Source: Escherichia phage HY126 | Direction: 5' to 3' (one strand) | Sequence record: PP658200.1 | DNA length: 64,000 nucleotides | In this document: piece by piece, positions 1 to 64,000 of the stretch | How positions within the stretch are numbered: the first letter of the stretch is position 1 | Layout of the letters: each line of letters opens with the position of its first letter | Notes under the pieces: model-generated | What the model saw: only the letters and a program-made list of their open reading frames with translations | What the model was told of the DNA's origin: nothing | Database searches by the model: none | Position numbers and translations under genes: made by a program

Positions 1-9
1 AAGTCCATA

Positions 10-474
10 TTATTCACCGAGATAAAAACTAGCAGGTTCAGAGAATGTTTCTAGCGCTACACCTTTTGTCTTAAAAAATTTCCAAATAGCTCGTTGCAAA
101 TGGGTTAAATCTGCTAATGATGTAATAAAGTATTTTTTGGCAAAATACTTATGGTCTCGCTTTTCGAACAAGTCTAAACGCTTTTCAGGATTCACATAAA
201 CGGCATTTTCCGTAGATTCATAACCTAAGTCCTTTATGCCTTCTTCAAGACTAAACGGAGAATTTTTAGAACGAGTAATAGCTCCAACTCGCTCTACACG
301 AATTTTGTAACCTTTAGGAATCTGCAATTTACAGAATTCTTCTACGATATATTGCGGATTATTTAGACTTTTGTTAATGAGAATAGCTATTTCTAGTGGA
401 GTCTTATCTTCTACTGGTATATGTTTAAACGATTTGGCTTCAAGCAAATACATTTTAAATAACATAGCATCCAT
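10..474 (-). CDS. hypothetical protein (154 aa)
   Basis: Complete minus-strand ORF; ATG at 472-474 preceded by GAGGAAATTATA Shine-Dalgarno; start overlaps stop of upstream micro-ORF (TAATG). No motif recognised. Confidence 0.6.
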   Translation of the reverse strand: MDAMLFKMYLLEAKSFKHIPVEDKTPLEIAILINKSLNNPQYIVEEFCKLQIPKGYKIRVERVGAITRSKNSPFSLEEGIKDLGYESTENAVYVNPEKRLDLFEKRDHKYFAKKYFITSLADLTHLQRAIWKFFKTKGVALETFSEPASFYLGE

Positions 475-653
475 TATAATTTCCTCGATGGTTCACCCAT
501 ATAAAGTTTTACGATACGTTCGCCTTCATCTTCGACGAGCTTCTCTTCGTGTTTCTGGAATTCTTTAGCCATATTCTCTTCAAGAACATCCAACCAATCT
601 TCTGGTTCGACTCCATCATTCCAGCTTTTAAACCATTTTACTATTTTGTTCAT
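474..653 (-). CDS. small hypothetical protein (59 aa, below ORF-track cutoff)
   Basis: Translated by eye (MNKIVKWFKSWNDGVEPEDW...); ATGA overlap with upstream stop and TAATG overlap with downstream start indicate translational coupling. Confidence 0.35.
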   Translation of the reverse strand: MNKIVKWFKSWNDGVEPEDWLDVLEENMAKEFQKHEEKLVEDEGERIVKLYMGEPSRKL

Positions 654-898
654 TCACAGCTCCCTGAGCTTGAACCACAATCAGAATAACTTGACCCAGA
701 ATCACCAGGCCAAGACGATACGTATGAATGATTATAATCGGAAGAGCTTGAAGCATTAACCTGTTTTGTTTTTGGACGAACAACTTCTTCCATCATTCCG
801 TCGCCGATATATTCCCAACTTTTTTCGTGTGTATCAGGAATAGGCATCATACCTTCGCCTGGTTTAACAGCAAACAACTTCTTCAGTATCGTAAGCAT
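650..898 (-). CDS. hypothetical protein with Ser-rich C-terminus
   Basis: Minus ORF; chosen ATG (896-898) has GAGGAA SD; track ORF extends to 973 so start is uncertain; low-complexity SSSSDY...SGSSYSDCGSSSGSCE tail. Confidence 0.45.
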   Translation of the reverse strand: MLTILKKLFAVKPGEGMMPIPDTHEKSWEYIGDGMMEEVVRPKTKQVNASSSSDYNHSYVSSWPGDSGSSYSDCGSSSGSCE

Positions 899-1091
899 TA
901 ATTGTTCCTCGAACAAAACGAACACCGCCGTCATCCCAGCGGATTTCGGCATTAAATTTGACGTCTTCACCATCCATCATGAATGAGTGTACGACTACAT
1001 CATCATAATATCCAAGGCCGTATTTCAACGAAACTTCTTGAGCAATTAAAGCACCTAATGTGTTATTAGGTTTAATCCAACGATTTAACAT
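864..1091 (-). CDS. hypothetical protein (75 aa)
   Basis: Internal ATG with strong SD AAGAGGAGAACAAT; the longer track start at 1160 lacks an SD and would overlap the soc terminator. Confidence 0.5.
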   Translation of the reverse strand: MLNRWIKPNNTLGALIAQEVSLKYGLGYYDDVVVHSFMMDGEDVKFNAEIRWDDGGVRFVRGTINAYDTEEVVCC

Positions 1092-1119
1092 ATTGTTCTC
1101 CTCTTGAGTAAGTAAGAAT

Positions 1120-1151
1120 ATCTTAACACAGTTTTTAGTGGATGTAAACCG
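1120..1151 (-). promoter_or_regulatory. T4-early-like promoter (GTTTAC -35, A/T-rich -10)
   Basis: Minus-strand GTTTAC (revcomp gtaaac at 1145-1150), about 17 nt spacer, TAAGAT-like -10; sits between soc terminator and next gene. Confidence 0.4.
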
Positions 1152-1156
1152 TAGAA

Positions 1157-1185
1157 ACAAAAAAAAGGAATCCCGAAGGATTCCT
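1157..1185 (-). terminator. intrinsic terminator downstream of soc
   Basis: Minus-strand hairpin GGAATCC-UUCG-GGAUUCC (8-bp stem incl. flanking A-U) followed by U8 tract; 10 nt after soc stop. Confidence 0.7.
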
Positions 1186-1193
1186 TAAATTAT

Positions 1194-1430
1194 TTAACCG
1201 CTTACTGGTGTAGGGGTAAACATTGCAGCGTTCTTAGTTTTCCAATCAGCTGCATCAGAAACTACAGTAGAATATGCTGCCTTTTCTGATGGAAAGATTT
1301 GGTAATGAGAATCCGCAATTCGATGTTCGTTTGAATAAATCTCAAACGGTACAGAAACTTCCATACCTTTAACTTCTTTGCCTTCACCAGCCGGACGTGT
1401 AAAGGTTTTAATATTAACGTAACCACCCAT
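1194..1430 (-). CDS. soc: small outer capsid protein Soc
   Basis: 78 aa; GYVNIKTF...HYQ.FPSEKAAYSTV matches T4 Soc as I recall it; late promoter TATAAATA and AAAGGAG SD upstream. Confidence 0.85.
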   Translation of the reverse strand: MGGYVNIKTFTRPAGEGKEVKGMEVSVPFEIYSNEHRIADSHYQIFPSEKAAYSTVVSDAADWKTKNAAMFTPTPVSG

Positions 1431-1462
1431 AATTAACTCCTTTGTTGTTTAATTACAGGTGT

Positions 1463-1470
1463 ATTTATAA
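1463..1470 (-). promoter_or_regulatory. T4 late promoter TATAAATA (soc)
   Basis: Exact TATAAATA on minus strand (plus-strand tatttata) about 30 nt upstream of soc ATG. Confidence 0.7.
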
Positions 1471-1475
1471 CTTAA

Positions 1476-1997
1476 TCAGTAACCATTATCCTGGCGTTCA
1501 AAGTTGTGTTGGTTTTTCAAGTAGTAAAGTTTAAAGATTTCTTCAGCAGAAAGACCCAGACCTTGGAACATGTTCAGAACGAAGTGCAGAATATCAATCA
1601 TCTCAAATTTAATTTCAAGCTGGTCTTCAGGAGACAGTTCATCGATACGACGATTACGATATTCAGCATGTTGTGCTTTCCACGGCTTCCATACACTGCT
1701 GGCGGCTTTTTCACCATTGCTCATACCACCAAGTGAAGTCAGCAGTTCACGGAATTCATCATCAATATAATCTTTCTGATTACGCAGCCAATCAACAACG
1801 TCGCCTGCAGTGGCCAATTCATCAGGATGTTTGTTATGTTCAGGCTTGTCATTTGCCAAACGAACCTGTAAAGATTTCTGCATATCAAGCATTACCTGAA
1901 GTGGGTCTTTATCTTCGTGAATCAGAGCATTAAAATAAGCTTCTTCTGCTTTATCAACACCAGAAATAAGTTGTGAACATTCGTTAAAGTGTGCCAT
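1476..1997 (-). CDS. 56: dCTPase/dUTPase gp56 (dCTP pyrophosphatase, MazG-like)
   Basis: Strong similarity to T4 gp56 as recalled (MAHFNEC...DPLQVMLDMQ...FRELLTSLG...EDQLEIKFE..DI.HFVLNMF); start refined to MAHFNEC with AAAGGA SD. Confidence 0.85.
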   Translation of the reverse strand: MAHFNECSQLISGVDKAEEAYFNALIHEDKDPLQVMLDMQKSLQVRLANDKPEHNKHPDELATAGDVVDWLRNQKDYIDDEFRELLTSLGGMSNGEKAASSVWKPWKAQHAEYRNRRIDELSPEDQLEIKFEMIDILHFVLNMFQGLGLSAEEIFKLYYLKNQHNFERQDNGY

Positions 1998-2085
1998 TAT
2001 TTTTCCTTTCAATTCAGTATAAGAGAGTTAATTCTAACATTAATTTTATAAAGCGTAATAAATAATAGGTAACTAAGGAGATATT

Positions 2086-2283
2086 ATGTTTAAACTTCCA
2101 TCGTTAATCAATGCTATTAAAGGCAATAAAAAGAAAACTGCTATCGCCGCAATAGTTGTAGGTGGCATTATTTCATGGAACTTCGGTATCGCACCATTGT
2201 TAGTTGCCCATGGTGTTATGGTTCCTTCTGTTCCATTGGATACTGTAGTTGATTTGGCCTTTGCTATTATAGGGCTTGTTTAA
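2086..2283 (+). CDS. small predicted membrane protein (65 aa), plus strand
   Basis: Only convincing plus-strand ORF: strong SD AAGGAG 7 nt before ATG, two hydrophobic segments; lies in divergent gap between 56 and 61 (the position I recall dam occupying in T4); AATAAATA late-promoter-like box upstream. Confidence 0.4.
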   Translation: MFKLPSLINAIKGNKKKTAIAAIVVGGIISWNFGIAPLLVAHGVMVPSVPLDTVVDLAFAIIGLV

Positions 2284-3302
2284 ATCTTCGAATAACGAGA
2301 TAATCTCATTTTAGCATGCAACCCACTTGAAATATTCTGTTTCATATATTCTAAAATTTCTTGTGGTGTTGCATTTTCTTTCATTACCATATCATTCACA
2401 TCCTTTGATCTCCATGGAGCTCGATCCCAGAACATGACACGTTCGCCTGCATCAACTAATCGCTTCATGCGAGCTATAGTATCTGGATGCCTAGGTTCAT
2501 TATCCATTACCCATACCCGACGTTCTTTAAATGGTACCACATCTAAATCTATTGAGCCGCCTGTAATAGCGATTGCATTGGGTATGAATAAACTATCAAT
2601 AGGGCCTTCCATTACCCAGACGTCTCCTTCCTTAACACGTTCAACACCATAAATTTTTGTTGCAGACTCAAACGCTTTAATAGTGATATATTTCTGAGGA
2701 GCATCTTTACGAAGTGCACGTCCTTGGAATGACTCGGCCTTCCCGTCTTTATTAAAAATAGGAATCACTAAACGCGGTTCAGGAATCTCTTTCTTATATG
2801 TGCCGGGTTGAATCTTGTTGACCAATTTAGGCCATTCTAATGTGAACCATAATCTGTTCCATGATTCTTTAGGAATGCATCGAGACTTAACATATTTCAC
2901 AATAGGATGCTCTTCAGGCAGCTTGTCCAGACGAGAACAAGACGGCAAAGAATTTATAGTCTTTTTCTCCGGTTCTGGTTTATGTTCAGGAACCTTTTCA
3001 ATCTTTGGTTCCATTCTAGCTTTTTCTTTACGAACTTCCATTAGATATTCGCGATAAAGCTCTTCATCATACTCCTTTAAGTATCCGGAAATTGTATTGT
3101 GGTATTGACAGTTATAGCAATGTACATTACCAGGAGTACCGCCATAATACCAACCGCGAGCTTTCATTGCATCTGTCTGAGAGTCGCCACAAACTGGACA
3201 TCGAAATGTTAATTTAAATGTGCTTGAATTATTGATTTGTCTAAAACGAGGTAGGTGAGAAAACGCACGATAAGCAAATTCATTATCTATCCATTCAGCC
3301 AT
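2280..3302 (-). CDS. 61: DNA primase gp61
   Basis: 340 aa; zinc ribbon CPVCGD...CYNC and Toprim region closely match T4 gp61 as recalled. Confidence 0.95.
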   Translation of the reverse strand: MAEWIDNEFAYRAFSHLPRFRQINNSSTFKLTFRCPVCGDSQTDAMKARGWYYGGTPGNVHCYNCQYHNTISGYLKEYDEELYREYLMEVRKEKARMEPKIEKVPEHKPEPEKKTINSLPSCSRLDKLPEEHPIVKYVKSRCIPKESWNRLWFTLEWPKLVNKIQPGTYKKEIPEPRLVIPIFNKDGKAESFQGRALRKDAPQKYITIKAFESATKIYGVERVKEGDVWVMEGPIDSLFIPNAIAITGGSIDLDVVPFKERRVWVMDNEPRHPDTIARMKRLVDAGERVMFWDRAPWRSKDVNDMVMKENATPQEILEYMKQNISSGLHAKMRLSRYSKI

Positions 3303-3341
3303 AGTATTCTCCAGAGGCCTTAAATTAATAAGGCCATCTTA

Positions 3342-3809
3342 TCACAACTTATTAATATTTACTTTAATTCGCTTTCTTTTCTTGGAAGGAATTTGTTCGG
3401 GACCTTTATTTACGACTGCACCTGTAGTAGTTCCTGATGCAATAGCTTGAGGACTGCCACCTGAATCACCAGCAACCATATCCTCAAATAAAGGGAGTTC
3501 TTTAAATATTTCTTTCTGCTGTTCTTCGGTAATGTTATAGCGTGAAGCTACAGCACTCCAAGCAGACATCATTGAGGCCATTCCATTAAGACCTGGAACA
3601 GTGCTCATCATTCGCTTCATTGAACGAACTGAAGCATGAAAAGGTGTATAAGCCGCTTTCTCTTCGGGAGTAGAAGGACGTTTAAGAACACTTCCACGTT
3701 CATCGATGATTTTGGCTTCGTATGCTTTCCATTCGGTAAAAGGTTTTTGCATTAGTCGAATAAACTTATATGCGTAAACAGAATCTATTGCAGTGTTAAT
3801 AATACCCAT
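3342..3809 (-). CDS. hypothetical protein (T4 61.1 region)
   Basis: Minus ORF; start refined to MGIINTAID with AGGAGG SD; C-terminal basic KKRKRIK tail. Confidence 0.55.
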   Translation of the reverse strand: MGIINTAIDSVYAYKFIRLMQKPFTEWKAYEAKIIDERGSVLKRPSTPEEKAAYTPFHASVRSMKRMMSTVPGLNGMASMMSAWSAVASRYNITEEQQKEIFKELPLFEDMVAGDSGGSPQAIASGTTTGAVVNKGPEQIPSKKRKRIKVNINKL

Positions 3810-3828
3810 AGGTACCTCCTGAGTATAT

Positions 3829-4026
3829 TTAATCAATTACAAAGATTGCTTTGTCACCATTTATATCCGTGACTTCATATGTAGTGCCTTCATACTGTGG
3901 AATATTCCAAATTACACCATCATTAGCTTTTACGCTAATATGGCATTGGTGTTTTGAAACAACTTCGTAATCTTCAAAACTTGTAAAAACACTAATTTTA
4001 GAACCAGTGCAAATTGCAGTAGTCAT
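3829..4026 (-). CDS. hypothetical protein (65 aa)
   Basis: Minus ORF tiling between neighbours; no motif recognised. Confidence 0.5.
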   Translation of the reverse strand: MTTAICTGSKISVFTSFEDYEVVSKHQCHISVKANDGVIWNIPQYEGTTYEVTDINGDKAIFVID

Positions 4027-4027
4027 T

Positions 4028-4687
4028 TTAACCTCGATTCATAAATGCATTAAATATTTGGTCATCAACAGAAATTTCTAATTCAGCTTCAATTGTTTCA
4101 GCCTTTTCTTCAGGTGGTAATTCGTATCCACACACTACAATTTTTTCATCGATATCAAAATATACAGAAGCAATATGATTAATGTTATTTTCAGTTAAGT
4201 CTAAATCAACATCAACATCTTTTTGACCTACACTTAAAGGATAACTAATACGGGTTATTTTATTATCTTTAACAAAGAGTCCACCGACATACTCTGTACT
4301 ACGTTTGAAGTTTACACGTTTCCGAAATGAAAGATATGATGCATCTTTACCGTGAGCTCGGCTCATAGGACATAATGAATAGCTAGAATAAGAGATGTCA
4401 AATCCTACACCTTCAATATGAGCCAACGCGTCGTGATTAAACCAATTATAATCATATGCCAAATCCATTATATTGTAATATGTGAAAGGCACCGGATTAA
4501 CATCATACGTTGTACCTTTAAAATCTGCCCAGGCAACGATTTCGTTATCTTTAACAATTACAAAAATTACACCAATATGGTATCCGTTATTATTTTCATT
4601 CGGCGTTATATTATAACATTGTGCATTAGGAAATTTACCATATTTAAATGGCGCATTTTTGTGCATATAATAAATCATATTATTCAC
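4028..4687 (-). CDS. hypothetical protein (219 aa)
   Basis: Minus ORF, overlaps sp stop by a few nt (coupled); no motif recognised. Confidence 0.6.
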   Translation of the reverse strand: MNNMIYYMHKNAPFKYGKFPNAQCYNITPNENNNGYHIGVIFVIVKDNEIVAWADFKGTTYDVNPVPFTYYNIMDLAYDYNWFNHDALAHIEGVGFDISYSSYSLCPMSRAHGKDASYLSFRKRVNFKRSTEYVGGLFVKDNKITRISYPLSVGQKDVDVDLDLTENNINHIASVYFDIDEKIVVCGYELPPEEKAETIEAELEISVDDQIFNAFMNRG

Positions 4688-4973
4688 CTGTGATTTCGGT
4701 TACGATATCTTTGTTATCGAAATTAGGGTCACAATACAAAACATAATTGTACTGCATGATACCGCCAGACTTAAGTTGTTCAACAACTTTATTAACCATA
4801 TTAGGACGGTCTCGTTTAGTGATGTTCATGATATCAGAGAAGATTTGTTGTTCAACATCTTCTTGATTTGCAGTCATTGACCACTCGCAGAGGTCTTTAT
4901 CATAACCTGCCGTAACTGGAGCTGGTGCACATGATACTGCGAGTAAGATTGCTGCCAATGATAACTTTTTCAT
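4680..4973 (-). CDS. sp: spackle periplasmic protein (superinfection exclusion / lysozyme inhibitor)
   Basis: 97 aa with signal peptide; GYDKDLCEWSMTA...KSGG.MQYNYVLYCD matches T4 Sp as recalled. Confidence 0.85.
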   Translation of the reverse strand: MKKLSLAAILLAVSCAPAPVTAGYDKDLCEWSMTANQEDVEQQIFSDIMNITKRDRPNMVNKVVEQLKSGGIMQYNYVLYCDPNFDNKDIVTEITGE

Positions 4974-5002
4974 TTTAACTCCTTAGTTGATTTGATAGGA
5001 CT

Positions 5003-5032
5003 ACTATACTATAGTCCATCTATAATGTAAAC
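5003..5032 (-). promoter_or_regulatory. T4-early-like promoter upstream of sp
   Basis: Minus strand GTTTAC - 18 nt - TATAGT; spacer region carries the recurrent GATAGGACTA palindromic element. Confidence 0.5.
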
Positions 5033-5036
5033 AAGT

Positions 5037-5285
5037 TTATTCTTTTTCGCGAATAATAATTACTTGTTGAGGCTGCTGGGCAGATTTCTTTTCGGCAACG
5101 ATAGACCAAATTAAAGTTCCAATCCAACCAATCATCGTCCAGTTAAAAAGTAAAGATACAAAGAAGATTGCTGTTGTGCTTTTTGTGCCACGAATAAGTG
5201 CGATTACCCAAGGCAACATGTAAATGATGATTGAACCAATACCTGCGATTAAAACCGCTACTGAACTAGCTACGAATAATTCCAT
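5037..5285 (-). CDS. small inner-membrane protein (2 TM), possibly Imm-like
   Basis: 82 aa, two hydrophobic helices (…IRGTKSTTAIFFVSLLFNWTMIGWIGTLIW…); neighbour of sp; Imm-like assignment is only a guess. Confidence 0.6.
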   Translation of the reverse strand: MELFVASSVAVLIAGIGSIIIYMLPWVIALIRGTKSTTAIFFVSLLFNWTMIGWIGTLIWSIVAEKKSAQQPQQVIIIREKE

Positions 5286-5346
5286 GTTAATTTCCTCTTG
5301 ATTTGTTATGTTTATAATATCTTATTTTAACTTTGGTGTAAACCAA

Positions 5347-5715
5347 TTAGTTAAATTTGTTTAAACGTTCAATACACTGGACGTAGTTATTCGCGATTTG
5401 TTTCTGGGTAGGCTCATTACCAGTTGTTTCAACATAGCGAATGAATGCGATTTCAGTAGCCTGTAGACAATGTTCTTTAACGCGTTGTTCTTTTGACAAT
5501 GCTACAGTATCAGAGTCACGATAACGTTGAGCATGGGCATCAGCTTGAATCATTCGATTACCTACAGTAACCGGGTCTTCCACTTCAACTTTAGGTTGTT
5601 CATACTGTTTAACATTCGGATTGTAAATCAGTTGGCCGACGTTATTAGGAATAAAGCCATGGGCACCACATCCTGTTAATCCAAATACCATTGCTAAAGC
5701 GATTAATTTTTTCAT
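5347..5715 (-). CDS. predicted lipoprotein (122 aa)
   Basis: Signal peptide with lipobox LTGC (MKKLIALAMVFGLTGC). Confidence 0.7.
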   Translation of the reverse strand: MKKLIALAMVFGLTGCGAHGFIPNNVGQLIYNPNVKQYEQPKVEVEDPVTVGNRMIQADAHAQRYRDSDTVALSKEQRVKEHCLQATEIAFIRYVETTGNEPTQKQIANNYVQCIERLNKFN

Positions 5716-5743
5716 TTCAATTTCCTCTGTAGTTGATAGAAAG

Positions 5744-5773
5744 ATAGTAACACAGTATGTGGTGCTTGTAAAC
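5744..5773 (-). promoter_or_regulatory. T4-early-like promoter upstream of lipoprotein gene
   Basis: Minus strand GTTTAC - 17 nt - TACTAT-like -10; SD AGGAAATTGAA follows. Confidence 0.45.
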
Positions 5774-5775
5774 AG

Positions 5776-5988
5776 CTATTTTAAACTTTTGCGAAATTTG
5801 CGTTTTTCTTGACGAATCTGTCGTTTAGTCGGACGTACAGCAAATTTAACGAAGTCCACTTTGCCGTGTGGAAACTTTTCAGATGCTTCACAGTCCATCA
5901 TTAGTTCCCATCCTTCCAGAATAAGAGCTTTCCATTGTGTAGTTGATGCAAATTCGTATGTTGATGGTTTAAACACAGTTGAATACAT
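5776..5988 (-). CDS. small basic protein, VRPTKRQ-motif family (paralog c)
   Basis: Start refined to MYSTVF (GAGGAT SD); C-terminus FAVRPTKRQIRQEKRKFRK shared with two ORFs near 33790-34564. Confidence 0.5.
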   Translation of the reverse strand: MYSTVFKPSTYEFASTTQWKALILEGWELMMDCEASEKFPHGKVDFVKFAVRPTKRQIRQEKRKFRKSLK

Positions 5989-5989
5989 A

Positions 5990-6181
5990 TTATCCTCTGA
6001 AATCAGCTTCAAAAACTTTCTCGTCATTAACAAATGCTTTAACTAATGCTTTGTTCACTTCAGCAAGTTGTACCGCAACCCACTCGATTTCTTCACGGTC
6101 ACCTGATAACATGATATCTTTAGTGAACGTATTATCATTTTTAAACCAGCCAATAAAAGTAACTTTAGTTAATTTGCTCAT
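5990..6181 (-). CDS. hypothetical protein (about 63 aa)
   Basis: Start refined to MSKLTKV, ATGA-coupled to upstream gene; dmd-like position but not verified. Confidence 0.45.
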   Translation of the reverse strand: MSKLTKVTFIGWFKNDNTFTKDIMLSGDREEIEWVAVQLAEVNKALVKAFVNDEKVFEADFRG

Positions 6182-6495
6182 ATTTCCTCGCAAAATGCCC
6201 ATTCAGCGTGATAAACTGTAGCACCTTTAGTATTATTCATTTGAACTACGTCTACCGGAGAAATTACTCGATAGAGGCGTGGTTCACCTCCATAAGAGCG
6301 TGCAGCTCGTCCTGCATAAATCTTTGCTAAACCGATATCTTCAGTAAAGAATACACGATCCAAGTTTTTCTTACGTCCAGTTTCAGACAGAACTCCTGTT
6401 TCCTCAGGAGGACAAAGCATGTTTTCGATGTTAGCTGAACTACTTGAACCGTGATAAAAAATCTTAAATTCTGCTTTACAATCGATGGTTTTCAT
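6178..6495 (-). CDS. hypothetical protein (105 aa)
   Basis: Minus ORF with GGAGAA SD and own promoter; no reliable motif. Confidence 0.55.
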   Translation of the reverse strand: MKTIDCKAEFKIFYHGSSSSANIENMLCPPEETGVLSETGRKKNLDRVFFTEDIGLAKIYAGRAARSYGGEPRLYRVISPVDVVQMNNTKGATVYHAEWAFCEEI

Positions 6496-6499
6496 TTTG

Positions 6500-6550
6500 T
6501 TCTCCAGTAGTTGATAGGTCTATAATAACACAACTACTGGAGAAGTAAAC
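6500..6550 (-). promoter_or_regulatory. early promoter embedded in 14-bp inverted repeat that pairs with the SD
   Basis: Minus strand GTTTAC-TTCTCCAGTAGTTG-...TATTAT...-CAACTACTGGAGAA-CAAAATG; halves at 6500-6513 and 6531-6544 are perfect complements; downstream half contains the SD. Confidence 0.55.
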
Positions 6551-6925
6551 TTAAAAACGTAATTTAGATACATCTGCGTTGATTTCGGTTTGGTTTGCGT
6601 CGTATGCAATTAAACGAACCGCTTTAGATGGGTCATTCAATGCATAGAAATGATGAAACATTGCTCGAACGATATCACCATTTACGAGTTCTACCTGGAT
6701 AGGAGAACCTTTTTCAAGTTGGAAATGTTCATAAGCTTTGATGGTTCGCAGATAATCAAGTTTTTGATTTCCGGCTCCAACAATTTGTACGATACGTTTG
6801 CCTGTGTTTTCCATACGAGATACAATAGTTTTAGGAGCAAGAATAACGTAGGTTGCCAGCGGAGAAACTACTTCAACAGTTGTGTTTTCGGTGATTGCAG
6901 TAAAAATTGCTTGAGACATATTCAT
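6551..6925 (-). CDS. hypothetical protein (124 aa)
   Basis: Minus ORF with AAGAGGAAAA SD; no motif recognised. Confidence 0.6.
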   Translation of the reverse strand: MNMSQAIFTAITENTTVEVVSPLATYVILAPKTIVSRMENTGKRIVQIVGAGNQKLDYLRTIKAYEHFQLEKGSPIQVELVNGDIVRAMFHHFYALNDPSKAVRLIAYDANQTEINADVSKLRF

Positions 6926-6991
6926 AATGTTTTCCTCTTGGTTTGTGTAAGTACATCATATCATGCCTAGAGGAAGATGTAAACCCCGAAA

Positions 6992-7016
6992 GGAGACCGA
7001 AGTCTCCTTTTTATTA
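6992..7016 (+). terminator. plus-strand intrinsic terminator
   Basis: AGGAGAC-CGAA-GTCTCCT hairpin followed by TTTTATT on the plus strand; no U-tract on minus strand. Confidence 0.5.
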
Positions 7017-8456
7017 AAATTTTAACTCATTGGCTAAGCTATCTAGGTCAGCACGTGTTGCTTTGGCTTTACCTACGCGTTCCGTACGATTCACCTCTGC
7101 CTGACGCATCTGAGCACCTGCATTTTCATTTACTGTGTTAGATGTGTTCATGCCTTCTTGCTCAATCTCAATCCATTTCTGGTTGCCTTTACGTACACCC
7201 ATCAGGAATTTATTCCACTTATTCTTATCGCCGTATCGTGATTTGATTTGTTTGATAAGTTGTTGTTCAGCTTGTGCAAGTTCTTCGGTTTCAATTACAG
7301 CCAACATGAAATCTGCCGTTGCTGGTAAACCTGCTGATTCTGCGATATCACTCATGTTCATGTCTGAAGCATCCCATGCTGCACGTCCTACTTGAGCTGC
7401 AGTCCATAGAACTGTTTCAGATTCTACTGCTAATGCACGAAGTTCTTCTGCGATAGCTTTAACTAATGTGTAACTATTTTCAGTGTAAACTCTGATACGA
7501 CAAGACCCACAAATACCTAAGTAATCAACCATGATTACAGATGGCACAAAGTTCTTCTTAAGTTTTAACTCATTAAGCAATGCACGAAATGTATTAGCAT
7601 TAGCTCCACCAGTAGGATACTGCTTAACTACTAAACGTCCTAATGTGGATTTTGAACGCCATTTTTCCATCTTGGCTTTATATTCAGCATAAGATACGTT
7701 ACCATCATCGATATCGTCGAGCGATACGTCAAGCATGTTTGCATCTATACGCTTAGCACAAACTTCTTCAGCCATTTCCATAGAAATATAAAGAACATTA
7801 TGACCTGTTTGAAGATAATCTGCAGCAAGTGAACAAAGGCCTAAAGATTTACCAACGTTAACACCAGCCATTAAAACGTTTAGTGTACCTGTTTCAGCAC
7901 CACCTTTAGTGATTTTATTCAAAATGTTTAATTTGAACGGGACCTTACGTGCTTTGTTCAGATAAGAAAGCCAGCGTGCTTCATAGTCTTCCATCCAGTC
8001 ATGCCCAACATAACTATCAAACGAAATTGAAAGTGCTTGACGCATAATATCAGGAATAGCTCCTACGTCAGGCATTTTCTTGTTACGTTGTTCTGGAGGT
8101 AGTTCAGCATTAGACTGAATCTCAATGATTTTGGATGTAGCGTTATACATCGCTTTTTGCTGGACATATTTCTCAGTTTCTTTAACCAACCATTCATGGT
8201 CTTCAGGAGTATCAGCCAATTTTTCAATTAGATCTGAAGTTCCTTTATATTCGGCTTCAGTTAAAGAACTGTTATCTAAAGCCACCTTTAATGCATTGAT
8301 AGATGGCATTGCATTATATTCGTTAACGTGGCTCTTTATAATTTTAAAGACGTTTTTTGCCGGTCCACGCTCAAAATACTCAGAATCCATATAAGGCCAG
8401 ACCTTAGAAAAATAAGCCTGGTCATATACGAGATGAGACAAAATAATTTCTACCAC
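7014..8456 (-). CDS. 41: DNA primase-helicase gp41 (DnaB-like)
   Basis: 480 aa; near-identical to T4 gp41 as recalled (MVEIILSHL..., Walker A GVNVGKS, C-terminal ANELKF); start may be GTG. Confidence 0.95.
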   Translation of the reverse strand: MVEIILSHLVYDQAYFSKVWPYMDSEYFERGPAKNVFKIIKSHVNEYNAMPSINALKVALDNSSLTEAEYKGTSDLIEKLADTPEDHEWLVKETEKYVQQKAMYNATSKIIEIQSNAELPPEQRNKKMPDVGAIPDIMRQALSISFDSYVGHDWMEDYEARWLSYLNKARKVPFKLNILNKITKGGAETGTLNVLMAGVNVGKSLGLCSLAADYLQTGHNVLYISMEMAEEVCAKRIDANMLDVSLDDIDDGNVSYAEYKAKMEKWRSKSTLGRLVVKQYPTGGANANTFRALLNELKLKKNFVPSVIMVDYLGICGSCRIRVYTENSYTLVKAIAEELRALAVESETVLWTAAQVGRAAWDASDMNMSDIAESAGLPATADFMLAVIETEELAQAEQQLIKQIKSRYGDKNKWNKFLMGVRKGNQKWIEIEQEGMNTSNTVNENAGAQMRQAEVNRTERVGKAKATRADLDSLANELKF

Positions 8457-8465
8457 GATAACTCC

Positions 8466-8807
8466 TTAAAAGAATTTAAATTTTTTCTTGGTCCGTTCAT
8501 TAAAAGCTTGTTGTACTTGCATTGTAACACATTTTTCAACATGTGGCGCAAGTTCTGCTTTTCTGTCCTGGTCAAGAACTGCAAAGTCCATTACGATTTT
8601 ACCATCAACCCAGTCTAGTTTTGTAATATAGACTATATGATGGGAACCGTCTTCAAGTGTAATCAGAATCTCTTGAATGACATTTTCCATTGCTGAACGG
8701 ACAATTTTAAGAGATTCATTAAACACTCGTTCTTTGCGAATGTCCTCCCCTTCCAAAGAAGGGGATTCATCAACGATTTCTAGATTTAAATCATCGAGAT
8801 TATTCAT
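8466..8807 (-). CDS. 40: gp40-like head vertex assembly chaperone
   Basis: Position between uvsX and 41 as in T4; ATG at 8805-8807 with GGAAGA SD (track start 8828 is a TTG). Confidence 0.6.
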   Translation of the reverse strand: MNNLDDLNLEIVDESPSLEGEDIRKERVFNESLKIVRSAMENVIQEILITLEDGSHHIVYITKLDWVDGKIVMDFAVLDQDRKAELAPHVEKCVTMQVQQAFNERTKKKFKFF

Positions 8808-9972
8808 CGAAATCTTCCATTTCGTCAAGGTCGTTTTCTATATCTGCTGCAGACGGAGCATCAGAAGTTTTAACCGGAACTTTAGTTGTTGCTTTGCAAT
8901 TAATAAGGTCGTTAACAGCGTCATCAACTTCTTTAATAGAAGAGATAGCACCTAGTTTATATTTAGTTTCAATTGCATCTCGGAAAGGTTTGTGTTTAAA
9001 CAACGGTCCCCAGAATTCTACACAATCAGTAGCTTTAGCACGCCATGATTTTTCTTCACGAATCATTTCGCCTGTTTCTTCGTCAAGGAATTCTCGAGCA
9101 TACCACCCGGCTTTAGGCTTAACTACAAAACCGATTTCAGTTGCCATTTCTAACAAGCCACTGAATGGGTCAATACCGCCATCAAAATTAACCGTGATCG
9201 GGAAAGTAGATTTCTCTTTAACTGTACGAGATTTTTCTGCTTTCAACGTGAAGTCATAACCGGTCAATTCTGTACCTTCTTTAACCTGACGTTTAGAGAT
9301 AAAAAATACCGTGTTGGCAGAATAAAGAATACCTGTACCACCGCCCATAATCTCTTTAGGATATAGTCCGCCGATTTCCATTGCTGTATGGTTAATTGCA
9401 ACACACGGAATATCTTTAATAGTCAGATACGGGGTCACAATACGGAAAAGAGATTTAAGTGCCTTAGCACGAGACATATCACCTACGACTTTCTCGTTCA
9501 ACGCATCTTCGGTTTCTTTCTTAGATGCAGTATTACCGATTGAATCGATAAAGATAATAACTTTATCACCGCGTTCAATCGCGTCAAGCTGATTAGTCAT
9601 ATCAACTTTAAGTTGTTCGACAGATTGAATCGGAGTATGAACTACACGGTCTAAATCAACACCCATTGAACGAAAATAAGATTCTGAAGCACCAAATTCT
9701 GAATCATAGAACAAACAAATTGCATCTTTATATTTCTTCATATATGCTGCAACCATGGTCAGTCCAAACAACGTTTTAAAGTGTTTAGAAGGAGCAGCAA
9801 AAATAGTTAAGCCTGATTGCAACCCAGCATTCAGTGCACCACCTAATGCAATATTCAACATCGGAATACGAGTAGGGACTTCATCGCGATTATTAAACAA
9901 CTTAGACTTAGTCAAGTCTGCAGTCATTTTAGAAGTAGAAGCTTTAATCAGACGAGATTTTAAATCAGACAT
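8800..9972 (-). CDS. uvsX: recombinase UvsX (RecA-like)
   Basis: 390 aa; RecA-fold motifs and overall match to T4 UvsX as recalled. Confidence 0.95.
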   Translation of the reverse strand: MSDLKSRLIKASTSKMTADLTKSKLFNNRDEVPTRIPMLNIALGGALNAGLQSGLTIFAAPSKHFKTLFGLTMVAAYMKKYKDAICLFYDSEFGASESYFRSMGVDLDRVVHTPIQSVEQLKVDMTNQLDAIERGDKVIIFIDSIGNTASKKETEDALNEKVVGDMSRAKALKSLFRIVTPYLTIKDIPCVAINHTAMEIGGLYPKEIMGGGTGILYSANTVFFISKRQVKEGTELTGYDFTLKAEKSRTVKEKSTFPITVNFDGGIDPFSGLLEMATEIGFVVKPKAGWYAREFLDEETGEMIREEKSWRAKATDCVEFWGPLFKHKPFRDAIETKYKLGAISSIKEVDDAVNDLINCKATTKVPVKTSDAPSAADIENDLDEMEDFDE

Positions 9973-10071
9973 TGTATTTTTCCATAGGCATCATTATATT
10001 TTACTCATGTTTAAAAGATAAGACGATTATATACTAAGGGTTATACAGCATTTAAAACTTTAAACAGGCTC

Positions 10072-10620
10072 TTAACGAGCCCATTTGATAATTTCTGTAA
10101 TCAAATTATTACGTTCGCTTGCATTAAATCCTATAACTTTGTTAGCACCATCATGATTAAGTAATTGATACGTTTGGATTTCGTTATGAATTGCAAACTC
10201 TTCAAAATATGAAATGACTGTATTAAAACCGAACGAAGACAAAGTAATAAGGTCGTCTTCAAAACTTTCAGTCATTTCGTTACGTGTTAAAATAATTGTG
10301 AACACATCATGGTTTTGGCAAAGACGAACATAATCCTGTTCATAAACGTCAAGAACCGAGTCCGCATCTTGTCGAATACGTCCATAAACCCAGTTACTAA
10401 TATATCCACGGTCTAACAGATAAATCTTAGTAGGGTCTAAATAATTCAACATCGTTTCGAAACAGCCAACTTCATTTCGAGACTTAACATCGAAACGTCC
10501 ATCAACTGTTCGTTTAGGGAAATCAATCTTTACATATCTTTCACTAATTTCCATTATGTCATTAATGAAAGTTGTTTTACCAGCATTATCCGGGCCATCT
10601 ACTAAAATAATTTTAGCCAT
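10072..10620 (-). CDS. P-loop nucleoside/nucleotide kinase-like protein
   Basis: 182 aa; Walker A VDGPDNAGKTT and LLDRGYISNWVYG (DRxY lid-like) suggest dNK/dTMP-kinase fold; not present at this position in T4. Confidence 0.7.
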   Translation of the reverse strand: MAKIILVDGPDNAGKTTFINDIMEISERYVKIDFPKRTVDGRFDVKSRNEVGCFETMLNYLDPTKIYLLDRGYISNWVYGRIRQDADSVLDVYEQDYVRLCQNHDVFTIILTRNEMTESFEDDLITLSSFGFNTVISYFEEFAIHNEIQTYQLLNHDGANKVIGFNASERNNLITEIIKWAR

Positions 10621-10621
10621 T

Positions 10622-11521
10622 TTATTCCTCGATTACGACATCTTCATATTTAGGTATATTATACGGCGAAGAAATTAAAGCATTAAAGTAGATGAACTCG
10701 CCAAGACCTGGATGGAATACTTCTTCAGGATTTTCGAAATATTGAATCTTCGGACGTCCTTTAAGAATTTGATAGTACTCAGTTTTAGTTGGTTTAAAAA
10801 TTCGAATCAACGCTTCTTCAGGATACTTATTTCTGTCGAAGCTATTATTTGGATCGGTTATATAAAGCGGTTGGCCTAATTGAATTGCACATTCAACCAC
10901 TTGTTCAAAACGATAGCACGGGTCACTAATTCGAAATGGATGAAAAATACCATCTAGATGAATAGGAGCCAAATCACCTACAAGACGCTGCATGATGGAA
11001 GGACGTATAACTTTCTGCGTTACGATAATCTTATTACCATCTGCACCTGCGTTAACCAGCACTTCTTTTTGACGTTCATTCAACACAGTAGTTTGAAGTG
11101 AACGATTAACCGACAACATATCAGTTTTTAAGAATTCGTCAATATAAAAACGTGGTTTATTAGGGTCTGCAGTGATATTGAAATTGAATTCCACATCAAA
11201 AGTGCCGGCATATCCGGTGATATCTGTGATTAGAAAATCACAATCATAATAAGCAATTAATGAATCAACCACAAATTCATTTTCAGACCAGAAATATTTA
11301 CGAGTGTTATACGCGTTATCTTTATACCATAATGGAACAAACTTAAATTCTGGAAAAAGACGTTCGCATTCTTTAATATCAGATGCATTACGTGGATATG
11401 TAATCACATCACCCGGATTAGCACGGTGCAAATGAAGTTGGAAGTTGCCATCCTTAAGGATAGCATACTGTCCAGTTTCATAAGACCGCATACTCAAGAT
11501 AGGTACGCGGAAAATAGCCAT
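10622..11521 (-). CDS. hypothetical protein in the beta-glucosyltransferase syntenic position
   Basis: 299 aa between uvsX and 42, where T4 carries beta-gt; no resemblance to T4 beta-gt noticed; ATGA-coupled to gene 42. Confidence 0.65.
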   Translation of the reverse strand: MAIFRVPILSMRSYETGQYAILKDGNFQLHLHRANPGDVITYPRNASDIKECERLFPEFKFVPLWYKDNAYNTRKYFWSENEFVVDSLIAYYDCDFLITDITGYAGTFDVEFNFNITADPNKPRFYIDEFLKTDMLSVNRSLQTTVLNERQKEVLVNAGADGNKIIVTQKVIRPSIMQRLVGDLAPIHLDGIFHPFRISDPCYRFEQVVECAIQLGQPLYITDPNNSFDRNKYPEEALIRIFKPTKTEYYQILKGRPKIQYFENPEEVFHPGLGEFIYFNALISSPYNIPKYEDVVIEE

Positions 11522-12237
11522 TAGTCAAGGAATCCTTTAACATAATCAAAATCACGTTCAAACACATGGGCACTTACCATGGTATGAGTATAATCACCAA
11601 CTTCTACACCACATTCGTTAGCGATATAATGAAGTAATTTTCCTTGGAGATAAAAATCCAACTGCATAACAACAGCACAGTTCTGAGAACGCATATGACA
11701 GTGGGTATAAAGCTTACCATCACGAATATAATAAGTCACTGAGTCAGTACATGGATATTCAAGCGTTTCGTCTGAATCAAGCAAAGCCTGATCGGAACTT
11801 TCTAGAATTTGGAACACAACTCTTCGGGAGTTAGGCTTCTCTTTAAGTTCTTTTAGAAGAGCTGGTAATTGGGCCGCAATGCGAGGACCATAGAAAGTGT
11901 TGAAGTTTGCAGGCAAAGCGTCTGATTTAGGTTTAGAAATAAATTTAGCGACGTTAGGATATGCCTTAAATGCTTCTTTTGCATCAGTACCACCAGAAAT
12001 CATAAATTTCCAGAAATCTTCAGCATATTCATAAGAGATGCGATTAATACGTGGGTCGGTCATTTTGAATGATGAAGGGGTATCAACAACTACTGTCATA
12101 GACCCAATTTCATTACAACGTCCAATACGAGAATCAGTAACGAACTGTGGATTTTCTAAAATTTCACGATTGACAGCTTTAAATGCGGATTGAAAATCTG
12201 CGGCTTTAATATATTTCATTGTGTTATGTTTTCCCAT
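11521..12237 (-). CDS. 42: dCMP hydroxymethylase gp42 (thymidylate-synthase fold)
   Basis: 238 aa; TS-family core (…RRVVFQIL…PCTDSVTYYIRDGKL…MRSQN…QLDFY…); synteny with T4 gene 42. Confidence 0.85.
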   Translation of the reverse strand: MGKHNTMKYIKAADFQSAFKAVNREILENPQFVTDSRIGRCNEIGSMTVVVDTPSSFKMTDPRINRISYEYAEDFWKFMISGGTDAKEAFKAYPNVAKFISKPKSDALPANFNTFYGPRIAAQLPALLKELKEKPNSRRVVFQILESSDQALLDSDETLEYPCTDSVTYYIRDGKLYTHCHMRSQNCAVVMQLDFYLQGKLLHYIANECGVEVGDYTHTMVSAHVFERDFDYVKGFLD

Positions 12238-12255
12238 GTTTACCTCAATACAGTT

Positions 12256-12281
12256 ATTATATACTCAATTCATAAAGCTTA
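12256..12281 (-). promoter_or_regulatory. possible middle-type promoter for gene 42
   Basis: Minus strand TAAGCTTTA (MotA-box-like, one mismatch) - 11 nt - TATAAT; SD GAGGT follows. Confidence 0.35.
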
Positions 12282-12420
12282 TTTGAATTTCTTAGCGATG
12301 TTGATATAACGTAAAGCTTCAGCATCGATACTTCCAAGAACACTATGAAGAAATGCATCAGCATAGTATTCTAGTTGAACAGGTTTCTTTAATCACTTTA
12401 AGCCGCTTTGGTTTCAAACA

Positions 12421-12439
12421 GGCCCATAAGGGCCTTTTT
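12421..12439 (+). terminator. plus-strand intrinsic terminator in the 42 / U32 intergenic gap
   Basis: GGCCC-AUAA-GGGCC hairpin followed by U5 on plus strand; on minus strand the A-run precedes the hairpin. Confidence 0.5.
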
Positions 12440-12516
12440 AAGAATTTGTTCGTTGCTGTTAATTTTCATAGTCAAAATCTCTTCATTAAGTTGGTGGTTA
12501 AAAGTTTTTCTAGAAA

Positions 12517-13677
12517 TCATTCTGGGTACCTCAAAGCGTCGTCAGAGTTAGTTATATCAATAATAGATATAGAGTTTTCTGATAACCCATTTTTAGATAA
12601 TTGACGTTTATAATATCTTTCACAATATGTACACGTCGTCCCACAGATTTCATTAGCACAATCGAAATCTGGATGTCTGAACCACCTTTTTTCTAAAAAG
12701 CCATCTAACAAAGAGGTTTCAATATTTACCGTATGTGAAAACTCGGTCTCATTTTCAAGAGTGAAAATGGTCTCTAAAGGCTTCCACAATTCCAACAAAT
12801 TACCTTCAAATTTTTCGGAAGCATAAGCTTCAAGAACTTTCAAAATGTAGTCTGTGCTACCTGTACGTCCTGAAACTTTGAATTGAGTGATACCAATATC
12901 ATTATAAAGTTTCAAATCTTGAGGACGAACAAAACGAGTTCTCAACCAGTTAAATGGATCTGTATCACGAGCTTTAATGCAGTGTTGCATTGGATATCCA
13001 TTTAAGGATTTAGCATCATCAGCGGTAACATCAGTACTATGGAAAATATAGCAAGAGTCACGATAGCTACAATGTGTTGTATACCCTTTACCAGCATTAG
13101 AACAGAACTCATTTACAAGAACTTCAAATATTATATTGTTCTTATTGCAAAACTCTGCTGCACGCTTCAGGAAAGAAACCGAACGGTTCTTATGAATTCC
13201 ACAGCAGACCTTTTTGATATTATACTGGTCATGCAAGTATTTGATTTGAGTTACAGCATCGACATGTAGAATTGTTGAAACTTCAATCTCAATGTCTTTA
13301 TTGACTTCACGAACAATTTCCATAACAACAGGGTTAGCGATAGTAATACGCCATACGCCTATTGACCAAAGATACTGAACATAATCCTGAATAGCTTTCT
13401 TCTTCCACTCAACTAGTTCTCTTTTTGAACCAGGATTTATCGTGTTGAGTGTATAGTTAAAGCAAATACCTAATTCGTTACAACGTTTAACGTAATCTTC
13501 TAACATCTTTTTGTCAACGTCAGGAAGCCTAAAATCAGGTCTGGCTGCTACAAAAGCCATTTCTCTTGTAGAGCCGTATACTTCATTTATCAAGCTATTA
13601 GGATAAGTTTTATTGAGCTCTACGATTTTATCAAGAAGAGCTAAATCAAAATTCGTTCCGATTTTAAAAGTATTCAT
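12517..13677 (-). CDS. peptidase-U32-family-like protein (TIM-barrel, Cys-rich; possible Fe-S enzyme)
   Basis: 386 aa; N-terminal …EVYGSTREMAFVAAR… and …EVLVNEFCSNAG…C… resemble U32 signature regions; many C-terminal Cys; assignment from motif memory only. Confidence 0.65.
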   Translation of the reverse strand: MNTFKIGTNFDLALLDKIVELNKTYPNSLINEVYGSTREMAFVAARPDFRLPDVDKKMLEDYVKRCNELGICFNYTLNTINPGSKRELVEWKKKAIQDYVQYLWSIGVWRITIANPVVMEIVREVNKDIEIEVSTILHVDAVTQIKYLHDQYNIKKVCCGIHKNRSVSFLKRAAEFCNKNNIIFEVLVNEFCSNAGKGYTTHCSYRDSCYIFHSTDVTADDAKSLNGYPMQHCIKARDTDPFNWLRTRFVRPQDLKLYNDIGITQFKVSGRTGSTDYILKVLEAYASEKFEGNLLELWKPLETIFTLENETEFSHTVNIETSLLDGFLEKRWFRHPDFDCANEICGTTCTYCERYYKRQLSKNGLSENSISIIDITNSDDALRYPE

Positions 13678-13731
13678 TTTTACATCTCGCGTTAATTGAT
13701 GCGATGGTTTTTGCAGGTCTTACTTAAATTA

Positions 13732-14133
13732 TTATAGATTCGGTTTATATGATTTAAATGTTTCGAATTCGCCTTTATTCATAAGAGCTTTGAATTCGTC
13801 AGGACGCATAGCTTTGTCGTCGATAATCCAATCATATACTGGTTTATGTGTTAGCAAATTATGGTACTTCAAGCCAATGTTTGCCAAGTTCTGAATCAGA
13901 CTTGGGAGAATGTCAATTGCTATACGACCAGGACCTACTGACTTCATACCGCGAGCAGTGTAAAGCGTTATTGTATGCCCTGCATCATACAGGGCATTAA
14001 TGGCAGACACCATTTCGACGTCTGGTTTGAAGTTCACGTAATCACGATTGTTATTCCACTCGGTTATACAATCATCGACATCAAAACAAAGATTAAGCAT
14101 GTTTTCTACACGGTGCATTAGATTCGTTCCCAT
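13732..14133 (-). CDS. HAD-superfamily phosphatase (minimal, capless)
   Basis: 133 aa; motif I FDVDDCIT, conserved T (TLYTARG), K, and motif IV IIDDKA. Confidence 0.65.
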   Translation of the reverse strand: MGTNLMHRVENMLNLCFDVDDCITEWNNNRDYVNFKPDVEMVSAINALYDAGHTITLYTARGMKSVGPGRIAIDILPSLIQNLANIGLKYHNLLTHKPVYDWIIDDKAMRPDEFKALMNKGEFETFKSYKPNL

Positions 14134-15806
14134 TGATGAGTGATATCGCCACCGATTGGACGATAGGAAACACCAGTTTCTTTATCAGTTAGTACCCATT
14201 TACCAGGATTTTTTGTAATCAGAGTAGCCGTTACAGGTTCTGCTACGTCATAACTAATAGAGCCGTCCTGAAGTACACGGCCCATGTTACGTAATTGCTT
14301 AGTCAGAAGTTCCATACCTTTATAATATGCGGCTACCGCTTTAAGTGGATTATTCTTGAAATAACCACCTAATGCAATCCAGATAATTGCCACTGCCAAA
14401 TGATGATACTCGTTAAACGAACTCATCTTTCCATATTTGTAAACTAATGGATTGATGTTAATAGACACATTACAAGTTGTTTCATCAATAGTAAACTGTC
14501 CCCAAGTCGGATTAGCGTTGAATTCATCATAACCTGAAACAGCGTAAAGCACTTTAGCTTCATCATACAATTTTGGCCCATAAATCTTGGTTTCACCAAA
14601 ATATCCACGAGGGTCGATAAACTTGACTTCACAATTATCAGTAATCATAGTATTACTGAAGTTCGGGTCGCCATGAATAACAGAGTACTGTCCCTGAGAA
14701 CGGTTATGATAACGAATAAGGTGTTCTAAAGCTTGTTTCAACATTGGCTTCAGACGCCCAATCTTAGTGTAGTTCACATGTGTTATTTTACCAAATGAAT
14801 CAATCAATGGTTGAATACTTTCACAACGATCAATAACTTTAGTATAGAATTCTTTAGTGAAATCACGACGAACAGTTTCAGGACTTACAAAATAAGTGTC
14901 TGTGCTGAATTTCAGTGCATCTAAAATTGCATCAACAATTTGTGGACGAGCAAGACTTGATTTGGATTTAATATATTCAAATGCTGGCTTACCTTTAATA
15001 CGTTCCATAATAAAGTGGCCGCCAGGATGATAACTTACAATCCGTGGAACTGAATCTGATTTAACTTTCTTATACCAATTGACTTCATCTTTTTGAAGTG
15101 CAACGCCCTGTTCTGTTAAAGCAATCTTTGTTACCGTTTCTTCGCCAATTTCAACTGCATTAAAACTACGATTAAGTTCACGAACTTCATGAGCTTTTTC
15201 AAGTTTAGGCATATCACCAAGGTCGATGATATTCATAAGCTCTGATTTATTGAATGCGCTGCCGTAAAGGAATTCTACGAAATCACGTCCTTTGCAGTAT
15301 TCATGAATTTCCTCATCAGTAGAACCCATATAGAATTCCCAGTCTTTGAACTGATAAATTCCTACAACATTACCACCTGTTGAACCTACATTAGTGATAT
15401 TTTCACCGTCGAAATTATATCGACATTCGTCACCCTTAACATAGATTGCGTTAACATTCCAAGACCACGAACCAAAATCAGGAATAATATCACACCAGTT
15501 AACAATTACATTATGGCCGTCTAAATCTTTGTGCAATTTAGCAAGAGCATAAGCAGAACCATACGCTTCATCAACTGTACGAATAGTCACATTGAACCCT
15601 TCTTGCTCACAATAAGCTCGAACAGTTTCAGCAAATTTTGAATGAACTACTACAATAATTTCATCTGCGCCAAGGTCAGAATAAATTGTATACAAATTGC
15701 TCAGAATAGTGTCTTGTTTATAGTTAACAAGCACCTTAGGAATATGATGCGTTATTGGATACAAACGAGTTGCCAGTCCAGCACCAAGAATAACAGCTTT
15801 TTTCAT
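14118..15806 (-). CDS. bifunctional sugar-1-phosphate nucleotidyltransferase / APH-like sugar kinase
   Basis: 562 aa; N-terminus ILGAGLATRLYPIT..PKVLV (NDP-sugar pyrophosphorylase signature); C-terminus HGDPNFSN…FIDPRG (aminoglycoside/choline-kinase-like catalytic loop). Confidence 0.75.
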   Translation of the reverse strand: MKKAVILGAGLATRLYPITHHIPKVLVNYKQDTILSNLYTIYSDLGADEIIVVVHSKFAETVRAYCEQEGFNVTIRTVDEAYGSAYALAKLHKDLDGHNVIVNWCDIIPDFGSWSWNVNAIYVKGDECRYNFDGENITNVGSTGGNVVGIYQFKDWEFYMGSTDEEIHEYCKGRDFVEFLYGSAFNKSELMNIIDLGDMPKLEKAHEVRELNRSFNAVEIGEETVTKIALTEQGVALQKDEVNWYKKVKSDSVPRIVSYHPGGHFIMERIKGKPAFEYIKSKSSLARPQIVDAILDALKFSTDTYFVSPETVRRDFTKEFYTKVIDRCESIQPLIDSFGKITHVNYTKIGRLKPMLKQALEHLIRYHNRSQGQYSVIHGDPNFSNTMITDNCEVKFIDPRGYFGETKIYGPKLYDEAKVLYAVSGYDEFNANPTWGQFTIDETTCNVSININPLVYKYGKMSSFNEYHHLAVAIIWIALGGYFKNNPLKAVAAYYKGMELLTKQLRNMGRVLQDGSISYDVAEPVTATLITKNPGKWVLTDKETGVSYRPIGGDITHQWERI

Positions 15807-15847
15807 GTTGTGGTCCTCATTGGTAAGTAGGAGTATTGTACACTATT

Positions 15848-15991
15848 CTAGTTAAAGCATTCATACTTTGCTTGTAGTCCAATCATAATCCATCCGATTA
15901 TAAGAGTCGGAATCATTACTGGAGCCGTTAAGCTCCAGTAGATAGTCATGACAAGCATCAATAGTAAAAGTCCTATTGTTATTGCTTTCAT
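15848..15991 (-). CDS. small hydrophobic membrane protein (47 aa, below track cutoff)
   Basis: Translated by eye (MKAITIGLLLLMLVMTIYWSLTAPVMIPTLIIGWIMIGLQAKYECFN); ATGA overlap with stop of SIS isomerase gene. Confidence 0.35.
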   Translation of the reverse strand: MKAITIGLLLLMLVMTIYWSLTAPVMIPTLIIGWIMIGLQAKYECFN

Positions 15992-16623
15992 TGTTCGCCT
16001 CGTAACATGGCACCTAGTGCACCGCCAGGGTGGAACTTAAGGAAGTCATTAGAGGTAAATCCACGTTCAGACGAAAGGTTGATAGCAAACGTATCGATAA
16101 GCGCTAACAACAATGTAGTGGACATAGTCGGAGCCAGAGAATTCTCATCAACCTCTACTGCGATGCCTGTACAGAACGTATAATCAAAAAGAGCTTCGTA
16201 TTCTTGTGGAATGTCCGGGTTACAATGCAACAGAATCTGTTTGACGTTCGGACGAATCATTTTAAGATGCTTAGCCACGCCTATCATTTCTTCAGTTTTA
16301 CCAGAACGACTAATATGAATCAACACATCATTAGGCGCAATGAATCCTGCATCACCGTGAGAATAATGCCCAGTGTTCAAGTACATACTCGGGATACCGA
16401 GTGAAGCAAATGTCTCAGAAGCTTTAGTTGCAATATTAGCATTCTTACCAACACCTGTAATAATTACTCGGCTTTCATAATTACTAAGTCCTGGGCGTCG
16501 AAGAGTTTCTAGAATAGCATTATAACGAGCAGGGTTTTGACTAATTACTTTGGCCATAGCGGCCAAAGAAGAAGCTTGTTTTATGATTGCGTCAATAGCG
16601 ATAGTAATAGGAGTAGTTTTCAT
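15988..16623 (-). CDS. SIS-domain sugar-phosphate isomerase, KdsD/GutQ-like (arabinose-5-phosphate isomerase)
   Basis: 211 aa; GVGKNANIATKASETFASLGIPS, ISRSGKTEE, LAPTMSTT and FHPGGALG match the SIS domain of A5P isomerases; no CBS domains. Confidence 0.8.
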   Translation of the reverse strand: MKTTPITIAIDAIIKQASSLAAMAKVISQNPARYNAILETLRRPGLSNYESRVIITGVGKNANIATKASETFASLGIPSMYLNTGHYSHGDAGFIAPNDVLIHISRSGKTEEMIGVAKHLKMIRPNVKQILLHCNPDIPQEYEALFDYTFCTGIAVEVDENSLAPTMSTTLLLALIDTFAINLSSERGFTSNDFLKFHPGGALGAMLRGEQ

Positions 16624-16663
16624 ATTTCTCTCATTTAATTAGTTTACCGTCCATGACATTATA

Positions 16664-19375
16664 TCAAAAATCGAACATATCGAACAGAGATGCTTTCTTC
16701 TCATAATCGAGTTTCGCTGCTGATGTGAATCCTTCAAGTGGTTTAATAAATGTCTTCTCAAGGAGAACAGTGTAGTCCATCCAGTGAAGTACATCGTCTT
16801 TAATTAAATCTGTGATTTCAGTACCAGAAGGCCATGCGATACATTTATCACCGAATGGGTTTCCTTCACGTAAAGGCAGAACATATACTTTTTCACCTTC
16901 TACAACTTGCGGTGCATCGATATTACCTTTGATAGCACGGTTATACGTCAGAATTCCACGAATATGGAACGGGCATTTGGGACCAGGGAATCCACCTACA
17001 TCATATTTAGCAATGTTATTCGCAGAAGATACCGACGCGATGCTAATATAATTCAATTGACGGAATTCTTTTTCAAACTCTTTAAAATATTCTTGTAATG
17101 ATTCTTCACCTTCTTGAAGCATACGACGAATACATTCTTTAAGAGCTTTCTGTACTGCTTTAGGAGTCGAAGATTTCTGAGTCTCTAGACCCATGATTTT
17201 GAGTTTAGGCTCAGCGTAACGAGTACCTTCCATATCCCACACGTTTAATGCATAACGTTTCTTACCAGTCCAGAATCCACCAATACCTTTAGAACCGAGT
17301 GGAGGCCCAGCGATAGCTTCTCGGTCCATGAACATTAAGTGTTGTTTATTGTTCATGTATTCACACATTTCACGGAAACCTCTATCAATAGCTGGTTCCA
17401 TACGTTCACGTGCAAACTTATCTAAGAAGTCTACCCAATGGTTGGTATCACGGAATTTAGATTCACCAACCTTATCGATAATTTTATCAGCAGATACGTA
17501 AATAGAGTCTGTATCACCATAAAGAACGAAAGCTTCACCTTCTGTACCACAAACTTCATTCAGATATTCATTAACTTTACGTTCAATCCACTGTAAAGCC
17601 ATTTGCCCGAATGTTGTGATTGCAGTAGCATTACGCAAATCATAATAACGGAACCAAACGTTGCCAAGTGCACCATAAAGCGAGTTGATGAGCAATTTAC
17701 GGTTAATTTGGGCAGTCATACCTGCAACTTCAGTACGTTGAGCTCTAAACAACATTTCATTAAGAGATTTAGCAGACAACTTTTTAATCTTTTCTTTAAT
17801 CTCATCGCTGAAGTCGAAACGATAATCAACATCTAATGGTTCGTCAACAGAAAGATTAGGATTATGCAATGCCTCTTTAATTATTTCACCATTACGTTGA
17901 GCTGCAAGCATGTAACCTTTATGTTCTTTACGTTGATTAAAGACCTTAGTGATTTCAGTTGGAACTACACCATCACGGTCTTTATAATACATCATGCCGT
18001 TAGGAGAACAACTGTACACATCAGAAGGACGTTCAGCAACAGCGTTAATATAATCATGCAATGGAGCTACTTTAAACGTTCCTGCTATTGTTTCTGGGCT
18101 AATATTCACTTGGCGAATAATACTTGGATACAGAGATGTGAGGTCGAAGCTCATCACATATTTGTATCGATTTGGAATAGGTTCCTTAACAAAAGCACCA
18201 GGATAAGGTTGAACCGGATGAGAACGACCTTGTGGAATCACCTTGTTCTGCTCTTTAAGGCTATTAAAAATAATAGCATCCCATGTTTTAATTGGGCTAA
18301 ACACGGATTGAATCTGTATCTTAGCATAATAACCCATGTCCAAACTCAAGTTGATGAACTGACGCTTAGCATCAATTTGCAATACACGATACACGTCGAT
18401 AATGTTATAAGAAATATATCGTTGGTGATTGCTTTCACGAAGCTTAGAAATAGGGCCGTCATATTTCAGTTTACCAACGTTCAATTCAAATTCTGAAATG
18501 TAATCCAGAGAATACGACGGTTGATTGGTAAAAGAGAATTTTTTGTAAAGGTCAATGTAATCAAGAACAGAGATACCGAACAGTGTAATGATTTCACGAG
18601 AACCATACATGTTTTCGATAACTTTAACACGAGTTTTACGATGTGGTGATAAACGTTTCGCAGTAGATTCGCCAAAAATATTCTTGATTCGGTTATACAC
18701 ATATGGAATATCAAATGACTCAACGTTCCATCCAGTCAAAATGACAGGAGTTTTCTGTTGCCAGAAGTTGAGATATTCCATCAACAATTCTTTTTCGTTA
18801 TCGAACGGCATATAAATGATTTTATCGATAATTTCGGATGGAACTTCATCACCACCTTGTTCTTGAAGCTTAGCTGCAATTTCGATAGACCATTCTTCCA
18901 CATTACCATATGGAGAATTCAATAGATCAAATACGTAGAACCTGTCGTCAATTGAGTCATAATGAGTGATAGCATCAATAGGATGTTTTGCTTGTGACGG
19001 CTCAGGGAACCCATCCGGAGATGTTACTTCGATGTCGAAGTTAGCCACACGAATTTTTGTATGGTCGTATTTGATTTCATAGTTATAAGTGTCAGACAAA
19101 TACGCCAATTTGAAATCGTCCATGCCAAGTGCTTCAAGTCCGATATCTTCCATGCGTTTAATCCATTGTGAGGCATCACGCATATTAGCGAACAACTTAC
19201 GAGTACACGGCTTACCGTAGATATCGAAATATTTCGTAGCCTGACTTTCCGGACAATGAGCAAACAGTGATGGTTTATATTCTACTTCACGAGTACGTTC
19301 ACGGCCGTTAGAATCGATGTAACGTTCAAAAATTGAATCACCAATCTGTTCAACCGTTAAGTAAAATTCTTTCAT
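16664..19375 (-). CDS. 43: DNA polymerase gp43 (family B)
   Basis: 903 aa; sequence recognised as RB69-type gp43 (MKEFYLTVEQIGDSIFERYIDSNGRERTREVEYKPSLFAHCPESQ…; exo motifs, YGDTDS). Confidence 0.97.
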   Translation of the reverse strand: MKEFYLTVEQIGDSIFERYIDSNGRERTREVEYKPSLFAHCPESQATKYFDIYGKPCTRKLFANMRDASQWIKRMEDIGLEALGMDDFKLAYLSDTYNYEIKYDHTKIRVANFDIEVTSPDGFPEPSQAKHPIDAITHYDSIDDRFYVFDLLNSPYGNVEEWSIEIAAKLQEQGGDEVPSEIIDKIIYMPFDNEKELLMEYLNFWQQKTPVILTGWNVESFDIPYVYNRIKNIFGESTAKRLSPHRKTRVKVIENMYGSREIITLFGISVLDYIDLYKKFSFTNQPSYSLDYISEFELNVGKLKYDGPISKLRESNHQRYISYNIIDVYRVLQIDAKRQFINLSLDMGYYAKIQIQSVFSPIKTWDAIIFNSLKEQNKVIPQGRSHPVQPYPGAFVKEPIPNRYKYVMSFDLTSLYPSIIRQVNISPETIAGTFKVAPLHDYINAVAERPSDVYSCSPNGMMYYKDRDGVVPTEITKVFNQRKEHKGYMLAAQRNGEIIKEALHNPNLSVDEPLDVDYRFDFSDEIKEKIKKLSAKSLNEMLFRAQRTEVAGMTAQINRKLLINSLYGALGNVWFRYYDLRNATAITTFGQMALQWIERKVNEYLNEVCGTEGEAFVLYGDTDSIYVSADKIIDKVGESKFRDTNHWVDFLDKFARERMEPAIDRGFREMCEYMNNKQHLMFMDREAIAGPPLGSKGIGGFWTGKKRYALNVWDMEGTRYAEPKLKIMGLETQKSSTPKAVQKALKECIRRMLQEGEESLQEYFKEFEKEFRQLNYISIASVSSANNIAKYDVGGFPGPKCPFHIRGILTYNRAIKGNIDAPQVVEGEKVYVLPLREGNPFGDKCIAWPSGTEITDLIKDDVLHWMDYTVLLEKTFIKPLEGFTSAAKLDYEKKASLFDMFDF

Positions 19376-19379
19376 TTAA

Positions 19380-19403
19380 TTTCCTTTAGACGAGTTATTG
19401 TCT
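19380..19403 (-). promoter_or_regulatory. gp43 translational operator (hairpin + SD)
   Basis: 5' UTR hairpin AGAC-AAUAACUC-GUCU (8-nt loop) immediately upstream of SD AAGGAAA; T4-family gp43 is a known translational autorepressor binding such a hairpin. Confidence 0.55.
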
Positions 19404-19430
19404 TTTGTTTGTTGATGAACTTATTATACT

Positions 19431-19450
19431 CCAAATGGGACCGAAGTCCC
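19431..19450 (-). promoter_or_regulatory. UUCG-tetraloop hairpin between regA and 43
   Basis: Minus strand AAUGGGAC-UUCG-GUCCCAUU immediately after regA stop, followed by GGAGTATAAT (-10-like); no U-tract. Confidence 0.5.
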
Positions 19451-19456
19451 ATTGCT

Positions 19457-19825
19457 TTAATTACCAATTGTATATTTTGCTTTCAAAGTCCAGTCATCTT
19501 TCTGTTTAAAAGAGATAACACGGAAGTTATTAGTCAGGCCAAACAGATCTTCACGAGCAGAGTCTTCAATAACAATCAATCCCCATTCTTCAAGCAACTG
19601 AGCAATCGAATCACGTCGCTGATAGTCTTCACCGTCAATATCAACCTGACGTCCGTCCATACGCAACATTTCTTTAAAGTGGACGATATAGTATTTACCT
19701 TGCTTTTGGAGGATATGACAAGACTGGTAAAGGACTTTATCCTTGTTATTAGCGATGCCCATACGGGTCAAAGTCTCTTTGACTTTCAGAAAATCTTCAG
19801 GGTTCTTCAATTTAATTTCAATCAT
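19457..19825 (-). CDS. regA: translational repressor RegA
   Basis: Strong match to T4 RegA as recalled (…PEDFLKVKETLTRMGIANNKDKVLYQSCHILQK…TNNFRVISFKQK…); start refined to MIEIK. Confidence 0.9.
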   Translation of the reverse strand: MIEIKLKNPEDFLKVKETLTRMGIANNKDKVLYQSCHILQKQGKYYIVHFKEMLRMDGRQVDIDGEDYQRRDSIAQLLEEWGLIVIEDSAREDLFGLTNNFRVISFKQKDDWTLKAKYTIGN

Positions 19826-19827
19826 TT

Positions 19828-20391
19828 TTACCATTCCAATGCTAATTTTTTAAATTGTTTTTGTTCTTTCACATTTTTTGTAACTTCTTTGAGAAACTCA
19901 TCAGTGACCATGGCCTTCAGTTCTTTAAGGACTATTGGCAACTTGTTATTTTTTTCAAGGAGCCGCTTATACTCAGTAGCATCATTCATGTTGATTGTGT
20001 AATGTTTCATCAACAGTTTGATAACTAGTAACTCTGAAGTGTCTTCGACTAGTTTAGCCCATTTAGAGAATCGACGACCACGCGGAATTGCCGCCATCAT
20101 ATAGTTGAAGTGCGCTTCATCACTTAATTCAGAACCGACTAAGTTCATCATGTAAACAGCTGGCATACATTCTGGGAACTGGGATAATGAGTTCTCAACC
20201 ATAAATTTTGAGTAGTCAACCTGAGCAATTGACATAGATTTCTTTTCATTAATAGCATTAATGATTTTAAAGAATTCATTCTCAGGTTTTTCTTTAAACA
20301 TATCAGCACATTTTTGAATCGCATCAGCGTCATTAGACTTCCATGCAATTTGGTGCTCGTTAAGCTGGACGTCATCATCGAATAAGTTCAT
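19828..20391 (-). CDS. 62: clamp-loader subunit gp62
   Basis: 187 aa; synteny (regA-62-44-45) and size as in T4. Confidence 0.9.
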
Positions 20392-20392
20392 A

Positions 20393-21355
20393 TTATTTCC
20401 AAGTCAGTTCGCAGGTCAGTTGAAGAAGCATATACATAACATGTAATTCAATATTACTTGCTAATCCATGAAACTTATTATTTTCGCCTGCAATTTCGTA
20501 AAGCGAAATAATACTTTTACCAGGTGCAACTTGGTCATAACATTCTGAAACTAATTTATCGATGAACCATGAATAATCTGCAGCATATTTTGGAGCTAAT
20601 GCACGAAGTTGTTTGATATCTTTGTTCTTCATTGCTTCGATAACATCAGAGACTGTGCCACGGTCATTAGTTACGATAGACAGAATACCTGCGTCAAGAA
20701 CACCTTTAGACGAGTACTGGTCTAATTGGCCAATTGTACGACGAAAGTCTGGGAAGTTCTTTTTAACCAGAGCTGCAACAACTTTCATATCAGCGATTTC
20801 GATATTTTCGTTCTTACAGATTTCAACCATACGATGAATCATTTTCTTCATCATCGAGATTTTATCTTCTTCAGTCGGACGACCGAATTCGATAACTCGA
20901 CAACGGCTACGTAATGGTTCAATAATTCCATCAATATTGTTAGCAGTGATAATAATAGAGCAGTTACTAGAGAATTCTTCCATAAACGTACGAAGGTGAC
21001 GTTGTGATTCGGCGAGGCCACTACGGTCAAATTCATCAATAACAATAACTTTAGGCTTGCCTTCCATTGAGACTGAACGAGCGAATGCAGTTAACGGACC
21101 ACGCACAAAATCAATCTTACAATCAGAACCGTTGACGAACATCATTTCGGCATTGATATCATTACATAATGCTTTTGCTACGGTTGTTTTACCTGTACCA
21201 GGAGAAGGAGAGTGCAAAATAATATGAGGAAGTTTTCCTTTAGATACTAAAGACTTGAATGTTTCATGGTCATACGCAGGCAGAATACATTCGTCAATGG
21301 AAGAAGGACGATATTTCTGTTCTAGAATGTGTTCTTTGGAATTGATAGTAATCAT
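20393..21355 (-). CDS. 44: clamp-loader ATPase gp44 (RFC-like AAA+)
   Basis: 320 aa; Walker [11 protein letters not shown], Walker [12 protein letters not shown]-like motif. Confidence 0.95.
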
Positions 21356-21381
21356 GTAATTTTCCTCATTATCATTAAACT

Positions 21382-21397
21382 GGAGGATTTCTCCTCC
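21382..21397 (-). promoter_or_regulatory. intercistronic hairpin between genes 45 and 44
   Basis: GGAGGA-GAAA-UCCUCC (GNRA loop) on minus strand about 25 nt upstream of gene 44 SD; no U-tract. Confidence 0.4.
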
Positions 21398-21430
21398 ATA
21401 ATCGTACTACATTAAACGTAAAGCTTTGAC

Positions 21431-22117
21431 TTAGAAGTCGTGAGTAGAATCGGCTTCCATTGCAATAACATAACTTACTTGAGAGCTTTCAAACTTGGCT
21501 GCAACTTTATCACCAGCTCCCCACAACATTACTTTATAGTTACCCGGCTGGATTTTCATATTAGCCATATTGATTACGAAGTTAAAGTTGTTAGAACCAT
21601 CGTAATCGGTAAGAGTCAAAGAATACTTAGGACGAGTCAAGCCAGAATCTTCAACTTTATTATAGCCGTTGATAACAATTTTACCATCTTTATTTGTAAT
21701 AGCAATTGTATCAATCTGAAGACCACGTGAAACTCGAAGCAATTGTTGAAGGTCTTCAGCTTTAATTTCAGTAATCACAGAAGCCACTGGGAATTGAATT
21801 GGCTTATTAGGAAAAACAATGGTGCTCTTGTCAGCGGCAGGCCAATAAACCGTGGAACGTGTATCTGCAATTTTAATATTGCCATCGGTGTGCATCGAAA
21901 TTTCAGCATCATCAGACACTAGACTCAAAATGCTTAAGAAGCTATTCAAATCATAAAGTGCTACGTCAAAATCAATTTCATCAGAGATATTTGCTTCCGC
22001 ATAAGTGGTGCCATTAACTGCACGAGTCATAATAAATTTACCTTGACTCAGCAGAATGCCGGAGTTAATAGAGGCAAAGTTTTTCAGAATAGCGATAGTA
22101 TCTTTAGACAGTTTCAT
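21431..22117 (-). CDS. 45: sliding clamp gp45
   Basis: Near-identical to T4 gp45 as recalled (MKLSKDTIAILKNFASINSGI…); start refined to MKLSKDT. Confidence 0.95.
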   Translation of the reverse strand: MKLSKDTIAILKNFASINSGILLSQGKFIMTRAVNGTTYAEANISDEIDFDVALYDLNSFLSILSLVSDDAEISMHTDGNIKIADTRSTVYWPAADKSTIVFPNKPIQFPVASVITEIKAEDLQQLLRVSRGLQIDTIAITNKDGKIVINGYNKVEDSGLTRPKYSLTLTDYDGSNNFNFVINMANMKIQPGNYKVMLWGAGDKVAAKFESSQVSYVIAMEADSTHDF

Positions 22118-22157
22118 TTTATTTCCTTTCAAGACAATTCAAAGTTTAACAAATTTA

Positions 22158-22574
22158 TTATGCAGCAACCATCTGCTTTTTAATAGCTTCAGGCAGTGAT
22201 TCAATATATTCTGGAATTTTAGAAGCAACAATTTCACCAGCTGCAATTAGTTGTTCGTCGGCATCAACACAGTAGAGATCTTCCAGACGCTCAGAACCAT
22301 CTTTATCAAGAACGATTTTTCCGCCGGCTTCAATAGAATCTTTATAGTGCTTACGCATCAGATGAATCCACATATCAGATACATCGTTATCAATAAAACC
22401 ATAAATCATAAAACGAGTTTCTTGTGGCAAAGATTGGAGTTTTTTAGCACTTACGTCATCACAATGCAGGACCCATGCTTTACGAACACGATTATGGTTA
22501 TGTGGGTTAGCGTCAGTACGGATAGAAGTAACTTTCAGATCAGCAGCAGTGAAACCTTTAGCAGTAGTAAACAT
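22158..22574 (-). CDS. rpbA: RNA-polymerase-binding protein RpbA-like
   Basis: 138 aa in rpbA position between 46 and 45; assignment by synteny and size. Confidence 0.65.
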   Translation of the reverse strand: MFTTAKGFTAADLKVTSIRTDANPHNHNRVRKAWVLHCDDVSAKKLQSLPQETRFMIYGFIDNDVSDMWIHLMRKHYKDSIEAGGKIVLDKDGSERLEDLYCVDADEQLIAAGEIVASKIPEYIESLPEAIKKQMVAA

Positions 22575-22586
22575 ATTATTTCTCTC

Positions 22587-22787
22587 TTATTCGTAGAAGT
22601 CGGTAACTGTCCATGCGGAATTGCGATTAGACATTATTTTATTATACTCATCTTTAAAAGCAGATTTGAGCATTTGTTCAGTAACAATATGTTCTTCACC
22701 TGAAAACGTATTGGTCAAAACATATTTTTTAATTTCAGGGACAACGAGAAGATGTTGCCCGGTTGAATACTCCATGTTGTTCTCCAT
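22587..22787 (-). CDS. hypothetical protein (T4 45.2 position)
   Basis: 66-aa minus ORF tiling between 46 and rpbA. Confidence 0.5.
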   Translation of the reverse strand: MENNMEYSTGQHLLVVPEIKKYVLTNTFSGEEHIVTEQMLKSAFKDEYNKIMSNRNSAWTVTDFYE

Positions 22788-22829
22788 TTAATTTGATGTG
22801 GTCATTATAACCACATCATGTTAAAGCGT

Positions 22830-24518
22830 TTATGAAACAGTCATTACCGTAAATCGTCCAACTTTGCTCATCTGAAGATGTTGTCCATAAGCTTGTGGGT
22901 CATGGTCTCTATGACTAATTATAAACACGTTTGCATCGGTTAGAGAGTTAAGAATTGTTGAAATAGCTTTAATACCTTCAGAATCAGTAGCGGAATCCAT
23001 GACTTCGTCCATAATTAATGTATTGATTCTAACACCAGAGACCTTTTCAGCAATATCTCGCCATGTAAACAACAATGCGATATCGATACGTGCCTTTTCA
23101 CCTTGACTAAATGAAGCATAACTAAAATCTTCACGACCACGTGATTTTATAGATTCATTGAATTCTTCGTCAATAGAAAATACGTAATCAGCTTCCATGA
23201 TTTTAAGATAATGGTTAATCTGCTTGTTGAACAGAGGCACATATTTTTTAATGATAGCACCTTTAATACCAGAATCTTTTAACATATCTGTGATAATACC
23301 ACGATGGTATTTTTCAAGAACGATATCAGATTTTGTTTTAATGATTTTATCAAGTTCTTTTTGAAGCAAAGCTATCTCATCAGCATGGTCGATAAATTCC
23401 GCCGAGGCTTGTTCTATTGCAGCTTTAACTTTCTTAGCTTTATCAATAGTGGCAATCATTGCTTGTTTCTTGGTACGAATATCAGATGCAAGGTCCTGTT
23501 TAGTCTTAACATTAGCTCTATATTCGTCCACTAGGACACTCAGATTATCTCTGTGACATGTAAGTTGCTCGAATGAGTGATTACATTCATGAAGCTTATT
23601 GGTAATCTTAGAGACAATAGGATCACCCTGGTGCAACTGTGATGCACAAGTAGGACATGTACCACCATCATGATACATCTTAATAACTTTGTTATACGAG
23701 TCAATTTTAGATTTAATCAAGAATGCTTCTTGTCCTATCTTGTTGAATGCCTCAGTAGGGTCTTCATCAAGAACGATATTAAGTAGTCGCTCATTAGCTT
23801 CTTCGATTTCTGCTTTTAATGAACGAGCTTCTTTGGCTAGGTCGTCATACATATTCTGTAGACGCGCTACATTATCACCAGATAATTTCTTTTGACGTTC
23901 GATATTCTCGTTATAAATCTTAATTTGTTGGATAACACCATCTTTCTTGGCATCGAGAACTTGTCCCTGGGAATTAAGTTCTCGAACTTGAGACTTATTG
24001 ATTTTATCCATTTCAGCGAGTGTGCCGACTTCTAAAAGGTCTTCGACAAGTTTTCTGCGAGCAGGGGTGCTAAGAGCCATGAAAGGGGTATACCCTGCCG
24101 TCCCAAGCACAACGATTTGTTTAAAAGACGCGTATGACATTCCGATGCTGCGTTCAAATTCTTCTTGGAAGTCACGACTGCTGGCAGATTCATCAAGACG
24201 AACACCGTCAACGGAGATTTCGAAAATATTGGGCTTTTGGCCACGTTTAATGAAGTATTTTTTACCATCGAATTCCATCCAAAGCTCAACTAAGAGCTCT
24301 TTCTTGTTCGTGCTATTAATGATTTGCCCTTTCTTAACATCACGAAATGGTTTACCGAAAAGTCCGAAAGTAATGGCTTCTAACATCGTAGATTTACCAC
24401 CACCATTTTTACCAGTGATTAATGTCTTTTGGACTTTATCTAATTGGATGTCAATAGGATTCCCACCTACCGACATGATGTTTTGATAACGAACACGATT
24501 TAATTTAAATGATTTCAT
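22830..24518 (-). CDS. 46: recombination endonuclease subunit gp46 (SbcC/Rad50-like)
   Basis: 562 aa; Walker A GKNGGGKST, central coiled coil with CPTC zinc hook, C-terminal signature/D-loop region. Confidence 0.95.
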   Translation of the reverse strand: MKSFKLNRVRYQNIMSVGGNPIDIQLDKVQKTLITGKNGGGKSTMLEAITFGLFGKPFRDVKKGQIINSTNKKELLVELWMEFDGKKYFIKRGQKPNIFEISVDGVRLDESASSRDFQEEFERSIGMSYASFKQIVVLGTAGYTPFMALSTPARRKLVEDLLEVGTLAEMDKINKSQVRELNSQGQVLDAKKDGVIQQIKIYNENIERQKKLSGDNVARLQNMYDDLAKEARSLKAEIEEANERLLNIVLDEDPTEAFNKIGQEAFLIKSKIDSYNKVIKMYHDGGTCPTCASQLHQGDPIVSKITNKLHECNHSFEQLTCHRDNLSVLVDEYRANVKTKQDLASDIRTKKQAMIATIDKAKKVKAAIEQASAEFIDHADEIALLQKELDKIIKTKSDIVLEKYHRGIITDMLKDSGIKGAIIKKYVPLFNKQINHYLKIMEADYVFSIDEEFNESIKSRGREDFSYASFSQGEKARIDIALLFTWRDIAEKVSGVRINTLIMDEVMDSATDSEGIKAISTILNSLTDANVFIISHRDHDPQAYGQHLQMSKVGRFTVMTVS

Positions 24519-24769
24519 ATGTATTCTCTTCGAATGAAGTCCTCTACATATTTTAACATGTCATCTCTATCAGCAAAATATTCATCTAGTTCTGCATACA
24601 TAACAACACCTGGTGCGTACTCACAGGTAACATACATTGTTCCAAAGAAACGAGGAGTTGATTCCTCGTAATTCTCAGTCCATTCAACGATACCAATATA
24701 ACCGTCACCAATACTAAATTCGTGACGATGGATTTCATAGTCAGTCTTCGTCATTATACGCATCCTCAA
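24515..24769 (-). CDS. hypothetical protein (84 aa)
   Basis: Minus ORF, ATGA-coupled to gene 46. Confidence 0.5.
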   Translation of the reverse strand: MRMRIMTKTDYEIHRHEFSIGDGYIGIVEWTENYEESTPRFFGTMYVTCEYAPGVVMYAELDEYFADRDDMLKYVEDFIRREYI

Positions 24770-24998
24770 TACACGCTTCAGCCATTTTAAGAATAGAGCC
24801 AGGAGTATCGTTGTCCATTATATTAAAGCTAAATTCAATAGCCCAGTCGGTGCAGACATGAACTGCTTTAACTTCATTACCTTCAACGCGTAATGGCTCA
24901 ATCCAATACTTGATAGTGTTCTCGAATCCATCACCATCTTTAACGTCTATTTCAGCTTCAAGCCCGAGCCCAGCATTGTTAAATTCATCTAAAGTCAT
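24741..24998 (-). CDS. hypothetical acidic protein (85 aa)
   Basis: Minus ORF, coupled to gene 47 stop. Confidence 0.5.
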   Translation of the reverse strand: MTLDEFNNAGLGLEAEIDVKDGDGFENTIKYWIEPLRVEGNEVKAVHVCTDWAIEFSFNIMDNDTPGSILKMAEACIEDAYNDED

Positions 24999-26014
24999 TG
25001 TGTTGCCTCAATATAAAGTTCGTTAGAATATTTGACCAGCGCTTCTCTGTCTTCGTCTGAGATATCTGGAATCGCGTCAATATATTCTTTAATGATATCT
25101 TGAAGTGATTTAATCTCGATTTCCTGGTCGTCATCAGATTCAACACTGTTATCAACTTTAGAAACCATACGAAGAGAGTGTACTACTTTTTCAAGTTCAG
25201 ATTCAAACTTAGTCAACTCTGAATCAATTTCTGATACTATAACACGTAAGGCTAGATTAGTATAATCAGAATAATTGATTTTGCCTTTAAATGGATAAGT
25301 GATTCGTCGATGCCATGTTGTTTCATTAGGAATAAATTCCATACGTTCAACATCAGTGTCAAATACCCAGAATCCGCGCGGGTCGTTCTCATCGCCTGCA
25401 GTAAGTGTCCATGGTGTCCCAATATATTTGACGTTAGCAGCTTCAGAGATTGTGTGGAAGTGGCCGGACCAGACTTGTTTATAGGTCTTTAAGAAATCAG
25501 GTTCAAGCCCATGAGACTTCATTCCTTTATAGAAATAAAAGCCGTTCAGTTCCCAGTGCCCAACACAATACGCTGCGGAAGAAGTCTTGATGTGCTCTAA
25601 GATTTCACCTGTATTTTCTTCACACATCCATGGAACGATATCAATCAGACATCCGTCAAAATCTACAGTAGTTGGATGCTCGTAAATAGTAAAGTTTTCA
25701 AATTGAGTTAACAATTCAGAAACAGTGTTAGGTGTTATTGTATTCTTAAACGCCATGTCATGGTTTCCTATCGTGACATGAACGTGAATGCCTGCTTTAG
25801 AAATCATATCAACAATTTCACGATTGAATTCCATTGTACGATGTGTTATTGCTTTACGGACGTCAAACCAATCACCGTACTGAATCCAAGTTTTAATCCC
25901 GTGTTTCTTAGAGTATTCAATTGCTTGACGAATACCATCACGTTGAATATCTTGAACCCATGGGTCGTCTTGTTTGACTCCGATATGGAAGTCGCCTAAG
26001 TGCAAAATTTTCAT
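24995..26014 (-). CDS. 47: recombination nuclease subunit gp47 (SbcD/Mre11-like)
   Basis: 339 aa; calcineurin-like phosphoesterase motifs (LHLGDFH, GNHD, GHWE, GHFH). Confidence 0.95.
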   Translation of the reverse strand: MKILHLGDFHIGVKQDDPWVQDIQRDGIRQAIEYSKKHGIKTWIQYGDWFDVRKAITHRTMEFNREIVDMISKAGIHVHVTIGNHDMAFKNTITPNTVSELLTQFENFTIYEHPTTVDFDGCLIDIVPWMCEENTGEILEHIKTSSAAYCVGHWELNGFYFYKGMKSHGLEPDFLKTYKQVWSGHFHTISEAANVKYIGTPWTLTAGDENDPRGFWVFDTDVERMEFIPNETTWHRRITYPFKGKINYSDYTNLALRVIVSEIDSELTKFESELEKVVHSLRMVSKVDNSVESDDDQEIEIKSLQDIIKEYIDAIPDISDEDREALVKYSNELYIEATQ

Positions 26015-26037
26015 ATTATTTCCTCATTAGTTAATTC

Positions 26038-26063
26038 ATTCTATCATCCGTTTATAAAGCAAA
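26038..26063 (-). promoter_or_regulatory. T4 middle-type promoter (MotA box) for gene 47
   Basis: Minus strand TTTGCTTTA (MotA box) - 11 nt - TAGAAT, placed right after a terminator and before the SD GAGGAAATAAT. Confidence 0.5.
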
Positions 26064-26085
26064 AAAAGGAACTCCGAAGAGTTCC
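26061..26085 (-). terminator. intrinsic terminator
   Basis: Minus strand GGAACUC-UUCG-GAGUUCC hairpin followed by U7; overlaps stop of the small upstream ORF. Confidence 0.7.
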
Positions 26086-26258
26086 TATCCACATAGTACA
26101 CCGTACAGAGGCTCATTTGAACTTTTAAATCGAATGGGCTTGTATGTAATAGTTCCTTCGGCTTTAGCTTTATCATAAGACTCTTTAAAACGTCTCATTC
26201 TTTCTGCTTTGCCTTTACGGATTTTATCGAAATTTTCAGAGGTCAGGTCGTTCGTCAT
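26085..26258 (-). CDS. small basic protein (57 aa, below track cutoff)
   Basis: Translated by eye (MTNDLTSENFDKIRKGKAERMRRFKESYDKAKAEG…); GAGGTG SD; ends at terminator. Confidence 0.35.
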   Translation of the reverse strand: MTNDLTSENFDKIRKGKAERMRRFKESYDKAKAEGTITYKPIRFKSSNEPLYGVLCG

Positions 26259-26297
26259 GCATAATCACCTCTCAGAAAATACCTAAATCGATTTCTC

Positions 26298-26519
26298 TCA
26301 TCGTTTCCACCATTTCTTAACTTGAAATGAATCAACCCACACGAGTTGTTTTGGGTCTGCCTTTACAATAGGCGGACAAATTTCTGTAATAGAACCGTCG
26401 TGATATTCCTTTTCGGAAATTTTAACACAAAGAGGACCTCCCAATTTAAGGGTGAACCCTGCGTTCAGCTTCAGACGTTTAAACTTTGTTTGAACTAGCG
26501 CCATTAATGATGTCCTCAA
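26298..26519 (-). CDS. hypothetical protein (73 aa)
   Basis: Minus ORF in region where T4 carries alpha-gt; no GT-size ORF present. Confidence 0.45.
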   Translation of the reverse strand: MRTSLMALVQTKFKRLKLNAGFTLKLGGPLCVKISEKEYHDGSITEICPPIVKADPKQLVWVDSFQVKKWWKR

Positions 26520-26802
26520 TAGCCTGACGAGTAGTAACCCACTGGATTTTAATTAACTTGTCATTATATGGTTGTCGTAGAATATCCCGAGATTTCTTAA
26601 TAGCATATTCGTAAGCTTCGAAGTTGTTTTGAATTGCTGCTTCTTGAGCATGAGCATAAAGACGGTTTAGCTCAAAACGATTCTTTTTAAGAATCTTTTC
26701 GGATTTTTTACGTGCTTCAGCTTCATTTTTCTTTTGGATTTCTTGTAGCATTTTAGCTACTGCATCTTCTGCTTCTTTATTTTCAATAATCTCGGTAGTC
26801 AT
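26479..26802 (-). CDS. hypothetical protein (107 aa)
   Basis: Minus ORF; overlaps neighbour by about 40 nt so start or stop context uncertain. Confidence 0.5.
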   Translation of the reverse strand: MTTEIIENKEAEDAVAKMLQEIQKKNEAEARKKSEKILKKNRFELNRLYAHAQEAAIQNNFEAYEYAIKKSRDILRQPYNDKLIKIQWVTTRQAIEDIINGASSNKV

Positions 26803-26803
26803 A

Positions 26804-27006
26804 TTATCTCATTAAATTAAAATAAAAACGTCCATCCTCTTCAATACAGAACTCATACTCAACCGGAGTCCCATTTATCGAAAATGACACGTCATGTGGG
26901 TTCAAAGGGTCGATGTCAAAATTAATTTTAAATTCACGACCCAACAGTTTTACCAAATAAGGGATTGCTTCGTCAAAAGGTTCTTCTAAGTAGTTAGAGA
27001 TGTCAA
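26804..27006 (-). CDS. hypothetical protein (about 67 aa)
   Basis: Start refined to ATG that overlaps gene 55 stop (ATGA). Confidence 0.45.
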
Positions 27007-27560
27007 TTGTCATCCTCATATAAAAAATCCAAACTAGGCGAATCGCTAACAACTTCCTTCTTTTCAGCCCCAGGAGCTTTATAAGCGGATTCTTCATAAT
27101 GCGTCATTTTATCGTAGATGTCTTGAATAAACGTTTCATCTACCAACGCTACCATATCATCGTCATGACTGTCGTAGACGTTATGAACGAAGTAACTATA
27201 TTTCTTTGCAACTTCCTTACGCTCTTTTTTGATACGTTGGACAAAAGCATTAAAACAAGCTCGAGTTATGTATGCATGTGGGTTATTGTACTTAGTTTCG
27301 TCGAAATTATGAAGTCCCTTAATAGAGGCTTCAATCCCATCTGCAATCATCTCCTGCTTCCAAGACTGGGTATATCCTGAAAAGTTGAAACGTTTGGACA
27401 GGCCTTCGGCGATAAGCATAATTGCTAAACCGATGGTATCATTCTGACGAATAATTTTGTTTGGGTCTTTATTATTTAAGAGCTCCTTTTTCCACTCGAT
27501 TATAGCGGCGAGAAGCTCTTTATTATTCACATAGTTATTTTTAGGTTTTTGTTCAGTCAT
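27003..27560 (-). CDS. 55: late sigma factor gp55
   Basis: 185 aa; matches T4 gp55 as recalled (…[14 protein letters not shown]…[16 protein letters not shown]…). Confidence 0.9.
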
Positions 27561-27632
27561 AAGTACCTCTTAGCTCAATTCATAGGTCTATTATATCATA
27601 ATATTTAGAGACCTATCTTAAAGCACGAGATA

Positions 27633-27902
27633 CTATCGGAGCAAACAATAAGCCTGAAACACTTTTTCCATTAAACGTTTGAACTCATGGATATCGATAT
27701 AAAGCTCAGTAAGACCGGCATTATAAAGAAAATCTAAAAAGTTCTCATGTGTTTCGTTATAGTCGCCTTCGTTTAATTGAGACACATGAGTTTCCCAAAA
27801 ACCAACACCTTTAACGAATGGAAAATACGTGACTTTCATGTATTCGTCAACATAAAATTCGCCCAGCTTTTCTTCAGTTATACTGATTCGAGTTAATTTC
27901 AT
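27633..27902 (-). CDS. hypothetical protein (89 aa)
   Basis: Minus ORF in tiling; no motif. Confidence 0.5.
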   Translation of the reverse strand: MKLTRISITEEKLGEFYVDEYMKVTYFPFVKGVGFWETHVSQLNEGDYNETHENFLDFLYNAGLTELYIDIHEFKRLMEKVFQAYCLLR

Positions 27903-28126
27903 TCTAGTTCCTTTGCTGCTTCAAGAGCAGCATCTAACGAATCAAATTGGTCAACGAAATCGATATTCAACGCATCGTCAGCCGTAGCATATAGCCACCA
28001 TTGTTTGAATTCATATTCTAGGATAAATCCAAGCCCTTCAATCTGAGAAAGACCTAGACTATTTGTACCAACTTCGTAACCGGCTAGACGCAGGTCATTA
28101 ATCAAAGTTTCTGTTAATACGCTCAT
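27899..28126 (-). CDS. hypothetical acidic protein (75 aa)
   Basis: Minus ORF, ATGA-coupled. Confidence 0.5.
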   Translation of the reverse strand: MSVLTETLINDLRLAGYEVGTNSLGLSQIEGLGFILEYEFKQWWLYATADDALNIDFVDQFDSLDAALEAAKELE

Positions 28127-28455
28127 TTTACCGCCTTAACAATTTTCAGGTCAACGAATTTTTTCTTACGTTGATTTTTCATACGACGGATAGTCTTTTC
28201 AGAGATTTCATGTTTCTGATAAGCTTTAGATTCAACACCAAATGCAGCAACGTCAAATTCAGAAAGAATATATTGTACTAGAATTTCACGAATAGAATTA
28301 CGTCCAATTTTCTGGTCGTGTTTTTGCATGATTTCATAAAGACGGAATTCCCATGCGTCAAGAACTTGAGGAGTAACAATATTGCCGGATTCCAGAAGAG
28401 CAACAACTTTATCGAAAGCGAAAGAATTAACTACGTTTTTGATTTTAGTAGACAT
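28123..28455 (-). CDS. hypothetical protein (about 110 aa)
   Basis: Start refined to MSTKIK with GAGGAAAATAAT SD; basic C-terminus. Confidence 0.5.
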   Translation of the reverse strand: MSTKIKNVVNSFAFDKVVALLESGNIVTPQVLDAWEFRLYEIMQKHDQKIGRNSIREILVQYILSEFDVAAFGVESKAYQKHEISEKTIRRMKNQRKKKFVDLKIVKAVK

Positions 28456-28492
28456 ATTATTTTCCTCGGTTATTTTATTATCCAATGATAGA

Positions 28493-28521
28493 ATTATACT
28501 CTGCTCTCAAGAGTTTATATA
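28493..28521 (-). promoter_or_regulatory. T4-early-like promoter; member of a 45-bp repeat pair
   Basis: TATAAT -10 with A/T-rich -35 region; about 45 bp nearly identical to the promoter at 58914-58942. Confidence 0.4.
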
Positions 28522-28761
28522 CTATTTTTTAAGCATGAAAAGTAAGTAATTTGTATCACGTGGAGTAATATCAACACCCATATCAAAGATGCCTTTATAG
28601 ATTGGGTATTTGTTTTCGGTTGTATCGAAGCTGAAACTATTTCCATCACAACTAACAGTAATAGCATCTGTTAAAATGTCATACTCAATCCTAACAATTG
28701 AATCCCCAATTTTAACGTCGAGGTGTTTTTTGAATTTGATAAAATCTAATTCTTGGGCCAT
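28522..28761 (-). CDS. hypothetical protein (79 aa)
   Basis: Minus ORF; no motif. Confidence 0.5.
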   Translation of the reverse strand: MAQELDFIKFKKHLDVKIGDSIVRIEYDILTDAITVSCDGNSFSFDTTENKYPIYKGIFDMGVDITPRDTNYLLFMLKK

Positions 28762-28824
28762 GATATTTTCCTCATTTTAAGACGATAGGAAGATAATAAC
28801 ATGTCTTCCTATCGTTGTACATTA

Positions 28825-29025
28825 TTAACCGAACTTTTTAGCGCCTTTCCAGCCTTCATACATAGCTGCGCAAGTCAATAGCACAGCGTGTTGGCATTCT
28901 TTGTATTTGTAAATCCAGAACCAACGTAAAAAGTCTTCGTCCTCAACACCGTTGAGTTTCATATTGGCAAAGAATTCGGCACGTTCTTCACGAAGTTGCC
29001 ATGACACAATATTTTCAGGATTCAT
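28825..29025 (-). CDS. hypothetical protein
   Basis: Minus ORF; start refined to MNPENIVSW (ATGA-coupled). Confidence 0.45.
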   Translation of the reverse strand: MNPENIVSWQLREERAEFFANMKLNGVEDEDFLRWFWIYKYKECQHAVLLTCAAMYEGWKGAKKFG

Positions 29026-29156
29026 TTTGTGTTCCACGCCCCATTTTCATCGATGAACTTAATCCAGTCATTTACGGACCATTTAGTTGTATCACCCTTT
29101 GGATTAACATTTAAAGTATATAATCCCTGCTTAAAAAGCATTCGTTTGATATTCAT
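29022..29156 (-). CDS. small hypothetical protein (about 44 aa)
   Basis: Start refined to MNIKRM with GAGGAAAT SD; the longer track ORF overlaps the upstream gene. Confidence 0.35.
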   Translation of the reverse strand: MNIKRMLFKQGLYTLNVNPKGDTTKWSVNDWIKFIDENGAWNTK

Positions 29157-29163
29157 AATTTCC

Positions 29164-29457
29164 TCAACTGTAACGATAACATTCATTAGCTTTACGTTTG
29201 GCTTCAGTATGAGAAGTATTATAATCATAATCTTCTTTACTGTAAACATCTTTTTTCAACTTACGAACTTCTTTGCGGAGTTGTCGATTCATTTCGTTCT
29301 TGACTTCAGAATCAACGCCTTTCATACGTTTCCATTTATCTGAGCGGAATATGTTTTCAACCATGTCTTTGTGGCTAACACCGTCAGGAGCTTTACGTTT
29401 ACCAAAATAGTCATAATCACGAACTTTCAAATCTTTACGACGATACGTTTTACCCAT
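29164..29457 (-). CDS. hypothetical basic protein
   Basis: Start refined to MGKTYRRKD with GAGGTA SD; Lys/Arg-rich. Confidence 0.5.
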   Translation of the reverse strand: MGKTYRRKDLKVRDYDYFGKRKAPDGVSHKDMVENIFRSDKWKRMKGVDSEVKNEMNRQLRKEVRKLKKDVYSKEDYDYNTSHTEAKRKANECYRYS

Positions 29458-29464
29458 AAGTACC

Positions 29465-29713
29465 TCAGAGGTTGATTGATACAATACGTTTGATAAAATT
29501 CACTTCACTTACTGAAAGGTCTTTAAGACCGATTGATTCTAAACGCTGAGTAAGAGTCAACATTGGGATATAGTCCCATTGTGTTTTAGACGTTTGATAA
29601 GTACGGACGCCATTAGCAATTTCAACATGCAAATCGGAAATGGTAACGAATACTGGACGTTCGTTGTTTACATTAAGAGTTAGAACAACTTTCTTTGAAT
29701 CTAAACTAATCAT
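29465..29713 (-). CDS. hypothetical protein (82 aa)
   Basis: Minus ORF in tiling. Confidence 0.5.
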   Translation of the reverse strand: MISLDSKKVVLTLNVNNERPVFVTISDLHVEIANGVRTYQTSKTQWDYIPMLTLTQRLESIGLKDLSVSEVNFIKRIVSINL

Positions 29714-30012
29714 GGCTTAATTTCCTTCGCAATTGAACAGAAGATACCACGGTCACAAAGCATTTCACCAATTTCTGGATATTTGATTGAACGGTACCAA
29801 ACATCCAGGCTTGAAACTCTGGTTATCTGTATTGCATTACCATTGACAGAATAGTACTGGTCGACCTTAATTTCTTTATCTTCAATTGTCATTTTATTTT
29901 CCTCTATAGTAGATGGTTTAATCTTAACACATCTATTGAGGATGTAAACTGTTTTATGAAAATATTTTCGATTTGAGAGGGGCACAAGGAGATAGTGAAG
30001 TGAAGATTCCAA
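29710..30012 (-). CDS. hypothetical protein (100 aa)
   Basis: Minus ORF, ATGA-coupled. Confidence 0.5.
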   Translation of the reverse strand: MESSLHYLLVPLSNRKYFHKTVYILNRCVKIKPSTIEENKMTIEDKEIKVDQYYSVNGNAIQITRVSSLDVWYRSIKYPEIGEMLCDRGIFCSIAKEIKP

Positions 30013-30057
30013 TGGATTATATTAGAAATGAGATAAAGAAGACCAGGCGGCACCTGG

Positions 30058-30393
30058 TCAATCTTCTATGATATCAGAGTCGTATCCTAATGAAATCAAG
30101 GACTTTTTAAACTCTGCAATATTCTTTTGTTTCTTATCATTTAAAAATATGACAGGATAACGAATATTAAGTGAAGTGAATCCTGCACGTTTAGCAAGAG
30201 ATACGATTAAAGGACGGTCATATTCAATCTTACCATTATTAGTGAGGACTTTATAAAATGTATAAGGAGCATTGAGCTCCTTTAAAAGTTTTGTAACAGT
30301 ATAACATCCCGGACAACGTCCTACTTCTTCAGGGATGCCATAAATTTCAATCTTGTTCTTTAAGTTCGAGTTTTGTTCCACGAGAAATAATTC
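30058..30393 (-). CDS. nrdH: NrdH-like glutaredoxin
   Basis: Redox motif CPGCY in a glutaredoxin-size core; adjacent to nrdG/nrdD; true start probably a GTG near 30390 (the long N-terminal extension in the track ORF is not credible). Confidence 0.6.
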   Translation of the reverse strand, partial: ELFLVEQNSNLKNKIEIYGIPEEVGRCPGCYTVTKLLKELNAPYTFYKVLTNNGKIEYDRPLIVSLAKRAGFTSLNIRYPVIFLNDKKQKNIAEFKKSLISLGYDSDIIED

Positions 30394-30664
30394 CTTGGTA
30401 AGCCCAATAAGGAGGATTAACAGAATCCTCGCCAGAGTTTTCTTCAGGAAAATAAACCTGGATAACAAATCCAGATGCATCAAAGGTAAAATAAACCGTA
30501 GGCAGTTCACCTAACAATTCGGCGCGAGCATTAATTTCTTCGAGATCTCGTTCACGTCCAGCCCAAAAACTAGGATTTAGACTACATTCATAGAAATAAT
30601 AGTCATTACCGAACATATCAAAACCTTTCCAATTCTCTACCACATACCGCTCAAAACTAATCAT
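30347..30664 (-). CDS. hypothetical protein (105 aa)
   Basis: Minus ORF; overlaps nrdH-like start region in another frame. Confidence 0.5.
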   Translation of the reverse strand: MISFERYVVENWKGFDMFGNDYYFYECSLNPSFWAGRERDLEEINARAELLGELPTVYFTFDASGFVIQVYFPEENSGEDSVNPPYWAYQGIISRGTKLELKEQD

Positions 30665-30666
30665 AA

Positions 30667-30906
30667 TTAAGCCTTTTTATCAAGAACAGAATTCAGTTTA
30701 TTAGTAATTTTGTCCAAACGTTCATTGAATTCGCTGGAGGATAAACCCTTTTCCGGAGAAATTAAACTAATCACGAAAAATACACCAGTAAAAGGAATAA
30801 GAAAAATAGCTCCAACTGCCATAAACAAAAAGAACGTTACAGTTGTAAGAAAATCAGCTAAACCTTTACGAAATTTATACATATTTACCCTTAATTGATT
30901 AACCAA
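30667..30906 (-). CDS. small membrane protein (79 aa)
   Basis: Hydrophobic core (…FFLFMAVGAIFLIPFTGVFFVISLI…). Confidence 0.5.
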   Translation of the reverse strand: MVNQLRVNMYKFRKGLADFLTTVTFFLFMAVGAIFLIPFTGVFFVISLISPEKGLSSSEFNERLDKITNKLNSVLDKKA

Positions 30907-30996
30907 ACATTGATAAACACTAAACTATATTGCGAATAAAATTCTGGACCAAAACGAAAAATCATATCATTTATAGTATCCATAGTGTAATTCAAT

Positions 30997-31467
30997 TTAA
31001 TCATGTTTCCACACCCCATCGGTATTTGACCAAAGTCGCTGATTATCTGATCCTCGCCACAGTTTTTTGGTCGGAAGATTTTTCTCATACTTCCCATCAA
31101 TAATAACATCAACATATTTAAGCATTTCTAGTTGTTTAATATCTTCAAACTTGTACCCTGTCCACAACCAAATGCTTTTATTGGGATAAAGATTTTTTAC
31201 TGTTTGAGCAATGCAATGAACAACATCTCTGTTATCAGGATAAAGAGGGTCTCCTCCAGTTATAGTTAATCCTTCTATATAATCATTATTCAAACATTCA
31301 ATTAATTGCTCTAGTGTTTCACCAGTGAATGGAACGCCATTTCTAGCATTCCACGTTGATTTATTATAACACCCTTCGCATTTATGCAAACAACCTGTAA
31401 CGAAAAGAACGACCCTGCATCCAGGGCCATTCACAAAATCACAGGGATAAAATCTATCATAATTCAT
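30997..31467 (-). CDS. nrdG: anaerobic ribonucleotide reductase activating protein NrdG (radical SAM)
   Basis: 156 aa; radical-SAM-like cysteine cluster (…GCLHKCEGCYN…) and ATGA-coupling to nrdD. Confidence 0.9.
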   Translation of the reverse strand: MNYDRFYPCDFVNGPGCRVVLFVTGCLHKCEGCYNKSTWNARNGVPFTGETLEQLIECLNNDYIEGLTITGGDPLYPDNRDVVHCIAQTVKNLYPNKSIWLWTGYKFEDIKQLEMLKYVDVIIDGKYEKNLPTKKLWRGSDNQRLWSNTDGVWKHD

Positions 31468-33281
31468 TGGTGTTTAACCCTATGCATGATTTCTTTATTT
31501 TTGCCGAGATTAAATCCGCGTTCGTTAGGATTTCCCAAATAACCACAAGTTCTTCTTATTGTGTTCATCTTTTTAGGGTCAGTTTCTCCACAAATAGAAC
31601 AAACAAATCCGTTTTCAGTAGGAGTCATTTCATGGGTACTTCCACATGTAAAACATTTATCTACTGGCATATTAACACCAAAATAATCTAAATGTTGTGC
31701 AGCATAATCCCACACGGCCTCAAGACCTTTTAGGTTATTTTTCATATCAGGAAGTTCAACATAAGAAATGTGACCGCCTGTCGCAATGAAATGATATGGG
31801 GCTTCGCGAGAAATCTTTTCAAACGGAGTAATATTTTCTTCTACTGAAACATGGAAACTATTAGTGTACCAGCCTTTATCAGTAACATCTTTTACACTTC
31901 CATATTTTTCGGTATCAAGTTTACAGAAGCGATAACAAAGGTTTTCAGCAGGAGTAGAATACAAACTAAAAGCAAAACCAGTTCTTTCAGTCCACTGCTT
32001 AAGACGAGCATTCATTTTAGTCAAAATTTCTTGCCCAATATCACGACCGACAAGAATATTCAATTCGTGAATACCAATGTATCCTAAGGACACTGAACTT
32101 CTGCCGTTTTTAAATAACTCAATTATATCGTCATCAGGTTTAAGACGAACCCCGAATGCACCTTCTTGGTAAAGAATAGGAGCAACAGTAGCTTTAACTC
32201 CTTTTAAGGAACTAATTCTACACATCAATGCTTCAAAACATAAATCCATTCGCTCATTGAATAATTCAGTAAATTTCTGTTCATTGAACTGTGTTCCAAT
32301 ATAAGAATCTAGCGCAATACGAGGAAGATTCAGTGTTACAACACCAAGATTATTACGTCCATCAAGAATTTCATTACCAGTCGAATCTTTCCATACGCTC
32401 AAGAAACTACGGCAGCCCATTGGAGAAACTGGAACTGAAGAACCGGTGATAGCTTTATTATTCTTAACTGAAATAATATCAGGATACATTCTTTTGCTTG
32501 CACATTCTAAAGCAAGCTGCTTAATATCATAATTCGGATCGTCTTTATAAAGATTAACACCTTCTTCAACGAACATAACAAGTTTAGGGAAAATAGGAGT
32601 TATCCCATCACGACCGAGACCTTTAATACGTTTTTTCAGAATTGCTTTCTGAATCATTCGTTCAGTCCAGTCAGTTCCCGTGCCAAATGTAATTGTTACA
32701 AAAGGCGTTTGCCCGTTTGAACTAAAGAGAGTATTTACTTCATACTCATAAGCTTGGAATGCATCGTATACGTCTTTTTCTGTTTTAGATTGAGCATAAT
32801 TCGGTGCATCGGTGATTTGCCATTTTTCTGCATCCTCGATATGTTTTGCATAGGTGCGTTTAACATAAGGAGAAAGTACTTTATCTACATTCGCAAAAGT
32901 CGTTCCACCATATTGATGAGAAGCAACTTGTGCAGTAATTTGCGCCATAATTGCAGTAGCAACACCAATTGATTTAGGTGTTTCGATCTGCGCATTACCA
33001 AGCTTAAACCCGTTCTCAAGCATTCCTTTTAAATCTACTAAACAGCAATTAGTAAATGGAAGAGCAGGGGAATAATCAATATCATGAAAATGGATAATTC
33101 CACTTTCATGCGCTTTCATAATAAAAGACGGGACCATATTTTTGGCAATGTGCTTAGACACAATACCAGCCATAAGGTCCCGTTGAGTTGGAAAAACACG
33201 AGAATCTTTATTAGCATTCTCGTTCAAAAGATCTTTATTAGTTTTACGAATTAATCCTTCAATTTCTTTTTCAATTTTCAT
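31464..33281 (-). CDS. nrdD: anaerobic ribonucleoside-triphosphate reductase NrdD
   Basis: 605 aa; C-terminal zinc ribbon CFTCG…CSICG and glycyl-radical motif RTCGYLG. Confidence 0.95.
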   Translation of the reverse strand: MKIEKEIEGLIRKTNKDLLNENANKDSRVFPTQRDLMAGIVSKHIAKNMVPSFIMKAHESGIIHFHDIDYSPALPFTNCCLVDLKGMLENGFKLGNAQIETPKSIGVATAIMAQITAQVASHQYGGTTFANVDKVLSPYVKRTYAKHIEDAEKWQITDAPNYAQSKTEKDVYDAFQAYEYEVNTLFSSNGQTPFVTITFGTGTDWTERMIQKAILKKRIKGLGRDGITPIFPKLVMFVEEGVNLYKDDPNYDIKQLALECASKRMYPDIISVKNNKAITGSSVPVSPMGCRSFLSVWKDSTGNEILDGRNNLGVVTLNLPRIALDSYIGTQFNEQKFTELFNERMDLCFEALMCRISSLKGVKATVAPILYQEGAFGVRLKPDDDIIELFKNGRSSVSLGYIGIHELNILVGRDIGQEILTKMNARLKQWTERTGFAFSLYSTPAENLCYRFCKLDTEKYGSVKDVTDKGWYTNSFHVSVEENITPFEKISREAPYHFIATGGHISYVELPDMKNNLKGLEAVWDYAAQHLDYFGVNMPVDKCFTCGSTHEMTPTENGFVCSICGETDPKKMNTIRRTCGYLGNPNERGFNLGKNKEIMHRVKHQ

Positions 33282-33751
33282 TTTAAACTCTTTCTAAGCT
33301 GCTTTTTGAATGAAGCTATTAATTGTGTTTTAGTATCAGATTCATTATATTCAAATCCTCTTTGAAGCATCTCGGCCATCATTTCCTCTTTACCTAGTCT
33401 TGAGAACTCTTTAGTTTTGTCTGGAACAAAATTAGGATGGATATTATTATCAGAATAATCTTGTTTCAAATAAGCAAGAAGAGCTTCAAGCCATTCGAGG
33501 TAGTTGACATCACGGCCTTTAAGACCGGAACGGTTGAACTTATGCTTCATTTGACCTTCTGCTGCGTTGCACAGATTACAGAGTAACCCACGAACTCTAC
33601 CTGCTTTTGGCCCGTTTAATTCGTGGTCGTGGTCAAGATGGTTACCTTGAACATCAGGGTCTAATTCACGGTGGCAAATAGGACACTTACCATTCTGTGC
33701 ATCATAAAATTTTTGTTTTTCTTCTTTGTATAATTTGCCAGATAATAACAT
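33278..33751 (-). CDS. 49: endonuclease VII gp49 (Holliday junction resolvase)
   Basis: 157 aa; near-identical to T4 gp49 as recalled (MLLSGKLYKEEKQKFYDAQNGKCPIC…HLDHDHELNGPKAGRVRGLLCNLCN…). Confidence 0.9.
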   Translation of the reverse strand: MLLSGKLYKEEKQKFYDAQNGKCPICHRELDPDVQGNHLDHDHELNGPKAGRVRGLLCNLCNAAEGQMKHKFNRSGLKGRDVNYLEWLEALLAYLKQDYSDNNIHPNFVPDKTKEFSRLGKEEMMAEMLQRGFEYNESDTKTQLIASFKKQLRKSLK

Positions 33752-33779
33752 AATAAACCCTTACCATATTAGATAAGGG

Positions 33780-33787
33780 TATTTATA
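33780..33787 (-). promoter_or_regulatory. T4 late promoter TATAAATA (gene 49)
   Basis: Exact TATAAATA on minus strand about 30 nt upstream of gene 49 ATG. Confidence 0.6.
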
Positions 33788-33789
33788 AT

Positions 33790-33969
33790 TTAATAAATGT
33801 TATAAAAGTCACGATGGAAACGTTTGTATTGGCGAATCATTCTTTTAGTAGGACGTGTTACCGAAATGATTGAAGTCCTCATGTTCGGATTGTTTGGAGC
33901 ACCAATTATAACAAATTTCCAAGATTTTTGACCGTTTGTTCTTTCGCCAAAAAATAATGCAGTTTTCAT
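33790..33969 (-). CDS. small basic protein, VRPTKR-motif family (paralog a; 59 aa)
   Basis: Translated by eye: …SWKFVIIGAPNNPNMRTSIISVTRPTKRMIRQYKRFHRDFYNIY; shares the C-terminal motif with ORFs at 34394-34564 and 5776-5988. Confidence 0.4.
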   Translation of the reverse strand: MKTALFFGERTNGQKSWKFVIIGAPNNPNMRTSIISVTRPTKRMIRQYKRFHRDFYNIY

Positions 33970-33978
33970 AATAAGCCC

Positions 33979-34392
33979 TTAACTTAAACGTCTTTCTAAA
34001 TATTCAATGTATTCCGCTGCGGCTTGCATCAGATTACCTTCATAACCGTCATTATTTTCTTGGGCGGCTAATTTAGCTAAAGCATAAGAAATACGTTCAC
34101 CTTCGAATTCGCCAAGTTCACCATCACAAACTACTTGGTCAATTTCTTCGAGTTCATCTATTGAATGGGATTCCCAGAAGCACCAAAGAGAAGTATCACG
34201 GTCATAGATGCAAAGTTTCTCACCTGTGTTCAACATCACTTCGATAATGCCATGGTCGCCATAACCATCTTCGGTAGTAGTACCAATTACCTTGATGATC
34301 GTATCTTTCTTTAATTCAGGAAACTTATCTTGGAGTTCTTCGTCTTCTTTAACAATCTTGAACCATTTACCGCGAGTTTCAGAAATATTCAT
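33979..34392 (-). CDS. hypothetical acidic protein (pin region)
   Basis: Start refined to MNISETRGKW; lies where T4 carries pin but identity not verified. Confidence 0.5.
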   Translation of the reverse strand: MNISETRGKWFKIVKEDEELQDKFPELKKDTIIKVIGTTTEDGYGDHGIIEVMLNTGEKLCIYDRDTSLWCFWESHSIDELEEIDQVVCDGELGEFEGERISYALAKLAAQENNDGYEGNLMQAAAEYIEYLERRLS

Positions 34393-34393
34393 A

Positions 34394-34564
34394 TCAATAT
34401 TCTCTATAAAAGTTACGATGGGAACGTTTAGCTTTGCGAAGCTGACGTTTAGTAGGACGAACTGTAAATGGTTGTCCAGAGAAAAAATTCGGATCGGTTT
34501 TAATAAGCAAATACCAATCATGCTTGCCATTTTTTAATAAACGGTACAATAATTTAACTTGCAT
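34394..34564 (-). CDS. small basic protein, VRPTKRQ-motif family (paralog b)
   Basis: Start refined to MQVKLLYRL; C-terminus FTVRPTKRQLRKAKRSHRNFYREY. Confidence 0.45.
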   Translation of the reverse strand: MQVKLLYRLLKNGKHDWYLLIKTDPNFFSGQPFTVRPTKRQLRKAKRSHRNFYREY

Positions 34565-34692
34565 AATAATCTCTTCCCATTTCCATATCAATTAATTCAT
34601 TTATTGAAGGTTCATCATAACACGTTTCTTCGTCATTGTAAACTGTTTCGACGTCTGGCTCGACTGTCTCCCATCGAGCCGAATACCACGGT

Positions 34693-35049
34693 TTAACCCC
34701 GGAGTTTATTGAGCTCTTCATAATCAATCCAGGATTCTAGTCCGGATGGCAGGTCACATTCAATGTTCCACAGAAGCTCTTCAATGGCTTGCAGGCGATT
34801 ATATTCTTCAACGGTAATGGTAACCATTGGTGCAACCGGTTCTGCCTTTTTAACCATCATATCGTTCATCAGGACGTAAAGGTCATCACGAACGACAGTG
34901 TCGTTCCAACCCCATGATTTGGCTTCGTAAGCTAATGATGAAGGGAGCACATTTAAAACTTCAATAATAGTTGGAGCATCAGGACCAAGTTCATTGGCAC
35001 AAACTTCGTATACATCTTGGAAATCTTTAAGATTTAATGAATATGTCAT
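34693..35049 (-). CDS. hypothetical acidic protein (118 aa)
   Basis: Minus ORF, ATGA-coupled to nrdC. Confidence 0.55.
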   Translation of the reverse strand: MTYSLNLKDFQDVYEVCANELGPDAPTIIEVLNVLPSSLAYEAKSWGWNDTVVRDDLYVLMNDMMVKKAEPVAPMVTITVEEYNRLQAIEELLWNIECDLPSGLESWIDYEELNKLRG

Positions 35050-35309
35050 TTAAAATATTCTCGTAGTTGGTCAAAGCCACCGATCGAAGTTCCATCAGGA
35101 GCAAACACTTGAGGCATAGTCAATCCAACTTGTGATTCACGACCAAGCTTAACCAGAAGCTCAGCAATTTTCTCATCATCGAACACACCTTTTTCTGGCA
35201 TAACATTAATGAATTCGAATGGTTGTTTCTTAACAGTCAGCAATCGTTTCGCATTATCGCAATAAATGCATTTATGAATAGTAGAGTCATACCCGTACAC
35301 TTTAAACAT
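35046..35309 (-). CDS. nrdC: thioredoxin/glutaredoxin NrdC
   Basis: Near-identical to T4 NrdC as recalled (MFKVYGYDS.IHKC.YCDNAKRLL…); start refined to MFKVYGYD. Confidence 0.9.
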   Translation of the reverse strand: MFKVYGYDSTIHKCIYCDNAKRLLTVKKQPFEFINVMPEKGVFDDEKIAELLVKLGRESQVGLTMPQVFAPDGTSIGGFDQLREYFK

Positions 35310-35715
35310 TATTTTTCCTTTCATCGATTAAATATGCAATGCCAAATACAATACATGTAATAAAACCTGTGATACAGATAGAAACCAACAACACTGTACC
35401 AAAGAACCAAATCAAGTTATCTTTAGTAGTTTGTTTGATATCCATCTCACGAATTTCTATAGCTATCGTATCACCTTTATTCAGAAGCGTATAAAACGAT
35501 GGCGATACACGCCTGTCAAAAACTCGTCCTTGCTCATCTTTATAGACTGCAATAAATTCTAATTTAGAATATTTTCCTGTAGATTGGCCTGAGATTAATT
35601 CCACTACCTCCACAGGAATTACTTTAGTTTCCATGTAAGTATTCTGGCTGTTCCAAATGAATGGAATAATAGCAAAAACTAAAGCTGCGATAAAACAACG
35701 AAGGCTATATCTCAT
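35302..35715 (-). CDS. membrane protein (137 aa)
   Basis: N- and C-terminal hydrophobic helices. Confidence 0.55.
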   Translation of the reverse strand: MRYSLRCFIAALVFAIIPFIWNSQNTYMETKVIPVEVVELISGQSTGKYSKLEFIAVYKDEQGRVFDRRVSPSFYTLLNKGDTIAIEIREMDIKQTTKDNLIWFFGTVLLVSICITGFITCIVFGIAYLIDERKNNV

Positions 35716-36020
35716 TATAATGTTCTCTCAAATTTGTGGAAGCATTTACGGCATTTCAATTTCAAGTTATCAGTGGTCCAGTTAACCAGTTGGACTTGGA
35801 TAGTTCCACATTCCGGGCACGGATGTTTTGCTGCCGATTTGGCAGCATTTTCACGTCGTTCAACCATTTTCATTATTTCGTTCCATGCCGGAGGAACGAA
35901 CTCTTCTTCACCGTGGATTTTATCTCGCTGAACAAATTCAATCTTTGAACTATCGTCAATAAACTTAACCAAGCCGTGATTAGTGCTCATATCAATATCC
36001 TCTAAAAGACGTAGTTTCAT
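35715..36020 (-). CDS. zinc-ribbon protein (101 aa)
   Basis: CPECG…CRKC four-Cys motif. Confidence 0.55.
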   Translation of the reverse strand: MKLRLLEDIDMSTNHGLVKFIDDSSKIEFVQRDKIHGEEEFVPPAWNEIMKMVERRENAAKSAAKHPCPECGTIQVQLVNWTTDNLKLKCRKCFHKFERTL

Positions 36021-36694
36021 TATAAAACCTCAATGGCATTTCGTAAACCATCAGCTTTTGCATTCAGAGCTTTTAATGATTTAGTTTGTTCTGCAATCTG
36101 GGCTTCGACTTCTTTCAGGCGAGATTTGAGATATTCGCGTTCTTCTCTTAAGTTATCAACTTTTTCTGCTTTAGGCTCTTTAATAGGCTTATACTCGTTA
36201 GGGTTCTTCAACTTAATTTGAATGCGAGAACTGTATAACATTGAACCATTATCTTCGGTTTCATCATACATTTCTACCACGTCCATGATTCTTAACATCA
36301 TGCGAAGTTTATAAGACAGCGAACGAATGGTTTTGTTGTGCTTATTAATTTCTTCGGCTTTCATGGTACCGAGATTACGTGAGTAGTAATAAGGAACCTG
36401 GATATCAATTGATAATGATGCGGTACCATTACCTGTTGGTTTGAACACTGCAGTAACCCAATCTTTAGCATGAACTGTATTTGTACGATCATCGCCACCT
36501 GTGAATAATTTACGTGAATGTTTAAAAAGCATATTCACTTGGTTATTGAATTCACAAGCAAATTTATCAGCAAATTTAGTTTCAGGAATGGTAGATAACC
36601 AATCAGCCAAATGAGTCTTTTTAACATCATTAACAATAGTGAATTCAACCAAATCAGTTTTAGATGTCACAGATTTAATAAAGCTCGGCTTCAT
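36020..36694 (-). CDS. coiled-coil protein, first of three tandem paralogs (possibly N-terminally longer)
   Basis: Track ORF from first ATG; reading frame stays open upstream to about 36966 where SD GAGGAAAATATT is followed by ACG rather than ATG; C-terminal coiled coil. Confidence 0.55.
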   Translation of the reverse strand: MKPSFIKSVTSKTDLVEFTIVNDVKKTHLADWLSTIPETKFADKFACEFNNQVNMLFKHSRKLFTGGDDRTNTVHAKDWVTAVFKPTGNGTASLSIDIQVPYYYSRNLGTMKAEEINKHNKTIRSLSYKLRMMLRIMDVVEMYDETEDNGSMLYSSRIQIKLKNPNEYKPIKEPKAEKVDNLREEREYLKSRLKEVEAQIAEQTKSLKALNAKADGLRNAIEVL

Positions 36695-36992
36695 AAAGTT
36701 TTTAATGTTATCGCGAGCTACAGTAGAAGATAATAAACGAGAACGTTTGAACCAATGAAGCAGTGTCCCTAATGAATGAGAATACGCATTCTGAGTATCT
36801 TTACAGATATGATTTTCTTGGCCTGTGTATGTACCAAAATCGCGAAGAATACCACTTACTACAACTCGGTGTGGAACATCAAATCCTAATGAACCAGAAG
36901 CACGTTGGGCATGAACGTTAGCGATAAGACCTGCAAAATAATCAATGTAATGTGAACGTGTCGTAATATTTTCCTCTCGTTAAGATAGAAAG

Positions 36993-37022
36993 ATTATACT
37001 CCAACCATCCTTGGTTGTAAAC
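36993..37022 (-). promoter_or_regulatory. conserved hairpin-promoter element (copy 1)
   Basis: Minus strand GTTTAC-AACCA-AGGA-TGGTT-GGAG-TATAAT; 27-bp identical to the copy at 37989. Confidence 0.5.
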
Positions 37023-37026
37023 TGAT

Positions 37027-37962
37027 TTATGATTTTAATGCATTCATTGCGTTAAAAAGTTTAGAGTACTGCAACTGGAGCTTGGTAACTACTTGTTGAG
37101 CATCACGAAGCTTAGCTTGTGCTTTGTCAAGTTCAACAGACAGTTGGTCCACAGTGGCTTTGATTTGATTATAATAGTAATCTTCGGCAGGAAGAAGACC
37201 GTTAGAGATTTCCAGTTTAGTCGACGGTGAAGTGTATATAGATGGAGCAGTAAAATATGCACCTTGAACTTCAGCATTGCCAATTGGGGTTGTAGTAATT
37301 GACGCTTCGAACGTTGCATTTTCCTTTTTAAGATTTTGATAGTATTCAGAGTCTTTGTGCCACCATGGCGCAGGAACCTTTTTACCAATAGATACACGAG
37401 CCTGGATAGCGATATGGCCCTTATTCTTGATAGGGTTGATAATATTAAGCTCACGAGAATAAATTGCTTTAATCTGGTGGATATTATCACCTAAAACTTC
37501 CAACGCTTGATGGAATACACGAGCAACGTTATCATTCTTAGGTTTATACGTAAGAGTGAACTCGTTCTCACTGATAACCATGATTTCTAACTTATCGTAA
37601 GTATATTTCAAATGTTTCATGTTAATTGCTTGAGGACGAATACGAGAAGCAATGGCCATCAGATTGTTAAGGTTATTCCTGAACTGCTTAGCGAAATATT
37701 GCCCTTCACCGCCAATACAAAAATTACGAAGTTTCTGTTTGGCTAATAAACGGCTGAACTCACCATTTTTAATGAACTCTTTAACGGGTGTGTTAGTAAC
37801 GCATTCAAATTGAGTAAACTTACGAGAATTAATCCCATAATATGAACAGATTTCCTCAATCTCTTCAGGAGTCTTTACAGGCATACGGATAGGATTAGGT
37901 CCTGGGGTATATGCGTTCGAGGTAAATTCTTTGATAAGTTCTCTACGTGTAATAGAAGCCAT
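37027..37962 (-). CDS. coiled-coil protein, second tandem paralog (311 aa)
   Basis: Minus ORF starting MASITRR with GAGGAA SD; C-terminal coiled coil; same upstream element as its neighbours. Confidence 0.6.
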   Translation of the reverse strand: MASITRRELIKEFTSNAYTPGPNPIRMPVKTPEEIEEICSYYGINSRKFTQFECVTNTPVKEFIKNGEFSRLLAKQKLRNFCIGGEGQYFAKQFRNNLNNLMAIASRIRPQAINMKHLKYTYDKLEIMVISENEFTLTYKPKNDNVARVFHQALEVLGDNIHQIKAIYSRELNIINPIKNKGHIAIQARVSIGKKVPAPWWHKDSEYYQNLKKENATFEASITTTPIGNAEVQGAYFTAPSIYTSPSTKLEISNGLLPAEDYYYNQIKATVDQLSVELDKAQAKLRDAQQVVTKLQLQYSKLFNAMNALKS

Positions 37963-37988
37963 TTTATATTCCTCATGTTGAAAAATTT

Positions 37989-38018
37989 ATTATACTCCAA
38001 CCATCCTTGGTTGTACAT
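37989..38018 (-). promoter_or_regulatory. conserved hairpin-promoter element (copy 2)
   Basis: Identical 27-mer (…ACAACCAAGGATGGTTGGAGTATAAT) upstream of 37027-37962. Confidence 0.5.
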
Positions 38019-39013
38019 CATTCCTTAAGAAGTTTTACTACCTGAATAAGATTAGCTCGTTCTGTTTTATTTTTACTGTTTAAGCCTGCTAATCGTGAGA
38101 TTTCATCGTCAGTCTGTTGAATAGTTACATTAAGTTCGTTAATCAAAGCTTCAAAGTATTTGATTTGCTCAGCATGTTTTGATTCGAATTTCTGAACCGG
38201 AATAACGTCTTGGTTTAGTTCATCAATAAGGTCTTTAAGAGCATCTTCTTGGTTGATATCATATTCAACTTCTTTTATTTCTTCAACGAGCTCGTCTTTA
38301 TATCTAACGTCTTTTAGTCCTGGTGCTGGTCCTGAAATCTCTTCTTTAAGAGTACAAACATATCCAATACGGTATCCAATGCTGTCTCGCTTGATATCAA
38401 CTTCGTCAATAAATCCACAATGTTTAAGACCAGAGCCGATTAGGTCAAAATATCCTTGACGTCGTCCTTCAAACGTTACACGAACTACTAAGACAGTTTT
38501 ACCTGCGACCTTTTGAAGCTCACATTTATAAAAGTCTGTTGAACCTGAATAACGTGGATGAGTTTTAAAGTTCATCTGACGATCTAGGCCCATTTGTAAG
38601 CGTGCTGATACGGCCATAAAACGTGTTTGGTTCTCGTTAAGATGTGCAACAATCCATTTCAAAGGCATTTTACACTGTTCACGGCCGAACAAATCAGTAC
38701 GTCCTAGATTACGCAGGATGTTGTTAGAGTTAATCATCGACAGAACGTTAAGTTTATTCAGCGCGCTGAAGATTCCATCAGCCATTGATTTTCCGTAACC
38801 TTTACACGCTTTAATAAGCGCTCGCGGTAGATTAGTATAGATTTCAGATGGCATATGAAAATCAAATTTACTAGTCAGTAATTGATGAACTTGGATAGCA
38901 ATTTGCTCATAATTAAGTGCTCTGCGATCATTATGGTCTTTAAACCACACTTTAATCTGTGAAGCACATAAACCGTTAATTTCATGTTTTACCGCATCAG
39001 ATGTAATGCTCAT
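38018..39013 (-). CDS. coiled-coil protein, third tandem paralog (331 aa)
   Basis: Minus ORF starting MSITSD; C-terminal coiled coil; upstream variant element ACCCA-AGGA-TGGGT with compensatory base changes. Confidence 0.6.
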   Translation of the reverse strand: MSITSDAVKHEINGLCASQIKVWFKDHNDRRALNYEQIAIQVHQLLTSKFDFHMPSEIYTNLPRALIKACKGYGKSMADGIFSALNKLNVLSMINSNNILRNLGRTDLFGREQCKMPLKWIVAHLNENQTRFMAVSARLQMGLDRQMNFKTHPRYSGSTDFYKCELQKVAGKTVLVVRVTFEGRRQGYFDLIGSGLKHCGFIDEVDIKRDSIGYRIGYVCTLKEEISGPAPGLKDVRYKDELVEEIKEVEYDINQEDALKDLIDELNQDVIPVQKFESKHAEQIKYFEALINELNVTIQQTDDEISRLAGLNSKNKTERANLIQVVKLLKE

Positions 39014-39075
39014 AACTATTTCCTCAGATTGAATTGGAACTCAAAACCATTATAACCCATCCTTGGGTAAAGCGT

Positions 39076-39603
39076 TTATGCGTGAACCGTCTTTAAACGT
39101 TCTTCAAATTTCCGAAGAGTACTAATACGTTCTGATTTCTGTTTTGTATAGTTTGCAATACGTTCTGAAGTGAGAGCGTATCGTTCATTTACTGTTTCTT
39201 TCATGAAGTCAGGGATTTCACGAGAAGCTTTAATTTCATCAAACTTATCGAGTACTGCCTGGTCTTCAGCGATTAAATTTTCGTACATCTCGATATCTTT
39301 CTTGATAAACTCGATATCTTCCTGGGTTACTTTGGATAAACGAGATGCTTTATCCTTTTTGTACTGCTCGTTAGTTTCACGAGACCAGAATAATGTACGT
39401 TTTTTGTTAGTGTTTTTATAGACTTCCACAATTCCAACTGAATCGATGATAGCAATCCAATTCCAGCGAGATTTGAAAATCTGACCTCCGTCCACGGTAA
39501 TCTCGTTACCATAAGCAACGTCATTAAAGAACTTGCTTTGTGCTTCAGATTTAAATTTACCGTCGTTATAATTTACCAGGTTGAAAATATCTTTAGCGTT
39601 CAT
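39076..39603 (-). CDS. hypothetical protein (175 aa)
   Basis: Minus ORF with GGAGGTAAAAC SD and upstream early promoter. Confidence 0.55.
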   Translation of the reverse strand: MNAKDIFNLVNYNDGKFKSEAQSKFFNDVAYGNEITVDGGQIFKSRWNWIAIIDSVGIVEVYKNTNKKRTLFWSRETNEQYKKDKASRLSKVTQEDIEFIKKDIEMYENLIAEDQAVLDKFDEIKASREIPDFMKETVNERYALTSERIANYTKQKSERISTLRKFEERLKTVHA

Positions 39604-39629
39604 GTTTTACCTCCAGTAGTTGATAGGTC

Positions 39630-39659
39630 TATAATATCATAACCATAGACCTTGTAAAC
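39630..39659 (-). promoter_or_regulatory. T4-early-like promoter
   Basis: Minus strand GTTTAC - 17 nt - TATTAT; -10 flanked by inverted repeat AGGTCTAT / ATAGACCT. Confidence 0.5.
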
Positions 39660-39661
39660 AA

Positions 39662-39949
39662 CTAAAAGAAACTTTTTTCGGTATTTTTTCCACTGAACCA
39701 AACAGACTTCGGGATTTTTTGTAATTTTTCAGATTTAAGTTTCTCTTCCTGTTCTTTCTTATATACAGCCTTGTCGTACTGGAGCATCTCTATGGCATTC
39801 TTTTGTAGACGGTCTAAGGTAATTAAGGCTTTAGTTTTTCCTTTCAAGGAAGAGTCCTGGCGAACCTCCTCGCTATATTGCATTGTAGAACTAACCATAC
39901 GATGAGCATAGAGTTCTACTGCGGCTTTAATTTTTTGCATAAAATCCAT
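39662..39949 (-). CDS. hypothetical basic coiled-coil protein (95 aa)
   Basis: Minus ORF; no motif. Confidence 0.5.
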   Translation of the reverse strand: MDFMQKIKAAVELYAHRMVSSTMQYSEEVRQDSSLKGKTKALITLDRLQKNAIEMLQYDKAVYKKEQEEKLKSEKLQKIPKSVWFSGKNTEKSFF

Positions 39950-40087
39950 AACATATCCTCTTTGATTTGTACATCATTATTTTTAAATATTTCTATGCCC
40001 TCAGTAGGTTCCTGGTGTCCTTCTTTGAGGTAAGCCATATGATTATTCATCTTTATGGCTTTTGTTACCTCAGAACTTCCTATAAGC

Positions 40088-41089
40088 TTATTTCAGTAAA
40101 GTTACTTCGGAGATTTCTTCCCAACCATCTTTATCAGTTGAAATAAAATCTGCTACATAAAGAGCCGTACGTAACGATACATTGCGAAGACGAGATACGT
40201 TAGCCTTCATCCAGGACAATGCTTTATACGTTTCTGCATCCGTCAGACCACGTTTCTGCATCATGTCAGTAGATAATATTACATCTTCAACTCGAACCAT
40301 AATCTCTTCATTAGAGTGTACTCCAAGGTCGAGATACACTGAACGAGATACTAAAGCTTGAAGGTGTGGGGCAAGTTTCGAACCGCGTTCTAACTCTTTA
40401 TCGATATCAACGTTTGTAATGAAAACGATAGTACCTTCAAACTCAAATTCTTTATCAATACCCTTATCATCGAGATAAGATGACGCAGTGCTCCAGCAAA
40501 CTTTGCGTTTATCTCCAGTATCTAATGCTGCTTTAAGAAGGTTCAAGATGTCCATATCCGAGAATACGTCAACGTCGTCGATTAAGAGAACGCTGTCTGC
40601 ATCACGGTTGAGCCAAAGTTGTTCGTAAAGGCCAATACCGGAGATTTTACCATTAATGCTTTTGTATTTGATGAAACCGTTATCATTAGCATTATTAAGT
40701 GCTTTATCCAGAGAATACGTCTTACCAATACCAGCTGCACCTGAAATAATGAGTGAACGAATTTTGCCATCGATAATGCCATTCGTCATCATGTTCATTA
40801 CTTTAAAGCGTTTGTTGATACGAGTTTTCATATCTTCAGTGCTTTCAACAACTGCAACTGGTGACGTCTCAACTCCTTCCATTACGATGTCTGATTTGAA
40901 GACCCATACTCCACGTTCAGAACCATCAATCATAACGAAAATTTTACCATCACCTAAGTGGGAACATTCAGGATTAAGCTTTGCCGGGAACCAGGTCTTT
41001 GTGGCAACATAAGAACCAGAGATTTCGTTATTACGATAGATACCTTTTTTGATTTGAACGTTGAACATTTTATTCTCCAATTTACTCAT
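40088..41089 (-). CDS. P-loop ATPase (333 aa)
   Basis: Walker A SGAAGIGKT and Walker B-like LLIDDVD. Confidence 0.65.
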   Translation of the reverse strand: MSKLENKMFNVQIKKGIYRNNEISGSYVATKTWFPAKLNPECSHLGDGKIFVMIDGSERGVWVFKSDIVMEGVETSPVAVVESTEDMKTRINKRFKVMNMMTNGIIDGKIRSLIISGAAGIGKTYSLDKALNNANDNGFIKYKSINGKISGIGLYEQLWLNRDADSVLLIDDVDVFSDMDILNLLKAALDTGDKRKVCWSTASSYLDDKGIDKEFEFEGTIVFITNVDIDKELERGSKLAPHLQALVSRSVYLDLGVHSNEEIMVRVEDVILSTDMMQKRGLTDAETYKALSWMKANVSRLRNVSLRTALYVADFISTDKDGWEEISEVTLLK

Positions 41090-41185
41090 TTCGTTTCGAT
41101 AGGTCTATAATAACATATCCTAAAAGCATGTACACCACTTTTTTAAATATTTTAACCCCCTAAAGGGACCCGAAGGTCCCCACAT

Positions 41186-41467
41186 TTACTTATCGCACTT
41201 AGCAACATAATTAGGCATATCACAGAATACGGAGCGAGTAACTACTCGGCCCTTTGACCATGCTTCAGTTGCTTGTCCGGCGGTGCTATTAATATAGCTT
41301 GATCTAATGTTCTCAATACCCTGAGAATGTGATGCATTTACCGAACCATTAGAAGGCCCAGAAGACTGGTTACCACCAGCTCCTGCACTACCGCCAGCAG
41401 CACCCGTGGTAGCACCAACAGAGAACGCCATCATTACTGCGAATAAACCAATTACTAATTTTTTCAT
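41186..41467 (-). CDS. secreted Gly/Ser-rich protein (93 aa)
   Basis: Signal peptide, low-complexity Gly/Ser region, two C-terminal Cys; TATAAATA late promoter upstream. Confidence 0.55.
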   Translation of the reverse strand: MKKLVIGLFAVMMAFSVGATTGAAGGSAGAGGNQSSGPSNGSVNASHSQGIENIRSSYINSTAGQATEAWSKGRVVTRSVFCDMPNYVAKCDK

Positions 41468-41498
41468 ATTTACCTCAAGTTAATGGTTATTTATCTAC

Positions 41499-42488
41499 TT
41501 ATTTATAGTAAGAATTATGATTTTCGAGATAGACTTGTTCAAGGAAGTCATCCCAGAAACTCATATCTACTTTTTGTTGCATACCGTTCTTGGCAGCTTG
41601 TTCTGACGCATGTTCAACTTGGTCAACGATATCTTCTAGGAATTCTTGTACAGTTTTAAACGTATGTTTACCAAGCTTAACATCGAGAATAAATGGAGCA
41701 TCCTGAAGTGGGTAAACCAGGTCGCCGGTTTTGTAAATTTCCAATAATTGAAGTCCACCACGACATGCATGACTCAATGCTTTCCAGTCAATACCTTCGT
41801 TAGCTTCTGCCTTACGAGCACGTTCGCCATAGTTCTCTTCCAGTTTAACCAGGATGGCATTGAACTCTTTATTGGTTAACGTATCTTGGAATTTACGGTC
41901 TAACAGATTATAGAATGTTTGCTTACCTGTTTTCTCGTTTTCGGTTTCAACCCATGAAGCAAATTCACCTACAGGCAGAACATTCTTCATATGTGATAAA
42001 CGAATTACTGCACCGTTATCAAAGTATTGTCCCCATTCATTAGAACGTTTAAGGGCTTGACGAAGAACAGCCAGTCGAGAACCCTTGACACCATATTTAG
42101 AAGCTTGCTTACGGACATACCCTAAATAAGATTTCATGTTAGTAGTATAGAAACGAGACCTGTTATCTTGAATATACTTCCATACATCAGGCAAATCAGA
42201 TTTAACTACTAGACTTTGTGGAGTGTGAAGCATATCTAATGCGACGGTTTCACCGTCTGCAGCTAGTTTAAAGAAATATTTGAGACTATACAACTCATGG
42301 TCCACGTCGTCTTTTGTGTTCTTAGAAGCAGTGTTGTTAGTGTTCTTGCTCATGTGTTCTTTAACGTTACCGGTCAAGATATCACGAGCATGAGGGACAT
42401 AAATTTCTTTAAAATCGACGTCAGATTCAGGAGTAGACGTTCCATAAAGGTGGCTACCAAAGTAAGCCTTAACAATCGTTTTCATCAT
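41499..42488 (-). CDS. polymerase-beta-superfamily nucleotidyltransferase-fold protein
   Basis: N-terminal GSHLYGTSTPESDVDF resembles the GS…DxD minimal nucleotidyltransferase motif; substrate unknown. Confidence 0.65.
   Translation of the reverse strand: MMKTIVKAYFGSHLYGTSTPESDVDFKEIYVPHARDILTGNVKEHMSKNTNNTASKNTKDDVDHELYSLKYFFKLAADGETVALDMLHTPQSLVVKSDLPDVWKYIQDNRSRFYTTNMKSYLGYVRKQASKYGVKGSRLAVLRQALKRSNEWGQYFDNGAVIRLSHMKNVLPVGEFASWVETENEKTGKQTFYNLLDRKFQDTLTNKEFNAILVKLEENYGERARKAEANEGIDWKALSHACRGGLQLLEIYKTGDLVYPLQDAPFILDVKLGKHTFKTVQEFLEDIVDQVEHASEQAAKNGMQQKVDMSFWDDFLEQVYLENHNSYYK
41500..41507 (-). promoter_or_regulatory. T4 late promoter TATAAATA
   Basis: Exact TATAAATA on minus strand about 33 nt upstream of ATG at 41467, inside the 3' end of the preceding gene. 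Confidence 0.5.
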
Positions 42489-42958
42489 TTAGCCTTATAT
42501 TCAAGAGTAGGACAGACTTTTTCTTTACGAGCTTTAAGGTATTCACCTATTAATGATTTCTTACGTTCAATAGGCTCAAGTCCATTTTTAATTCGTTCTT
42601 GGTTTTGCGCAATGAGCTCAATTTCTTTATAATATTTTCTGTCGTTATATTTGTCTAACAACCAAGACGGACCAATTACCGCCCCGACAGCAATAAGAAC
42701 CATTACTGATATTGTTAAAATGCCTATACCAATTGAAGCAGGAACTAATGTCCATAAACTACTAAAGACAAAGAATTTAGTTAAAATTTCTTGGCCAATG
42801 ATTGCGGCACCTGCTAAAGTTGCAAATCCAACAATTGAAACAGCTAATACCGGAATAAACGTTTTCCAAAAATAAGCACATAGCGTTTTTGGACGATTCC
42901 ACGTACTATTGAACGCGGCATAAATTTTAAAGTGCCAAGAGTTTTCATTGATAATCAT
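42485..42958 (-). CDS. membrane protein (157 aa)
   Basis: Multiple hydrophobic helices; ATGA-coupled to downstream gene. Confidence 0.55.
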   Translation of the reverse strand: MIINENSWHFKIYAAFNSTWNRPKTLCAYFWKTFIPVLAVSIVGFATLAGAAIIGQEILTKFFVFSSLWTLVPASIGIGILTISVMVLIAVGAVIGPSWLLDKYNDRKYYKEIELIAQNQERIKNGLEPIERKKSLIGEYLKARKEKVCPTLEYKAK

Positions 42959-42967
42959 AATAATTCC

Positions 42968-43498
42968 TTATTTCAAAGTCGGGATAATAGAATCAAGATA
43001 AGCTTTAAGAGCAACTGCTTCATCTTTGTCTAATGTAATGATATGTTGACGAAGGTCATCAATTTGACGAATAACTACGACATCACCATCTTCATAAGAA
43101 GGATTAACGCTCAGGACTGTTGTATAGTCAGGGCGGTCCTGATTTGTAATAAAAGCATTACGACATTTAGCCCATTGAAGTTTGGCCTTTTTGACTGTTT
43201 CAGATTCCATGAATTCTTTCACTTTAGTGACGAATGTTTTCCAATTATTAATAGAAAAACATTCGTCTTCAGTTTCGATATTAACCCCACTATAAAGTCC
43301 GTGATAAAAACGAACTTGAAGGTCTTCATCAATGTTAATTACAGATGCATGGCCTGGCGGATTGAGTTTCAAAATCTTGTCTAGTTCCATAGGAAGAATA
43401 GTAACAGCATCATCTTCTTGCGTCAGAACGTAAGCATAACCGCGTTTTTCAATACATAAATCACCGAACAACTCTGTTGTTTCAATTACAGTTTTCAT
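42968..43498 (-). CDS. hypothetical protein (about 176 aa)
   Basis: Start refined to MKTVIETTEL (track start is a TTG). Confidence 0.55.
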   Translation of the reverse strand: MKTVIETTELFGDLCIEKRGYAYVLTQEDDAVTILPMELDKILKLNPPGHASVINIDEDLQVRFYHGLYSGVNIETEDECFSINNWKTFVTKVKEFMESETVKKAKLQWAKCRNAFITNQDRPDYTTVLSVNPSYEDGDVVVIRQIDDLRQHIITLDKDEAVALKAYLDSIIPTLK

Positions 43499-43499
43499 A

Positions 43500-43679
43500 T
43501 TATTCACCAATTAAAGTTTCAACAAAATTCACCAAAGCATTCTGGCAAGCGTCAACCTGATTTTCATAAAAGTCTTCGTTATCATTTACCGCATGATAAG
43601 CGACATCATTCAAATCTGAATCGGCTTCACGTAAGTCACGGATAAGGTCCATCAATTTATTAGCTTGTTCACGTGTCAT
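43500..43679 (-). CDS. small acidic protein (59 aa, below track cutoff)
   Basis: Translated by eye (MTREQANKLMDLIRDLREADSDLNDVAYHAVNDNEDFYEN…); preceded by a 36-aa ORF with GGAGAA SD and AATGA coupling. Confidence 0.35.
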   Translation of the reverse strand: MTREQANKLMDLIRDLREADSDLNDVAYHAVNDNEDFYENQVDACQNALVNFVETLIGE

Positions 43680-43813
43680 TTTACCATACTCGTTTCAATA
43701 AGATTCACTATGCCGTTTACCATGTTATAAGTAAACATCGGATAATTGTATTGTACTACAACATAAGCGATAAGCAAAAGTTTCATTTTGTTCTCCGTTT
43801 GTTTTGATAGGAC

Positions 43814-43844
43814 TACTATAACATAGTCCTACCAAGATGTAAAC
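43814..43844 (-). promoter_or_regulatory. T4-early-like promoter with palindromic GATAGGACTA element
   Basis: Minus strand GTTTAC - 18 nt - TATAGT; -10 flanked by TAGGACTA / TAGTCCTA. Confidence 0.5.
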
Positions 43845-44080
43845 TACCGATTGTGTTTTAAATGTTGATAAAGTTCTTCAACTTGTTTAGGGTCCAAAAC
43901 AATTAAGTCATTTTCTTGACGAAGATAAATCCATCCCTTATCCCCAGGGCCATTTTTACAAAACATCACCGTCGTCATATCGTCATCTTCAGCGCTTTCA
44001 GGTAAAAGTTCAAGTACACCGTCTTCAGATTTTCCAGTATAATCGTAAAGCATAATATCCTCACATAATCTCGTTAACAT
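43844..44080 (-). CDS. hypothetical protein (78 aa)
   Basis: Minus ORF; no motif. Confidence 0.5.
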   Translation of the reverse strand: MLTRLCEDIMLYDYTGKSEDGVLELLPESAEDDDMTTVMFCKNGPGDKGWIYLRQENDLIVLDPKQVEELYQHLKHNR

Positions 44081-44240
44081 ACATTTGCAATTCGGTGTGG
44101 GCTTCAGCCATCTTTTTCATAGCTCTGTTAATGTCGATGTCTCTATCTTCGCAACCATGAGCATTTTCCCAATCAGATACCGCATTAGCGTACTCTTCAA
44201 TCAAAAACATTAACTTAGAAATTTTTTCTTTACGTGTCAT
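44061..44240 (-). CDS. hypothetical protein (about 59 aa)
   Basis: Start refined to MTRKEKISKL with GAGGAGAA SD. Confidence 0.45.
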   Translation of the reverse strand: MTRKEKISKLMFLIEEYANAVSDWENAHGCEDRDIDINRAMKKMAEAHTELQMYVNEIM

Positions 44241-44267
44241 AACGTTCTCCTCTAGTAAGTAAGGACT

Positions 44268-44296
44268 ACTATAACACAACCTGAGGAGAAGTAAAC
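44268..44296 (-). promoter_or_regulatory. early promoter with SD-complementary -35-proximal box
   Basis: GTTTAC-TTCTCCTC-…TATAGT…-GAGGAGAA-CGTTATG; the 8-nt box after -35 is the exact complement of the SD. Confidence 0.55.
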
Positions 44297-44309
44297 TGCT
44301 AAATGCCAA

Positions 44310-44336
44310 AAAGCCCCAACCATAAGGAAGGGGCTA
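44310..44336 (-). terminator. intrinsic terminator downstream of rI
   Basis: Minus strand GCCCC…GGGGC hairpin followed by U5; near-duplicate of the terminator at 60725-60752. Confidence 0.65.
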
Positions 44337-44341
44337 GTAAA

Positions 44342-44644
44342 TTAGATAGATGTAGGCTCTAATTTTATTTTCATGAACTCGGCAAATTGTCTGGCGGTTT
44401 TTATGCCTTGTTCATGACATTCAAATGCATCATCACAGGGGCTATTTTTGTAATGCTTTGCCATATACTTATAGAATTTTTCAGAATTCTCGACATTTTG
44501 AATTTCAAACAAAGTATATACGTTTTTAATCCCTGATTCCATAAAGTTATCAAAATATGGGTCGATATGTGCAGTACCAACGATAGGAGTTGTTGCTGCA
44601 AAAAACCCCAGCATCGCTATGACAGCTATCGCTCTTAAGGCCAT
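44342..44644 (-). CDS. rI: lysis-inhibition regulator RI (antiholin)
   Basis: 100 aa; signal-anchor plus …D.FMESGI..VY.LFE…S.FEC… matches T4 RI as recalled. Confidence 0.85.
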   Translation of the reverse strand: MALRAIAVIAMLGFFAATTPIVGTAHIDPYFDNFMESGIKNVYTLFEIQNVENSEKFYKYMAKHYKNSPCDDAFECHEQGIKTARQFAEFMKIKLEPTSI

Positions 44645-44656
44645 ATAGGCCTCCTG

Positions 44657-44869
44657 TTAATTTTGGCCAGTATTTATTTTTCGCCTTTGGACGGCCTTAA
44701 CATCTGTGAGGTATTTTTCCAGCTTGCGCTTGCGTGTATAATCAGCTTTAGAACCAGTTTGACGGATATCCTCGTTTAAATGAGAAATAGAATGTCCTAA
44801 TTCTCTTCGGATTTCATCCAATTGGGTTACAGTAAGATTACGAAGTTGTCTTTCGTTTAATTGCTGCAT
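44657..44869 (-). CDS. hypothetical protein (70 aa, rI.1 position)
   Basis: Minus ORF between tk and rI. Confidence 0.5.
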
Positions 44870-44896
44870 ATATACCTCTTGGTTAGATATTAGTAT

Positions 44897-45478
44897 TTAT
44901 AACAACCCTGTCAAATCATTCCAATGCTTCCGGCATAATGACACATATCTATCAGTATCACCAATTTCAATTTGACTGCCATCTGTAATTGGAAGTCCGT
45001 CTTCCGTGACTCTAGCTACCATTGTGGCCTTTTTACCACAATGACAGACACCTTTAAGTTCAACAAGCTTATCGGCAATAGCCATTAATGCTTGAGAACC
45101 TTCAAATAGATTACCTTTAAAATCTGTTCGTAGTCCATATGCCATTACCGGCACATTGTATACGTCAACAATACGACTAAGTTGATACACCTTTTCAGTA
45201 GTTAAGAATTGAGCTTCGTCAACAAATACACAATGAATATCCTTTTGTGCTGCAGCCCATTTATAGAATTCAAAGATATCCATGTCTTTTGTAATTATAT
45301 TGGCGTCCTGACGAATACCAATACGAGAGACTATTTCACCTTTTGAATCGCGAGTATCAATAGCAGGTTTAAGAACTAATACACCCATTCCGCGTTCTTT
45401 ATAATTATGCGCAGCAGTCAAAAGAGAAGCAGATTTTCCAGCATTCATTGCTGCATAAGTAAAAATTAAACTCGCCAT
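44897..45478 (-). CDS. tk: thymidine kinase
   Basis: 193 aa; Walker A AMNAGKS, VDEAQF, C-terminal zinc motif CHCG…CRKH. Confidence 0.95.
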   Translation of the reverse strand: MASLIFTYAAMNAGKSASLLTAAHNYKERGMGVLVLKPAIDTRDSKGEIVSRIGIRQDANIITKDMDIFEFYKWAAAQKDIHCVFVDEAQFLTTEKVYQLSRIVDVYNVPVMAYGLRTDFKGNLFEGSQALMAIADKLVELKGVCHCGKKATMVARVTEDGLPITDGSQIEIGDTDRYVSLCRKHWNDLTGLL

Positions 45479-45479
45479 C

Positions 45480-45668
45480 TTAGTCCTTAGTTAAATTTTC
45501 TAAATATGTTTCTAAATCATTTTCAGCTTTATCGATAGATTTTACTAATTCGTAGTATGTTTCAGCATCTCCATAATCCGAAGCCAATTCAAAAGATAAA
45601 TCTCGTTCTAAACTAATAATTTCGCTGATTAAAAATCGTATTTCATTCTTTTGTTCGCGAGTAATCAT
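45480..45668 (-). CDS. hypothetical acidic protein (62 aa)
   Basis: Minus ORF. Confidence 0.45.
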   Translation of the reverse strand: MITREQKNEIRFLISEIISLERDLSFELASDYGDAETYYELVKSIDKAENDLETYLENLTKD

Positions 45669-45871
45669 AAGGAATTTATATAATCAATAAGTTCTTGTTC
45701 TTTATCGTCGAAATCTTTACACAGTTCTTCGTATTCGTCGGTATTAAAAGGACCGCATTCATCGCAAACTTTTTCCAATTCACTATTTTTATCCATAACT
45801 TCGTGAATAAGAGAAAACAGTCTGTCTTTTTGTTCTTTACTTAAACTCATAACCATGTAACCTTTAAGCAA
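45665..45871 (-). CDS. hypothetical acidic protein (68 aa)
   Basis: Minus ORF, ATGA-coupled. Confidence 0.45.
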   Translation of the reverse strand: MLKGYMVMSLSKEQKDRLFSLIHEVMDKNSELEKVCDECGPFNTDEYEELCKDFDDKEQELIDYINSL

Positions 45872-46074
45872 TATTCTTCTACATGTTGTTTACGACCTTT
45901 CTTATCAATAAAGGTATATTCAACGAATGTTCCAATATAGTCTTTATCTACATCATGTGGACTATTAATTGGGCATTTAGTACGGCAAATGCGTTCCCAT
46001 TGACGAATAATTACTGCCTTATTCTTTGGGTCATACGGATGTGGATAATGTATATTCATAATAATGGTTCCCAA
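45847..46074 (-). CDS. hypothetical protein (75 aa)
   Basis: Minus ORF; start context uncertain (overlap). Confidence 0.45.
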   Translation of the reverse strand: MGTIIMNIHYPHPYDPKNKAVIIRQWERICRTKCPINSPHDVDKDYIGTFVEYTFIDKKGRKQHVEEYCLKVTWL

Positions 46075-46553
46075 TCAACAATCACAATTTCTAGTTTAGT
46101 GGAATACGTATCTAAAATCTCTTCAATGACATCCCAGTTTCCACCACCGATACCTGCACCAATTCTTGGCATATAAATTACAGGCTTTGTTATCTTATTC
46201 TTTCCGAATTCATTTAATTCTATTATACAATTCATTAAAGCAGAGTACTCAAAATTAGGTCCCGGCTCAAACTGTGTATAAAGATTAAAGCAATAAGCTT
46301 TATGGGTCTTAAAATATTTTTCATAAACCGAATAAGTCCCGAGTTTAGACTCGTCTCCGAATTCGGTTTGAAGTTTATCGGCTTCCAGAATTTTTGGATA
46401 AGCCTTTGCTAATTGTCCTGCTACACCGGCGCCCATTGTATGAAAACAATTACACCCATGAGCAATATTATTACCTTTAGAAAACAGGGCGACAATATCG
46501 CCCTTGATATAGTTTTTAATCACTTGCTGCAAGTCCTCTAGTATAAGAGTCAA
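46056..46553 (-). CDS. macro-domain protein (ADP-ribose binding / hydrolase)
   Basis: 165 aa; …IAHGCNCFHTMGAGVAGQLAK… and …IGAGIGGG… resemble macro-domain signatures. Confidence 0.7.
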   Translation of the reverse strand: MTLILEDLQQVIKNYIKGDIVALFSKGNNIAHGCNCFHTMGAGVAGQLAKAYPKILEADKLQTEFGDESKLGTYSVYEKYFKTHKAYCFNLYTQFEPGPNFEYSALMNCIIELNEFGKNKITKPVIYMPRIGAGIGGGNWDVIEEILDTYSTKLEIVIVDWEPLL

Positions 46554-46863
46554 CTAGACGGTCCACCATAGAATTGCATGCTGCCTTATCTTTAGGTTCC
46601 GCCACCGAGCATTCTAATATTTGCCATTTTTTATAGTATCTTTTAATTAAGGTAGACGCCTTGAACCTACTAGACGCCCCATCTTTTTCTCCGTCTTTAT
46701 ACGCATATAACAATTTTTGTGAAAAATCTACTTTACACTCTTGACTTTTACCACAATAATCAGACGCCGTTCTGTTTGTATACTCCGTTACATCAGTATA
46801 TGTAGTATTAGCAAGAGCGCTAAATGAAACCAAGCCAACTATTAAAGCCAACATTTTGGTCAT
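46516..46863 (-). CDS. periplasmic protein with signal peptide (115 aa)
   Basis: Signal peptide MTKMLALIVGLVSFSALA, four Cys; T4 vs position but identity unverified. Confidence 0.55.
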   Translation of the reverse strand: MTKMLALIVGLVSFSALANTTYTDVTEYTNRTASDYCGKSQECKVDFSQKLLYAYKDGEKDGASSRFKASTLIKRYYKKWQILECSVAEPKDKAACNSMVDRLVDSYTRGLAASD

Positions 46864-47402
46864 TCTTTTATTTCCAGTAGTTTATTTGATTTAAGGTAAT
46901 TAGCCTTTTCTAGGACTTCAGAAGCATATTTACTTCCAGCACTTGTCTTCCATCCCGCGTTATATGAGGATATAGCTTTTCTTATATCCCCGTTATGTAT
47001 ATTTAACCAATAAGAAAATTCGATATAAGCCCATCTGGCTGAATTAGACCGCTTAGATAGCATTTTCTTAATTTGGGCATCAGTCATATTATAACCAAGC
47101 TGGTTAATTCTTGCCCTCATTGTTGGTAGATAATTTTGGAACATTCCATACGCATGGTGACCTTTCTTATCTTTAAGATTAATACCGGCAGATGATTCCT
47201 GCCATAGTATTGCGGCCATTATGTATCCAAGTCCTTTCTTATGCATATTTTCATGCGTTTTAAATTTTCCATCCTTAGAAAACTGTTCCCCAAACTGATA
47301 AGCATAATTCAAGTTATCGAGTTGGACATTACTAAAAGTATGCTCGGAGCTATGTGCTGATAATGAAAGAGCAAATAGACCAGCGAGTAGTGCTTTTCTC
47401 AT
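46860..47402 (-). CDS. soluble lytic transglycosylase-like protein (periplasmic)
   Basis: Signal peptide plus SLT motifs: LWQESSAG (catalytic E-S), YGMFQ, SSYNAGW. Confidence 0.7.
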   Translation of the reverse strand: MRKALLAGLFALSLSAHSSEHTFSNVQLDNLNYAYQFGEQFSKDGKFKTHENMHKKGLGYIMAAILWQESSAGINLKDKKGHHAYGMFQNYLPTMRARINQLGYNMTDAQIKKMLSKRSNSARWAYIEFSYWLNIHNGDIRKAISSYNAGWKTSAGSKYASEVLEKANYLKSNKLLEIKE

Positions 47403-47410
47403 GTTTACCT

Positions 47411-47869
47411 CTAGATTTTAATCACTGCTTTAGAAGCTTTTCCTGGTAGTCGTTTACTGTTAATAATAGCCATTCTGCATTGAAGAGTCTTCATTTTGAA
47501 TGCTGGATTTTCGCGACAAACTGTAAGTCCTAACCAAAGATTTCCATCAGTTATTTCTAAACGGCCTGGGCGATATTCGACACCTTCGACAAAATCTTCA
47601 TCAACATCTGGACGTGCTGGCATTGATAAAAATTCTGCAACTTCTTTAACATGATTTTTTACTTTACGAAATAATTCAAAAACGTAATTCTCATCTATTT
47701 CTCTCTGGATGGCACGATCTAAGAGATGTTGAGAATACTTGATATGAAAGCCTGGTAGTCCAAGAGACTTTGCAGCATCTTTTATACTGGCATTTATTTT
47801 GCGGAACTCCGTTTCAAAGATTCGACGGAGTTTATTACGGCGGATAAAAACGTCTGAATTGATAGTCAT
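47411..47869 (-). CDS. regB: endoribonuclease RegB
   Basis: 152 aa; good match to T4 RegB as recalled (MTIN…FIRRNKLRR…KYSQHLLDRAIQREID…RLPGKASKAVIK). Confidence 0.8.
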   Translation of the reverse strand: MTINSDVFIRRNKLRRIFETEFRKINASIKDAAKSLGLPGFHIKYSQHLLDRAIQREIDENYVFELFRKVKNHVKEVAEFLSMPARPDVDEDFVEGVEYRPGRLEITDGNLWLGLTVCRENPAFKMKTLQCRMAIINSKRLPGKASKAVIKI

Positions 47870-47896
47870 TTTGATTTCTCCTCTAGTTGACAGGTC

Positions 47897-47926
47897 TATA
47901 GTAACACAACTAGAGGAGAAGTAAAC
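47897..47926 (-). promoter_or_regulatory. early promoter with SD-sequestering inverted repeat (regB)
   Basis: GTTTAC-TTCTCCTCTAGTTG-…TACTAT…-CAACTAGAGGAGAA-ATCAAAATG; 14-nt halves are perfect complements. Confidence 0.55.
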
Positions 47927-48224
47927 TACTCTTTGAAAGGAATTAACTTTTTAACTGCTTTAGATACTTCGTCACGAACCTGGTGGAAGTTCTTGAGCTG
48001 TTCAAGGCGTTGTTCGTAATACGCAATCTCATCTTCTTCAAGACAATCGTCAGCGTCTTCTTTCAGATATGCCTTGTACTCATTAAAGAGGGCCCATAGG
48101 CGATTCTCAAAGTCATCAAGGCTTTGAATTTTCTTGTGCTTCGGAACAAGGCCAAAAGGATTGCTTTCAGTTATGCGTCGAGATGCTTCATAATGAGTTC
48201 CAAAGCCTGATAGGATTTGAGCCA
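47926..48224 (-). CDS. hypothetical protein (about 99 aa)
   Basis: Start refined to MAQILSGFG with GAGGAAAAA SD. Confidence 0.5.
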
Positions 48225-48480
48225 TTAGTATTTTTCCTCTGGTTGAAATACCGCACGACAAGCCCACATACTAGCTTCCTTTAGGCGTTCTTTAGCACAG
48301 TTCAATTGGGACAAAGCCGTCAGAGCTTCAGGAGTATTTGCTGATAATGCTTCTTCTGCCAGGGCGTCTAGAATAAGTCCTAAACGAACTTCGGCATCTT
48401 TAATAGCGTTCACTTTACCGATTTTATCATCGGTATGCGGCTTGTAGCCTTTGATGTCTTCAATCGACATAAGGAATTTC
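48225..48480 (-). CDS. hypothetical protein (about 85 aa)
   Basis: Start refined to [10 protein letters not shown] with GAGGAAA SD; overlaps upstream ORF by about 20 nt. Confidence 0.4.
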
Positions 48481-48684
48481 CTCATCTGTGGCAAGGTCAT
48501 ATTCGACCAATTGGATAGGCTCATTAATACCATATCCACGTACAGTGATATCAGTTGCCGGATAGTTTCCAGTAATATCACCCGTTCTAAATGCTTCAAT
48601 GAATGATTGCTCGCCTGAGCAACTAAACCAGGCGGCAAAACATTTTAAAACATCTTCAGACCCTTCTATAATCAATTTAGCCAT
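48460..48684 (-). CDS. hypothetical acidic protein (74 aa)
   Basis: Minus ORF starting at the stop of the GrcA-like gene. Confidence 0.4.
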   Translation of the reverse strand: MAKLIIEGSEDVLKCFAAWFSCSGEQSFIEAFRTGDITGNYPATDITVRGYGINEPIQLVEYDLATDEEIPYVD

Positions 48685-49046
48685 TATAGACTCTCAGTAA
48701 AGGTACGAGCGATAACGTCACGCTGCTGTTCCGGAGTCAGAGAGTTAAAGCGAACTGCATAACCGGATACACGGATGGTCAACTGCGGATATTTTTCTGG
48801 ATGCTTAACTGCATCTTCCAGAGTTTCACGACGCAGAACATTAACGTTCAGGTGTTGACCACCTTCAATTTTAACTTTAGGTTGATGTTCAATTTCAATT
48901 TCACGGGCATTCAAACCGTAGAAAATTTCCGGGTCTACAATAGCGTCTTCTTTAAAAGTCTTAGAGACAATAATCCGGGCTTGAGTACCGTCTTCAAAAT
49001 AAATAGTGCCTTTGTGTGTGCCTTCAAGAATTTGATATGCTTTCAT
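48684..49046 (-). CDS. autonomous glycyl-radical cofactor GrcA/YfiD-like protein
   Basis: 120 aa; C-terminal about 60 aa (…[60 protein letters not shown]) appears identical to E. coli GrcA as I recall it, including glycyl-radical motif RVSGY; N-terminus differs. Confidence 0.85.
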
Positions 49047-49052
49047 ATAACC

Positions 49053-49361
49053 TCAATTAGAAAATAAATTTATCCAAGTTTTTTCTTTAATCAAAAATGG
49101 GACGGAATTAAACGCCATTAAACTTTGAGTGATTAATCCCTTAAATGGCCCATCAATAAATTCCATTTTGAAATGTGGAATACTAGTCATCAGTCGTGCA
49201 TTAGGAGCAGTACAAAGAACCTGCTGCCCTGCGAACGGACCTTTAGTTAAACGATATCGTTTAGGTTTAAAATGGTAAATCTCGTAATTTTCTACAAGCG
49301 CCCTTTTATTGCATACTGGACTGTTATAACAATATTCAAAAACTTCAATAGTGGTCATCAT
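49053..49361 (-). CDS. hypothetical protein (102 aa)
   Basis: Minus ORF. Confidence 0.5.
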   Translation of the reverse strand: MMTTIEVFEYCYNSPVCNKRALVENYEIYHFKPKRYRLTKGPFAGQQVLCTAPNARLMTSIPHFKMEFIDGPFKGLITQSLMAFNSVPFLIKEKTWINLFSN

Positions 49362-49897
49362 TGCATTCCAATCACAAAAAATTGAGGACGAGCATTACCG
49401 CCGATGCAATATTTGCTTTTACAGCAGTACTGTACTGTTTTAATATGGACATTGTAAATCTTATCCATATCAGGAGCTTTAATAGGCTCGTCAATTATAT
49501 ACAGAATACGAGAAAGCGTTAATCCACGGAATTTAGAACCTTCATTGCCAATAAAACTACGAACAGAATCAGTAAATAAACGGAATCGAATATCGTCGCT
49601 AGAATAACGAGAAAATTCTTTTTCAATGTTGCCAGCAGAAATTTTAGCATAAGCTGAAGTATTAGAAAGAACAATAACCGTTCCACCATCATACAGCCAA
49701 TTAGCAGCAAAGTTAGTCACAGCAATTGATTTACCTGATTGTCGGCCGCCGTCTAAACGAAGTGTACAGTACTGCTTGAGTACGTCTTCAAATGGTGGGA
49801 CATATCCGTTCTTACAAATTTCTTCTACTCTAGCATCAGAATGGTGTGTAAAAGCATTCATCAGGGATAGATAAGGTCCAGTTAAAAATGTTCTCAT
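49358..49897 (-). CDS. hypothetical protein (about 179 aa)
   Basis: Start refined to MRTFLTG with AAGAGAAATAAT SD. Confidence 0.55.
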   Translation of the reverse strand: MRTFLTGPYLSLMNAFTHHSDARVEEICKNGYVPPFEDVLKQYCTLRLDGGRQSGKSIAVTNFAANWLYDGGTVIVLSNTSAYAKISAGNIEKEFSRYSSDDIRFRLFTDSVRSFIGNEGSKFRGLTLSRILYIIDEPIKAPDMDKIYNVHIKTVQYCCKSKYCIGGNARPQFFVIGMQ

Positions 49898-50069
49898 ATT
49901 ATTTCTCTTAAGGTTTGGGCCATTCCGTGGCACATGTTAGGTCCTTCGACTCGCTATGTAAACCCATTACCGCATTGCGCTCGACCTTATTACAGGTTGG
50001 AAAAGGTACATCACTCAGAGGACTCGACGTTCATGAGGAGAGGTTGCGTTTCCCTTTATTAGGCAAGAA

Positions 50070-50399
50070 TTATACTCTAGGCTTTTGAGCTTGTTTGGTA
50101 TTGGATTCCCATGCAGCTTTGGTAATTTTGTTAGCGGCATAACCAAAGGCATTAGATAGAACACCTTTAGAGTTGAATACATCCAATCCAATAAGTACAC
50201 CGGCTGCGTTAAATTTAGGAGCAAAGTATGCATTAGTTTTAGAAAGAGCTTTTTTCAATTCAGGGTCTTGAACCAAACCATCAAAAACGCCTTTACTATT
50301 TACTTTATATGTTACTTTGGGATTTTTACCTTCTTCGATAGCAGCTTTCTGTTCCGCAGATAATGTAACTTCAGTGATAAACTCTTGATACGTTTTCAT
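50070..50399 (-). CDS. internal head protein (IPII/IPIII-like)
   Basis: N-terminal capsid-targeting-sequence-like MKTYQEFITE as in T4 internal proteins. Confidence 0.7.
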   Translation of the reverse strand: MKTYQEFITEVTLSAEQKAAIEEGKNPKVTYKVNSKGVFDGLVQDPELKKALSKTNAYFAPKFNAAGVLIGLDVFNSKGVLSNAFGYAANKITKAAWESNTKQAQKPRV

Positions 50400-50424
50400 T
50401 TTGTTCCTATTGTTTTAATTTATG

Positions 50425-50739
50425 TTATTCTTTAGGGAAGTTTTTAGAGTATGCATCATAAAGTTTATTACCGATGCGACGGAAGACTTTAGCTGCAAAA
50501 CGGTTTTCAGGGTTTTTAATCATGATTTGCATCATGTAAGTTCCTGCATCCGAAAGAGCTTCTTCATAGTACCCATTAATTTCTTTAAGAGTCCTACGTT
50601 TACCACCAGGACCATCAACAGTAATTTTCCATTTACCTGTAGAAGTGCGGCTAGGTGGCTCAACTTGTTCAATCCAAATATAACCACCTTCAACGCGTTG
50701 GTTGGCGGATTCTGCAATAAATTCTTTATACGTTTTCAT
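50425..50739 (-). CDS. internal head protein (IP-like)
   Basis: N-terminal MKTYKEFIAE capsid targeting sequence. Confidence 0.7.
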   Translation of the reverse strand: MKTYKEFIAESANQRVEGGYIWIEQVEPPSRTSTGKWKITVDGPGGKRRTLKEINGYYEEALSDAGTYMMQIMIKNPENRFAAKVFRRIGNKLYDAYSKNFPKE

Positions 50740-50802
50740 TTTTGTTTCCTTGGTTGTTTTGATAGAGTAATTATACCATATTAATACTTAAGCGTAAACA
50801 AT

Positions 50803-51063
50803 TTAAGCTTTACCGCCAGAAATAATTCCGAAGTTGTTAAAATCGTATCCAATATCGTCAACATCTACTTTAGGGCTTGCTACAACATAAGCAATTTCAC
50901 TACGTTTTGCATAGGTGTTGATTTCTTTACCATCGCCACCTAAGAAAAAATACCCATTACGTTTTAATGAGCCAAAGTCTTCCGCATCACCAATGAAAGC
51001 TTTAACTTTAAATTTAGGACCTTTGGCATCTGCTTCAGCGATAAATTCTTGATACATTTTCAT
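50803..51063 (-). CDS. internal head protein (IP-like)
   Basis: N-terminal MKMYQEFIAE capsid targeting sequence. Confidence 0.7.
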   Translation of the reverse strand: MKMYQEFIAEADAKGPKFKVKAFIGDAEDFGSLKRNGYFFLGGDGKEINTYAKRSEIAYVVASPKVDVDDIGYDFNNFGIISGGKA

Positions 51064-51069
51064 TTTTCC

Positions 51070-51483
51070 TTAGTAAATTGATTTACCATAGTATTTGTAC
51101 CAAGTAGGGCGTTGAGCAATTTTTTCATCTAAGCGAGCTTGACTTATCGCAATGGACGCTTCGGACGGGACATAATTATTACGAAATTCGGCAGGGATGT
51201 CGGAAATATCCTGGACAGTCGTGTCCTTGATTTTGAAACCACGTTTCAAGCATTCGGCGATTAGCTCGATTTGACGTAAACGTAAAAATTCGAGTTTGTC
51301 GTAAAAGAATGTTACGTGACCTGTGCCTAAGATAAATGTTGGAGAGATTTTAAAATCCTTTACACGTTTACCGTTTTGAACATGTTTACGGACTGCACCA
51401 AATACGCGTGGTAATTCACGATACTCAGCCATAAGATGTTGGTCAGTCAGTTCAGAAACAAGTGTTAAATTGATACGAGTCAT
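51070..51483 (-). CDS. denV: endonuclease V (pyrimidine-dimer DNA glycosylase) DenV
   Basis: Near-identical to T4 DenV as recalled ([34 protein letters not shown]…); start refined to MTRINL. Confidence 0.95.
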
Positions 51484-51510
51484 AATTTCCTCCAAGTAGT
51501 TGATGAATGT

Positions 51511-51540
51511 ATAGTATCAAAACCCTTGGAGGAAGTAAAC
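51511..51540 (-). promoter_or_regulatory. early promoter with SD-sequestering inverted repeat (denV)
   Basis: GTTTAC-TTCCTCCAAG-…TACTAT…-CTTGGAGGAA-ATTATG; 10-nt halves complementary, downstream half contains SD GGAGGAA. Confidence 0.55.
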
Positions 51541-51541
51541 A

Positions 51542-51823
51542 CTATTTTTCTGAAGCGCCTGAAATATATTTTTCAAGACGTTGTTTCATCAGCGAGCCGT
51601 TCTTAGCGATTTCTTCCGGTTTATCGCACATACGTAACAAGGCTTCAAGCTTAGCGATATCGCTGGTACGTTCAAATTTGCGAGTATCTATCTTACTAGC
51701 AAGTTCAGAAATACGTGCTAGTAGACTTTCGGCTTCAACCAAAGCTGCACCTAGCTTAGTTGCAAATGTGTCAGTAGCTTCGTTAAGAATAGATTCTGAT
51801 AAAAATTCACTATAGGTTTTCAT
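51542..51823 (-). CDS. internal head protein (IP-like)
   Basis: Start refined to [10 protein letters not shown] (CTS-like); ATGA-coupled to lysozyme gene. Confidence 0.6.
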
Positions 51824-52308
51824 ATATACGCTTTCCAAGTTCCTGTTTTAAATGTTGAGATTACACGTTTCGCGCGATTAGGTGTCTGACGATACCATTT
51901 AGATTGGGCTAGATTTACTGCCGCTTCATCCCAACGTTTCTGTTGAAGCATACGAAGAGAATTAGTAAAACCAGCGACGCCTGCTACACCCATTTGGAAG
52001 ACCATATTGACCAATGCACAACGACGAACCGCATCTAAAGAATCATATACAGGTTTAAGTTTAGCATTACCTAAGATTCCGCGAACGGCTTTATCAACGT
52101 CTTCATTAAATAGCTTTTCAGCCTCATCAAGGGTAATTGTACCGTTGCATTTACGACCGATCATTCTGTCAAGTTCAGCTTTAGCTACGGCTAAAGACGG
52201 GTTCTTTGTTACTAAATGGCCTATGCCAATCGTCCAAAAGCCTTCAGTGTCTTTGTATAAAGTCAGTCTAAGACCTTCGTCATTACGAAGCATTTCAAAT
52301 ATATTCAT
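51820..52308 (-). CDS. e: lysozyme (endolysin) e
   Basis: Near-identical to T4 lysozyme as recalled ([27 protein letters not shown]…); start refined to MNIFEML. Confidence 0.95.
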
Positions 52309-52310
52309 AA

Positions 52311-52334
52311 TACCTCCCACGTTTATAGGAGGTA
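52311..52334 (-). promoter_or_regulatory. RBS-sequestering hairpin of gene e
   Basis: Minus strand UACCUCC-(10 nt loop UAUAAACGUG)-GGAGGUA; 3' half is the e SD; loop has late-promoter-like TATAAAC. Confidence 0.5.
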
Positions 52335-52342
52335 TTTATTAC

Positions 52343-52801
52343 TTATAGGAGTGTAGTGAGCACCTTATATAATGATTTGCCCATTACATATTCCCATTGA
52401 GAAGGTTTAATTAAAGCGAATGCATCAAATTCAGGAATCTGTCGTCCGTCTGGGAATGTATGATATGAATTACAAACACTGTTTCTGAATTGCTCGTGCT
52501 CTACAGGGATGGTATATAGGAACAGATGAATATTCTTATTGTCTGAGTAATGATGTTCGCCTAGGTCTTTCAGGAAGGCAGGGTCATATTGTGTAAACCC
52601 AGTTTCTTCTTCGCATTCACGAATAGCGGCTTCAATAGGAGATTCACCAGGCTCGACACGTCCTTTAGGAATATCCCAGCGATGAGCTAATGCACCTTTA
52701 GGACGAGAACCAGTTACACGCCCCATGAATAATTCTTTATCTTCGGTAAGGAAAATAATACCAGCTGATAATTCTTTCACTTTATTTTTCTTACTCATCA
52801 T
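52343..52801 (-). CDS. nudE: Nudix hydrolase NudE
   Basis: Nudix box …GRVEPGESPIEAAIRECEEETG…; position next to e as T4 e.1. Confidence 0.8.
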   Translation of the reverse strand: MMSKKNKVKELSAGIIFLTEDKELFMGRVTGSRPKGALAHRWDIPKGRVEPGESPIEAAIRECEEETGFTQYDPAFLKDLGEHHYSDNKNIHLFLYTIPVEHEQFRNSVCNSYHTFPDGRQIPEFDAFALIKPSQWEYVMGKSLYKVLTTLL

Positions 52802-53042
52802 CTCGGTCCCATGATTTGGCCATTAATTCGGACATAAATTCTTCAATGCGCGTTTCTTTAGATGGACTTTCACTATTAGAGACCGCAAGTTTGTAATCTG
52901 CAATAGGACAGAACATATCAAGGTCCATATTAAGGTCGTCTTTGATTTTTTCTTCTGACACATCTTTATCGTATGTGTACAGATAACTATCACATGATTC
53001 TGATTTAATGTAAATTGCTATACTCATCTCAAATTCCTGCAT
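52791..53042 (-). CDS. hypothetical acidic protein (83 aa)
   Basis: Minus ORF. Confidence 0.5.
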   Translation of the reverse strand: MQEFEMSIAIYIKSESCDSYLYTYDKDVSEEKIKDDLNMDLDMFCPIADYKLAVSNSESPSKETRIEEFMSELMAKSWDRDDE

Positions 53043-53515
53043 TCGGTAATAAAACGTTCAACTTCATTATTCTTGGCTTTTATCTTGTCTTTATGTTCTT
53101 GTAAACTACTTTTAATAAGATTAATAATGATGCCTACAGTACCTCCACCAATTATACCGCCAATTATACTTACGATAGTAGATGCTAATAAGATAGCAAT
53201 AATATCAACAAAACCGAAAGAACTCACCTTAGTACTAAAAAACCACACTGATGGTACAAATATAATCCATCCTGTTATCCATTGACACTTATTGAAAAAC
53301 TTTTCAAGCTCAGCTTGAGTTGTTCGTATTACTTCATCGATAGGTTGATAACCATTAATATGTCTGTTCACGATAATACCTGCTGGCTGGTCGATTTTAA
53401 ATTCTTGGCAAATACGTTTCACTAAGTAGGATGGACATCCTGTCCAATCCACTGAATAGTACGAAATACCTTCATTGCCGTCGTCAATATTAGACCAATA
53501 TGTTTTGTTAATCAT
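53024..53515 (-). CDS. membrane protein with Gly-zipper segment (163 aa)
   Basis: Hydrophobic/Gly-rich helix (…IVSIIGGIIGGGTVGIIINLI…). Confidence 0.5.
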   Translation of the reverse strand: MINKTYWSNIDDGNEGISYYSVDWTGCPSYLVKRICQEFKIDQPAGIIVNRHINGYQPIDEVIRTTQAELEKFFNKCQWITGWIIFVPSVWFFSTKVSSFGFVDIIAILLASTIVSIIGGIIGGGTVGIIINLIKSSLQEHKDKIKAKNNEVERFITECRNLR

Positions 53516-54201
53516 TACCAGCCTTCCATAGGGAATTCCAGATAAACTTGAGCGTTGACACGAATTTCGTTGGTAATCTTTTTAACTCGGTCTGTATTAC
53601 GAGATACACGTCCGAACCAACGCCATCCATTACTAATTGCACGAGAACCAGTGTGCCATGTTTGCCAATCAAACTGAAGAAGAGTACGGTCTGGAGCTTC
53701 CCATTTCTCTAGTTCGCCTTTTTCGATTTTTTCGAGGACTTCTTTGTGCCACTGGCGATAGATAAGTTCGCCATCAGGAATCTGACTGAACTCTGCAGTT
53801 CCTGTTGCAAAATGAGTAGGACACACATCAGCGTTAACAAGACCAAGAATATGTTCAGAATGGTAACGAGGGTTGTCATAATCAGGTTGTCCTGCAGTAA
53901 TAAAGTGTTGACCAACCGGAATATCCGGGCGTGGTACATCATCATGGTGATAACCTGGGATAGCAGGGTACCAACCAGGCATCAGCATGTGGACTCGTGA
54001 ATCAAATACAACCTGGTCGGTGTTCCAATCATCAGGCAAGTTCATGATGAAGCTGCGAGTAATAGGACCACCGTTATTATAAGCAAATTCTAAACTACAG
54101 TTGAAGAACATAGGCTCGTTTTTAATCTGGTCATTTTTAATCGCATGAGCAAAACCACCTACTGCACGAGCTTGACTATTAAACACTTTAGAACTATTCA
54201 T
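53515..54201 (-). CDS. hypothetical protein (about 228 aa)
   Basis: Start refined to MNSSKVF with GAGGAAAATAAT SD. Confidence 0.55.
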   Translation of the reverse strand: MNSSKVFNSQARAVGGFAHAIKNDQIKNEPMFFNCSLEFAYNNGGPITRSFIMNLPDDWNTDQVVFDSRVHMLMPGWYPAIPGYHHDDVPRPDIPVGQHFITAGQPDYDNPRYHSEHILGLVNADVCPTHFATGTAEFSQIPDGELIYRQWHKEVLEKIEKGELEKWEAPDRTLLQFDWQTWHTGSRAISNGWRWFGRVSRNTDRVKKITNEIRVNAQVYLEFPMEGW

Positions 54202-54202
54202 A

Positions 54203-54508
54203 TTATTTTCCTCGACATTCTTTAACAAAATTTTCTAAATCTGTTGATTCAATAGCTTTTTTACGAGCTTCAGCGTGTTCTTCTTCAGTTAATCTACGTT
54301 TAAACTTGACCCAAACATTATGGTCGAAACCTGTTGTCGCGTATAATAACAGAGCACCAACGAATAACAAAAACGGTGATAAAAATACACAACCAGGAAC
54401 ACCGTCCATGCCATAGGCCTTTTGTAATACTGCAACAGAAAGCACAGCATAAAAAGGTGATGTAAGTATCGTTAAAAGGCCAATTCGGTTGGTTTCGGAT
54501 AATTTCAT
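54203..54508 (-). CDS. membrane protein (about 101 aa)
   Basis: Start refined to MKLSETNRIG with GAGGAGAA SD; hydrophobic helices. Confidence 0.5.
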   Translation of the reverse strand: MKLSETNRIGLLTILTSPFYAVLSVAVLQKAYGMDGVPGCVFLSPFLLFVGALLLYATTGFDHNVWVKFKRRLTEEEHAEARKKAIESTDLENFVKECRGK

Positions 54509-54565
54509 AATATTCTCCTCATGTTTAATAGGACTACTATAACATAGTCCTATCAGTTTGTACAC

Positions 54566-54784
54566 TTATTTTGACATTTCTTCGATGTCACGACGATACC
54601 CATCACGAACTTCACGAAGAGCTTCAAGGCCACACATAGGCTCGATACCAGTAATGTGAACTTGATTAATCTGATACTCTACATCTTCTAACTGAGCGAA
54701 AACATAACGACGTTCTGCTGCACAACCAGGTTTAGCTTTACCGAAACGTTTATTCAAAGTAGTCATTTTTATATCTCCATTCAC
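54566..54784 (-). CDS. hypothetical protein (72 aa)
   Basis: Minus ORF with own promoter. Confidence 0.5.
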   Translation of the reverse strand: MNGDIKMTTLNKRFGKAKPGCAAERRYVFAQLEDVEYQINQVHITGIEPMCGLEALREVRDGYRRDIEEMSK

Positions 54785-54803
54785 TCATTTGTTTTGATAG
54801 GTC

Positions 54804-54833
54804 TATAGTATCAACAACTACAGACCTTGTAAA
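54804..54833 (-). promoter_or_regulatory. T4-early-like promoter
   Basis: GTTTAC - 18 nt - TACTAT; -10 flanked by AGGTCTGTAG / CTATAGACCT. Confidence 0.5.
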
Positions 54834-54846
54834 CAGTTTTGCGAAA

Positions 54847-55803
54847 TTATTTGAAAGGTTTTACCATATGGAAATTTTGTTTGAAACGTTTGACGTAATC
54901 GTCATGTCCTAAGCTTTGGTACATACTTACTACTTTGCTGTAGTTTTCCCAGGCATACTCACGGAACCAACCAGAGGTGATGCTTGTACAGACTTTTTCC
55001 AATGCCATCATGAAACTGACTTCAGGATTAATTTTAAAGTCATTAGGAATTTGAGAACGTTCTAATGCTAGTACACATGATTCTTCGTATACACCGGCCA
55101 ATTTGACCATTTCTGGTAATGATTCAAACTTCTCGCGTGAGGTCATGACTTCAGAACCATCTTTCATATAAAATGTATACGCTGGACGGTCTGTTAGTGC
55201 AATGGCTTCATGAATAGTATCATGGTCATACGTATAGATGTCATCTTTAAAGAACGCACTTTTAGAAGTGTCAAGAACTGGGTGAGCATAGTTCAAGGTT
55301 TCTTTCTGGCGTTTCAGCATAATTTCAGTAAGTTCATCGTTCAGTGTAACACCTTTACCACGAAGATACTGAATATGGTTCATAGTCTTTAAAAAGAATG
55401 GATTATTTTTCTTGAAACGATGAGACATCTTAATTGCAAGACATAACTCAGGAGTTGCCCAATAAAACCCGTTCAAACGGTCTTTAGACAAATTTTTCTT
55501 GGCGTATTTTAAAAGGTCATAAGAAGACGTGAAATCTTCAGGAGTGAGTTCACCGACTAATTCACGGACATTAGTGATTGCCGGAACAATATATGCTTCA
55601 AAATGAGTTTCGCGTCCATTATGGAAGCATTTGAAAACTTGGACATCAGGGTTATCTTGTTGAACATATACACCCATCATTTGATTTTTGAATGCATTCC
55701 AAGAACCTTGGTCTGCAATAAAGTCCCAGTCACTATTTTTGATAGCGTTAGAATCAATAAGACCATGATAGTGAAGTGCACGAGAACCAATAACTAACAT
55801 CAT
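54847..55803 (-). CDS. hypothetical protein (318 aa)
   Basis: Minus ORF; no motif. Confidence 0.6.
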   Translation of the reverse strand: MMLVIGSRALHYHGLIDSNAIKNSDWDFIADQGSWNAFKNQMMGVYVQQDNPDVQVFKCFHNGRETHFEAYIVPAITNVRELVGELTPEDFTSSYDLLKYAKKNLSKDRLNGFYWATPELCLAIKMSHRFKKNNPFFLKTMNHIQYLRGKGVTLNDELTEIMLKRQKETLNYAHPVLDTSKSAFFKDDIYTYDHDTIHEAIALTDRPAYTFYMKDGSEVMTSREKFESLPEMVKLAGVYEESCVLALERSQIPNDFKINPEVSFMMALEKVCTSITSGWFREYAWENYSKVVSMYQSLGHDDYVKRFKQNFHMVKPFK

Positions 55804-55831
55804 AATATTTTCCTCGGATTAATTCATTAAC

Positions 55832-56083
55832 TTAAATTTCACGACATGCGATATCATATTCATCCCAGAGGTCATCGTGTGAAGCCTCTACCAATGGAAC
55901 GATTGTACCATTTATGTCTTCATTATAAGGGCAAATTGTACAGTGTGCGTCTTCGAATCGGATACCTTTGTGTTCAGATTTTTTATAACGCATATCGAAT
56001 ATCTTTGCAAATTTTTCACGAGTAATGGTTTTACCAACCACTTTGGTTCCGATACTTTCGTAATAAATCATTGTGGACTCCAT
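55832..56083 (-). CDS. hypothetical protein (83 aa)
   Basis: Minus ORF; HCTICPY cysteine pair. Confidence 0.5.
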   Translation of the reverse strand: MESTMIYYESIGTKVVGKTITREKFAKIFDMRYKKSEHKGIRFEDAHCTICPYNEDINGTIVPLVEASHDDLWDEYDIACREI

Positions 56084-56099
56084 TTAATTTGATAGGACT

Positions 56100-56129
56100 A
56101 CTATAACATAGCCCTATCTTGTTGTAAAC
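56100..56129 (-). promoter_or_regulatory. T4-early-like promoter with palindromic GATAGGACTA element
   Basis: GTTTAC - 18 nt - TATAGT; palindrome gataggactactataacatagccctatc. Confidence 0.5.
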
Positions 56130-56133
56130 TGTT

Positions 56134-56331
56134 TTAGCAAGAATAACTAGACGATACCCAGCCTTGAACAGTGATACTATTGTGGGATAATGAGATCGCG
56201 TCCTGGAGATTCAGACCTGCGTTATCTTCAATCCATAACGTAACTTCTTCGCGTTCTTCTGTTGCAATTTGGAACAGGTTTTCCAGAGCAGCTACTGCCG
56301 TACGTACAGCACAATCTAATTCACGAGACAT
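56134..56331 (-). CDS. small protein, C-terminal W-x-SS-x-x-C family (paralog 1)
   Basis: 65 aa ending QGWVSSSYSC; two similar ORFs follow in tandem. Confidence 0.45.
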   Translation of the reverse strand: MSRELDCAVRTAVAALENLFQIATEEREEVTLWIEDNAGLNLQDAISLSHNSITVQGWVSSSYSC

Positions 56332-56340
56332 ATGGTTTCC

Positions 56341-56613
56341 TTAGCAAGTGTGAGAAGATGCGATCCAACCACCAGTTTCGAGGCTTAGGTTGTAGTCGTA
56401 TTGGTAAACGTCGGCCCATTCAGCATAGCCGTTTTTTGTACAACGTTCAAGGTCGGCTTTAAGCTGTCCGGGTGAATGATATGTTCCACCCATACCATAA
56501 GCTGGATACAAGTCGAATGTTGTGTTTTGTTTATCAGCAATTTCTTTGGCAGCCTCAATAGCTGCATAGATTTTTGCTACAGCTTCAGCCAGTTCGGTTT
56601 GTTCTTTAGACAT
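56341..56613 (-). CDS. small protein, C-terminal W-x-SS-x-x-C family (paralog 2)
   Basis: 90 aa ending GGWIASSHTC. Confidence 0.5.
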   Translation of the reverse strand: MSKEQTELAEAVAKIYAAIEAAKEIADKQNTTFDLYPAYGMGGTYHSPGQLKADLERCTKNGYAEWADVYQYDYNLSLETGGWIASSHTC

Positions 56614-56622
56614 AGTGATTCC

Positions 56623-56928
56623 TTAGCACAACGCAGAAGACGAAACCCAAGCACCTTCAGTAATAACGTAACCATTACCTTCACGCTTAACATCGCCACC
56701 ATTATTTTCAATTTCATTTTTCATCCACTGGGATACGATTTCACCCTTAGGATAATAAGTACGACCGCTACCATAATCACCTACAGAAAATGATACGGCA
56801 TATTGGTCTGCGATCTTTGTTGCTTCTTCTTCGATACGTTCAGCTTGATTCAGAAGTTTATAAATTGCATCTGAAGCGGATTTGGCATCATTAAACTCTG
56901 GTACTTTAATTTCAATAATCTTACTCAT
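56623..56928 (-). CDS. small protein, C-terminal W-x-SS-x-x-C family (paralog 3)
   Basis: 101 aa ending GAWVSSSALC. Confidence 0.5.
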   Translation of the reverse strand: MSKIIEIKVPEFNDAKSASDAIYKLLNQAERIEEEATKIADQYAVSFSVGDYGSGRTYYPKGEIVSQWMKNEIENNGGDVKREGNGYVITEGAWVSSSALC

Positions 56929-57284
56929 TTTCTACATTCCTTAATAAAGTTTTCGATTGTTTCATTTTCACGTCTAGCTAGGAGTTCATTATAACTAATC
57001 ATTTGAGAAGCGTAAACCTTTTTATTTTTCTTGTTGTGGTTTATAAAATCGTAGTAAAAATAGACTACAGTACAAAATGATGCGATGGATGCAAAGGCTT
57101 GGGTATACCGTAAGTCCTGCCATTGGTCTGTGAATCCACCAGTGTTCCCTATAAATCCTAACACAACGCCGTCAATAAGAAATCCAACTAATCCAAAGGC
57201 AAATCCCATGCCAATACTCATAATAAAAATTAGAATGTTCTCACCAAGAGAAGGCCATACGGTTAAGAGTTGAGGCTTTTGCAT
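56925..57284 (-). CDS. membrane protein (119 aa)
   Basis: Hydrophobic helices; ATGA-coupled. Confidence 0.5.
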   Translation of the reverse strand: MQKPQLLTVWPSLGENILIFIMSIGMGFAFGLVGFLIDGVVLGFIGNTGGFTDQWQDLRYTQAFASIASFCTVVYFYYDFINHNKKNKKVYASQMISYNELLARRENETIENFIKECRK

Positions 57285-57658
57285 CTTATTTCCTTAACGA
57301 ATTCCATAGCTTCTTCATATTCATACTTTTTAACAGCTTCATCATACTGAGCTTGGGCTTTTGCGCACTGAACTTTCCATTCTCTTAATCGGGCTCTGTG
57401 ATGACGGCCTTGGTGCCAATATCCTACCCAATTAATAGGCATTAATAAAAACGGTACAATAAGTGGTGCGACGAACATTAATGAAAATGCTGCATCAGAC
57501 GATATAACTTCACTAGAATCTAAAACAGCTCCTATAATCATAAAGATTAAAAATGCTAAAGCCAAAATAGGGCCAAATAGTACTTCGTTTGGGATTAATT
57601 TACGTTTGTATTCGTATGCCCAGGGCTTAATTGGCATGTACAGGGTTGGCTTTGACAT
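57263..57658 (-). CDS. membrane protein
   Basis: Hydrophobic helices; start uncertain (track ORF to 57688 overlaps upstream gene by 60 nt). Confidence 0.45.
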   Translation of the reverse strand: MSKPTLYMPIKPWAYEYKRKLIPNEVLFGPILALAFLIFMIIGAVLDSSEVISSDAAFSLMFVAPLIVPFLLMPINWVGYWHQGRHHRARLREWKVQCAKAQAQYDEAVKKYEYEEAMEFVKEIRCKSLNS

Positions 57659-58239
57659 ATTCTCTACATTCCATAATAAATTGCTCAAGGATTAAATTGT
57701 TAGTGAAATTAGGACTAACAACCATAGTTTCATAAAGCGCATCAATAGCACTTAAAGCATCAACTCTTTTAAGCAAAAGCTTGCCTTCATACATAGTTTC
57801 AGAATCGACGATTAACGTAAAGTAATATTTTTTATTATCGACTAGAACTTCTGTATCGATATAAAACATATTAGACCTCAGAAGCTTATCTCTAAAACCA
57901 TAATAATCTTCTGAATGTTCACTGATATATTCCCATTCAGTGTTTAAACAACAAACAGACCACGTAGGAGCGACGAAATCAGTGAATCTAATATCATGGT
58001 CTGCAACTAGTTTAGCAATAGCTCCGATATCATGAATCATAATACCTGGGGCTAATAAAGATTTTCTGCTATGGCTAGCCGTTTTCTCGGTGGTCTCATA
58101 AGAAGCTGACCAGTACCATTTACGTCCGGTTGCAACATATCGTAATGAATCAACTAAAGACGTAGGTGGATTTACCTTATCTCGGAACTCTTCGAACATT
58201 GAGTCAATATCATTATTTTGGTTTCGCATGTTAACTCCT
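57627..58239 (-). CDS. hypothetical protein
   Basis: Start refined to MRNQNNDID with AAAGGAG SD. Confidence 0.55.
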
Positions 58240-58248
58240 TTATTATCC

Positions 58249-58270
58249 AAAAGGAGGACCGGAGTCCTCC
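58249..58270 (-). terminator. possible intrinsic terminator
   Basis: Minus strand GGAGGAC-UCCG-GUCCUCC hairpin followed by UUUUGG; short U-tract. Confidence 0.4.
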
Positions 58271-58278
58271 GTATTATT

Positions 58279-58872
58279 TTATTTCAAAGAGTTAATATAT
58301 TCTTGTACATCAGCAGAAGTGGTTTCGACACCGGCTGGAGTACCATTGAACGTTTCAACACGAGTCAGAGTGTCTTCGATATCAACCTTAGTCAGCGCAG
58401 CGATTTCAATTACATCATCGGCCGTAGAGATACCAAGGGCATTGGCTGCTCGAGTTTCACGAATGTATTCGAGTTTGATTGCCAGATTCTGACGAGCATC
58501 ATCAAGTTCAACCACCTTACGAGCAATTTCAATTCGCATAGCGGCATACCCGTCAGCTTTTGTATTAAGTTGTTCGGCAGTTCGACGATACAGAAGACCA
58601 AGCTTAGCATGCATGGTAACATCTTGTCCTTCAGCCAGGAGCTTACGAATTTCACGTTCCTTAGAAGCGGCTTGCTTATTCTTTTCAATAACAAGTTCGC
58701 GAATACGTTTTTCTTCATTAATAGATTTAACAGAAGCCGTTTTTAGTTCTTTGATTTGGGTAATCAACTTATCTGCAGCTGCGTTATACTGTTCTTCGAC
58801 AGTCAGATTTTTAGCCATAGCAGTACCCAGTTTAGTGCGGATGAATTCAACAAGTTTCTTCAGTGTGTTCAT
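58279..58872 (-). CDS. coiled-coil protein, possibly PspA/IM30-like
   Basis: About 200 aa all-helical heptad-rich sequence; loose resemblance to PspA from memory only; start refined to MNTLKK. Confidence 0.55.
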
Positions 58873-58913
58873 ATTATTACCTTTCAATTGGTGGTTTATT
58901 ATCCAATGAGAGC

Positions 58914-58942
58914 ATTATACTCTGCTCTCAAGAGTTTGTAAA
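58914..58942 (-). promoter_or_regulatory. T4-early-like promoter; member of a 45-bp repeat pair
   Basis: TTTACA - 17 nt - TATAAT with -10 flanked by GAGAGCA / TGCTCTC; about 45 bp nearly identical to 28493-28521 region. Confidence 0.5.
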
Positions 58943-59170
58943 TTATTTTTTAATCAAATTGACATAAAACTTGGCGTCTTCGGGGTGCATGCCTTCACAG
59001 TATTCTTCAACCATGAACTTCTTAACAGCTTCATAAGGACCGCTCAGATTAAGCTCAGTTGTCCAGAACTTGGAATCTTGGACTGAATCGATACGAACTT
59101 CAGGGTGTCGGTTGCGAATAACTTCTTCGGTGTATTCATAATCAACGACATCAATACTAACTTTAGCCAT
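58943..59170 (-). CDS. hypothetical protein (75 aa)
   Basis: Minus ORF. Confidence 0.5.
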   Translation of the reverse strand: MAKVSIDVVDYEYTEEVIRNRHPEVRIDSVQDSKFWTTELNLSGPYEAVKKFMVEEYCEGMHPEDAKFYVNLIKK

Positions 59171-59216
59171 TTTGTTTTCCTCTTGATTTGATAGGACTAC
59201 TATAACATAAACTTAC

Positions 59217-59381
59217 TTAGATGTAAATTATTTCAACGTCACCTTTAGCTGCTTTATAACCTTCAGCCCAAGATACAACAGAGTTTTTATCTGAGGATTC
59301 AAATTCAGGCATTGGGCTTTCGCCAATGTTCACACAGTATGTTTCTTCATTTTCGTCAAACCAAATAATTAAAGTAGTCAT
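59217..59381 (-). CDS. hypothetical protein (about 54 aa)
   Basis: Start refined to MTTLIIWFDE with GGAGTAAACAAA SD. Confidence 0.45.
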   Translation of the reverse strand: MTTLIIWFDENEETYCVNIGESPMPEFESSDKNSVVSWAEGYKAAKGDVEIIYI

Positions 59382-59440
59382 TTTGTTTACTCCTCTGTAG
59401 TTGATAAGTCTATAGTAACACCGTCCTTGGCGTTTGTACA

Positions 59441-59944
59441 TCATTTATTTTTAATTTTGCAAATTTTTTCTGCTTCAGCAATTGCAGCGTCAATGATGCT
59501 TTGTGCAATTTTATTACTAGTTGACCTGGCAATCACACTAAGAACAATTTCTTTTTCTTCACCACCCCAACCCCAAGTCCTTTGTTCGTGGGTACCTTTA
59601 ACTACAGCTGAAACTTCAACAGAACGTCCACCATCAGAAGTTTTAACATCTACAACCCAATCACCATCTTTCTCTTCTACCCTTGATTTATCCCAAGAAA
59701 TACTAATATATGATTCGCTGTCAATAGAAGTCGCCGGGTTTTTCTCTACCGTAAGACCTTCACTTTCCAGCCATTCAATAGTATTTGCGCATAAATCAGA
59801 AGAACACCTCATCGGAAACCTGCAAGATTTTTCACCTTTAGCTGCAGTGTTATACATCTTTTCTAAAATACGCTTTTGCACGTTTTTAAAAATAGTTTCA
59901 GCAGATTCTTCAGATTTTTTATTCAGTTCGGTATAAAGACTCAT
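59441..59944 (-). CDS. hypothetical protein (167 aa)
   Basis: Minus ORF with own promoter. Confidence 0.55.
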   Translation of the reverse strand: MSLYTELNKKSEESAETIFKNVQKRILEKMYNTAAKGEKSCRFPMRCSSDLCANTIEWLESEGLTVEKNPATSIDSESYISISWDKSRVEEKDGDWVVDVKTSDGGRSVEVSAVVKGTHEQRTWGWGGEEKEIVLSVIARSTSNKIAQSIIDAAIAEAEKICKIKNK

Positions 59945-59972
59945 AACATTTTCCTCATGTTTTTATAGGTCT

Positions 59973-60001
59973 ATAGTAACACATCTAGGGAAGAAGTAAA
60001 C
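59973..60001 (-). promoter_or_regulatory. T4-early-like promoter
   Basis: GTTTAC - 17 nt - TACTAT; SD GAGGAAAA follows. Confidence 0.5.
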
Positions 60002-60032
60002 AACTTTTTCAGTAAGTTATAGACCCCCTAAT

Positions 60033-60052
60033 GGGGACCGAAGTCCCCATTC
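60033..60052 (-). promoter_or_regulatory. UUCG-tetraloop hairpin after gene end
   Basis: Minus strand AAUGGGGAC-UUCG-GUCCCCAUU directly after the stop of the upstream gene; no U-tract; near-copy of the hairpin at 19431. Confidence 0.45.
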
Positions 60053-60053
60053 T

Positions 60054-60680
60054 TTACTTACGAGTTTTTGCATACTGAGCAGCGTCAGCAGCCAAACGAC
60101 CTGCCTGACGAAGTTTTTCTTTAATCGCATCGTGAAGTGGTTGAGTATACTTCAAACCTTCGATAGTCAAATAAAGACGATAAAGGTCTGGGGTATCAAG
60201 GTTGTTGATATGTTGGCCATTACGAAGACTGTTGAATTCACGAACGAGTGAAGATGTATCGGATTCAATATCACGAACAAGCGAAGATAGTTGTTTATAT
60301 TTTTTTTCCAGGCTAGAAGTATCAAACTTAAGAGCAGGAGCTTTAGGAGTTGCTTTTACTTCCGGCTTAGGCTCAGGTTTTGCTATTGCTTTAGGGGTCG
60401 CAGGTTTAGGAACGGTAGGAGCAGGTTTTACTTTAGGCGAACCCGATTTAGCAGAAACACCGCCACTAACAATATCTTTGAATGCTTTAGAAGCTCTGTA
60501 ATATTCTTTTTGGCTGGAAGTGTCGATACCATACATGGCTTGAACGTTTTTGAAAAACTCTGTACTAGTTTTTGTACCAGAAATAGCATCGTAAGCAGCT
60601 TGCCATTTCTCTTTTGTCATACGTACACCGGCTTCGGTGATTACTTCCGTTTCGGCTAAAAATTCATTAAAAGTATACAT
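60054..60680 (-). CDS. internal-protein-like protein with Pro/Lys-rich linker
   Basis: 208 aa; N-terminus MYTFNEFLAE resembles IP capsid targeting sequences; central PKVKPAPTVPKPATPKAIAKPEPKPEVKATPKAP repeat. Confidence 0.55.
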   Translation of the reverse strand: MYTFNEFLAETEVITEAGVRMTKEKWQAAYDAISGTKTSTEFFKNVQAMYGIDTSSQKEYYRASKAFKDIVSGGVSAKSGSPKVKPAPTVPKPATPKAIAKPEPKPEVKATPKAPALKFDTSSLEKKYKQLSSLVRDIESDTSSLVREFNSLRNGQHINNLDTPDLYRLYLTIEGLKYTQPLHDAIKEKLRQAGRLAADAAQYAKTRK

Positions 60681-60724
60681 TGATGGTCCTTAGAAAGTAG
60701 GTTTATTGTTTACTATATTTATAC

Positions 60725-60752
60725 AAAAAAGCCCCAACCTTTCGGAAGGGGC
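60725..60752 (-). terminator. intrinsic terminator (downstream of tRNA/small-RNA region)
   Basis: Minus strand GCCCC-UU-CC-GAAA-GG-UU-GGGGC hairpin followed by U6. Confidence 0.7.
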
Positions 60753-60780
60753 TATATACCTTGTCGGGGTTTCCACCTAC

Positions 60781-61056
60781 TAAGGCAAGTGTTTGTACGA
60801 AACGCCGGGATTCGAACCCGGTTATTAAGCAGTTGACGCTACTCAATATTTTTAAAAGGCCATATCTCGACCATATCCGAACGTTCCGTCAAAAACGCTA
60901 CTCGGCTTACGGCAAAGATATTTCCTCGAATCGATAATTCTTTGCGCCGTTTCTGCTGTGATGTAAGGGGATATTAACAAATCATAAAGATTTATTAAGA
61001 CCAGTCCTTACTCAGGGAACATCAGTCCGACGACTTGCCGGTAGCGACCCGGCTTC
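60781..61056 (-). ncRNA. candidate structured stable RNA / degenerate tRNA region
   Basis: No credible ORF; canonical T-arm CCGGG-TTCGAAT-CCCGG (about 60814-60830) with partial acceptor pairing but no clean anticodon arm; separate 11-bp stem hairpin at about 60921-60962. Confidence 0.3.
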
Positions 61057-61401
61057 TTATTTTGACATATCATCAATTTGTTCTCTACGTCTACGCCATA
61101 GATTAATTACTTCATCAACACATTCAGCATTTGGTATATGACGACAATAGTATAGTGATTCGCGTTTCTGGAACCGATGTTGTAATGGAATTTCGTTTAA
61201 AAGGTCTTTACGGTCAAAGTATTCAAAACTAGTTAACCCGGAACGGTTTTTAAGAAACTTCCAATGTCCGAATTCATTTTGAAAATAGACATAATCAGCA
61301 TGCTGATACAGCGAATTAATTAACCTATCGGAAATAACTGTTTCACGTTCGTTAAAATAAAACGTTAAGTCATGAACTACCAGATAAATATTGCCTTTCA
61401 T
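61057..61401 (-). CDS. hypothetical protein (about 114 aa)
   Basis: Start refined to MKGNIYLVV with GAGGAAAAT SD. Confidence 0.5.
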   Translation of the reverse strand: MKGNIYLVVHDLTFYFNERETVISDRLINSLYQHADYVYFQNEFGHWKFLKNRSGLTSFEYFDRKDLLNEIPLQHRFQKRESLYYCRHIPNAECVDEVINLWRRRREQIDDMSK

Positions 61402-61480
61402 ATTTTCCTCACTTAAAGTTGGTGCCTCTAGAAAGATTTGAACTCTCACCATTAACCTTAGAACGATTATATGCTATCCA

Positions 61481-62146
61481 TTACACTATAGAGGCAATTA
61501 AATTATTTACAATATCTTCTTTATAAACTTCAGCATAATGAAGTTCATATATTTCCCATCCTAATGATTTTATAATATCATGGCGTTCTTTATAATAAGG
61601 GGCCAAAATCTTTTTCTTAGGATTGGAGTAATGTTGGTTTCCATTAACTTCAATAATAATCTTTTTATCTATTAAAGCAATATCCGTGCAATACGCTCGG
61701 TTTTTAACCGGTTGGTATTCTTCAATAAATGAAATTCCGTTTTCTATTAATTTAGATTTCAAAAATTCACAAGGCACAGATTTAAATTTTGTATTTTTCT
61801 TCCAAGGATGTTTATCAGGGTTTTCATTCAACCATTTTTTCCGAGCATTAGATATTTTTATTCTAGATTCCTCAGAGTGTTCTCTACCTAATGAAGCGGC
61901 TGACAATTTTTGTCTAGTCTCTTCCGAAATTACTACAGGGACACCAGTCTTTTTAGATACAACATACTGGTTTAAATTACCTGAAGCTATACGTGCTTTA
62001 TTCATTGCTGCAATGGCTGATTTAGAACTTTCTTTATACAATTCCAATTTAGGGTTGGATTTACACCATCTAGTGTGGTTAGCCATCCATCCTTTAGGTT
62101 TATTAGAAATATCAAATTCCATATTACAATGTTTACAAATGCTCAT
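61481..62146 (-). CDS. homing-endonuclease-like protein (NUMOD3 motifs + Vsr/DUF559-like nuclease domain)
   Basis: Two NUMOD3-like repeats (SEETRQKLSAA, SEESRIKISNA), N-terminal Cys/His cluster, C-terminal …IIIEVNGNQH…KERHDIIKSLGWEIYEL… like DUF559/Vsr endonucleases; start refined to MSICKH. Confidence 0.65.
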   Translation of the reverse strand: MSICKHCNMEFDISNKPKGWMANHTRWCKSNPKLELYKESSKSAIAAMNKARIASGNLNQYVVSKKTGVPVVISEETRQKLSAASLGREHSEESRIKISNARKKWLNENPDKHPWKKNTKFKSVPCEFLKSKLIENGISFIEEYQPVKNRAYCTDIALIDKKIIIEVNGNQHYSNPKKKILAPYYKERHDIIKSLGWEIYELHYAEVYKEDIVNNLIASIV

Positions 62147-62220
62147 TACCAATTATCTCCTATAAAATATAGGAGTATTTATTATTTGGATAGAGCACTT
62201 AATTTACTTCGTTTAAATTA

Positions 62221-62292
62221 CTGGCGCACTTGGACTCGAACCAAGATAAAGGAGTTAACAGCTCCCCGTAATAACCTTTATACGATGCACCA
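62221..62292 (-). tRNA. tRNA, anticodon GUU (Asn); CCA not encoded
   Basis: Folded by eye: 7-bp acceptor (one G-U), U8, A14, GG in D-loop, anticodon loop CUGUUAA, T-arm CUUGG-UUCGAGU-CCAAG. Confidence 0.55.
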
Positions 62293-62298
62293 TTTGTT

Positions 62299-62373
62299 TG
62301 GTGACCCTGGCTGGTTTCGATCCAGCTACCTATCAGTTATGAGCTGACAGCTCTCCCATTGAGCTACAGGGCC
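62299..62373 (-). tRNA. tRNA, anticodon CAU (Met or Ile2), encoded CCA
   Basis: Folded by eye: GGCCCUG acceptor, D-arm GCUC/GAGC, anticodon loop CUCAUAA, T-arm GCUGG…CCAGC, 3' ACCA. Confidence 0.75.
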
Positions 62374-62452
62374 TAAATAACTTTCTATTATGAAAGGCAC
62401 TTTAGAGCACCTTTGGTAATAGAGGGTATGAATTAATAATAACACATAATTC

Positions 62453-62968
62453 TTAAAGCAAATCAATCATTTTAACAGTCGGCAAAACAATTTCTTCTTC
62501 AATATAAGCGAATTCAACACGTTCAACTACACGCAAGAAATCATAGTCGTAGTATTCAGAAGCATAGCCAAGAATATCAATAAGGCCTTGGGATATCTCA
62601 TCGCCTTTCACAAAGAACAGGTCGAATACACGCGATTCGTCTTCTTCAGATTTATTACCAAGGTCGACTTCAATATCAAAGACCTTTTTAATGAATTCTG
62701 GATAAAGCTGGTCTGAGAACAGTCCTTCAACCAAGTATTCATAGATTAAAAGCGAGCAATCACTGAATGGTGTATTACCACAGTAACGTTCAGCTTTAGT
62801 GCTAGAATGACGACTCTTAAATTTCTTCAAGAGATATTTAAACTGTTGGAGCTCATGCTCTTCTACACCAAATAATGTTTTGGTTTTATAGTTGTCGCCG
62901 TCATTTTCCCAAGTAGTGACATCAATTACGTAACCTTTAGGAATTGTACTGCCTAAACAAATATTCAT
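62453..62968 (-). CDS. hypothetical protein (171 aa)
   Basis: Minus ORF; acidic. Confidence 0.55.
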   Translation of the reverse strand: MNICLGSTIPKGYVIDVTTWENDGDNYKTKTLFGVEEHELQQFKYLLKKFKSRHSSTKAERYCGNTPFSDCSLLIYEYLVEGLFSDQLYPEFIKKVFDIEVDLGNKSEEDESRVFDLFFVKGDEISQGLIDILGYASEYYDYDFLRVVERVEFAYIEEEIVLPTVKMIDLL

Positions 62969-62972
62969 TTAC

Positions 62973-63263
62973 TCACCGTACCATATTAATGTAATTATAT
63001 TCAATGCAACATAATTTCAAAGGATTCTTGAAAATATCATATTCAAGAGGACCTTTTTCTGTTTCAATAAAGAAATCAAAGTTCACACTATTAAATTTGC
63101 GGTCTTCCCAAAGTAATTTAACCTGTGAAGATGAACGGTCGACGTAAACCTTTTCAACTTCAAAGTGGGTCAAAATACCATAGTAATCGACTAGTGCTTT
63201 AGCTGCAGCTCGGTCGCTTTCATATCCATTCTCAACGGATTTTACCTTAGCATAAAGAATCAT
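62973..63263 (-). CDS. hypothetical protein (96 aa)
   Basis: Minus ORF. Confidence 0.5.
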   Translation of the reverse strand: MILYAKVKSVENGYESDRAAAKALVDYYGILTHFEVEKVYVDRSSSQVKLLWEDRKFNSVNFDFFIETEKGPLEYDIFKNPLKLCCIEYNYINMVR

Positions 63264-63622
63264 GAATGTTCCACCATTTCAAAGGTATGAGCATCAACAA
63301 TATGATACCAGTCAAAATTTTCTTCTGCGTTTTTACAAATTTCGCGAAGAGCCTCAACAGTTTTTCCTGTAGCAACAAGGTCGTCAATACCGCCAAGAGG
63401 ATAACAGTCGTAACCGGCAAACAGAAGGAAATTAATAGTTTCTGTAGGGGCCGGATGCAGTGTACCATTGTCATCGACTACTTCAAAGAACATATAACCA
63501 GGCGATTTAGATTTAATCCAAGCCCATGCTTGAGCTGCTGAATCAAATGGTCTGCGTATCAAACGACAATCAGGGTCTTTAGAAGGATTTGCTTCAAAAT
63601 CCGCATATACGTGATATTTCAT
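63260..63622 (-). CDS. hypothetical protein (about 120 aa)
   Basis: Start refined to MKYHVYADFE. Confidence 0.55.
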   Translation of the reverse strand: MKYHVYADFEANPSKDPDCRLIRRPFDSAAQAWAWIKSKSPGYMFFEVVDDNGTLHPAPTETINFLLFAGYDCYPLGGIDDLVATGKTVEALREICKNAEENFDWYHIVDAHTFEMVEHS

Positions 63623-63623
63623 T

Positions 63624-63830
63624 TTACTCACCTTTTGCAATTTTATCCATAACGATAGCGATTAAGCCGATTAGAAATGCTACTACCAATGAGATAGAAT
63701 TTTCTGTTGTTGTCAGTAGTCCACAAATGAATCCTACAAACATCGAAAAACTAAAAGCCATTGAAGCAATTACTACAGCAACATTACGAATCAGTTCAGC
63801 GCGTTTCATTTTATTTCTCCATTTACTCAT
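63624..63830 (-). CDS. small membrane protein (68 aa)
   Basis: Two hydrophobic helices; GGAGAAATAAA SD. Confidence 0.5.
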   Translation of the reverse strand: MSKWRNKMKRAELIRNVAVVIASMAFSFSMFVGFICGLLTTTENSISLVVAFLIGLIAIVMDKIAKGE

Positions 63831-63847
63831 TTTGTTTTGATAGGACT

Positions 63848-63877
63848 ACTATAACATAGTCCTATCAGCGTGTAAAC
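63848..63877 (-). promoter_or_regulatory. T4-early-like promoter with palindromic GATAGGACTA element
   Basis: GTTTAC - 18 nt - TATAGT; palindrome gataggactactataacatagtcctatc. Confidence 0.5.
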
Positions 63878-63880
63878 TAC

Positions 63881-64000
63881 TTACAGAAGAGTTTTTGCAA
63901 TAATTTTAAGCTGAGCTACAGAAATGTGCTTAGCTTTAAACAGTGCAGTCTCTTCAGCCGGAGAGATAACAATAGTAGCGCCATCTTTCTTAGCGGACCA
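63881..64000 (-). CDS. 3' end of a gene truncated by the window edge
   Basis: Open minus-strand frame running off the window end (…AKKDGATIVISPAEETALFKAKHISVAQLKIIAKTLL*), stop at 63881-63883. Confidence 0.5.
   Translation of the reverse strand, partial: WSAKKDGATIVISPAEETALFKAKHISVAQLKIIAKTLL

Follow-up and report, generated by a model that had tools for sequence, protein, structure and literature searches.

The question raised by this locus is what is made by a protein that carries a sugar nucleotidyltransferase and a kinase on one chain, and at which step of a pathway each of the two domains acts. The protein is encoded by an open reading frame of 562 residues at positions 14118-15806 of the window, by which we mean the whole stretch of 64,000 nucleotides that was analysed (record PP658200.1). 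It lies on the minus strand, as do all genes and domains for which coordinates are given below, and it matches PHROG 4098 with an E value of 1e-293. The source phage is an RB69-like Mosigvirus. The block from uvsX to gp43 is colinear with that of RB69 at 97.3% nucleotide identity, and the proteins of the cluster are each 95-100% identical to their RB69 counterparts. As in RB69, the gene adjoins gp43 and is placed between the genes of a SIS isomerase and a HAD phosphatase. For comparison, RB69 ORF53_52c (gp52:53) was repaired by taking out the known extra C in NC_004928, and its amino acid identity with the 562-residue protein is 96.4%. Sixteen of the 20 amino acid differences, together with a one-codon indel, are grouped at residues 228-266 in the N-lobe of the kinase. 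From its sequence the open reading frame looks like a real and fully functional gene, with both domains apparently catalytic and the activity predicted. Very probably it is a Mosigvirus gene orthologous to RB69 gp52:53 and to AfhE of HY126, with a bifunctional product that takes part in making UDP-D-arabinofuranose for the glycosylation of 5-hydroxycytosine in phage DNA.

The novelty implied by the original prediction does not hold, as the gene is already known. It was singled out in 2018, when it was predicted to act in UDP-arabinose synthesis (PMC6024577), and was assigned in 2025-2026; RB69 gp52:53 is equated with AfhE of phage HY126 in PMC13326640 (NAR 2026). The orthologue in the Bas46 record is annotated as a 'putative enzyme involved in UDP-arabinose biosynthesis'. 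The domain architecture, the intact catalytic motifs, the orthology and synteny with RB69 and the conserved, sometimes fused, gene linkage come from the present analysis, while the substrates, the order of the steps and UDP as the nucleotide are taken from the literature. The primary biochemical papers on the AfhE/AfhF pathway are reportedly those of He et al. (Nat Chem Biol 2026) and Mahler et al. (Cell Host Microbe 2025).

The proposal that a single chain combines an NDP-sugar pyrophosphorylase with an APH-like kinase is confirmed by Pfam, by the fold of an AlphaFold model and by invariant catalytic residues. The alignment of homologues and the model were both made from positions 14118-15803, that is, without Met1, and the residue numbers given here are the true positions. 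The overall pLDDT of the model is 91.5. The folds of both domains agree with their assignment, the N-terminal one being Rossmann-like and of the nucleotidyltransferase type and the C-terminal one a bilobal kinase fold. Catalytic residues are kept in both. A search of the PDB with the single sequence or a profile found no solved structure of AfhE.

The N-terminal sugar-1-phosphate nucleotidyltransferase domain spans residues 1 to about 206 (15189-15806). Residues 3-99 match Pfam PF00483 with 38.9 bits, above the curated cut-off of 21.2. Residues G10, R14, K24, D106, R129 and G197 are invariant; G10, R14, K24 and D106, which represent the G-x-G-x-x-R-L signature, the lysine of the PK motif and the metal-binding aspartate, are so in all 46 sequences and line up with the corresponding motifs of HddC. 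The kinase domain, residues about 207-508 (14283-15188), does not reach the curated cut-offs of Pfam APH (15.2 versus 23.2 bits) or EcKL (15.7 versus 22 bits), and is classed by sequence model as a divergent relative within the APH/choline-kinase-like group (PF01636 clan). It contains the catalytic loop H-x-D-x4-N (H378-G-D380-x4-N385), the downstream metal-binding aspartate D398 and the lysine-glutamate pair K227 (strand beta-3) and E241 (helix alpha-C). All 46 homologues, the most distant at 24% identity, keep these six residues, and in the AlphaFold model K227 belongs to a strand and E241 to the helix after it. Four further basic residues of this domain, R213, R327, R400 and K418, are also invariant and would suit a phosphorylated substrate. 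The chain ends in a tail of 54 residues (509-562; 14121-14282) with a conserved TK-P-KW-L-D-ETG-Y-P motif. The tail is present in every homologue from T4-like phages (at least 37% identity), is missing from distant homologues and is modelled at low confidence (pLDDT 47-76). This phage-specific segment might serve as a docking site for partner enzymes.

It is important to consider the genes on either side. Upstream, at 15988-16623, is a SIS-domain protein (RB69 gp55, 99% amino acid identity; Pfam SIS E 1.7e-10; PHROG 5670 'arabinose 5-phosphate isomerase' E 2e-116), predicted to convert ribulose 5-phosphate (Ru5P) to arabinose 5-phosphate (Ara5P). Downstream, at 13732-14118, is a small HAD-type phosphatase of 128 residues (RB69 gp51/AfhF type, 99% identity). 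It carries motif I as FDVDDC and belongs to PHROG 1238; a Pfam search of this 128-residue protein gave no match, and its role is taken from the account in PMC13326640. The ATG of the HAD gene overlaps the stop codon of the AfhE-type gene (TAATG), and the two are translationally coupled. The neighbourhood thus holds an Ara5P isomerase, a HAD phosphatase, a ThyA-like 5-hydroxy-dCMP synthase and a DNA glycosyltransferase, and the same core set of genes is found in one Acinetobacter phage and one Erwinia phage.

The ThyA-like 5-hydroxy-dCMP synthase is encoded at 11521-12237 (RB69 gp48, 98.7% identity; Pfam Thymidylat_synt), and the activity of RB69 gp48 is shown in PMC13326640. The putative first DNA arabinosyltransferase, so assigned in the same paper, lies at 10622-11521 (RB69 gp46:47, 98-100% identity; PHROG 3891), and a P-loop nucleotide kinase at 10072-10620 (RB69 gp45, 98.9% identity; PHROG 761 'thymidylate kinase'). 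Farther away, at 1476-1997, a tblastn search of the window with RB69 gp56 located a protein 97% identical to this dCTPase, which by the RB69 annotation would clear canonical dCTP from the pool. At 12517-13677 there is a protein of the Peptidase U32 family (RB69 gp50, 99.7% identity; Pfam PF01136 E 7e-11). This U32 protein is a candidate for an oxygen-independent cytosine hydroxylase. Chorismate mutase as an identity for RB69 ORF049c was rejected, with no Pfam match and no similarity found. A scan for promoters and terminators between 9.9 and 19.6 kb gave 29 promoter-like sites, compared with 36.7 expected.

The matches to named enzymes could be taken to mean that the protein is a pair of the LicA/LicC or AmgK/MurU kind, acting on choline, an amino sugar or a heptose and outside DNA modification. 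LicC, LicA, MurU and HddC do rank near the top by structure or by sequence, and database records name the gene GlmU or mannose-1-P guanylyltransferase. However, identity to the named enzymes is just 12-21%, every NCBIfam match of the 562-residue protein is far under its curated cut-off, and in RB69, Bas46/47, NP, 92A1, Thanatos and DLP3, which are phages with arabinose-bearing DNA, the gene is strictly syntenic with the genes of the arabinose-5-P isomerase and of the 5hoC/arabinosyltransferase set. A substrate other than arabinose is therefore extremely unlikely. Arabinose, one of the sugars that the original prediction listed for assay, was the right one to suspect, according to the published account of AfhE (PMC13326640).

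In that account, as far as it concerns the pathway, AfhE acts both as a D-arabinose-5-phosphate 1-kinase and as a UDP-D-arabinose pyrophosphorylase, the route runs Ara5P to Ara-1,5-P2 to Ara-1-P to UDP-Ara, and AfhF (RB69 gp51) is the HAD phosphatase that removes the 5-phosphate ahead of the nucleotidyltransferase. In the phage studied here, D-arabinose-5-P would be formed from host ribulose-5-P by the upstream SIS isomerase. With ATP, the C-terminal APH-like kinase domain would then phosphorylate the anomeric C1 hydroxyl to give arabinofuranose-1,5-bisphosphate, and the coupled HAD phosphatase would take off the 5-phosphate to leave Araf-1-P. The N-terminal domain would join Araf-1-P with UTP to form UDP-Araf and pyrophosphate, and phage glycosyltransferases would transfer arabinose from UDP-Araf to 5hoC in DNA. 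A start from the 5-phosphate probably keeps the sugar locked as a furanose, which would explain why the kinase step comes before the phosphatase step. Since a phosphatase is needed between the kinase and the transferase, the two fused domains would catalyze non-consecutive steps.

The original prediction was that a free sugar is converted directly to an NDP-sugar. This finds no support in the published account, where the kinase of AfhE acts on Ara5P and a separate HAD phosphatase intervenes between the two steps (PMC13326640). The gene context, with the SIS isomerase upstream and the coupled HAD gene downstream, also agrees with the Ara5P route and speaks against the free-sugar claim. In the salvage-type order that goes with this prediction, the HAD enzyme would first free D-arabinose from Ara5P, the kinase would phosphorylate C1 and the transferase would at once make NDP-arabinose, so that the fusion catalyzes two consecutive steps. 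The set of SIS, HAD, kinase and nucleotidyltransferase genes is compatible with this order too, and the structurally nearest pairs, AmgK/MurU and LicA/LicC, use unphosphorylated substrates in consecutive steps. The roles in Table 1 of PMC13326640 are even given in terms of this order, as 'phosphorylates Ara to Araf1p' and as 'dephosphorylates Araf5p to Ara', so that, as far as this source goes, a single study on one phage stands behind the sequence of steps. On chemical grounds, however, free D-arabinose would go mainly to the pyranose, whereas the sugar in the DNA and the working donor are furanoses: UDP-Araf, not UDP-Arap, works as the donor for the DLP3 transferases in vitro on RB69 DNA (PMC13326640). 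The N-terminal domain is nearest by sequence to HddC and the HAD match given in that paper is GmhB-like, and both speak for a heptose-type route by way of a bisphosphate. The four extra invariant basic residues of the kinase domain argue in the same direction. Removal of the phosphate before the kinase step is thus unlikely, and the route through the bisphosphate is preferred.

The nucleotide deserves separate comment. The pathway could be the same with GDP-, CDP- or dTDP-arabinose in place of UDP-arabinose in the phage lineage. By sequence, the N-terminal domain is matched best by HddC, which takes GTP, and by fold it is matched best by LicC, which takes CTP. The position that often reads the base (E80, in the segment VDEAYGS) is variable across the family, and reading the nucleotide specificity from this segment was dropped for that reason. 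The original prediction left the nucleotide undecided, but this has been overtaken, as UDP is now reported for AfhE, named as a UDP-D-arabinose pyrophosphorylase in PMC13326640. The same paper also writes 'NDP-arabinose, potentially UDP-arabinose'. On the other hand, UDP-Araf is the donor taken by the DLP3 arabinosyltransferases (PMC13326640), and the UTP- or dTTP-dependent enzymes MurU, RmlA and GalU match the structure equally well. Another carrier is very improbable, and UDP-arabinofuranose remains the expected product.

Relatives of the protein occur outside the T4-like phages. Single-chain fusions of four domains in the order HAD-SIS-NT-kinase, where NT is the nucleotidyltransferase, about 890-955 residues long, are found on metagenome contigs with giant-virus-like gene content, and the NT-kinase unit also occurs in a eukaryotic transcriptome. 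An archaeal-looking contig has the gene order SIS, NT/kinase, small HAD-like, with SIS proteins 36% identical (E 1e-31). The 127-residue open reading frame of contig L006 may encode a HAD protein, to judge by weak Pfam HAD matches and a DVDG motif; BLASTP of the phage HAD protein against it gave no significant similarity, nor did BLASTP of the phage glycosyltransferase against an open reading frame of 312 residues. The fusions, the transcriptome and the archaeal-looking gene string together lead us to suggest, tentatively, that the NT-kinase unit may lie at the heart of a portable cassette for 'Ru5P to NDP-pentofuranose' that extends beyond the T4-like phages. Should the non-phage relatives also produce NDP-D-arabinofuranose, the use of activated D-Araf, in glycans or in the modification of nucleic acids, would reach far past the phages that have been studied.

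Since UDP-D-arabinofuranose is not known as a normal metabolite of enterobacteria, a phage that arabinosylates every cytosine must carry its own pathway, two of whose four supply steps would be catalyzed by the AfhE-type enzyme. The arabinose coat on the cytosines shields phage DNA against restriction enzymes and CRISPR-Cas. In about 370 phage records the labels are 'hypothetical', 'GlmU' or 'mannose-1-P guanylyltransferase' for the gene, with 'phosphoheptose isomerase' for the HAD partner. There is little new in the gene itself, and interest shifts to the U32 protein, the tail of 54 residues and the non-phage fusions.

Among known systems, RB69 ORF53_52c, gp82 of Acinetobacter phage DLP3 and HY126 AfhE are like the present protein in length, domain order and position by gp43, and there is no material difference; proteins of Acinetobacter phages are about 56% identical to it. 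The comparison with AmgK/MurU fits at the level of the fold, MurU being a top structural match. However, these enzymes of MurNAc recycling in Pseudomonas are separate proteins of 15-17% identity, whose consecutive steps start from a free amino sugar and have no phosphatase step in the middle. LicA and LicC of S. pneumoniae, a choline kinase and a CTP:phosphocholine cytidylyltransferase, differ in their choline substrate, in the use of CTP and in being two separate proteins. The parallel with fucokinase/GDP-fucose pyrophosphorylase (FKP) is apt in function, as kinase and pyrophosphorylase activities are likewise on one polypeptide, but fails in fold. The kinase of FKP has the GHMP fold, its substrate is the free sugar and its two steps are consecutive. 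No match to FKP appeared in any search made. Membership in the salvage-type FKP fusions was rejected on the APH fold of the kinase and on the account in PMC13326640 of Ara5P as the AfhE substrate with a phosphatase step between.

The NDP-heptose pathway (GmhA, SIS; HddA or HldE kinase; GmhB, HAD; HddC or HldE transferase) follows the same logic in four steps. A ketose phosphate is isomerized, phosphorylation at the anomeric position gives a bisphosphate, loss of the distal phosphate follows and the sugar 1-phosphate is nucleotidylated. In E. coli HldE, too, the kinase and the transferase are fused though their steps are non-consecutive. The sugar there is a heptose and the product serves LPS or capsule, whereas the phage enzyme is assigned to a pentose (Ru5P/Ara5P) and to DNA modification. 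HddC aligns end to end with the N-terminal domain (E 3e-18), but the phage kinase has the APH/choline-kinase fold, while HddA is a GHMP kinase and the kinase of HldE is PfkB-like. The NDP-heptose enzymes, HldE or HddA with HddC, are therefore an analogue of the phage enzyme in logic, and only its transferase half is HddC-like.

The gene at window 14118-15806 is located on the minus strand and encodes a protein of 562 amino acid residues; the plus-strand frame there is full of stops. It starts with ATG, has GAGGA 7 nt upstream, and ends in a TAATG overlap, in which its TAA stop shares bases with the ATG of the HAD gene. The motifs quoted in the original prediction, GAGLATRL (aa 8-15), PKVLV (aa 23-27), HGDPNFSN (aa 378-385) and IDPRG (aa 397-401), are all found, and the predicted combination of a pyrophosphorylase and an APH-like kinase in one chain is borne out by Pfam, the invariant residues and the AlphaFold2 model. 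Pfam places NTP_transferase at aa 3-99, over the curated cut-off, while aa 238-406 give weak matches, under the respective cut-offs, to the models for APH, EcKL and fructosamine kinase. NCBIfam gives nothing but far-sub-threshold matches to many sugar-1-phosphate nucleotidyltransferases. PHROG 4098 ("unknown function") covers the full length of the protein (E 1e-293).

Homologues were gathered (148), and 46 sequences, ranging from 24 to 97% identity, were aligned; alignment and model lack Met1, and the residue numbers quoted here are true positions. Invariant in the N-terminal half are G10, R14, T19, K24, L26, W104, D106, R129, G149 and G197. The C-terminal half retains R213, F215, N216, K227, E241, Y245, R327, H378-G379-D380, N385, I397-D398-P399-R400-G401 and a YD-AK-LY-G-YD-FN block. 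These residues include the textbook catalytic set of a transferase (the arginine in GxGxxRL, the lysine in PK and the aspartate that binds the metal) and that of a kinase (the beta-3 Lys/alpha-C Glu pair together with the HxDxxxxN loop and an Asp equivalent to that of DFG). Non-catalytic, degenerate domains, the outcome named as contrary to the prediction, were looked for; neither domain is degenerate, and thus that outcome was not observed. In the AlphaFold2 model built from the homologue alignment (pLDDT 91.5, pTM 0.87), K227 falls in a strand, E241 in the helix after it. The structural matches of the C-terminal half are fructosamine-3-kinase (13.3), choline-kinase family proteins (13.0 and 12.8) and aminoglycoside kinases (about 12.5). 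The proposed analogy of fold with AmgK/MurU is right, and the one with FKP holds for function and for nothing beyond it. A search of the PDB by sequence found no AfhE-like structure. The chain ends in a tail of 54 residues (aa 509-562, window 14121-14282, minus strand) with the conserved motif TK-P-KW-L-D-ETG-Y-P; it is kept in all homologues from T4-like phages, missing from distant ones, and modelled at low confidence (pLDDT 47-76).

The region is 99% identical in Escherichia phages EP02SG, PNJ-9 and vB_EcoM-ZQ3 and 95-98% identical in about 150 further Mosigvirus (RB69-like T-even) genomes. RB69 22776-33350 is colinear with window 8800-19375 at 97.3% nucleotide identity; UvsX and gp43 are 100% identical to those of RB69, and every protein between them is 95-100% identical. 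In the RB69 GenBank record the gene is broken into ORF052c and ORF053c, by one extra C according to the alignment; the same error was corrected by resequencing by Thomas et al. 2018 (PMC6024577). With the extra C removed, the two proteins are 96.4% identical. The gene is under purifying selection, with 52 synonymous versus 19 non-synonymous codon differences from RB69. A patch in the kinase N-lobe (aa 228-266, window 15009-15125, minus strand) holds 16 of the 20 replacements relative to RB69 and a one-codon indel, the proteins being nearly identical elsewhere; either a variable loop or a small patch of recombination could account for it.

The function of this gene is already given by the literature. 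Thomas et al. 2018 (PMC6024577) picked ORF53_52c and the adjacent ORF055c as candidates for UDP-arabinose synthesis, and the record of BASEL phage Bas46 labels the orthologue "putative enzyme involved in UDP-arabinose biosynthesis". According to Lee et al. 2026 (PMC13326640), the DNA of RB69 and DLP3 contains 5-hydroxycytosine carrying one to three arabinoses, not hmC; the ThyA-like gp48 makes 5-hydroxy-dCMP with O2; and gp52:53 is AfhE of phage HY126. As an orthologue, the window gene is nearly identical to one that has been under discussion since 2018 and received its assignment in 2025-2026; it is already known. Arabinose, the sugar suggested in the original prediction, agrees with this published assignment.

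Outside the T4-like phages, single chains of about 890-955 residues have the order HAD_2, SIS, NTP_transferase and APH-like kinase, with 29-34% identity to the window protein (L003 5545-8283; L009 7001-9760; proteins P0081, P0083, P0087, P0090 and P0094). P0083 comes from a eukaryotic transcriptome. The metagenome contigs of these fusions carry SNF2 helicase, Peptidase_C48, XRN and Glyco_transf_25 genes, a gene content that looks like that of giant viruses. The linkage also persists outside phages in distant homologues with two domains (26-29% identity). In the archaeal-looking contig L006 (6397-8900), which also encodes diphthamide synthase, translin and ribosomal protein L16, a SIS gene (36% identity, E 1e-31) is followed by the transferase/kinase and a 127-residue ORF that has the motif DVDG and matches HAD models weakly. 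In the 101-kb contig L007 (7001-9231) a HAD_2 gene adjoins the homologue, and DUF5755, NeuB, capsule-synthesis and sulfotransferase genes are present.

In about 370 phage records the counterparts of window 13732-15806 are named inconsistently: AfhE orthologues appear as hypothetical, GlmU, mannose-1-P guanylyltransferase or dCMP deaminase, and the HAD phosphatase widely as "phosphoheptose isomerase" or "haloacid dehydrogenase". Between the SIS and AfhE-type genes lies a very hydrophobic 47-residue ORF (MKAITIGLLLLMLVMTIYWSL..., window 15848-15991, minus strand), its ATG and the stop of the SIS gene overlapping (ATGA). Its PHROG match is 3610 (unknown function, E 4.5e-27); it is annotated with 36 residues in RB69 (gp54) and is wrongly named "putative phosphosugar isomerase" in one record. 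The counterpart of the 79-residue RB69 ORF049c (window 12257-12520, minus strand), between the U32 and ThyA-like genes, is interrupted: the frame stays open for the first 40 codons alone (12398-12520) and then meets a stop. ORF049c was ruled out as a chorismate mutase, having no similarity to one.

The most interesting side lead of the cluster is the Peptidase_U32 homologue at window 12517-13677 (minus strand; RB69 gp50), for which loci L012 (4492-6697) and L013 (8662-9749) were also examined. Lee et al. (PMC13326640) call gp50 only a "sugar or heterocycle reductase" and do not mention U32. The U32 family carries out O2-independent hydroxylation: RlhA (5-hydroxycytidine in rRNA), TrhP (5-hydroxyuridine, ho5U, in tRNA) and UbiU/V (ubiquinone synthesis), with prephenate as the oxygen donor shown for the UbiU/V pathway and proposed for the family. 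The phage protein occurs in 221 records, the listed hosts all being facultative anaerobes of the Enterobacterales or Shewanella; it is at least 80% identical throughout, while AfhE in the same phages falls to 43-65%. An Acinetobacter phage, which infects a strict aerobe, has a cluster that is syntenic except that the U32 gene is absent. In 54 phages, among them Serratia LC53 and 92A1 and Shewanella Thanatos-2, the U32 locus encodes a genuine type II chorismate mutase (PF01817, E 1.7e-11), the product of which is prephenate; Erwinia phage Virsaitis27 has the mutase gene immediately between those of U32 and the ThyA-like hydroxylase (5hodCMP synthase). Family chemistry, host distribution, absence from the aerobe's phage and the chorismate mutase neighbour together suggest that the U32 gene may provide a second way to 5-hydroxycytosine, one that needs no oxygen, for use when infection takes place in anoxic conditions. 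A literature search found no paper tying phage U32 to 5-hydroxycytosine, although He et al. 2026 or Mahler et al. 2025 may do so.

The AfhE-type gene is preceded by a SIS isomerase gene (window 15988-16623; PHROG "arabinose 5-phosphate isomerase", E 2e-116) and followed by the translationally coupled gene of a 128-residue HAD protein with an FDVDDC motif (13732-14118). The core of SIS, transferase/kinase, HAD, ThyA-like, GT and kinase genes is also present in Acinetobacter and Erwinia phages. In Lee et al. (PMC13326640), AfhE is described, after He et al. 2026, as a kinase acting on D-arabinose-5-phosphate and a UDP-D-arabinose pyrophosphorylase, and the HAD protein AfhF (RB69 gp51) as the enzyme that, between both AfhE steps, takes a phosphate off Ara-1,5-bisphosphate. 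The prediction that a free sugar is turned straight into an NDP-sugar is unsupported, since the substrate reported there for the kinase is a phosphorylated sugar and a distinct phosphatase acts in between. Because Table 1 of the same paper still words the roles in the free-sugar order, that order is kept as a minor, improbable alternative. The kinase-first order on the sugar phosphate fits the ring chemistry of Ara5P: on chemical grounds, Ara5P closes to a furanose ring only, so that phosphorylation of C1 before removal of the 5-phosphate would fix the furanose form found in DNA. Arabinosylation in vitro by DLP3 gp76 and gp77 works with UDP-Araf, not with UDP-Arap (PMC13326640).

HddC aligns end to end with the AfhE family profile (E 3e-18). 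This similarity, the flanking SIS and HAD genes, the core kept in other phages, the four-domain fusions and the gene order in contig L006 lend independent support to the published assignment. HddC is an enzyme of the NDP-heptose pathway, whose steps lead from a SIS isomerase through an anomeric kinase and a HAD bisphosphate phosphatase to a nucleotidyltransferase; the phage arabinose pathway is its pentose counterpart. E. coli HldE is a fusion of the non-consecutive kinase and transferase steps, and the AfhE-type protein likewise joins both in one chain.

What the first reader, a model, noticed from the sequence alone, without database searches (positions are those of the whole stretch)
33790..34564. 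Dispersed family of small basic proteins with a conserved (V/T)RPTKRQ(I/L)R…KR…R.FY C-terminus
Three small ORFs, two of them below the 60-aa track cutoff, share an almost identical C-terminal motif at nucleotide and protein level: 33790-33969 (…ISVTRPTKRMIRQYKRFHRDFYNIY), 34394-34564 (…FTVRPTKRQLRKAKRSHRNFYREY) and 5776-5988 (…FAVRPTKRQIRQEKRKFRKSLK). Two flank the putative pin-region gene about 600 bp apart; the third is 28 kb away next to gene 41. A conserved basic tail on small proteins suggests nucleic-acid binding or a shared targeting signal.
Basis: seen in the sequence. Interest (0 to 1): 0.55.

Follow-up and report, generated by a model that had tools for sequence, protein, structure and literature searches.

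The report
Three TifA-family anti-toxin paralogs
The three small basic ORFs are real genes of the known phage TifA family (Pfam DUF7279): one is identical to the RB69 protein shown to bind RNA and block the bacterial ToxN toxin, and the two beside the Lon-inhibitor gene pin are shorter, untested paralogs.

Summary
The window is a Mosigvirus (RB69/JS09-like T4-type phage). The three ORFs exist exactly as described and are homologous over their whole length, not only in the tail. All three match Pfam DUF7279 (E 1e-14 to 3e-20).

ORF 5776-5988 is gene 61.4, tifA. It is 100% identical to RB69 TifA, which published experiments show to be an RNA-binding inhibitor of the ToxN endoribonuclease.

ORFs 33790-33969 (RB69ORF087c) and 34394-34564 (RB69ORF089c) flank pin. 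They are under purifying selection (dN/dS 0.04-0.16). AlphaFold2 gives both the TifA fold (three strands plus helix, pLDDT 88). Both lack most of the ~20-residue loop that TifA uses to contact ToxN. They lie between an early-promoter-like site and a terminator hairpin, together with pin.

The nucleotide-level similarity was overstated (67-73% in the motif).

Verdict: a known family. "Nucleic-acid binding" is correct and "non-coding repeat" is refuted. What the two short paralogs target is unknown. I infer that they are RNA-binding counter-defence proteins with targets other than ToxN.

The parts
5776..5988 (-). tifA (gene 61.4), 70 aa. TifA of the RB69 type, an RNA-binding inhibitor of the ToxN endoribonuclease. 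Carries H41, P53, T54, K55, R56 and R59.
   Evidence: Pfam PF23945 at 72.1 bits. Annotated as gp61.4 in RB69. The exact sequence equals AAP75940.1. Function is from PMC9391042 and PMC10853763.
5990..6181 (-). dmd (61.5), an inhibitor of the RnlA/LsoA toxins. It sits immediately upstream of tifA and is co-transcribed with it.
   Evidence: Pfam Dmd PF17587 at E 2e-21. RB69 annotation. The dmd-tifA operon is described in PMC9391042.
6955..6984 (-). T4-early-promoter-like site (GTTTACA-N-TGATATGAT) upstream of ORF041c, ORF040c, dmd and tifA.
   Evidence: Consensus match only. The pattern occurs 7 times in the window, all on the - strand, against 0.09 expected by chance.
34614..34643 (-). T4-early-promoter-like site (GTTTACA-N17-TGTTATGAT) about 50 nt upstream of the ORF089c start, inside gene 49.1.
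   Evidence: Present in the five other Mosigvirus loci covering this region that were scanned (L002, L015, L016, L017, L019) and in the closely related IMG/VR contig L008. This is a consensus match; function has not been shown.
34394..34564 (-). RB69ORF089c-type short TifA paralog, 56 aa, pI 10.8. Its stop codon lies 1 nt before the pin ATG.
   Evidence: Pfam PF23945 at 54.5 bits. AlphaFold2 pLDDT 87.7 with E2-9, E15-24, E27-33 and H39-55. dN/dS 0.08-0.16 wherever a replacement is seen. At least 80% identical in 145 phage records.
33979..34392 (-). pin (PinA), an inhibitor of the host Lon protease, 137 aa. It lies between the two short paralogs.
   Evidence: Pfam Inhibitor_I24 PF10465 at E 2e-47. 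Annotation.
33790..33969 (-). RB69ORF087c-type short TifA paralog, 59 aa, pI 11.4, between pin and gene 49.
   Evidence: Pfam PF23945 at 53.8 bits. AlphaFold2 pLDDT 87.9 with E2-9, E15-22, E31-36 and H42-58. dN/dS 0.04-0.07. Orthologs at the same position in Tequatrovirus G50 and Dhakavirus JS98.
33757..33780 (-). Terminator-like hairpin (9-bp stem followed by a T-run) between ORF087c and gene 49. It closes the ORF089c-pin-ORF087c unit.
   Evidence: -13.8 kcal/mol, z -2.45. Near-invariant in T4, G50, RPN187 and the window. Annotated as a terminator in G50 and ATK48.

Best explanation
The three ORFs are old paralogs of one small phage protein family, TifA (Pfam DUF7279). The helix is an RNA-binding surface.

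Shown: ORF 5776-5988 is tifA itself and is identical to RB69 TifA. Published work establishes that this early protein binds RNA through the helix, also binds the ToxN endoribonuclease of the type III toxIN system, and traps ToxN on abundant RNA (16S rRNA) so that it cannot destroy phage transcripts.

Inferred: the two short copies, ORF089c and ORF087c, are made early. They lie with the Lon inhibitor Pin between an early-type promoter and a hairpin terminator. They bind RNA in the same way, because they keep the cap and every basic residue that was mutated in TifA. Their beta2-beta3 connection is only 2-8 residues, against about 20 in TifA, and that TifA loop carries the ToxN-specificity residue 41. 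They therefore most likely do not act on ToxN through the TifA interface. I think they tether or mask a different host RNA-directed defence protein, or another RNA target. Their patchy presence among relatives fits accessory counter-defence genes.
For: Family membership: Pfam PF23945 for all three; PHROG cross-hits; BLASTP between the paralogs; invariant W, RPTK, R, K and R across 18 family members.

Identity with the tested protein: the exact sequence equals AAP75940.1, and residue numbering P53/T54/K55/R56/R59/H41 matches.

Real genes: dN/dS 0.04-0.16; annotated CDSs in relatives.

Fold: AlphaFold2 pLDDT 87.7 and 87.9, three strands plus a helix that begins directly after Pro-Thr. This matches the published TifA model.

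Conservation pattern: the helix is better conserved (14-16 of 19) than the sheet and loop (17-18 of 38) between genera, the same pattern reported for TifA.

Expression unit: early-promoter-like site at 34643-34614, conserved in relatives, and a terminator hairpin.

Counter-defence neighbourhoods: dmd and adfA sit next to tifA, and pin sits between the short copies. In T6 the pin-nrdC region also holds the OLD inhibitor gp49.2 (PMC13096335).

Patchy distribution: ORF087c is at least 80% identical in only 54 records against 145 for ORF089c; it is cleanly absent in Mosigvirus RPN187 and deleted in T4.

Published specificity: six divergent TifA homologs failed to neutralise any ToxN or TenpN tested.
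Against: No experiment exists for the two short paralogs. RNA binding, early expression and any anti-defence role are inferred for them. The promoter is a consensus match only. Fold searches gave no functionally annotated neighbour: BFVD returned only uncharacterised T4-like phage proteins, and the best PDB match had E 0.29. No solved relative was found. The published ToxN-TifA interface is itself a medium-confidence AlphaFold model, so absence of the loop does not rigorously exclude ToxN as a target. ORF087c is dispensable in many relatives, and ORF089c is frameshifted in the RB69 reference sequence, so neither is essential.
Confidence: 0.75

Rival explanations
1. The two short paralogs are general RNA-binding proteins that coat or chaperone RNA, or associate with the ribosome. 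They would stabilise phage mRNA or modulate translation through 16S rRNA and would have no specific host defence protein as a partner.
For: They keep only the RNA-binding helix and a minimal sheet, and lack the partner-binding loop of TifA. TifA alone co-purifies with heterogeneous RNA, and 16S rRNA is enriched in ToxN-TifA complexes. They are very basic, with pI 10.8-11.4.
Against: The published data argue that TifA does not work by simply coating RNA; it shows specificity for particular partners. The sheet region of the 087c type diverges faster than the helix between genera, which suggests a co-evolving partner surface. Patchy presence fits host-specific accessory functions better than a general RNA role.
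Confidence: 0.2
2. The short paralogs work together with Pin, for example by bringing RNA or a substrate to the Pin-Lon complex. This would explain why they flank pin, and why T4 Pin carries a fused piece of one of them.
For: The ORF089c stop and the pin start are 1 nt apart, and ORF087c follows pin by 9 nt. Orthologs of ORF087c sit next to pin in three genera. T4 and T2 Pin end with 17 residues derived from the 087c-type helix.
Against: The T4 fusion keeps only the distal part of the helix. It has lost the PT cap and K/R equivalents, and two Arg have become Gln, which looks like a deletion remnant. RPN187 has pin without ORF087c, and T4 has pin without either intact paralog. Pin therefore does not need them.
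Confidence: 0.08
3. The shared segment is a non-coding DNA or RNA repeat, such as a promoter/stem-loop cassette of the PeSL type or a recombination hotspot, that happens to lie in small spurious ORFs.
For: T4-type genomes do contain dispersed regulatory cassettes, and early-promoter-like sites are common here.
Against: Nucleotide identity in the motif is only 67-73%, the longest exact run is 12 nt, and synonymous codon differences are present. dN/dS is 0.04-0.16. There are significant full-length protein family hits and confident folds. No Rfam family lies in these regions. For tifA, a recoded gene still works and a start-codon deletion does not (PMC9391042).
Confidence: 0.02
4. The conserved basic C-terminus is a shared localisation or packaging signal, for example one that targets the proteins to the virion.
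For: Small basic proteins are sometimes packaged.
Against: The tail is the single helix of a compact fold and packs on the sheet. Its mutation in TifA abolishes RNA binding. From general knowledge of T4, the known capsid-targeting signals are N-terminal. tifA is an early gene.
Confidence: 0.03

Closest known systems
TifA (T4 gp61.4; RB69 gp61.4), ToxN inhibitory factor A (Srikant 2022, PMC9391042; Guegler 2023, PMC10853763)
   Same: ORF 5776-5988 is this protein, 100% identical to the RB69 version. It has the same position downstream of dmd and the same H41 and P53-T54-K55-R56-R59. The two short ORFs share the Pfam family, the three-strand plus helix fold, the PT cap and the basic helix.
   Different: The short ORFs are 56-59 aa instead of 70-85. 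They lack the N-terminal insertion and most of the ~20-residue beta2-beta3 loop that carries the ToxN-specificity residue. They end in a KR.HR.FY signature instead of FRK. They lie next to pin, not dmd. Neither has been tested.
Pfam DUF7279 (PF23945); PHROGs phrog_2375 (TifA type) and phrog_3272 (short type)
   Same: All three ORFs score above the Pfam gathering threshold over essentially the whole model. NCBI already names some cluster members 'DUF7279 family protein'.
   Different: Pfam lists the family as of unknown function. PHROGs splits the short pin-flanking type (phrog_3272) from the TifA type (phrog_2375), with only weak cross-hits.
[quoted passage not shown] 5C of Guegler 2023
   Same: It represents the 90% cluster that contains the window's ORF089c (P0015). 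The ORF089c type is therefore already recognised in print as a TifA homolog.
   Different: It appears only in an alignment. It was not in the neutralisation panel, and its position next to pin and its co-occurrence with two other copies in one genome were not discussed in the text I read.
Dmd (T4 61.5), a small phage protein antitoxin against RnlA/LsoA
   Same: It is a small early phage protein that neutralises a host RNase toxin, and it is encoded in the same operon as tifA.
   Different: It belongs to an unrelated family (PF17587). It is described as a direct inhibitor of RnlA, whereas TifA inhibition of ToxN involves both the protein and RNA.

Membership tests
TifA / Pfam DUF7279 | Significant match to the family profile over the whole domain | tested here: met
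   PF23945 gives 53.8 bits (087c), 54.5 bits (089c) and 72.1 bits (tifA) against a cut-off of 24.5, covering profile positions 1-4 to 52-53 of 53.
TifA / Pfam DUF7279 | [quoted passage not shown] | tested here: met
   AlphaFold2 models: 089c has E2-9, E15-24, E27-33 and H39-55 (pLDDT 87.7). 087c has E2-9, E15-22, E31-36 and H42-58 (pLDDT 87.9). The tifA copy was not modelled here, but it is identical to the published RB69 protein.
TifA / Pfam DUF7279 | Pro-Thr helix cap followed by the basic cluster (P53, T54, K55, R56, R59 in TifA-RB69) | tested here: met
   RPTK, R, K and R are invariant in the 18-sequence alignment. All three window proteins carry R-P-T-K-R-x-x-R. In the models the helix starts right after P-T.
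TifA / Pfam DUF7279 | A ~20-residue beta2-beta3 loop carrying residue 41, the predicted ToxN contact and specificity determinant | tested here: not met
   Present in ORF 5776-5988 (FPH41GKV). In 089c the connection is a 2-residue turn (strands 15-24 and 27-33). In 087c it is 8 residues (23-30). Alignment gaps agree. 'Not met' applies to the two short paralogs only.
TifA / Pfam DUF7279 | Location directly downstream of dmd in an early transcription unit | tested here: met
   Met for ORF 5776-5988. Not met for the two short ORFs, which flank pin.
TifA / Pfam DUF7279 | Binds RNA in vitro and in vivo through the basic helix | not testable with these tools
   Shown experimentally for the identical RB69 protein (PMC10853763). 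Inferred for the short paralogs from residue conservation.
TifA / Pfam DUF7279 | Neutralises ToxN toxicity and restores plating on toxIN+ cells | not testable with these tools
   Shown for RB69 TifA. Six divergent homologs failed. The short pin-flanking types were not in the panel.
Non-coding dispersed repeat (promoter/stem-loop cassette) | Conservation at the DNA level independent of reading frame, in an intergenic position | tested here: not met
   67-73% nucleotide identity, longest exact run 12 nt, synonymous differences present. dN/dS 0.04-0.16. No Rfam hit.

The most novel reading that the evidence does not exclude
The TifA fold is a modular 'RNA-tether' scaffold: a constant RNA-binding helix joined to a variable sheet and loop that selects the victim. 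On this reading the two short paralogs co-expressed with the Lon inhibitor Pin are new counter-defence proteins. Each would neutralise a different host RNA-directed immune effector (another RNase toxin or an abortive-infection nuclease), making the pin locus a second anti-toxin island in T4-type phages.
Probability: 0.3. Interest if true: 0.55.

Novelty: already known. Interest (0 to 1): 0.3.

Why it matters
What remains open is modest but testable. This phage carries three TifA-family genes. The two short ones have lost the ToxN-contacting loop and sit in a single apparent early unit with the Lon inhibitor Pin. They are gained and lost among close relatives, and in T4 and T2 a deletion fused a remnant of one onto Pin. 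If they inhibit other RNase-type defences, they would extend the TifA mechanism (trapping a toxin on bulk RNA) beyond ToxN and would help predict the host range of therapeutic T4-like phages.

Tried and rejected
1. Non-coding repeat or regulatory cassette. Rejected on codon-level evidence and the lack of any Rfam hit.

2. More copies elsewhere. An HMM scan of the window and of the rest of the JS09 genome (L005-L007) found none beyond the three.

3. Large-scale family expansion. A profile HMMER search of 1.84 billion representatives gave only 10 hits at E <= 1e-3. Two were clearly spurious repeat proteins, and one 1294-aa hit was not inspected. A single-sequence word-index search gave 5 hits and a profile search gave 20. 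The proteins are too short for deep searches to say much about distribution.

4. A viral-contig scan gave 7 loci. Only one was a close relative, and the six 35%-identity hits were not confirmed by the HMM.

5. Fold searches for functional analogues. BFVD returned only uncharacterised T4-like phage proteins. PDB Foldseek found nothing below E 0.29. A PDB sequence-profile search found nothing. NCBIfam found nothing.

6. Literature search for RB69ORF087c/089c or TifA paralogs. Nothing relevant turned up.

Full report
**Source and annotation.** The window is a T4-type phage of the genus Mosigvirus. It is 99-99.7% identical to phages JQD51 and JS09 over the pin region and 97-99% identical to JS09 and RB69 over the dmd region. 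In the annotated relatives the three ORFs are RB69ORF087c (window 33790-33969), RB69ORF089c (34394-34564) and gene 61.4 (5776-5988). All are on the - strand.

**Check of the observation.**
- The ORFs and their quoted C-termini are exactly as described.
- RPTKR occurs in only these three places in all six frames of the 64 kb.
- A family HMM finds no fourth copy in the window or in the rest of the closely related JS09 genome.
- The paralogs are significantly similar as proteins. 087c and 089c align over their full length at E 4e-11. Each aligns to 61.4 over the motif at E 8e-7 and 5e-5.
- The claim of near-identity at the nucleotide level does not hold. The 48-nt core is 67-73% identical, the longest exact run shared by any two copies is 12 nt, and third codon positions differ. 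These are old paralogs, not a recent DNA repeat.

**What the family is.**
- All three proteins match Pfam DUF7279 (PF23945) above threshold across the whole 53-position model.
- PHROGs places 61.4 in phrog_2375 and the two short ones in phrog_3272, with weak cross-hits.
- Gene 61.4 was renamed tifA by Srikant et al. 2022 (PMC9391042). T4 escapes the type III toxin-antitoxin system toxIN by amplifying dmd-tifA, and TifA is a protein inhibitor of the ToxN endoribonuclease. RB69 TifA is a stronger inhibitor than T4 TifA.
- Guegler et al. 2023 (PMC10853763) showed that TifA binds RNA and ToxN and forms a large ribonucleoprotein in which ToxN is inactive. The RNA-binding element is a C-terminal basic helix capped by Pro-Thr. 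TifA-RB69 P53A/T54A and K55A/R56A/R59A lose RNA binding and ToxN inhibition.
- The window's ORF 5776-5988 is the same exact sequence as RB69 gp61.4 (AAP75940.1), and its numbering gives R52-P53-T54-K55-R56-Q57-I58-R59 and H41.

**The two short ORFs are real genes.**
- Between Mosigvirus relatives, 12 of 35 synonymous sites but only 8 of 133 non-synonymous sites differ in ORF089c (dN/dS about 0.14).
- For ORF087c the figures are 17-18 of 35 synonymous against 7-8 of 142 non-synonymous (dN/dS about 0.06).
- tblastn finds ORF089c at 80% identity or more in 145 phage records, and ORF087c in 54.
- A further roughly 300 records from Tequatrovirus, Dhakavirus and phages of Yersinia and Salmonella hosts hold hits of 35-60% identity. 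Where they were inspected (G50, JS98), these are 087c-type orthologs sitting between pin and gene 49.
- Two disruptions were seen. The RB69 reference has an extra A in an A-run, which frameshifts ORF089c. One IMG/VR contig has no ATG-initiated ORF087c, because a stop lies just upstream of its conserved part. Comparison with the window's 5' sequence suggests an extra T in the T-run, but I did not read the contig's DNA. Each may be a sequencing error or a strain-specific loss.

**Structure.**
- With an 18-sequence family alignment, AlphaFold2 models both short proteins confidently.
- ORF089c has pLDDT 87.7, strands 2-9, 15-24 and 27-33, and helix 39-55.
- ORF087c has pLDDT 87.9, strands 2-9, 15-22 and 31-36, and helix 42-58.
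- In both, the helix begins immediately after Pro-Thr. This is the architecture published for TifA.
- There is one clear difference. TifA has a ~20-residue loop that protrudes between strands and carries residue 41. That residue tunes ToxN inhibition, and the loop lies in the predicted ToxN interface. ORF089c has a 2-residue turn there and ORF087c has 8 residues. The alignments show matching deletions, plus loss of an N-terminal insertion.
- Between genera, the helix of the 087c type is conserved at 14-16 of 19 positions and the sheet/loop part at 17-18 of 38. The same pattern was noted for TifA, and it suggests a constant RNA-binding module joined to a variable partner surface.
- All three proteins are strongly basic (pI 9.9-11.4), with 7-10 Lys/Arg in the last 19-21 residues.

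**Genomic setting.**
- tifA follows dmd (Pfam Dmd) and lies about 1.1 kb from adfA (Pfam AdfA, anti-DarT). This is the "anti-TA island" of Srikant et al..
- The short paralogs bracket pin (Pfam PinA Lon inhibitor). Spacing is very tight: the ORF089c stop is 1 nt from the pin ATG, and ORF087c starts 9 nt after the pin stop.
- A T4-early-promoter-like pattern, GTTTAC-N15-19-TGnTAnnAT, occurs 7 times in the window, all on the - strand, against 0.09 expected.
- One copy lies at 34643-34614, about 50 nt upstream of ORF089c. It is present in the five other Mosigvirus loci covering this region (L002, L015, L016, L017, L019) and in the closely related IMG/VR contig L008.
- A hairpin followed by a T-run lies at 33780-33757, after ORF087c. 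It is near-invariant from T4 to this phage.
- I therefore read ORF089c-pin-ORF087c as one early unit. This is inferred from consensus matches, not shown.
- In T6, the adjacent pin-nrdC.2 region holds gp49.2, an inhibitor of the OLD defence nuclease (PMC13096335). The neighbourhood is therefore rich in counter-defence genes.

**How it most likely works.**
- For tifA the mechanism is published: early expression, RNA binding through the helix, ToxN binding through the sheet and loop, and trapping of ToxN on 16S rRNA or bulk RNA.
- For the short paralogs I infer early expression and RNA binding through the conserved helix.
- I also infer a partner other than ToxN, or no specific partner, because the specificity loop is missing.
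- In support, six divergent TifA homologs neutralised none of the ToxN or TenpN toxins tested. The authors concluded that TifA proteins are specific.
- The short types were not in that panel.
- One of them is, however, already in print as a "TifA homolog". UniProt A0A0U4JDN8 of phage phiE142 is listed in the Fig. 5C alignment, and it is the representative of the 90% cluster that contains the window's ORF089c.

**Rival explanations.**
- A generic RNA-coating or chaperone role cannot be excluded (about 0.2).
- A functional link to Pin is suggested by adjacency and by the T4 fusion described below. It is weakened because pin occurs without either paralog (about 0.08).
- A non-coding repeat and a targeting signal are effectively excluded.

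**Side observation on Pin.**
- T4 has no gene between pin and 49.
- Its Pin ends in ...SFSDRMIQQYKRLHQMFYNT. The last 17 residues match the C-terminus of the 087c-type protein of Tequatrovirus G50 at 13 of 17 positions.
- The DNA alignment shows a roughly 130-140-bp deletion that joins pin in frame to the last 17 codons of the paralog.
- The junction sequence is present in 238 phage records, including T2 and phiD1. The remaining 112 records with a match cover less than 80% of it. Those listed (Aplg8, GiZh, W143 and others) match only the pin half, as expected for an unfused gene.
- The fused tail has lost the PT cap, and two Arg have become Gln, so it looks like a remnant rather than a working RNA-binding helix.

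**Novelty and score.** The family is known: it has a Pfam entry, a named and characterised member, and a published alignment that includes the ORF089c type. Not described in the papers I could read are three points: three copies in one genome, two of them in one apparent early unit with pin; the loop-less architecture of those two; and the Pin-tail fusion in T4 and T2. These make testable leads of moderate interest. Interest 0.3; novelty: already known.

Noticed in passing
L003 5398-5883 (T4 NC_000866 46897-47382), compared with L004 1555-2177 (G50): T4 Pin is a chimera. A roughly 130-140-bp deletion fuses pin in frame to the last 17 codons of the 087c-type TifA paralog, giving the tail DRMIQQYKRLHQMFYNT. 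The junction is present in 238 phage records, including T2 and phiD1.
   Followed up: yes
L019 2876-3046 (RB69 AY303349 48375-48545): The RB69 reference sequence has A7 where this window and RPN187 have a shorter A-run (A6 and A5). This frameshifts ORF089c after about codon 10, and GenBank annotates only a 38-aa remnant. It may be a sequencing error or a real loss in the laboratory strain used for the TifA work.
   Followed up: partly
L015 1373-1850 (Mosigvirus RPN187): ORF087c is cleanly absent here. The pin stop runs straight into the conserved hairpin before gene 49. ORF087c is thus a presence/absence cassette within the genus: 54 records carry it at 80% identity or more, against 145 for ORF089c.
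   Followed up: partly
window, - strand: 1120-1149, 5744-5773, 6955-6984, 34614-34643, 50770-50799, 51511-51540, 54805-54834: The T4-early-promoter-like pattern GTTTAC-N15-19-TGnTAnnAT occurs 7 times, all on the - strand, against 0.09 expected from shuffles. One copy starts 3 nt after the tifA stop codon.
   Followed up: partly
window 6178-6495 (-), RB69ORF040c type, 105 aa: This ORF overlaps the dmd start by 4 nt, in the same early unit as dmd-tifA. It has no Pfam hit at E<=0.01. One RefSeq record (HX01) lists 'ADP-ribosyl transferase' among the features in this stretch. It is a candidate further counter-defence gene of the 'anti-TA island'.
   Followed up: no
window 4028-4666 (-): A full-length AdfA homolog (Pfam PF23813, E 2e-118; anti-DarT factor A, T4 gp61.2) lies about 1.1 kb downstream of tifA. 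It confirms that the published anti-toxin island is intact in this phage.
   Followed up: partly
L008 1501-1674 (IMGVR_UViG_3300030021_000012): The stop-to-stop frame that holds the ORF087c ortholog begins KLHYFFGER instead of MKTALFFGER, so no ATG-initiated ORF is present. Comparison with the window sequence suggests one extra T in the T-run near the 5' end. This could be a metagenome homopolymer error or a pseudogene. The contig's DNA was not read.
   Followed up: no
window 61423-61495, 62221-62292, 62302-62373 (-): Three tRNA genes were found by Rfam, probably part of the phage tRNA cluster. They are unrelated to the finding.
   Followed up: no
proteins P0008 (195 aa) and P0013 (267 aa): The family profile weakly hits two repetitive proteins that contain tandem 'VRPT..IR..KR'-like units (4 stretches each). 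They look like low-complexity or repeat artefacts rather than relatives.
   Followed up: no

Follow-up and report, generated by a model that had tools for sequence, protein, structure and literature searches.

The three elements in front of the nrdC.6, nrdC.5 and nrdC.3 homologues in the 64-kb window (i.e., the whole stretch of DNA analysed here) probably represent promoter-hairpin cassettes of the PeSL kind, with repeats that recombine, a hairpin that is conserved as a structure, and an ACG that has knocked out nrdC.3. This overall judgement leaves out the proposal that the hairpin binds CsrA, which is weighed separately below.

Three accessory genes of a hyperplastic region

The window is of Mosigvirus origin (RB69/JS09-like, T4-type), with DNA identities of 99.4–96% to Mosigvirus genomes and 0.6% of positions differing from its nearest relative. 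The region is part of the nrdC–mobD hyperplastic (accessory early-gene) region of RB69/JS09-like Mosigvirus. The three ORFs listed in the preliminary description (36020–36694, 37027–37962 and 38018–39013) had correct coordinates, all on the minus strand, and are homologues of T4 nrdC.3, nrdC.5 and nrdC.6, respectively (names from the JS09, RB69 and T4 annotations); the first of them is extended here:

36020–36967, minus strand: full-length nrdC.3 homologue, 314 codons from an ACG (translation; PHROG 1435, residues 2–314)
37027–37962, minus strand: nrdC.5 homologue, 311 aa, DUF7235 (Pfam PF23882 at 1.2e-112)
38018–39013, minus strand: nrdC.6 homologue, 331 aa (ORF list; PHROG 2257 at 2e-127; precomputed Pfam PF26899)

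The window NrdC.6 is 29% identical to T4 NrdC.6 (E 9e-20), and its homologue carries the nrdC.6 name in the JS09 and RB69 annotations. NrdC.5 shares 23% identity with T4 NrdC.5 (BLASTP, E 5e-8), which matches the same family (PF23882 at 5e-126) and whose gene counteracts the Dsr1 defence system (PMC9391042).

The three genes had been proposed to be tandem paralogues, a claim left unsupported by every sequence test run (BLASTP, PHROG/Pfam, hhalign and HMM search). Pairwise BLASTP among the three proteins yielded E values of 0.18–2.8, and each falls into a PHROG and a Pfam family of its own, which counts against paralogy. In hhalign, the NrdC.3/NrdC.5 pair scored highest of the three (42% probability, E 2.6e-4, over ca. 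100 columns), with 2.9% for NrdC.3/NrdC.6 and 0.4% for NrdC.5/NrdC.6, while a search of 1.84 billion representatives with a NrdC.3-profile HMM returned five proteins, none of the NrdC.5 or NrdC.6 families. Nevertheless, gene and hairpin-promoter could have been duplicated together and have diverged past easy recognition, as the three proteins are alike in size (311–331 aa), each has a C-terminal helix of 40–50 residues with a heptad pattern, and the hhalign score of the NrdC.3/NrdC.5 pair can be counted for common descent. Moreover, T4 NrdC.3 and NrdC.4 are true paralogues (23% identity, common N-terminal motifs, precomputed Pfam family Phage_T4_Y04OP) with a hairpin cassette for each. The C-terminal coiled coils noted earlier were borne out by a strong heptad pattern in NrdC.3 (0.90) and NrdC.5 (1.00), but that of NrdC.6 was weak (0.67). 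Against joint duplication stand the BLASTP, family and HMM results and the low hhalign values of the NrdC.6 pairs. In addition, T4 lacks a cassette before nrdC.5 and nrdC.6 yet carries one before nrdC.7, an unrelated membrane-protein gene, so that cassette and gene are not inherited as a unit. We therefore regard such a joint origin as rather improbable; by these comparisons, the accessory genes nrdC.6, nrdC.5 and nrdC.3 lack detectable mutual sequence homology.

T4 has the order nrdC.8–cassette–nrdC.7–nrdC.6–nrdC.5–cassette–nrdC.4–cassette–nrdC.3, whereas the window has nrdC.8–cassette–nrdC.6–cassette–nrdC.5–cassette–nrdC.3–nrdC.2–nrdC.7, and the cassettes mark the sites at which the T4 and Mosigvirus orders differ. 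Specifically, nrdC.7 was relocated to 35302–35715 in the window, where the cassette orthologous to that of T4 PnrdC.7 precedes nrdC.6 instead.

Predicted promoter cassettes of the PeSL class

The cassettes and their parts are as follows:

36993–37021, minus strand: PeSL cassette before nrdC.3 (promoter 11/12, 17-nt spacer, best of the 12-kb scan)
37016–37021, minus strand: –35 TTTACA
37002–37017, minus strand: hairpin CAACCA-AGGA-TGGTTG
36999–37002, minus strand: GGAG
36993–36998, minus strand: –10 TATAAT
37989–38017, minus strand: PeSL cassette before nrdC.5 (promoter scan 10/12, 17-nt spacer)
38012–38017, minus strand: –35 TGTACA
37998–38013, minus strand: hairpin CAACCA-AGGA-TGGTTG (present in the minimum-free-energy RNA fold)
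37995–37998, minus strand: GGAG
37989–37994, minus strand: –10 TATAAT
39049–39076, minus strand: cassette before nrdC.6, middle-promoter type (sequence; orthology to the T4 PnrdC.7 element)
39068–39076, minus strand: MotA-like box AACGCTTTA
39055–39068, minus strand: hairpin ACCCA-AGGA-TGGGT
39049–39054, minus strand: –10 TATAAT

Judged by sequence, all three elements fit a published class that the preliminary description does not mention, the PeSLs (promoter-early stem-loops), with a stem-loop between –35 and –10. Each gene would lie behind a composite of an upstream stop codon, a promoter with a short stem-loop in its spacer, a Shine-Dalgarno sequence (SD) and a start codon, and the order of parts is likewise that of PeSLs (stop codon, AT-rich stretch, –35, stem-loop in the spacer, –10, SD and start codon). 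PeSLs occur in hyperplastic regions and recombine with one another (Arbiol et al. 2010, PMC2839356), and the class was later widened to T4/PST, with promoters of the form TTTACW-N17-TAYWAT, MotA-box "PmSL" forms, and degraded copies at ca. 47–51 kb in PST (Comeau et al. 2014, PMC4122927). The window cassettes are similarly intergenic, situated in a hyperplastic region, repeated beside non-essential ORFs and found at indel or replacement boundaries, with direct repeats on both sides of one ORF that some close relatives have and others lack. They would thereby belong to a known kind of promoter-hairpin cassette that allows genes to be swapped in and out.

The single element that the preliminary description placed before all three genes corresponds to two near-identical cassettes (nrdC.5 and nrdC.3) that are predicted from sequence to be sigma-70 early promoters, and a third that is of another type. 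The third element lacks GTTTAC and GGAG and shows a MotA-box architecture (AACGCTTTA-13 nt-TATAAT) instead of a –35/17/–10 layout, which follows the literature description of MotA-dependent promoters (MotA-box consensus with 12±1 bp spacing). Its position and sequence indicate that it is the orthologue of the T4 MotA-dependent middle promoter PnrdC.7, mapped with a start site at 53325 (Hinton 2010, Table 1, PMC2988021). Both follow the nrdC.8 stop codon and share CGCTTTA, a 12–13 bp spacer and TATAATGGTT, and in T4 the start site lies past the hairpin (53336–53349, coordinates derived here), 7 nt beyond the –10. However, homology of the window cassette to T4 stops ca. 15 nt past the –10, and whereas PnrdC.7 precedes nrdC.7 in T4, the window orthologue is predicted to drive nrdC.6.

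Gain or loss of nrdC.5 across a 27-bp repeat

The cassettes of nrdC.3 and nrdC.5 have an identical 27-nt core, and the two identical 27-mers reported earlier (TACAACCAAGGATGGTTGGAGTATAAT, at 36993–37019 and 37989–38015) were recovered, with the identity ending exactly at both edges. nrdC.5 together with one cassette (996 bp) was precisely absent in 21 of 155 related phages, with the junction falling within the 27-bp repeat. Absence was scored with a synthetic junction (nrdC.6 end, 27-mer and nrdC.3 start) that was contiguous in these 21 of 155 records, while a control junction over a pair with only ca. 10 bp in common was found in 0 of 156. The counts of Mosigvirus-type nrdC.5 (132 records) and nrdC.3 (ca. 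150 records) agree with 21 absences. Moreover, phage F2, when checked base by base, carries a hybrid cassette in which the TGTACA of the nrdC.5 copy is joined to CTTTCTATC of the nrdC.3 copy. These junctions indicate that the 27-bp direct repeats are the crossover or join point for gain or loss of nrdC.5, by deletion or insertion.

Two points weigh against this reading of the cassettes: ordinary homologous recombination would be sufficient for such an event and a special element is not required, and the predicted –35 of the nrdC.5 cassette (TGTACA) is weak.

A hairpin with covarying stems and an invariant loop

The earlier suggestion of selection on hairpin structure was strengthened by the T4 and Mosigvirus copies, which show five different stems (TACCA/TGGTA, ACCCA/TGGGT, CCACA/TGTGG, AGCCA/TGGCT and AACCA/TGGTT) that are all complementary. 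Pairing was retained in 95.5% of cells, against 18–45% in slid controls, and three of four pairs changed on both sides. The loop AAGGA(U/C/A) was invariant in all five variants, with its sixth position varying (U/C/A) in Mosigvirus loci. The hairpin appeared in every minimum-free-energy fold, while its thermodynamic z-scores were unremarkable, and some orthologues carry single-sided stem breaks (TAGCT in L011 and TGATA in RB27). Across the 64-kb window, perfect N5-AGGA-N5′ hairpins are confined to the intergenic sites of the three cassettes on the gene strand and are absent from the opposite strand. For ANGGAN hairpins with a 4-bp stem, the gene strand carries five, where Markov simulations give an expectation of 1.35. 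The covariation across the five T4/Mosigvirus copies thus indicates that the hairpin is real and conserved as a structure. As to the compensatory change attributed to the third copy, the ACCCA-AGGA-TGGGT stem does form in the window, but its closing T is a polymorphic position (C in six and A in one of seven other Mosigvirus loci with the region).

Since the hairpin is located upstream of the (inferred) start of its own promoter, it would exist as RNA only on read-through transcripts. One function to be weighed for it is that of a canonical PeSL attenuator/terminator that insulates the cassette from upstream transcription, with no specific role for the loop sequence. The RB49 PeSL211/210 stem-loop was assayed for termination in a reporter construct, and the authors rate PeSL stem-loops as effective transcription terminators, which is their assigned function (Arbiol et al. 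2010, PMC2839356); the window hairpins also lie directly 3′ of each upstream gene's stop codon. However, the published RB49 stem-loops are G/C-rich terminators, while stems are only 5–6 bp long in the window (ca. 8 bp in T4 PnrdC.7), are not polyG/polyC and lack a U-tract, and a scan of 33000–45000 made no terminator call there. The thermodynamic z-scores likewise count against a terminator, typical T4 terminators of the region look different (e.g., the GC-rich UUCG hairpin upstream of nrdC.10), and pure termination leaves unexplained why AAGGA is invariant while stems change across five variants. Such an invariant loop with covarying stems is a further difference from PeSLs, for which it has not been described. 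The terminator role of PeSLs may therefore not transfer to these short, U-tract-less hairpins, and we consider it unlikely here.

It is far less probable still that the phage endoribonuclease RegB cuts at GGAU in the loop, at the neighbouring GGAG or at both, thereby uncoupling or inactivating early polycistronic mRNA. RegB alone favours an unpaired GGA with a constrained fourth nucleotide (literature), and the hairpins before nrdC.3 and nrdC.5 are immediately followed by GGAG and then by UAUAAUA, a 5/7 match to the RAYARAA part of the consensus. Nevertheless, when all 30 T4 intergenic GGAU sequences were assayed, cleavage occurred only in 55.2 and motB.2 (Durand 2006), so the T4 loops before nrdC.3, nrdC.4 and nrdC.7 are RegB-resistant. 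Moreover, the RegB/S1 site requires 11 nt of single-stranded RNA, GGAG is absent from three of the five hairpin variants, and the loop reads GGAC in six and GGAA in one of the nine Mosigvirus nrdC.6 copies examined, of which GGAA is cut very poorly and GGAC is not known as a substrate (Durand 2006).

A fresh lead is the resemblance of the hairpin to sites bound by CsrA, an RNA-binding protein of the host. On a read-through transcript it would most likely be a GGA-loop protein-binding site, with host CsrA as the best candidate, possibly bridging to a GGA-containing SD 34–39 nt downstream, and expression of the gene would then depend on the promoter from which the mRNA originates. SELEX for CsrA gave the consensus RUACARGGAUGU, in which GGA occupies a hexaloop on stems no longer than 4 bp. 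For RsmE the loop has the form ANGGAN, CsrB contains CAGGA(U/A/C)G repeats, and in the glgC leader bridging links a CsrA hairpin site with one at the SD. Comparably, the hairpin GGA sits in the loop of a 4–6 bp stem (A-A-GGA-N, in which N is U, C or A), the T4 nrdC.4 copy ACAAGGAUGU fits 10 of 12 SELEX positions, and a second GGA lies within the SD, 34–39 nt downstream of the first. In contrast, CCA takes the place of the SELEX-invariant ACA 5′ of the loop in four of the five variants, GGA is missing from the SD downstream of the T4 nrdC.3 and nrdC.7 copies, and the hairpin is inside the promoter and hence left out of the RNA which that promoter initiates. Enrichment of the 8-mer CARGGAHG in the window is only ca. 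twofold, and a literature search found no paper tying CsrA to T4 mRNAs. The hairpin as a host CsrA site is thus put forward as a tentative candidate. A related arrangement is known for T4 gene e, where a promoter inside the DNA encoding an inhibitory RNA structure makes translation differ by promoter (review, PMC3014915). There too, the structure is carried on read-through transcripts only, as transcription from the nearer promoter begins beyond its 5′ arm; however, the e hairpin itself sequesters the ribosome-binding site, whereas the window hairpin precedes the SD by ca. 35 nt and would depend on a trans-acting factor.

Probable loss of the nrdC.3 start codon

The features at the 5′ end of nrdC.3 and at the end of its frame are as follows:

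36971–36978, minus strand: nrdC.3 SD GAGAGGAA
36965–36967, minus strand: in-frame ATT before the ACG
36962–36964, minus strand: ACG in place of the canonical ATG (relatives carry ATG here)
36692–36694, minus strand: internal ATG (Met92), the sole canonical start left in frame
36020–36022, minus strand: nrdC.3 stop codon

As had been proposed, the nrdC.3 frame remains open above 36694, up to a TAA at 36980–36982 and without an intervening ATG, GTG or TTG, and the SD GAGAGGAA is indeed followed by ATT ACG (36962–36967). The gene is also longer than annotated, at ca. 314 codons, since PHROG 1435 spans residues 2–314 and relatives annotate 945–951 nt. No SD was found upstream of the Met92 ATG (AACATTAAAAACTTTATG). 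Comparison with related phages supported a start-codon mutation, in that all relatives inspected have ATG at the exact ACG position. In contrast, 28-mers spanning the C of ACG occurred in no phage record, and the ACG allele was absent from the IMG/VR and JGI metagenomes, where the ATG control was present. These comparisons indicate that the nrdC.3 start codon underwent a T-to-C change private to this phage.

This rarity also fits a sequencing or assembly error in a phage that actually has ATG and a normal nrdC.3, as the ACG is a singleton (the sole difference from 12 records across 131 bp, and without a match among phage records or the contigs of IMG/VR and JGI metagenomes) and the rest of the ORF is undamaged, with 99.7% identity to the DCP548 protein over residues 2–314. 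However, T-to-C transitions are commonplace mutations, the window already differs from its nearest relative at the level given above, and independent natural lesions strike the same N-terminal region in no fewer than four other genomes or contigs. These comprise an ATG-to-ATT change plus a TAA at codon 6 (metagenome scaffold), a 47-bp deletion removing the SD and first 13 codons (Shigella phage Sf25), a CAG-to-TAG change (low-coverage contig) and an nrdC.5′-′nrdC.3 deletion fusion (ACG-C40). Because of these lesions, loss of NrdC.3 appears to be tolerated and recurrent. An error accordingly remains a real but lesser possibility, and the ACG is plausibly a true loss-of-expression allele, one of several independent natural knock-outs of a dispensable nrdC.3. 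Near-cognate AUU initiates at 1–2% of AUG and the class containing ACG at 0.1–1%, and the ACG should lower synthesis of full-length NrdC.3 to roughly 1% or less.

Gene content of the nrdC locus

The 3.7-kb stretch around the three ORFs was 96–99.4% identical to many Mosigvirus genomes (i.e., RB69/JS09-like T4-type coliphages), with phage DCP548 as the closest relative over this stretch (99.4% identity). The ORF coordinates in the preliminary description were correct, and the genes could be named as nrdC.6, nrdC.5, and nrdC.3 homologues from the annotation of JS09, RB69, and T4. All genes at the locus were situated on the minus strand, and the trio lay within the nrdC–mobD accessory-gene region, which differs between T4, RB69, ACG-C40, and the window. 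The features concerned are:

35715–36020, minus strand: nrdC.2, on one flank of the nrdC.6/nrdC.5/nrdC.3 trio
36020–36964, minus strand: nrdC.3 homologue
36971–36978, minus strand: Shine–Dalgarno (SD) sequence of nrdC.3
37002–37017, minus strand: hairpin within a promoter spacer
37027–37962, minus strand: nrdC.5 homologue
37998–38013, minus strand: hairpin within a promoter spacer
38018–39013, minus strand: nrdC.6 homologue
39055–39068, minus strand: hairpin within a promoter spacer
39076–39603, minus strand: nrdC.8, on the other flank of the trio

T4 nrdC.5 has been reported to restore infection of a host with the Dsr1 defence system (PMC9391042). The NrdC.5 protein of the window belongs to the same Pfam family as T4 NrdC.5, yet shares only 23% identity with it.

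In many deposited relatives (e.g., MZ868638 and OR352942), the whole nrdC.2–nrdC.10 cluster is called "thioredoxin", which looks like an annotation error spread from the nrdC.N gene names; no thioredoxin or glutaredoxin family match was obtained for the proteins of this cluster in our analysis. The nrdC.10 homologue (40088–41089, minus strand) yielded weak matches both to P-loop ATPases (AAA_22 at 2e-4, AAA_16, and nSTAND3) and to an HTH domain, and may be an NTPase rather than a protein without recognizable domains.

NrdC.3, NrdC.5, and NrdC.6 belong to separate families

Although the three proteins had been proposed to be tandem paralogues, neither BLASTP, hhalign, Pfam/PHROG assignment, nor profile searching provided sequence support for this. 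BLASTP among the three gave nothing significant (E-values of 0.18–2.8), and NrdC.3, NrdC.5, and NrdC.6 fell into three PHROGs (1435, 2351, and 2257, respectively) and three Pfam families (PF26897 "Phage_T4_Y04OP", PF23882 DUF7235, and PF26899, respectively). With profiles that take in the T4 orthologues, hhalign returned a probability of 42% (E 2.6e-4) for NrdC.3 vs. NrdC.5, 2.9% for NrdC.3 vs. NrdC.6, and 0.4% for NrdC.5 vs. NrdC.6. When 1.84 billion representatives were searched with an HMM of NrdC.3, five proteins were recovered, none of them from the NrdC.5 or NrdC.6 families, and the NrdC.3 family is confined to Tequatrovirus and Mosigvirus. Because an IMG/VR scan with the same profile gave only seven loci, diversity was sampled from the GenBank phage collection.

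The shared C-terminal heptad helix noted earlier was real in NrdC.3 and NrdC.5 but weak in NrdC.6, and such a coiled-coil tail is no evidence of common descent. AlphaFold2 models of NrdC.3 (pLDDT 52.9 on a 22-sequence alignment) and NrdC.5 (pLDDT 38.5 on a 14-sequence alignment) were too poor for fold comparison. The available homologues of NrdC.3 all had ≥56% identity, and those of NrdC.5 ≥84%. A genuine paralogue pair is formed by T4 NrdC.3 and NrdC.4 (23% identity), nrdC.4 being absent from the window. For annotation purposes, the paralogue label is inappropriate for the three genes.

The three genes are preceded by promoter cassettes of the PeSL/PmSL class

All three promoter elements were intergenic, in the 55–62-nt gaps of the nrdC cluster. 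Those upstream of nrdC.3 (TTTACA-17-TATAAT) and nrdC.5 (TGTACA-17-TATAAT) scored 11/12 and 10/12, respectively, as consensus matches only, and ranked first or near the top when 12 kb were scanned for sigma-70 promoters. Their 17-nt spacer holds CAACCA-AGGA-TGGTTG followed by GGAG. As described before, the 27-bp core of both cassettes (referred to as the 27-mer; 36993–37019 and 37989–38015) is identical, and this identity stops exactly at either end. The spacers of other GTTTAC…TATAAT promoters in the window were unrelated to the hairpin spacer, ruling out that it is a general feature of T4-type early promoters.

The claim that the same element occurs three times was upheld for the nrdC.3 and nrdC.5 copies but not for the nrdC.6 copy, which is devoid of GTTTAC and GGAG. 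This copy reads AAACGCTTTA-CCCAAGGATGGGT-TATAAT, with 13 nt between the upstream box and TATAAT (vs. 17–18), and it fits the published MotA box, i.e., (a/t)(a/t)(a/t)TGCTTtA placed 12 ± 1 bp from the –10 (PMC2988021), with AAACGCTTTA as the box, a 13-bp distance, and TATAAT, at the cost of one box mismatch (C for T). Its positional and sequence orthologue is the T4 element after nrdC.8, which has been tabulated among the middle promoters identified by experiment, as PnrdC.7 with a start site at 53325 (PMC2988021), and which has the same C-for-T mismatch in its box. In T4 coordinates, the hairpin spans 53336–53349 and the –10 spans 53332–53337, so that transcription, as mapped, starts beyond the hairpin and 7 nt past the –10. 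Since the window elements share the geometry of T4 PnrdC.7, none of the three hairpins is expected to lie within the transcript of its own promoter.

Promoter-early stem-loops (PeSLs) were defined in RB49 and phi1 by Arbiol et al. 2010 (PMC2839356) as an ordered series of an upstream stop codon, an AT-rich stretch, a sigma-70-like early promoter, a stem-loop, an SD, and a start, with the stem-loop located between the –35 and –10 in the commonest subclass. They cluster in hyperplastic regions, where their mutual recombination deletes, inserts, or replaces ORFs (Arbiol et al. 2010, PMC2839356). The class is further characterized by stem-loops that terminate transcription and by mini-circles arising in infected cells. 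Comeau et al. 2014 (PMC4122927) subsequently widened the class to T4 and PST (TTTACW-N17-TAYWAT), described MotA-box versions (PmSLs), and reported degraded copies with intact stem-loops at ~47–51 kb of PST, i.e., the same region as the window locus. At the level of sequence, the window elements agree with the PeSL definition in every respect. The system belongs to the known PeSL/PmSL class and sits beside accessory genes whose family includes a counter-defence gene; its novelty lies in a clean cassette polymorphism among natural phages, in a stem that covaries around an invariant CsrA-like loop, and in the repeated inactivation of nrdC.3 documented below.

A second repeated cassette family was observed on the minus strand before nrdC.8 (39631–39658) and nrdC.10 (41107–41134), and in the RB69 locus (L006) upstream of nrdC.8, nrdC.10, and ORF102. 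It consists of (G/T)TTTACA or TGTACA, a 16-nt spacer, TATTAT, and the common downstream stretch TATTATAGACCTATC, which differs in T4 (GGTACTATACAACTATCAACT). In the nrdC.8 copy, the –10 is straddled by a separate inverted repeat (AGGTCTAT…ATAGACCT). This family is probably another PeSL subfamily.

The nrdC.5 polymorphism matches predicted recombination between cassettes

Recombination between the identical 27-mers would remove nrdC.5 together with one cassette (996 bp). The corresponding hybrid junction, constructed in silico, was present and uninterrupted over its full length in 21 of 155 related phage records, which lack nrdC.5, while a control junction joining the cassettes of nrdC.6 and nrdC.5 (~10 bp in common) occurred in none of 156 records. 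The junction count agrees with the distribution of the genes themselves, Mosigvirus-type nrdC.3 being found in ~150 records vs. 132 for nrdC.5. In phage F2, for example, nrdC.6 leads directly into a hybrid cassette and nrdC.3; the TGTACA side of this cassette stems from the nrdC.5 copy and its CTTTCTATC side from the nrdC.3 copy. The 996-bp unit (nrdC.5 plus cassette, bounded by 27-bp repeats) is carried by ~132 sequenced Mosigviruses and precisely absent from 21. Few natural cases of PeSL-type cassette exchange are as clean as the one seen in the window and its relatives, which illustrates how counter-defence genes (nrdC.5 being a member of the anti-Dsr1 family) are gained and lost without disturbance of neighbouring gene expression.

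The cassettes also sit at the differences in gene order between T4 (nrdC.8-[el]-7-6-5-[el]-4-[el]-3, with [el] denoting an element) and the window (nrdC.8-[el]-6-[el]-5-[el]-3-2-7), and T4–window homology past the nrdC.8 cassette stops ~15 nt beyond the –10. The membrane-protein gene nrdC.7 (35302–35715) is flanked by nrdC.2 and nrdC in both the window and RB69. In T4 (locus L005, 8902–9303), it is found immediately after the PnrdC.7 cassette, with nrdC.8 and nrdC.6 as its neighbours. The nrdC.7 gene has relocated while the promoter cassette kept its place.

The spacer hairpin shows covariation

Throughout the 64-kb window and 18 related loci, perfect N5-AGGA-N5′ hairpins were found on the gene strand at these intergenic sites only, and on the opposite strand not at all. 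Five different stems (i.e., TACCA/TGGTA, ACCCA/TGGGT, CCACA/TGTGG, AGCCA/TGGCT, and AACCA/TGGTT) flank an invariant CA-AGGA in the T4-type and RB69-type copies, and two of these, AGCCA/TGGCT and AACCA/TGGTT, occupy the orthologous site upstream of nrdC.3, a double compensatory change apart. In an alignment of 11 distinct sequences, gathered by hairpin search, imperfect ones included, and representing only five independent lineages, 95.5% of cells were paired in a 4-bp stem vs. 18–45% with a slid partner, and three of the four stem pairs changed on both sides; single-sided stem breaks occurred in some orthologues. The earlier proposal of selection on the hairpin was thereby borne out by covariation across T4-type and RB69-type copies, which argues for a real, selected structure.

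The closing pair of the nrdC.6 copy, previously regarded as compensatory, turned out to be a variable position instead, with a T in the window; among the seven other Mosigvirus loci covering this copy, six carry C and one (S143_2) carries A. Because of this variability, the hairpin is better described as a 4-bp stem with the hexaloop AAGGA(U/C/A). Folding z-scores of the 71–77-nt intergenic RNAs were not significant (–1.25 to +0.85), the hairpins being too small for this test. No Rfam family matched in 35000–41500 at E up to 1, and a literature search combining the core CCAAGGATGG with "bacteriophage T4" gave no match.

Each hairpin has an AUG in its 3′ arm from which a mini-ORF of 2–14 codons starts, i.e., 14 codons for the nrdC.6 copy (39016–39060, minus strand; stopping 2 nt ahead of the nrdC.6 ATG), four codons (MVGV) ending inside TATAAT for the nrdC.3 and nrdC.5 copies (36995–37009 and 37991–38005, minus strand), and 2–9 codons for the T4 copies. 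These were taken for by-products, their length and sequence being unconserved and the SD-like AAGGA abutting the AUG (spacing of zero).

The invariant loop resembles a CsrA site

Transcription termination, the role published for G/C-rich PeSL stem-loops, fits the present hairpins poorly: their stems are short and have no U-tract, they were left uncalled by a terminator scan, and termination has no need of an invariant loop. The typical form of a T4-type intrinsic terminator is, in contrast to the GGA-loop hairpins, displayed by a GC-rich UUCG-loop hairpin (GGGGACCTTCGGGTCCC) followed by TTT at ~41165–41181 (minus strand), upstream of the nrdC.10 promoter.

An invariant GGA loop on a variable stem instead points to sequence-specific recognition of the folded single strand, and two readers of GGA loops are known in the T4-infected cell, i.e., RegB and host CsrA. 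RegB cleaves GGAG/U in early intergenic RNA, at single-stranded GGAG (rarely GGAU) followed by A-rich RAYARAA. Of the 30 intergenic GGAU of T4, all of which were examined by Durand et al., 28 were RegB-resistant and two were cut, with GGAA barely being cut. A RegB site in the loop was rejected, as its GGAU is inside a hairpin and followed by GGUUGGA, and the two GGAU cut in T4 lie elsewhere. The GGAG-UAUAAUA next to the hairpin matches the RegB consensus only partially.

The SELEX consensus of CsrA is RUACARGGAUGU, with ACA and GGA invariant and with GGA in a hexaloop closed by AC/GU on stems of usually ≤4 bp; RsmE binds ANGGAN hexaloops, and CsrB repeats read CAGGA(U/A/C)G (PMC7652899). All copies of the hairpin present such an ANGGAN hexaloop, i.e., AAGGA(U/C/A), on stems of 4–6 bp in the window and 7–8 bp in T4 PnrdC.7. 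The T4 nrdC.4 copy (ACAAGGAUGU) agrees with 10 of the 12 SELEX positions, ACA included, and the window copies with 9 of 12, having CCA for ACA as do most copies. On glgC, a hairpin site tethers a CsrA dimer that is bridged to the GGA in the SD (PMC7652899). In the window, the SDs of the three nrdC genes contain a GGA that follows the hairpin GGA at 34, 36, and 39 nt; an SD GGA is also present in T4 nrdC.4, but absent in the T4 nrdC.3 and nrdC.7 copies, and GGA-containing SDs are common in T4-type phages anyway. Our literature search turned up no link between CsrA and T4 mRNA, and the likeness of the loop to a CsrA site is a resemblance and no demonstration.

It is conceivable, albeit rather unlikely, that the hairpin serves as an operator for CsrA or a GGA-loop-binding phage protein. 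With the hairpin located between the –35 or MotA box and the –10, mRNA from a gene's own promoter would not contain it and would be freely translated, while read-through mRNA from upstream promoters would carry both the hairpin and the GGA-containing SD and be repressed or stabilized. Translation that depends on which promoter made the mRNA is also used by T4 gene e. If true, a counter-defence-type gene cluster would be controlled by transcript origin and host physiology, and T4-type phages would have their first reported CsrA regulon. CsrA binding is a directly testable prediction from the covarying stem and the invariant AAGGA(U/C/A) loop. Its confirmation would tie the expression of phage accessory genes to a global post-transcriptional regulator of the host and assign a role to the stem-loop in one PeSL family at least.

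The nrdC.3 start codon is mutated in the window

The nrdC.3 frame was indeed open upstream of the annotated ATG at 36694, for 91 further codons without ATG, GTG, or TTG. It begins after a TAA (36980–36982), where the SD GAGAGGAA is followed by ATT ACG, and the extended protein matches PHROG 1435 over residues 2–314 and is 99.7% identical to that of DCP548. Comparison with related phages confirmed that the start codon is mutated, since they have ATG at the ACG position: JS09, S143_2, DCP548, pEK20, and F2 read …AATATTATGACACGT… and the window …AATATTACGACACGT…, the best records differing from the window by exactly one base over 131 bp. None of the 28-mers spanning the C in a 55-nt query matched any of 50,697 phage records, and the ACG allele was absent from IMG/VR and JGI metagenome contigs, where the ATG control pattern was found.

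The ACG is spaced 8 nt from the SD, exactly as are the ATGs of nrdC.5 and nrdC.6, and the in-frame ATT just before it is spaced 5 nt. In E. coli, AUU-class codons start at ~1–2% of AUG and the class of ACG at 0.1–1%; sfGFP translated from an ACG start carried Met, and in part Thr, at its N-terminus. There is no SD ahead of the internal ATG at 36694. A ~100-fold reduction of full-length NrdC.3 is therefore expected.

As the ACG allele is a singleton, a sequencing error was considered, and we deem it somewhat unlikely. A real loss-of-expression allele is plausible because nrdC.3 is repeatedly damaged elsewhere: a metagenome scaffold has its ATG changed to ATT plus a stop at codon 6, a 47-bp deletion in Shigella phage Sf25 removes the SD and first 13 codons, a low-coverage contig has a CAG-to-TAG change, and a deletion in ACG-C40 fuses nrdC.5′ to ′nrdC.3, with a similar chimera in protein P0033. 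In the annotation of the window, nrdC.3 should be given 314 codons and ACG as its mutated start, rather than be called as a 224-aa protein, and be flagged as a probable expression knock-out. Overall, what the preliminary description had observed was largely real and its interpretation half right, in that start-codon loss and selection on the hairpin hold, and paralogy and a threefold identical element fail.

In Sf25 (MF327009; locus L019, 995–1030), the one genome in which the nrdC.3 ribosome-binding site and first 13 codons are deleted, the upstream hairpin loop is altered as well, with AAGTAT in place of AAGGAT and hence no GGA. Although a single case, this would agree with a role of the hairpin that is linked to the expression of nrdC.3.

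The chimeras in P0033 (299 aa, on a 167-kb contig) and ACG-C40 (locus L018, 6305–6713) join the N-terminal part of a T4-type NrdC.5 (DUF7235 positions 124–246) in frame with the C-terminal half of NrdC.3, at a short common motif (KFNKVN/EFNNQVN), and are deletions within coding sequence, away from the cassettes.
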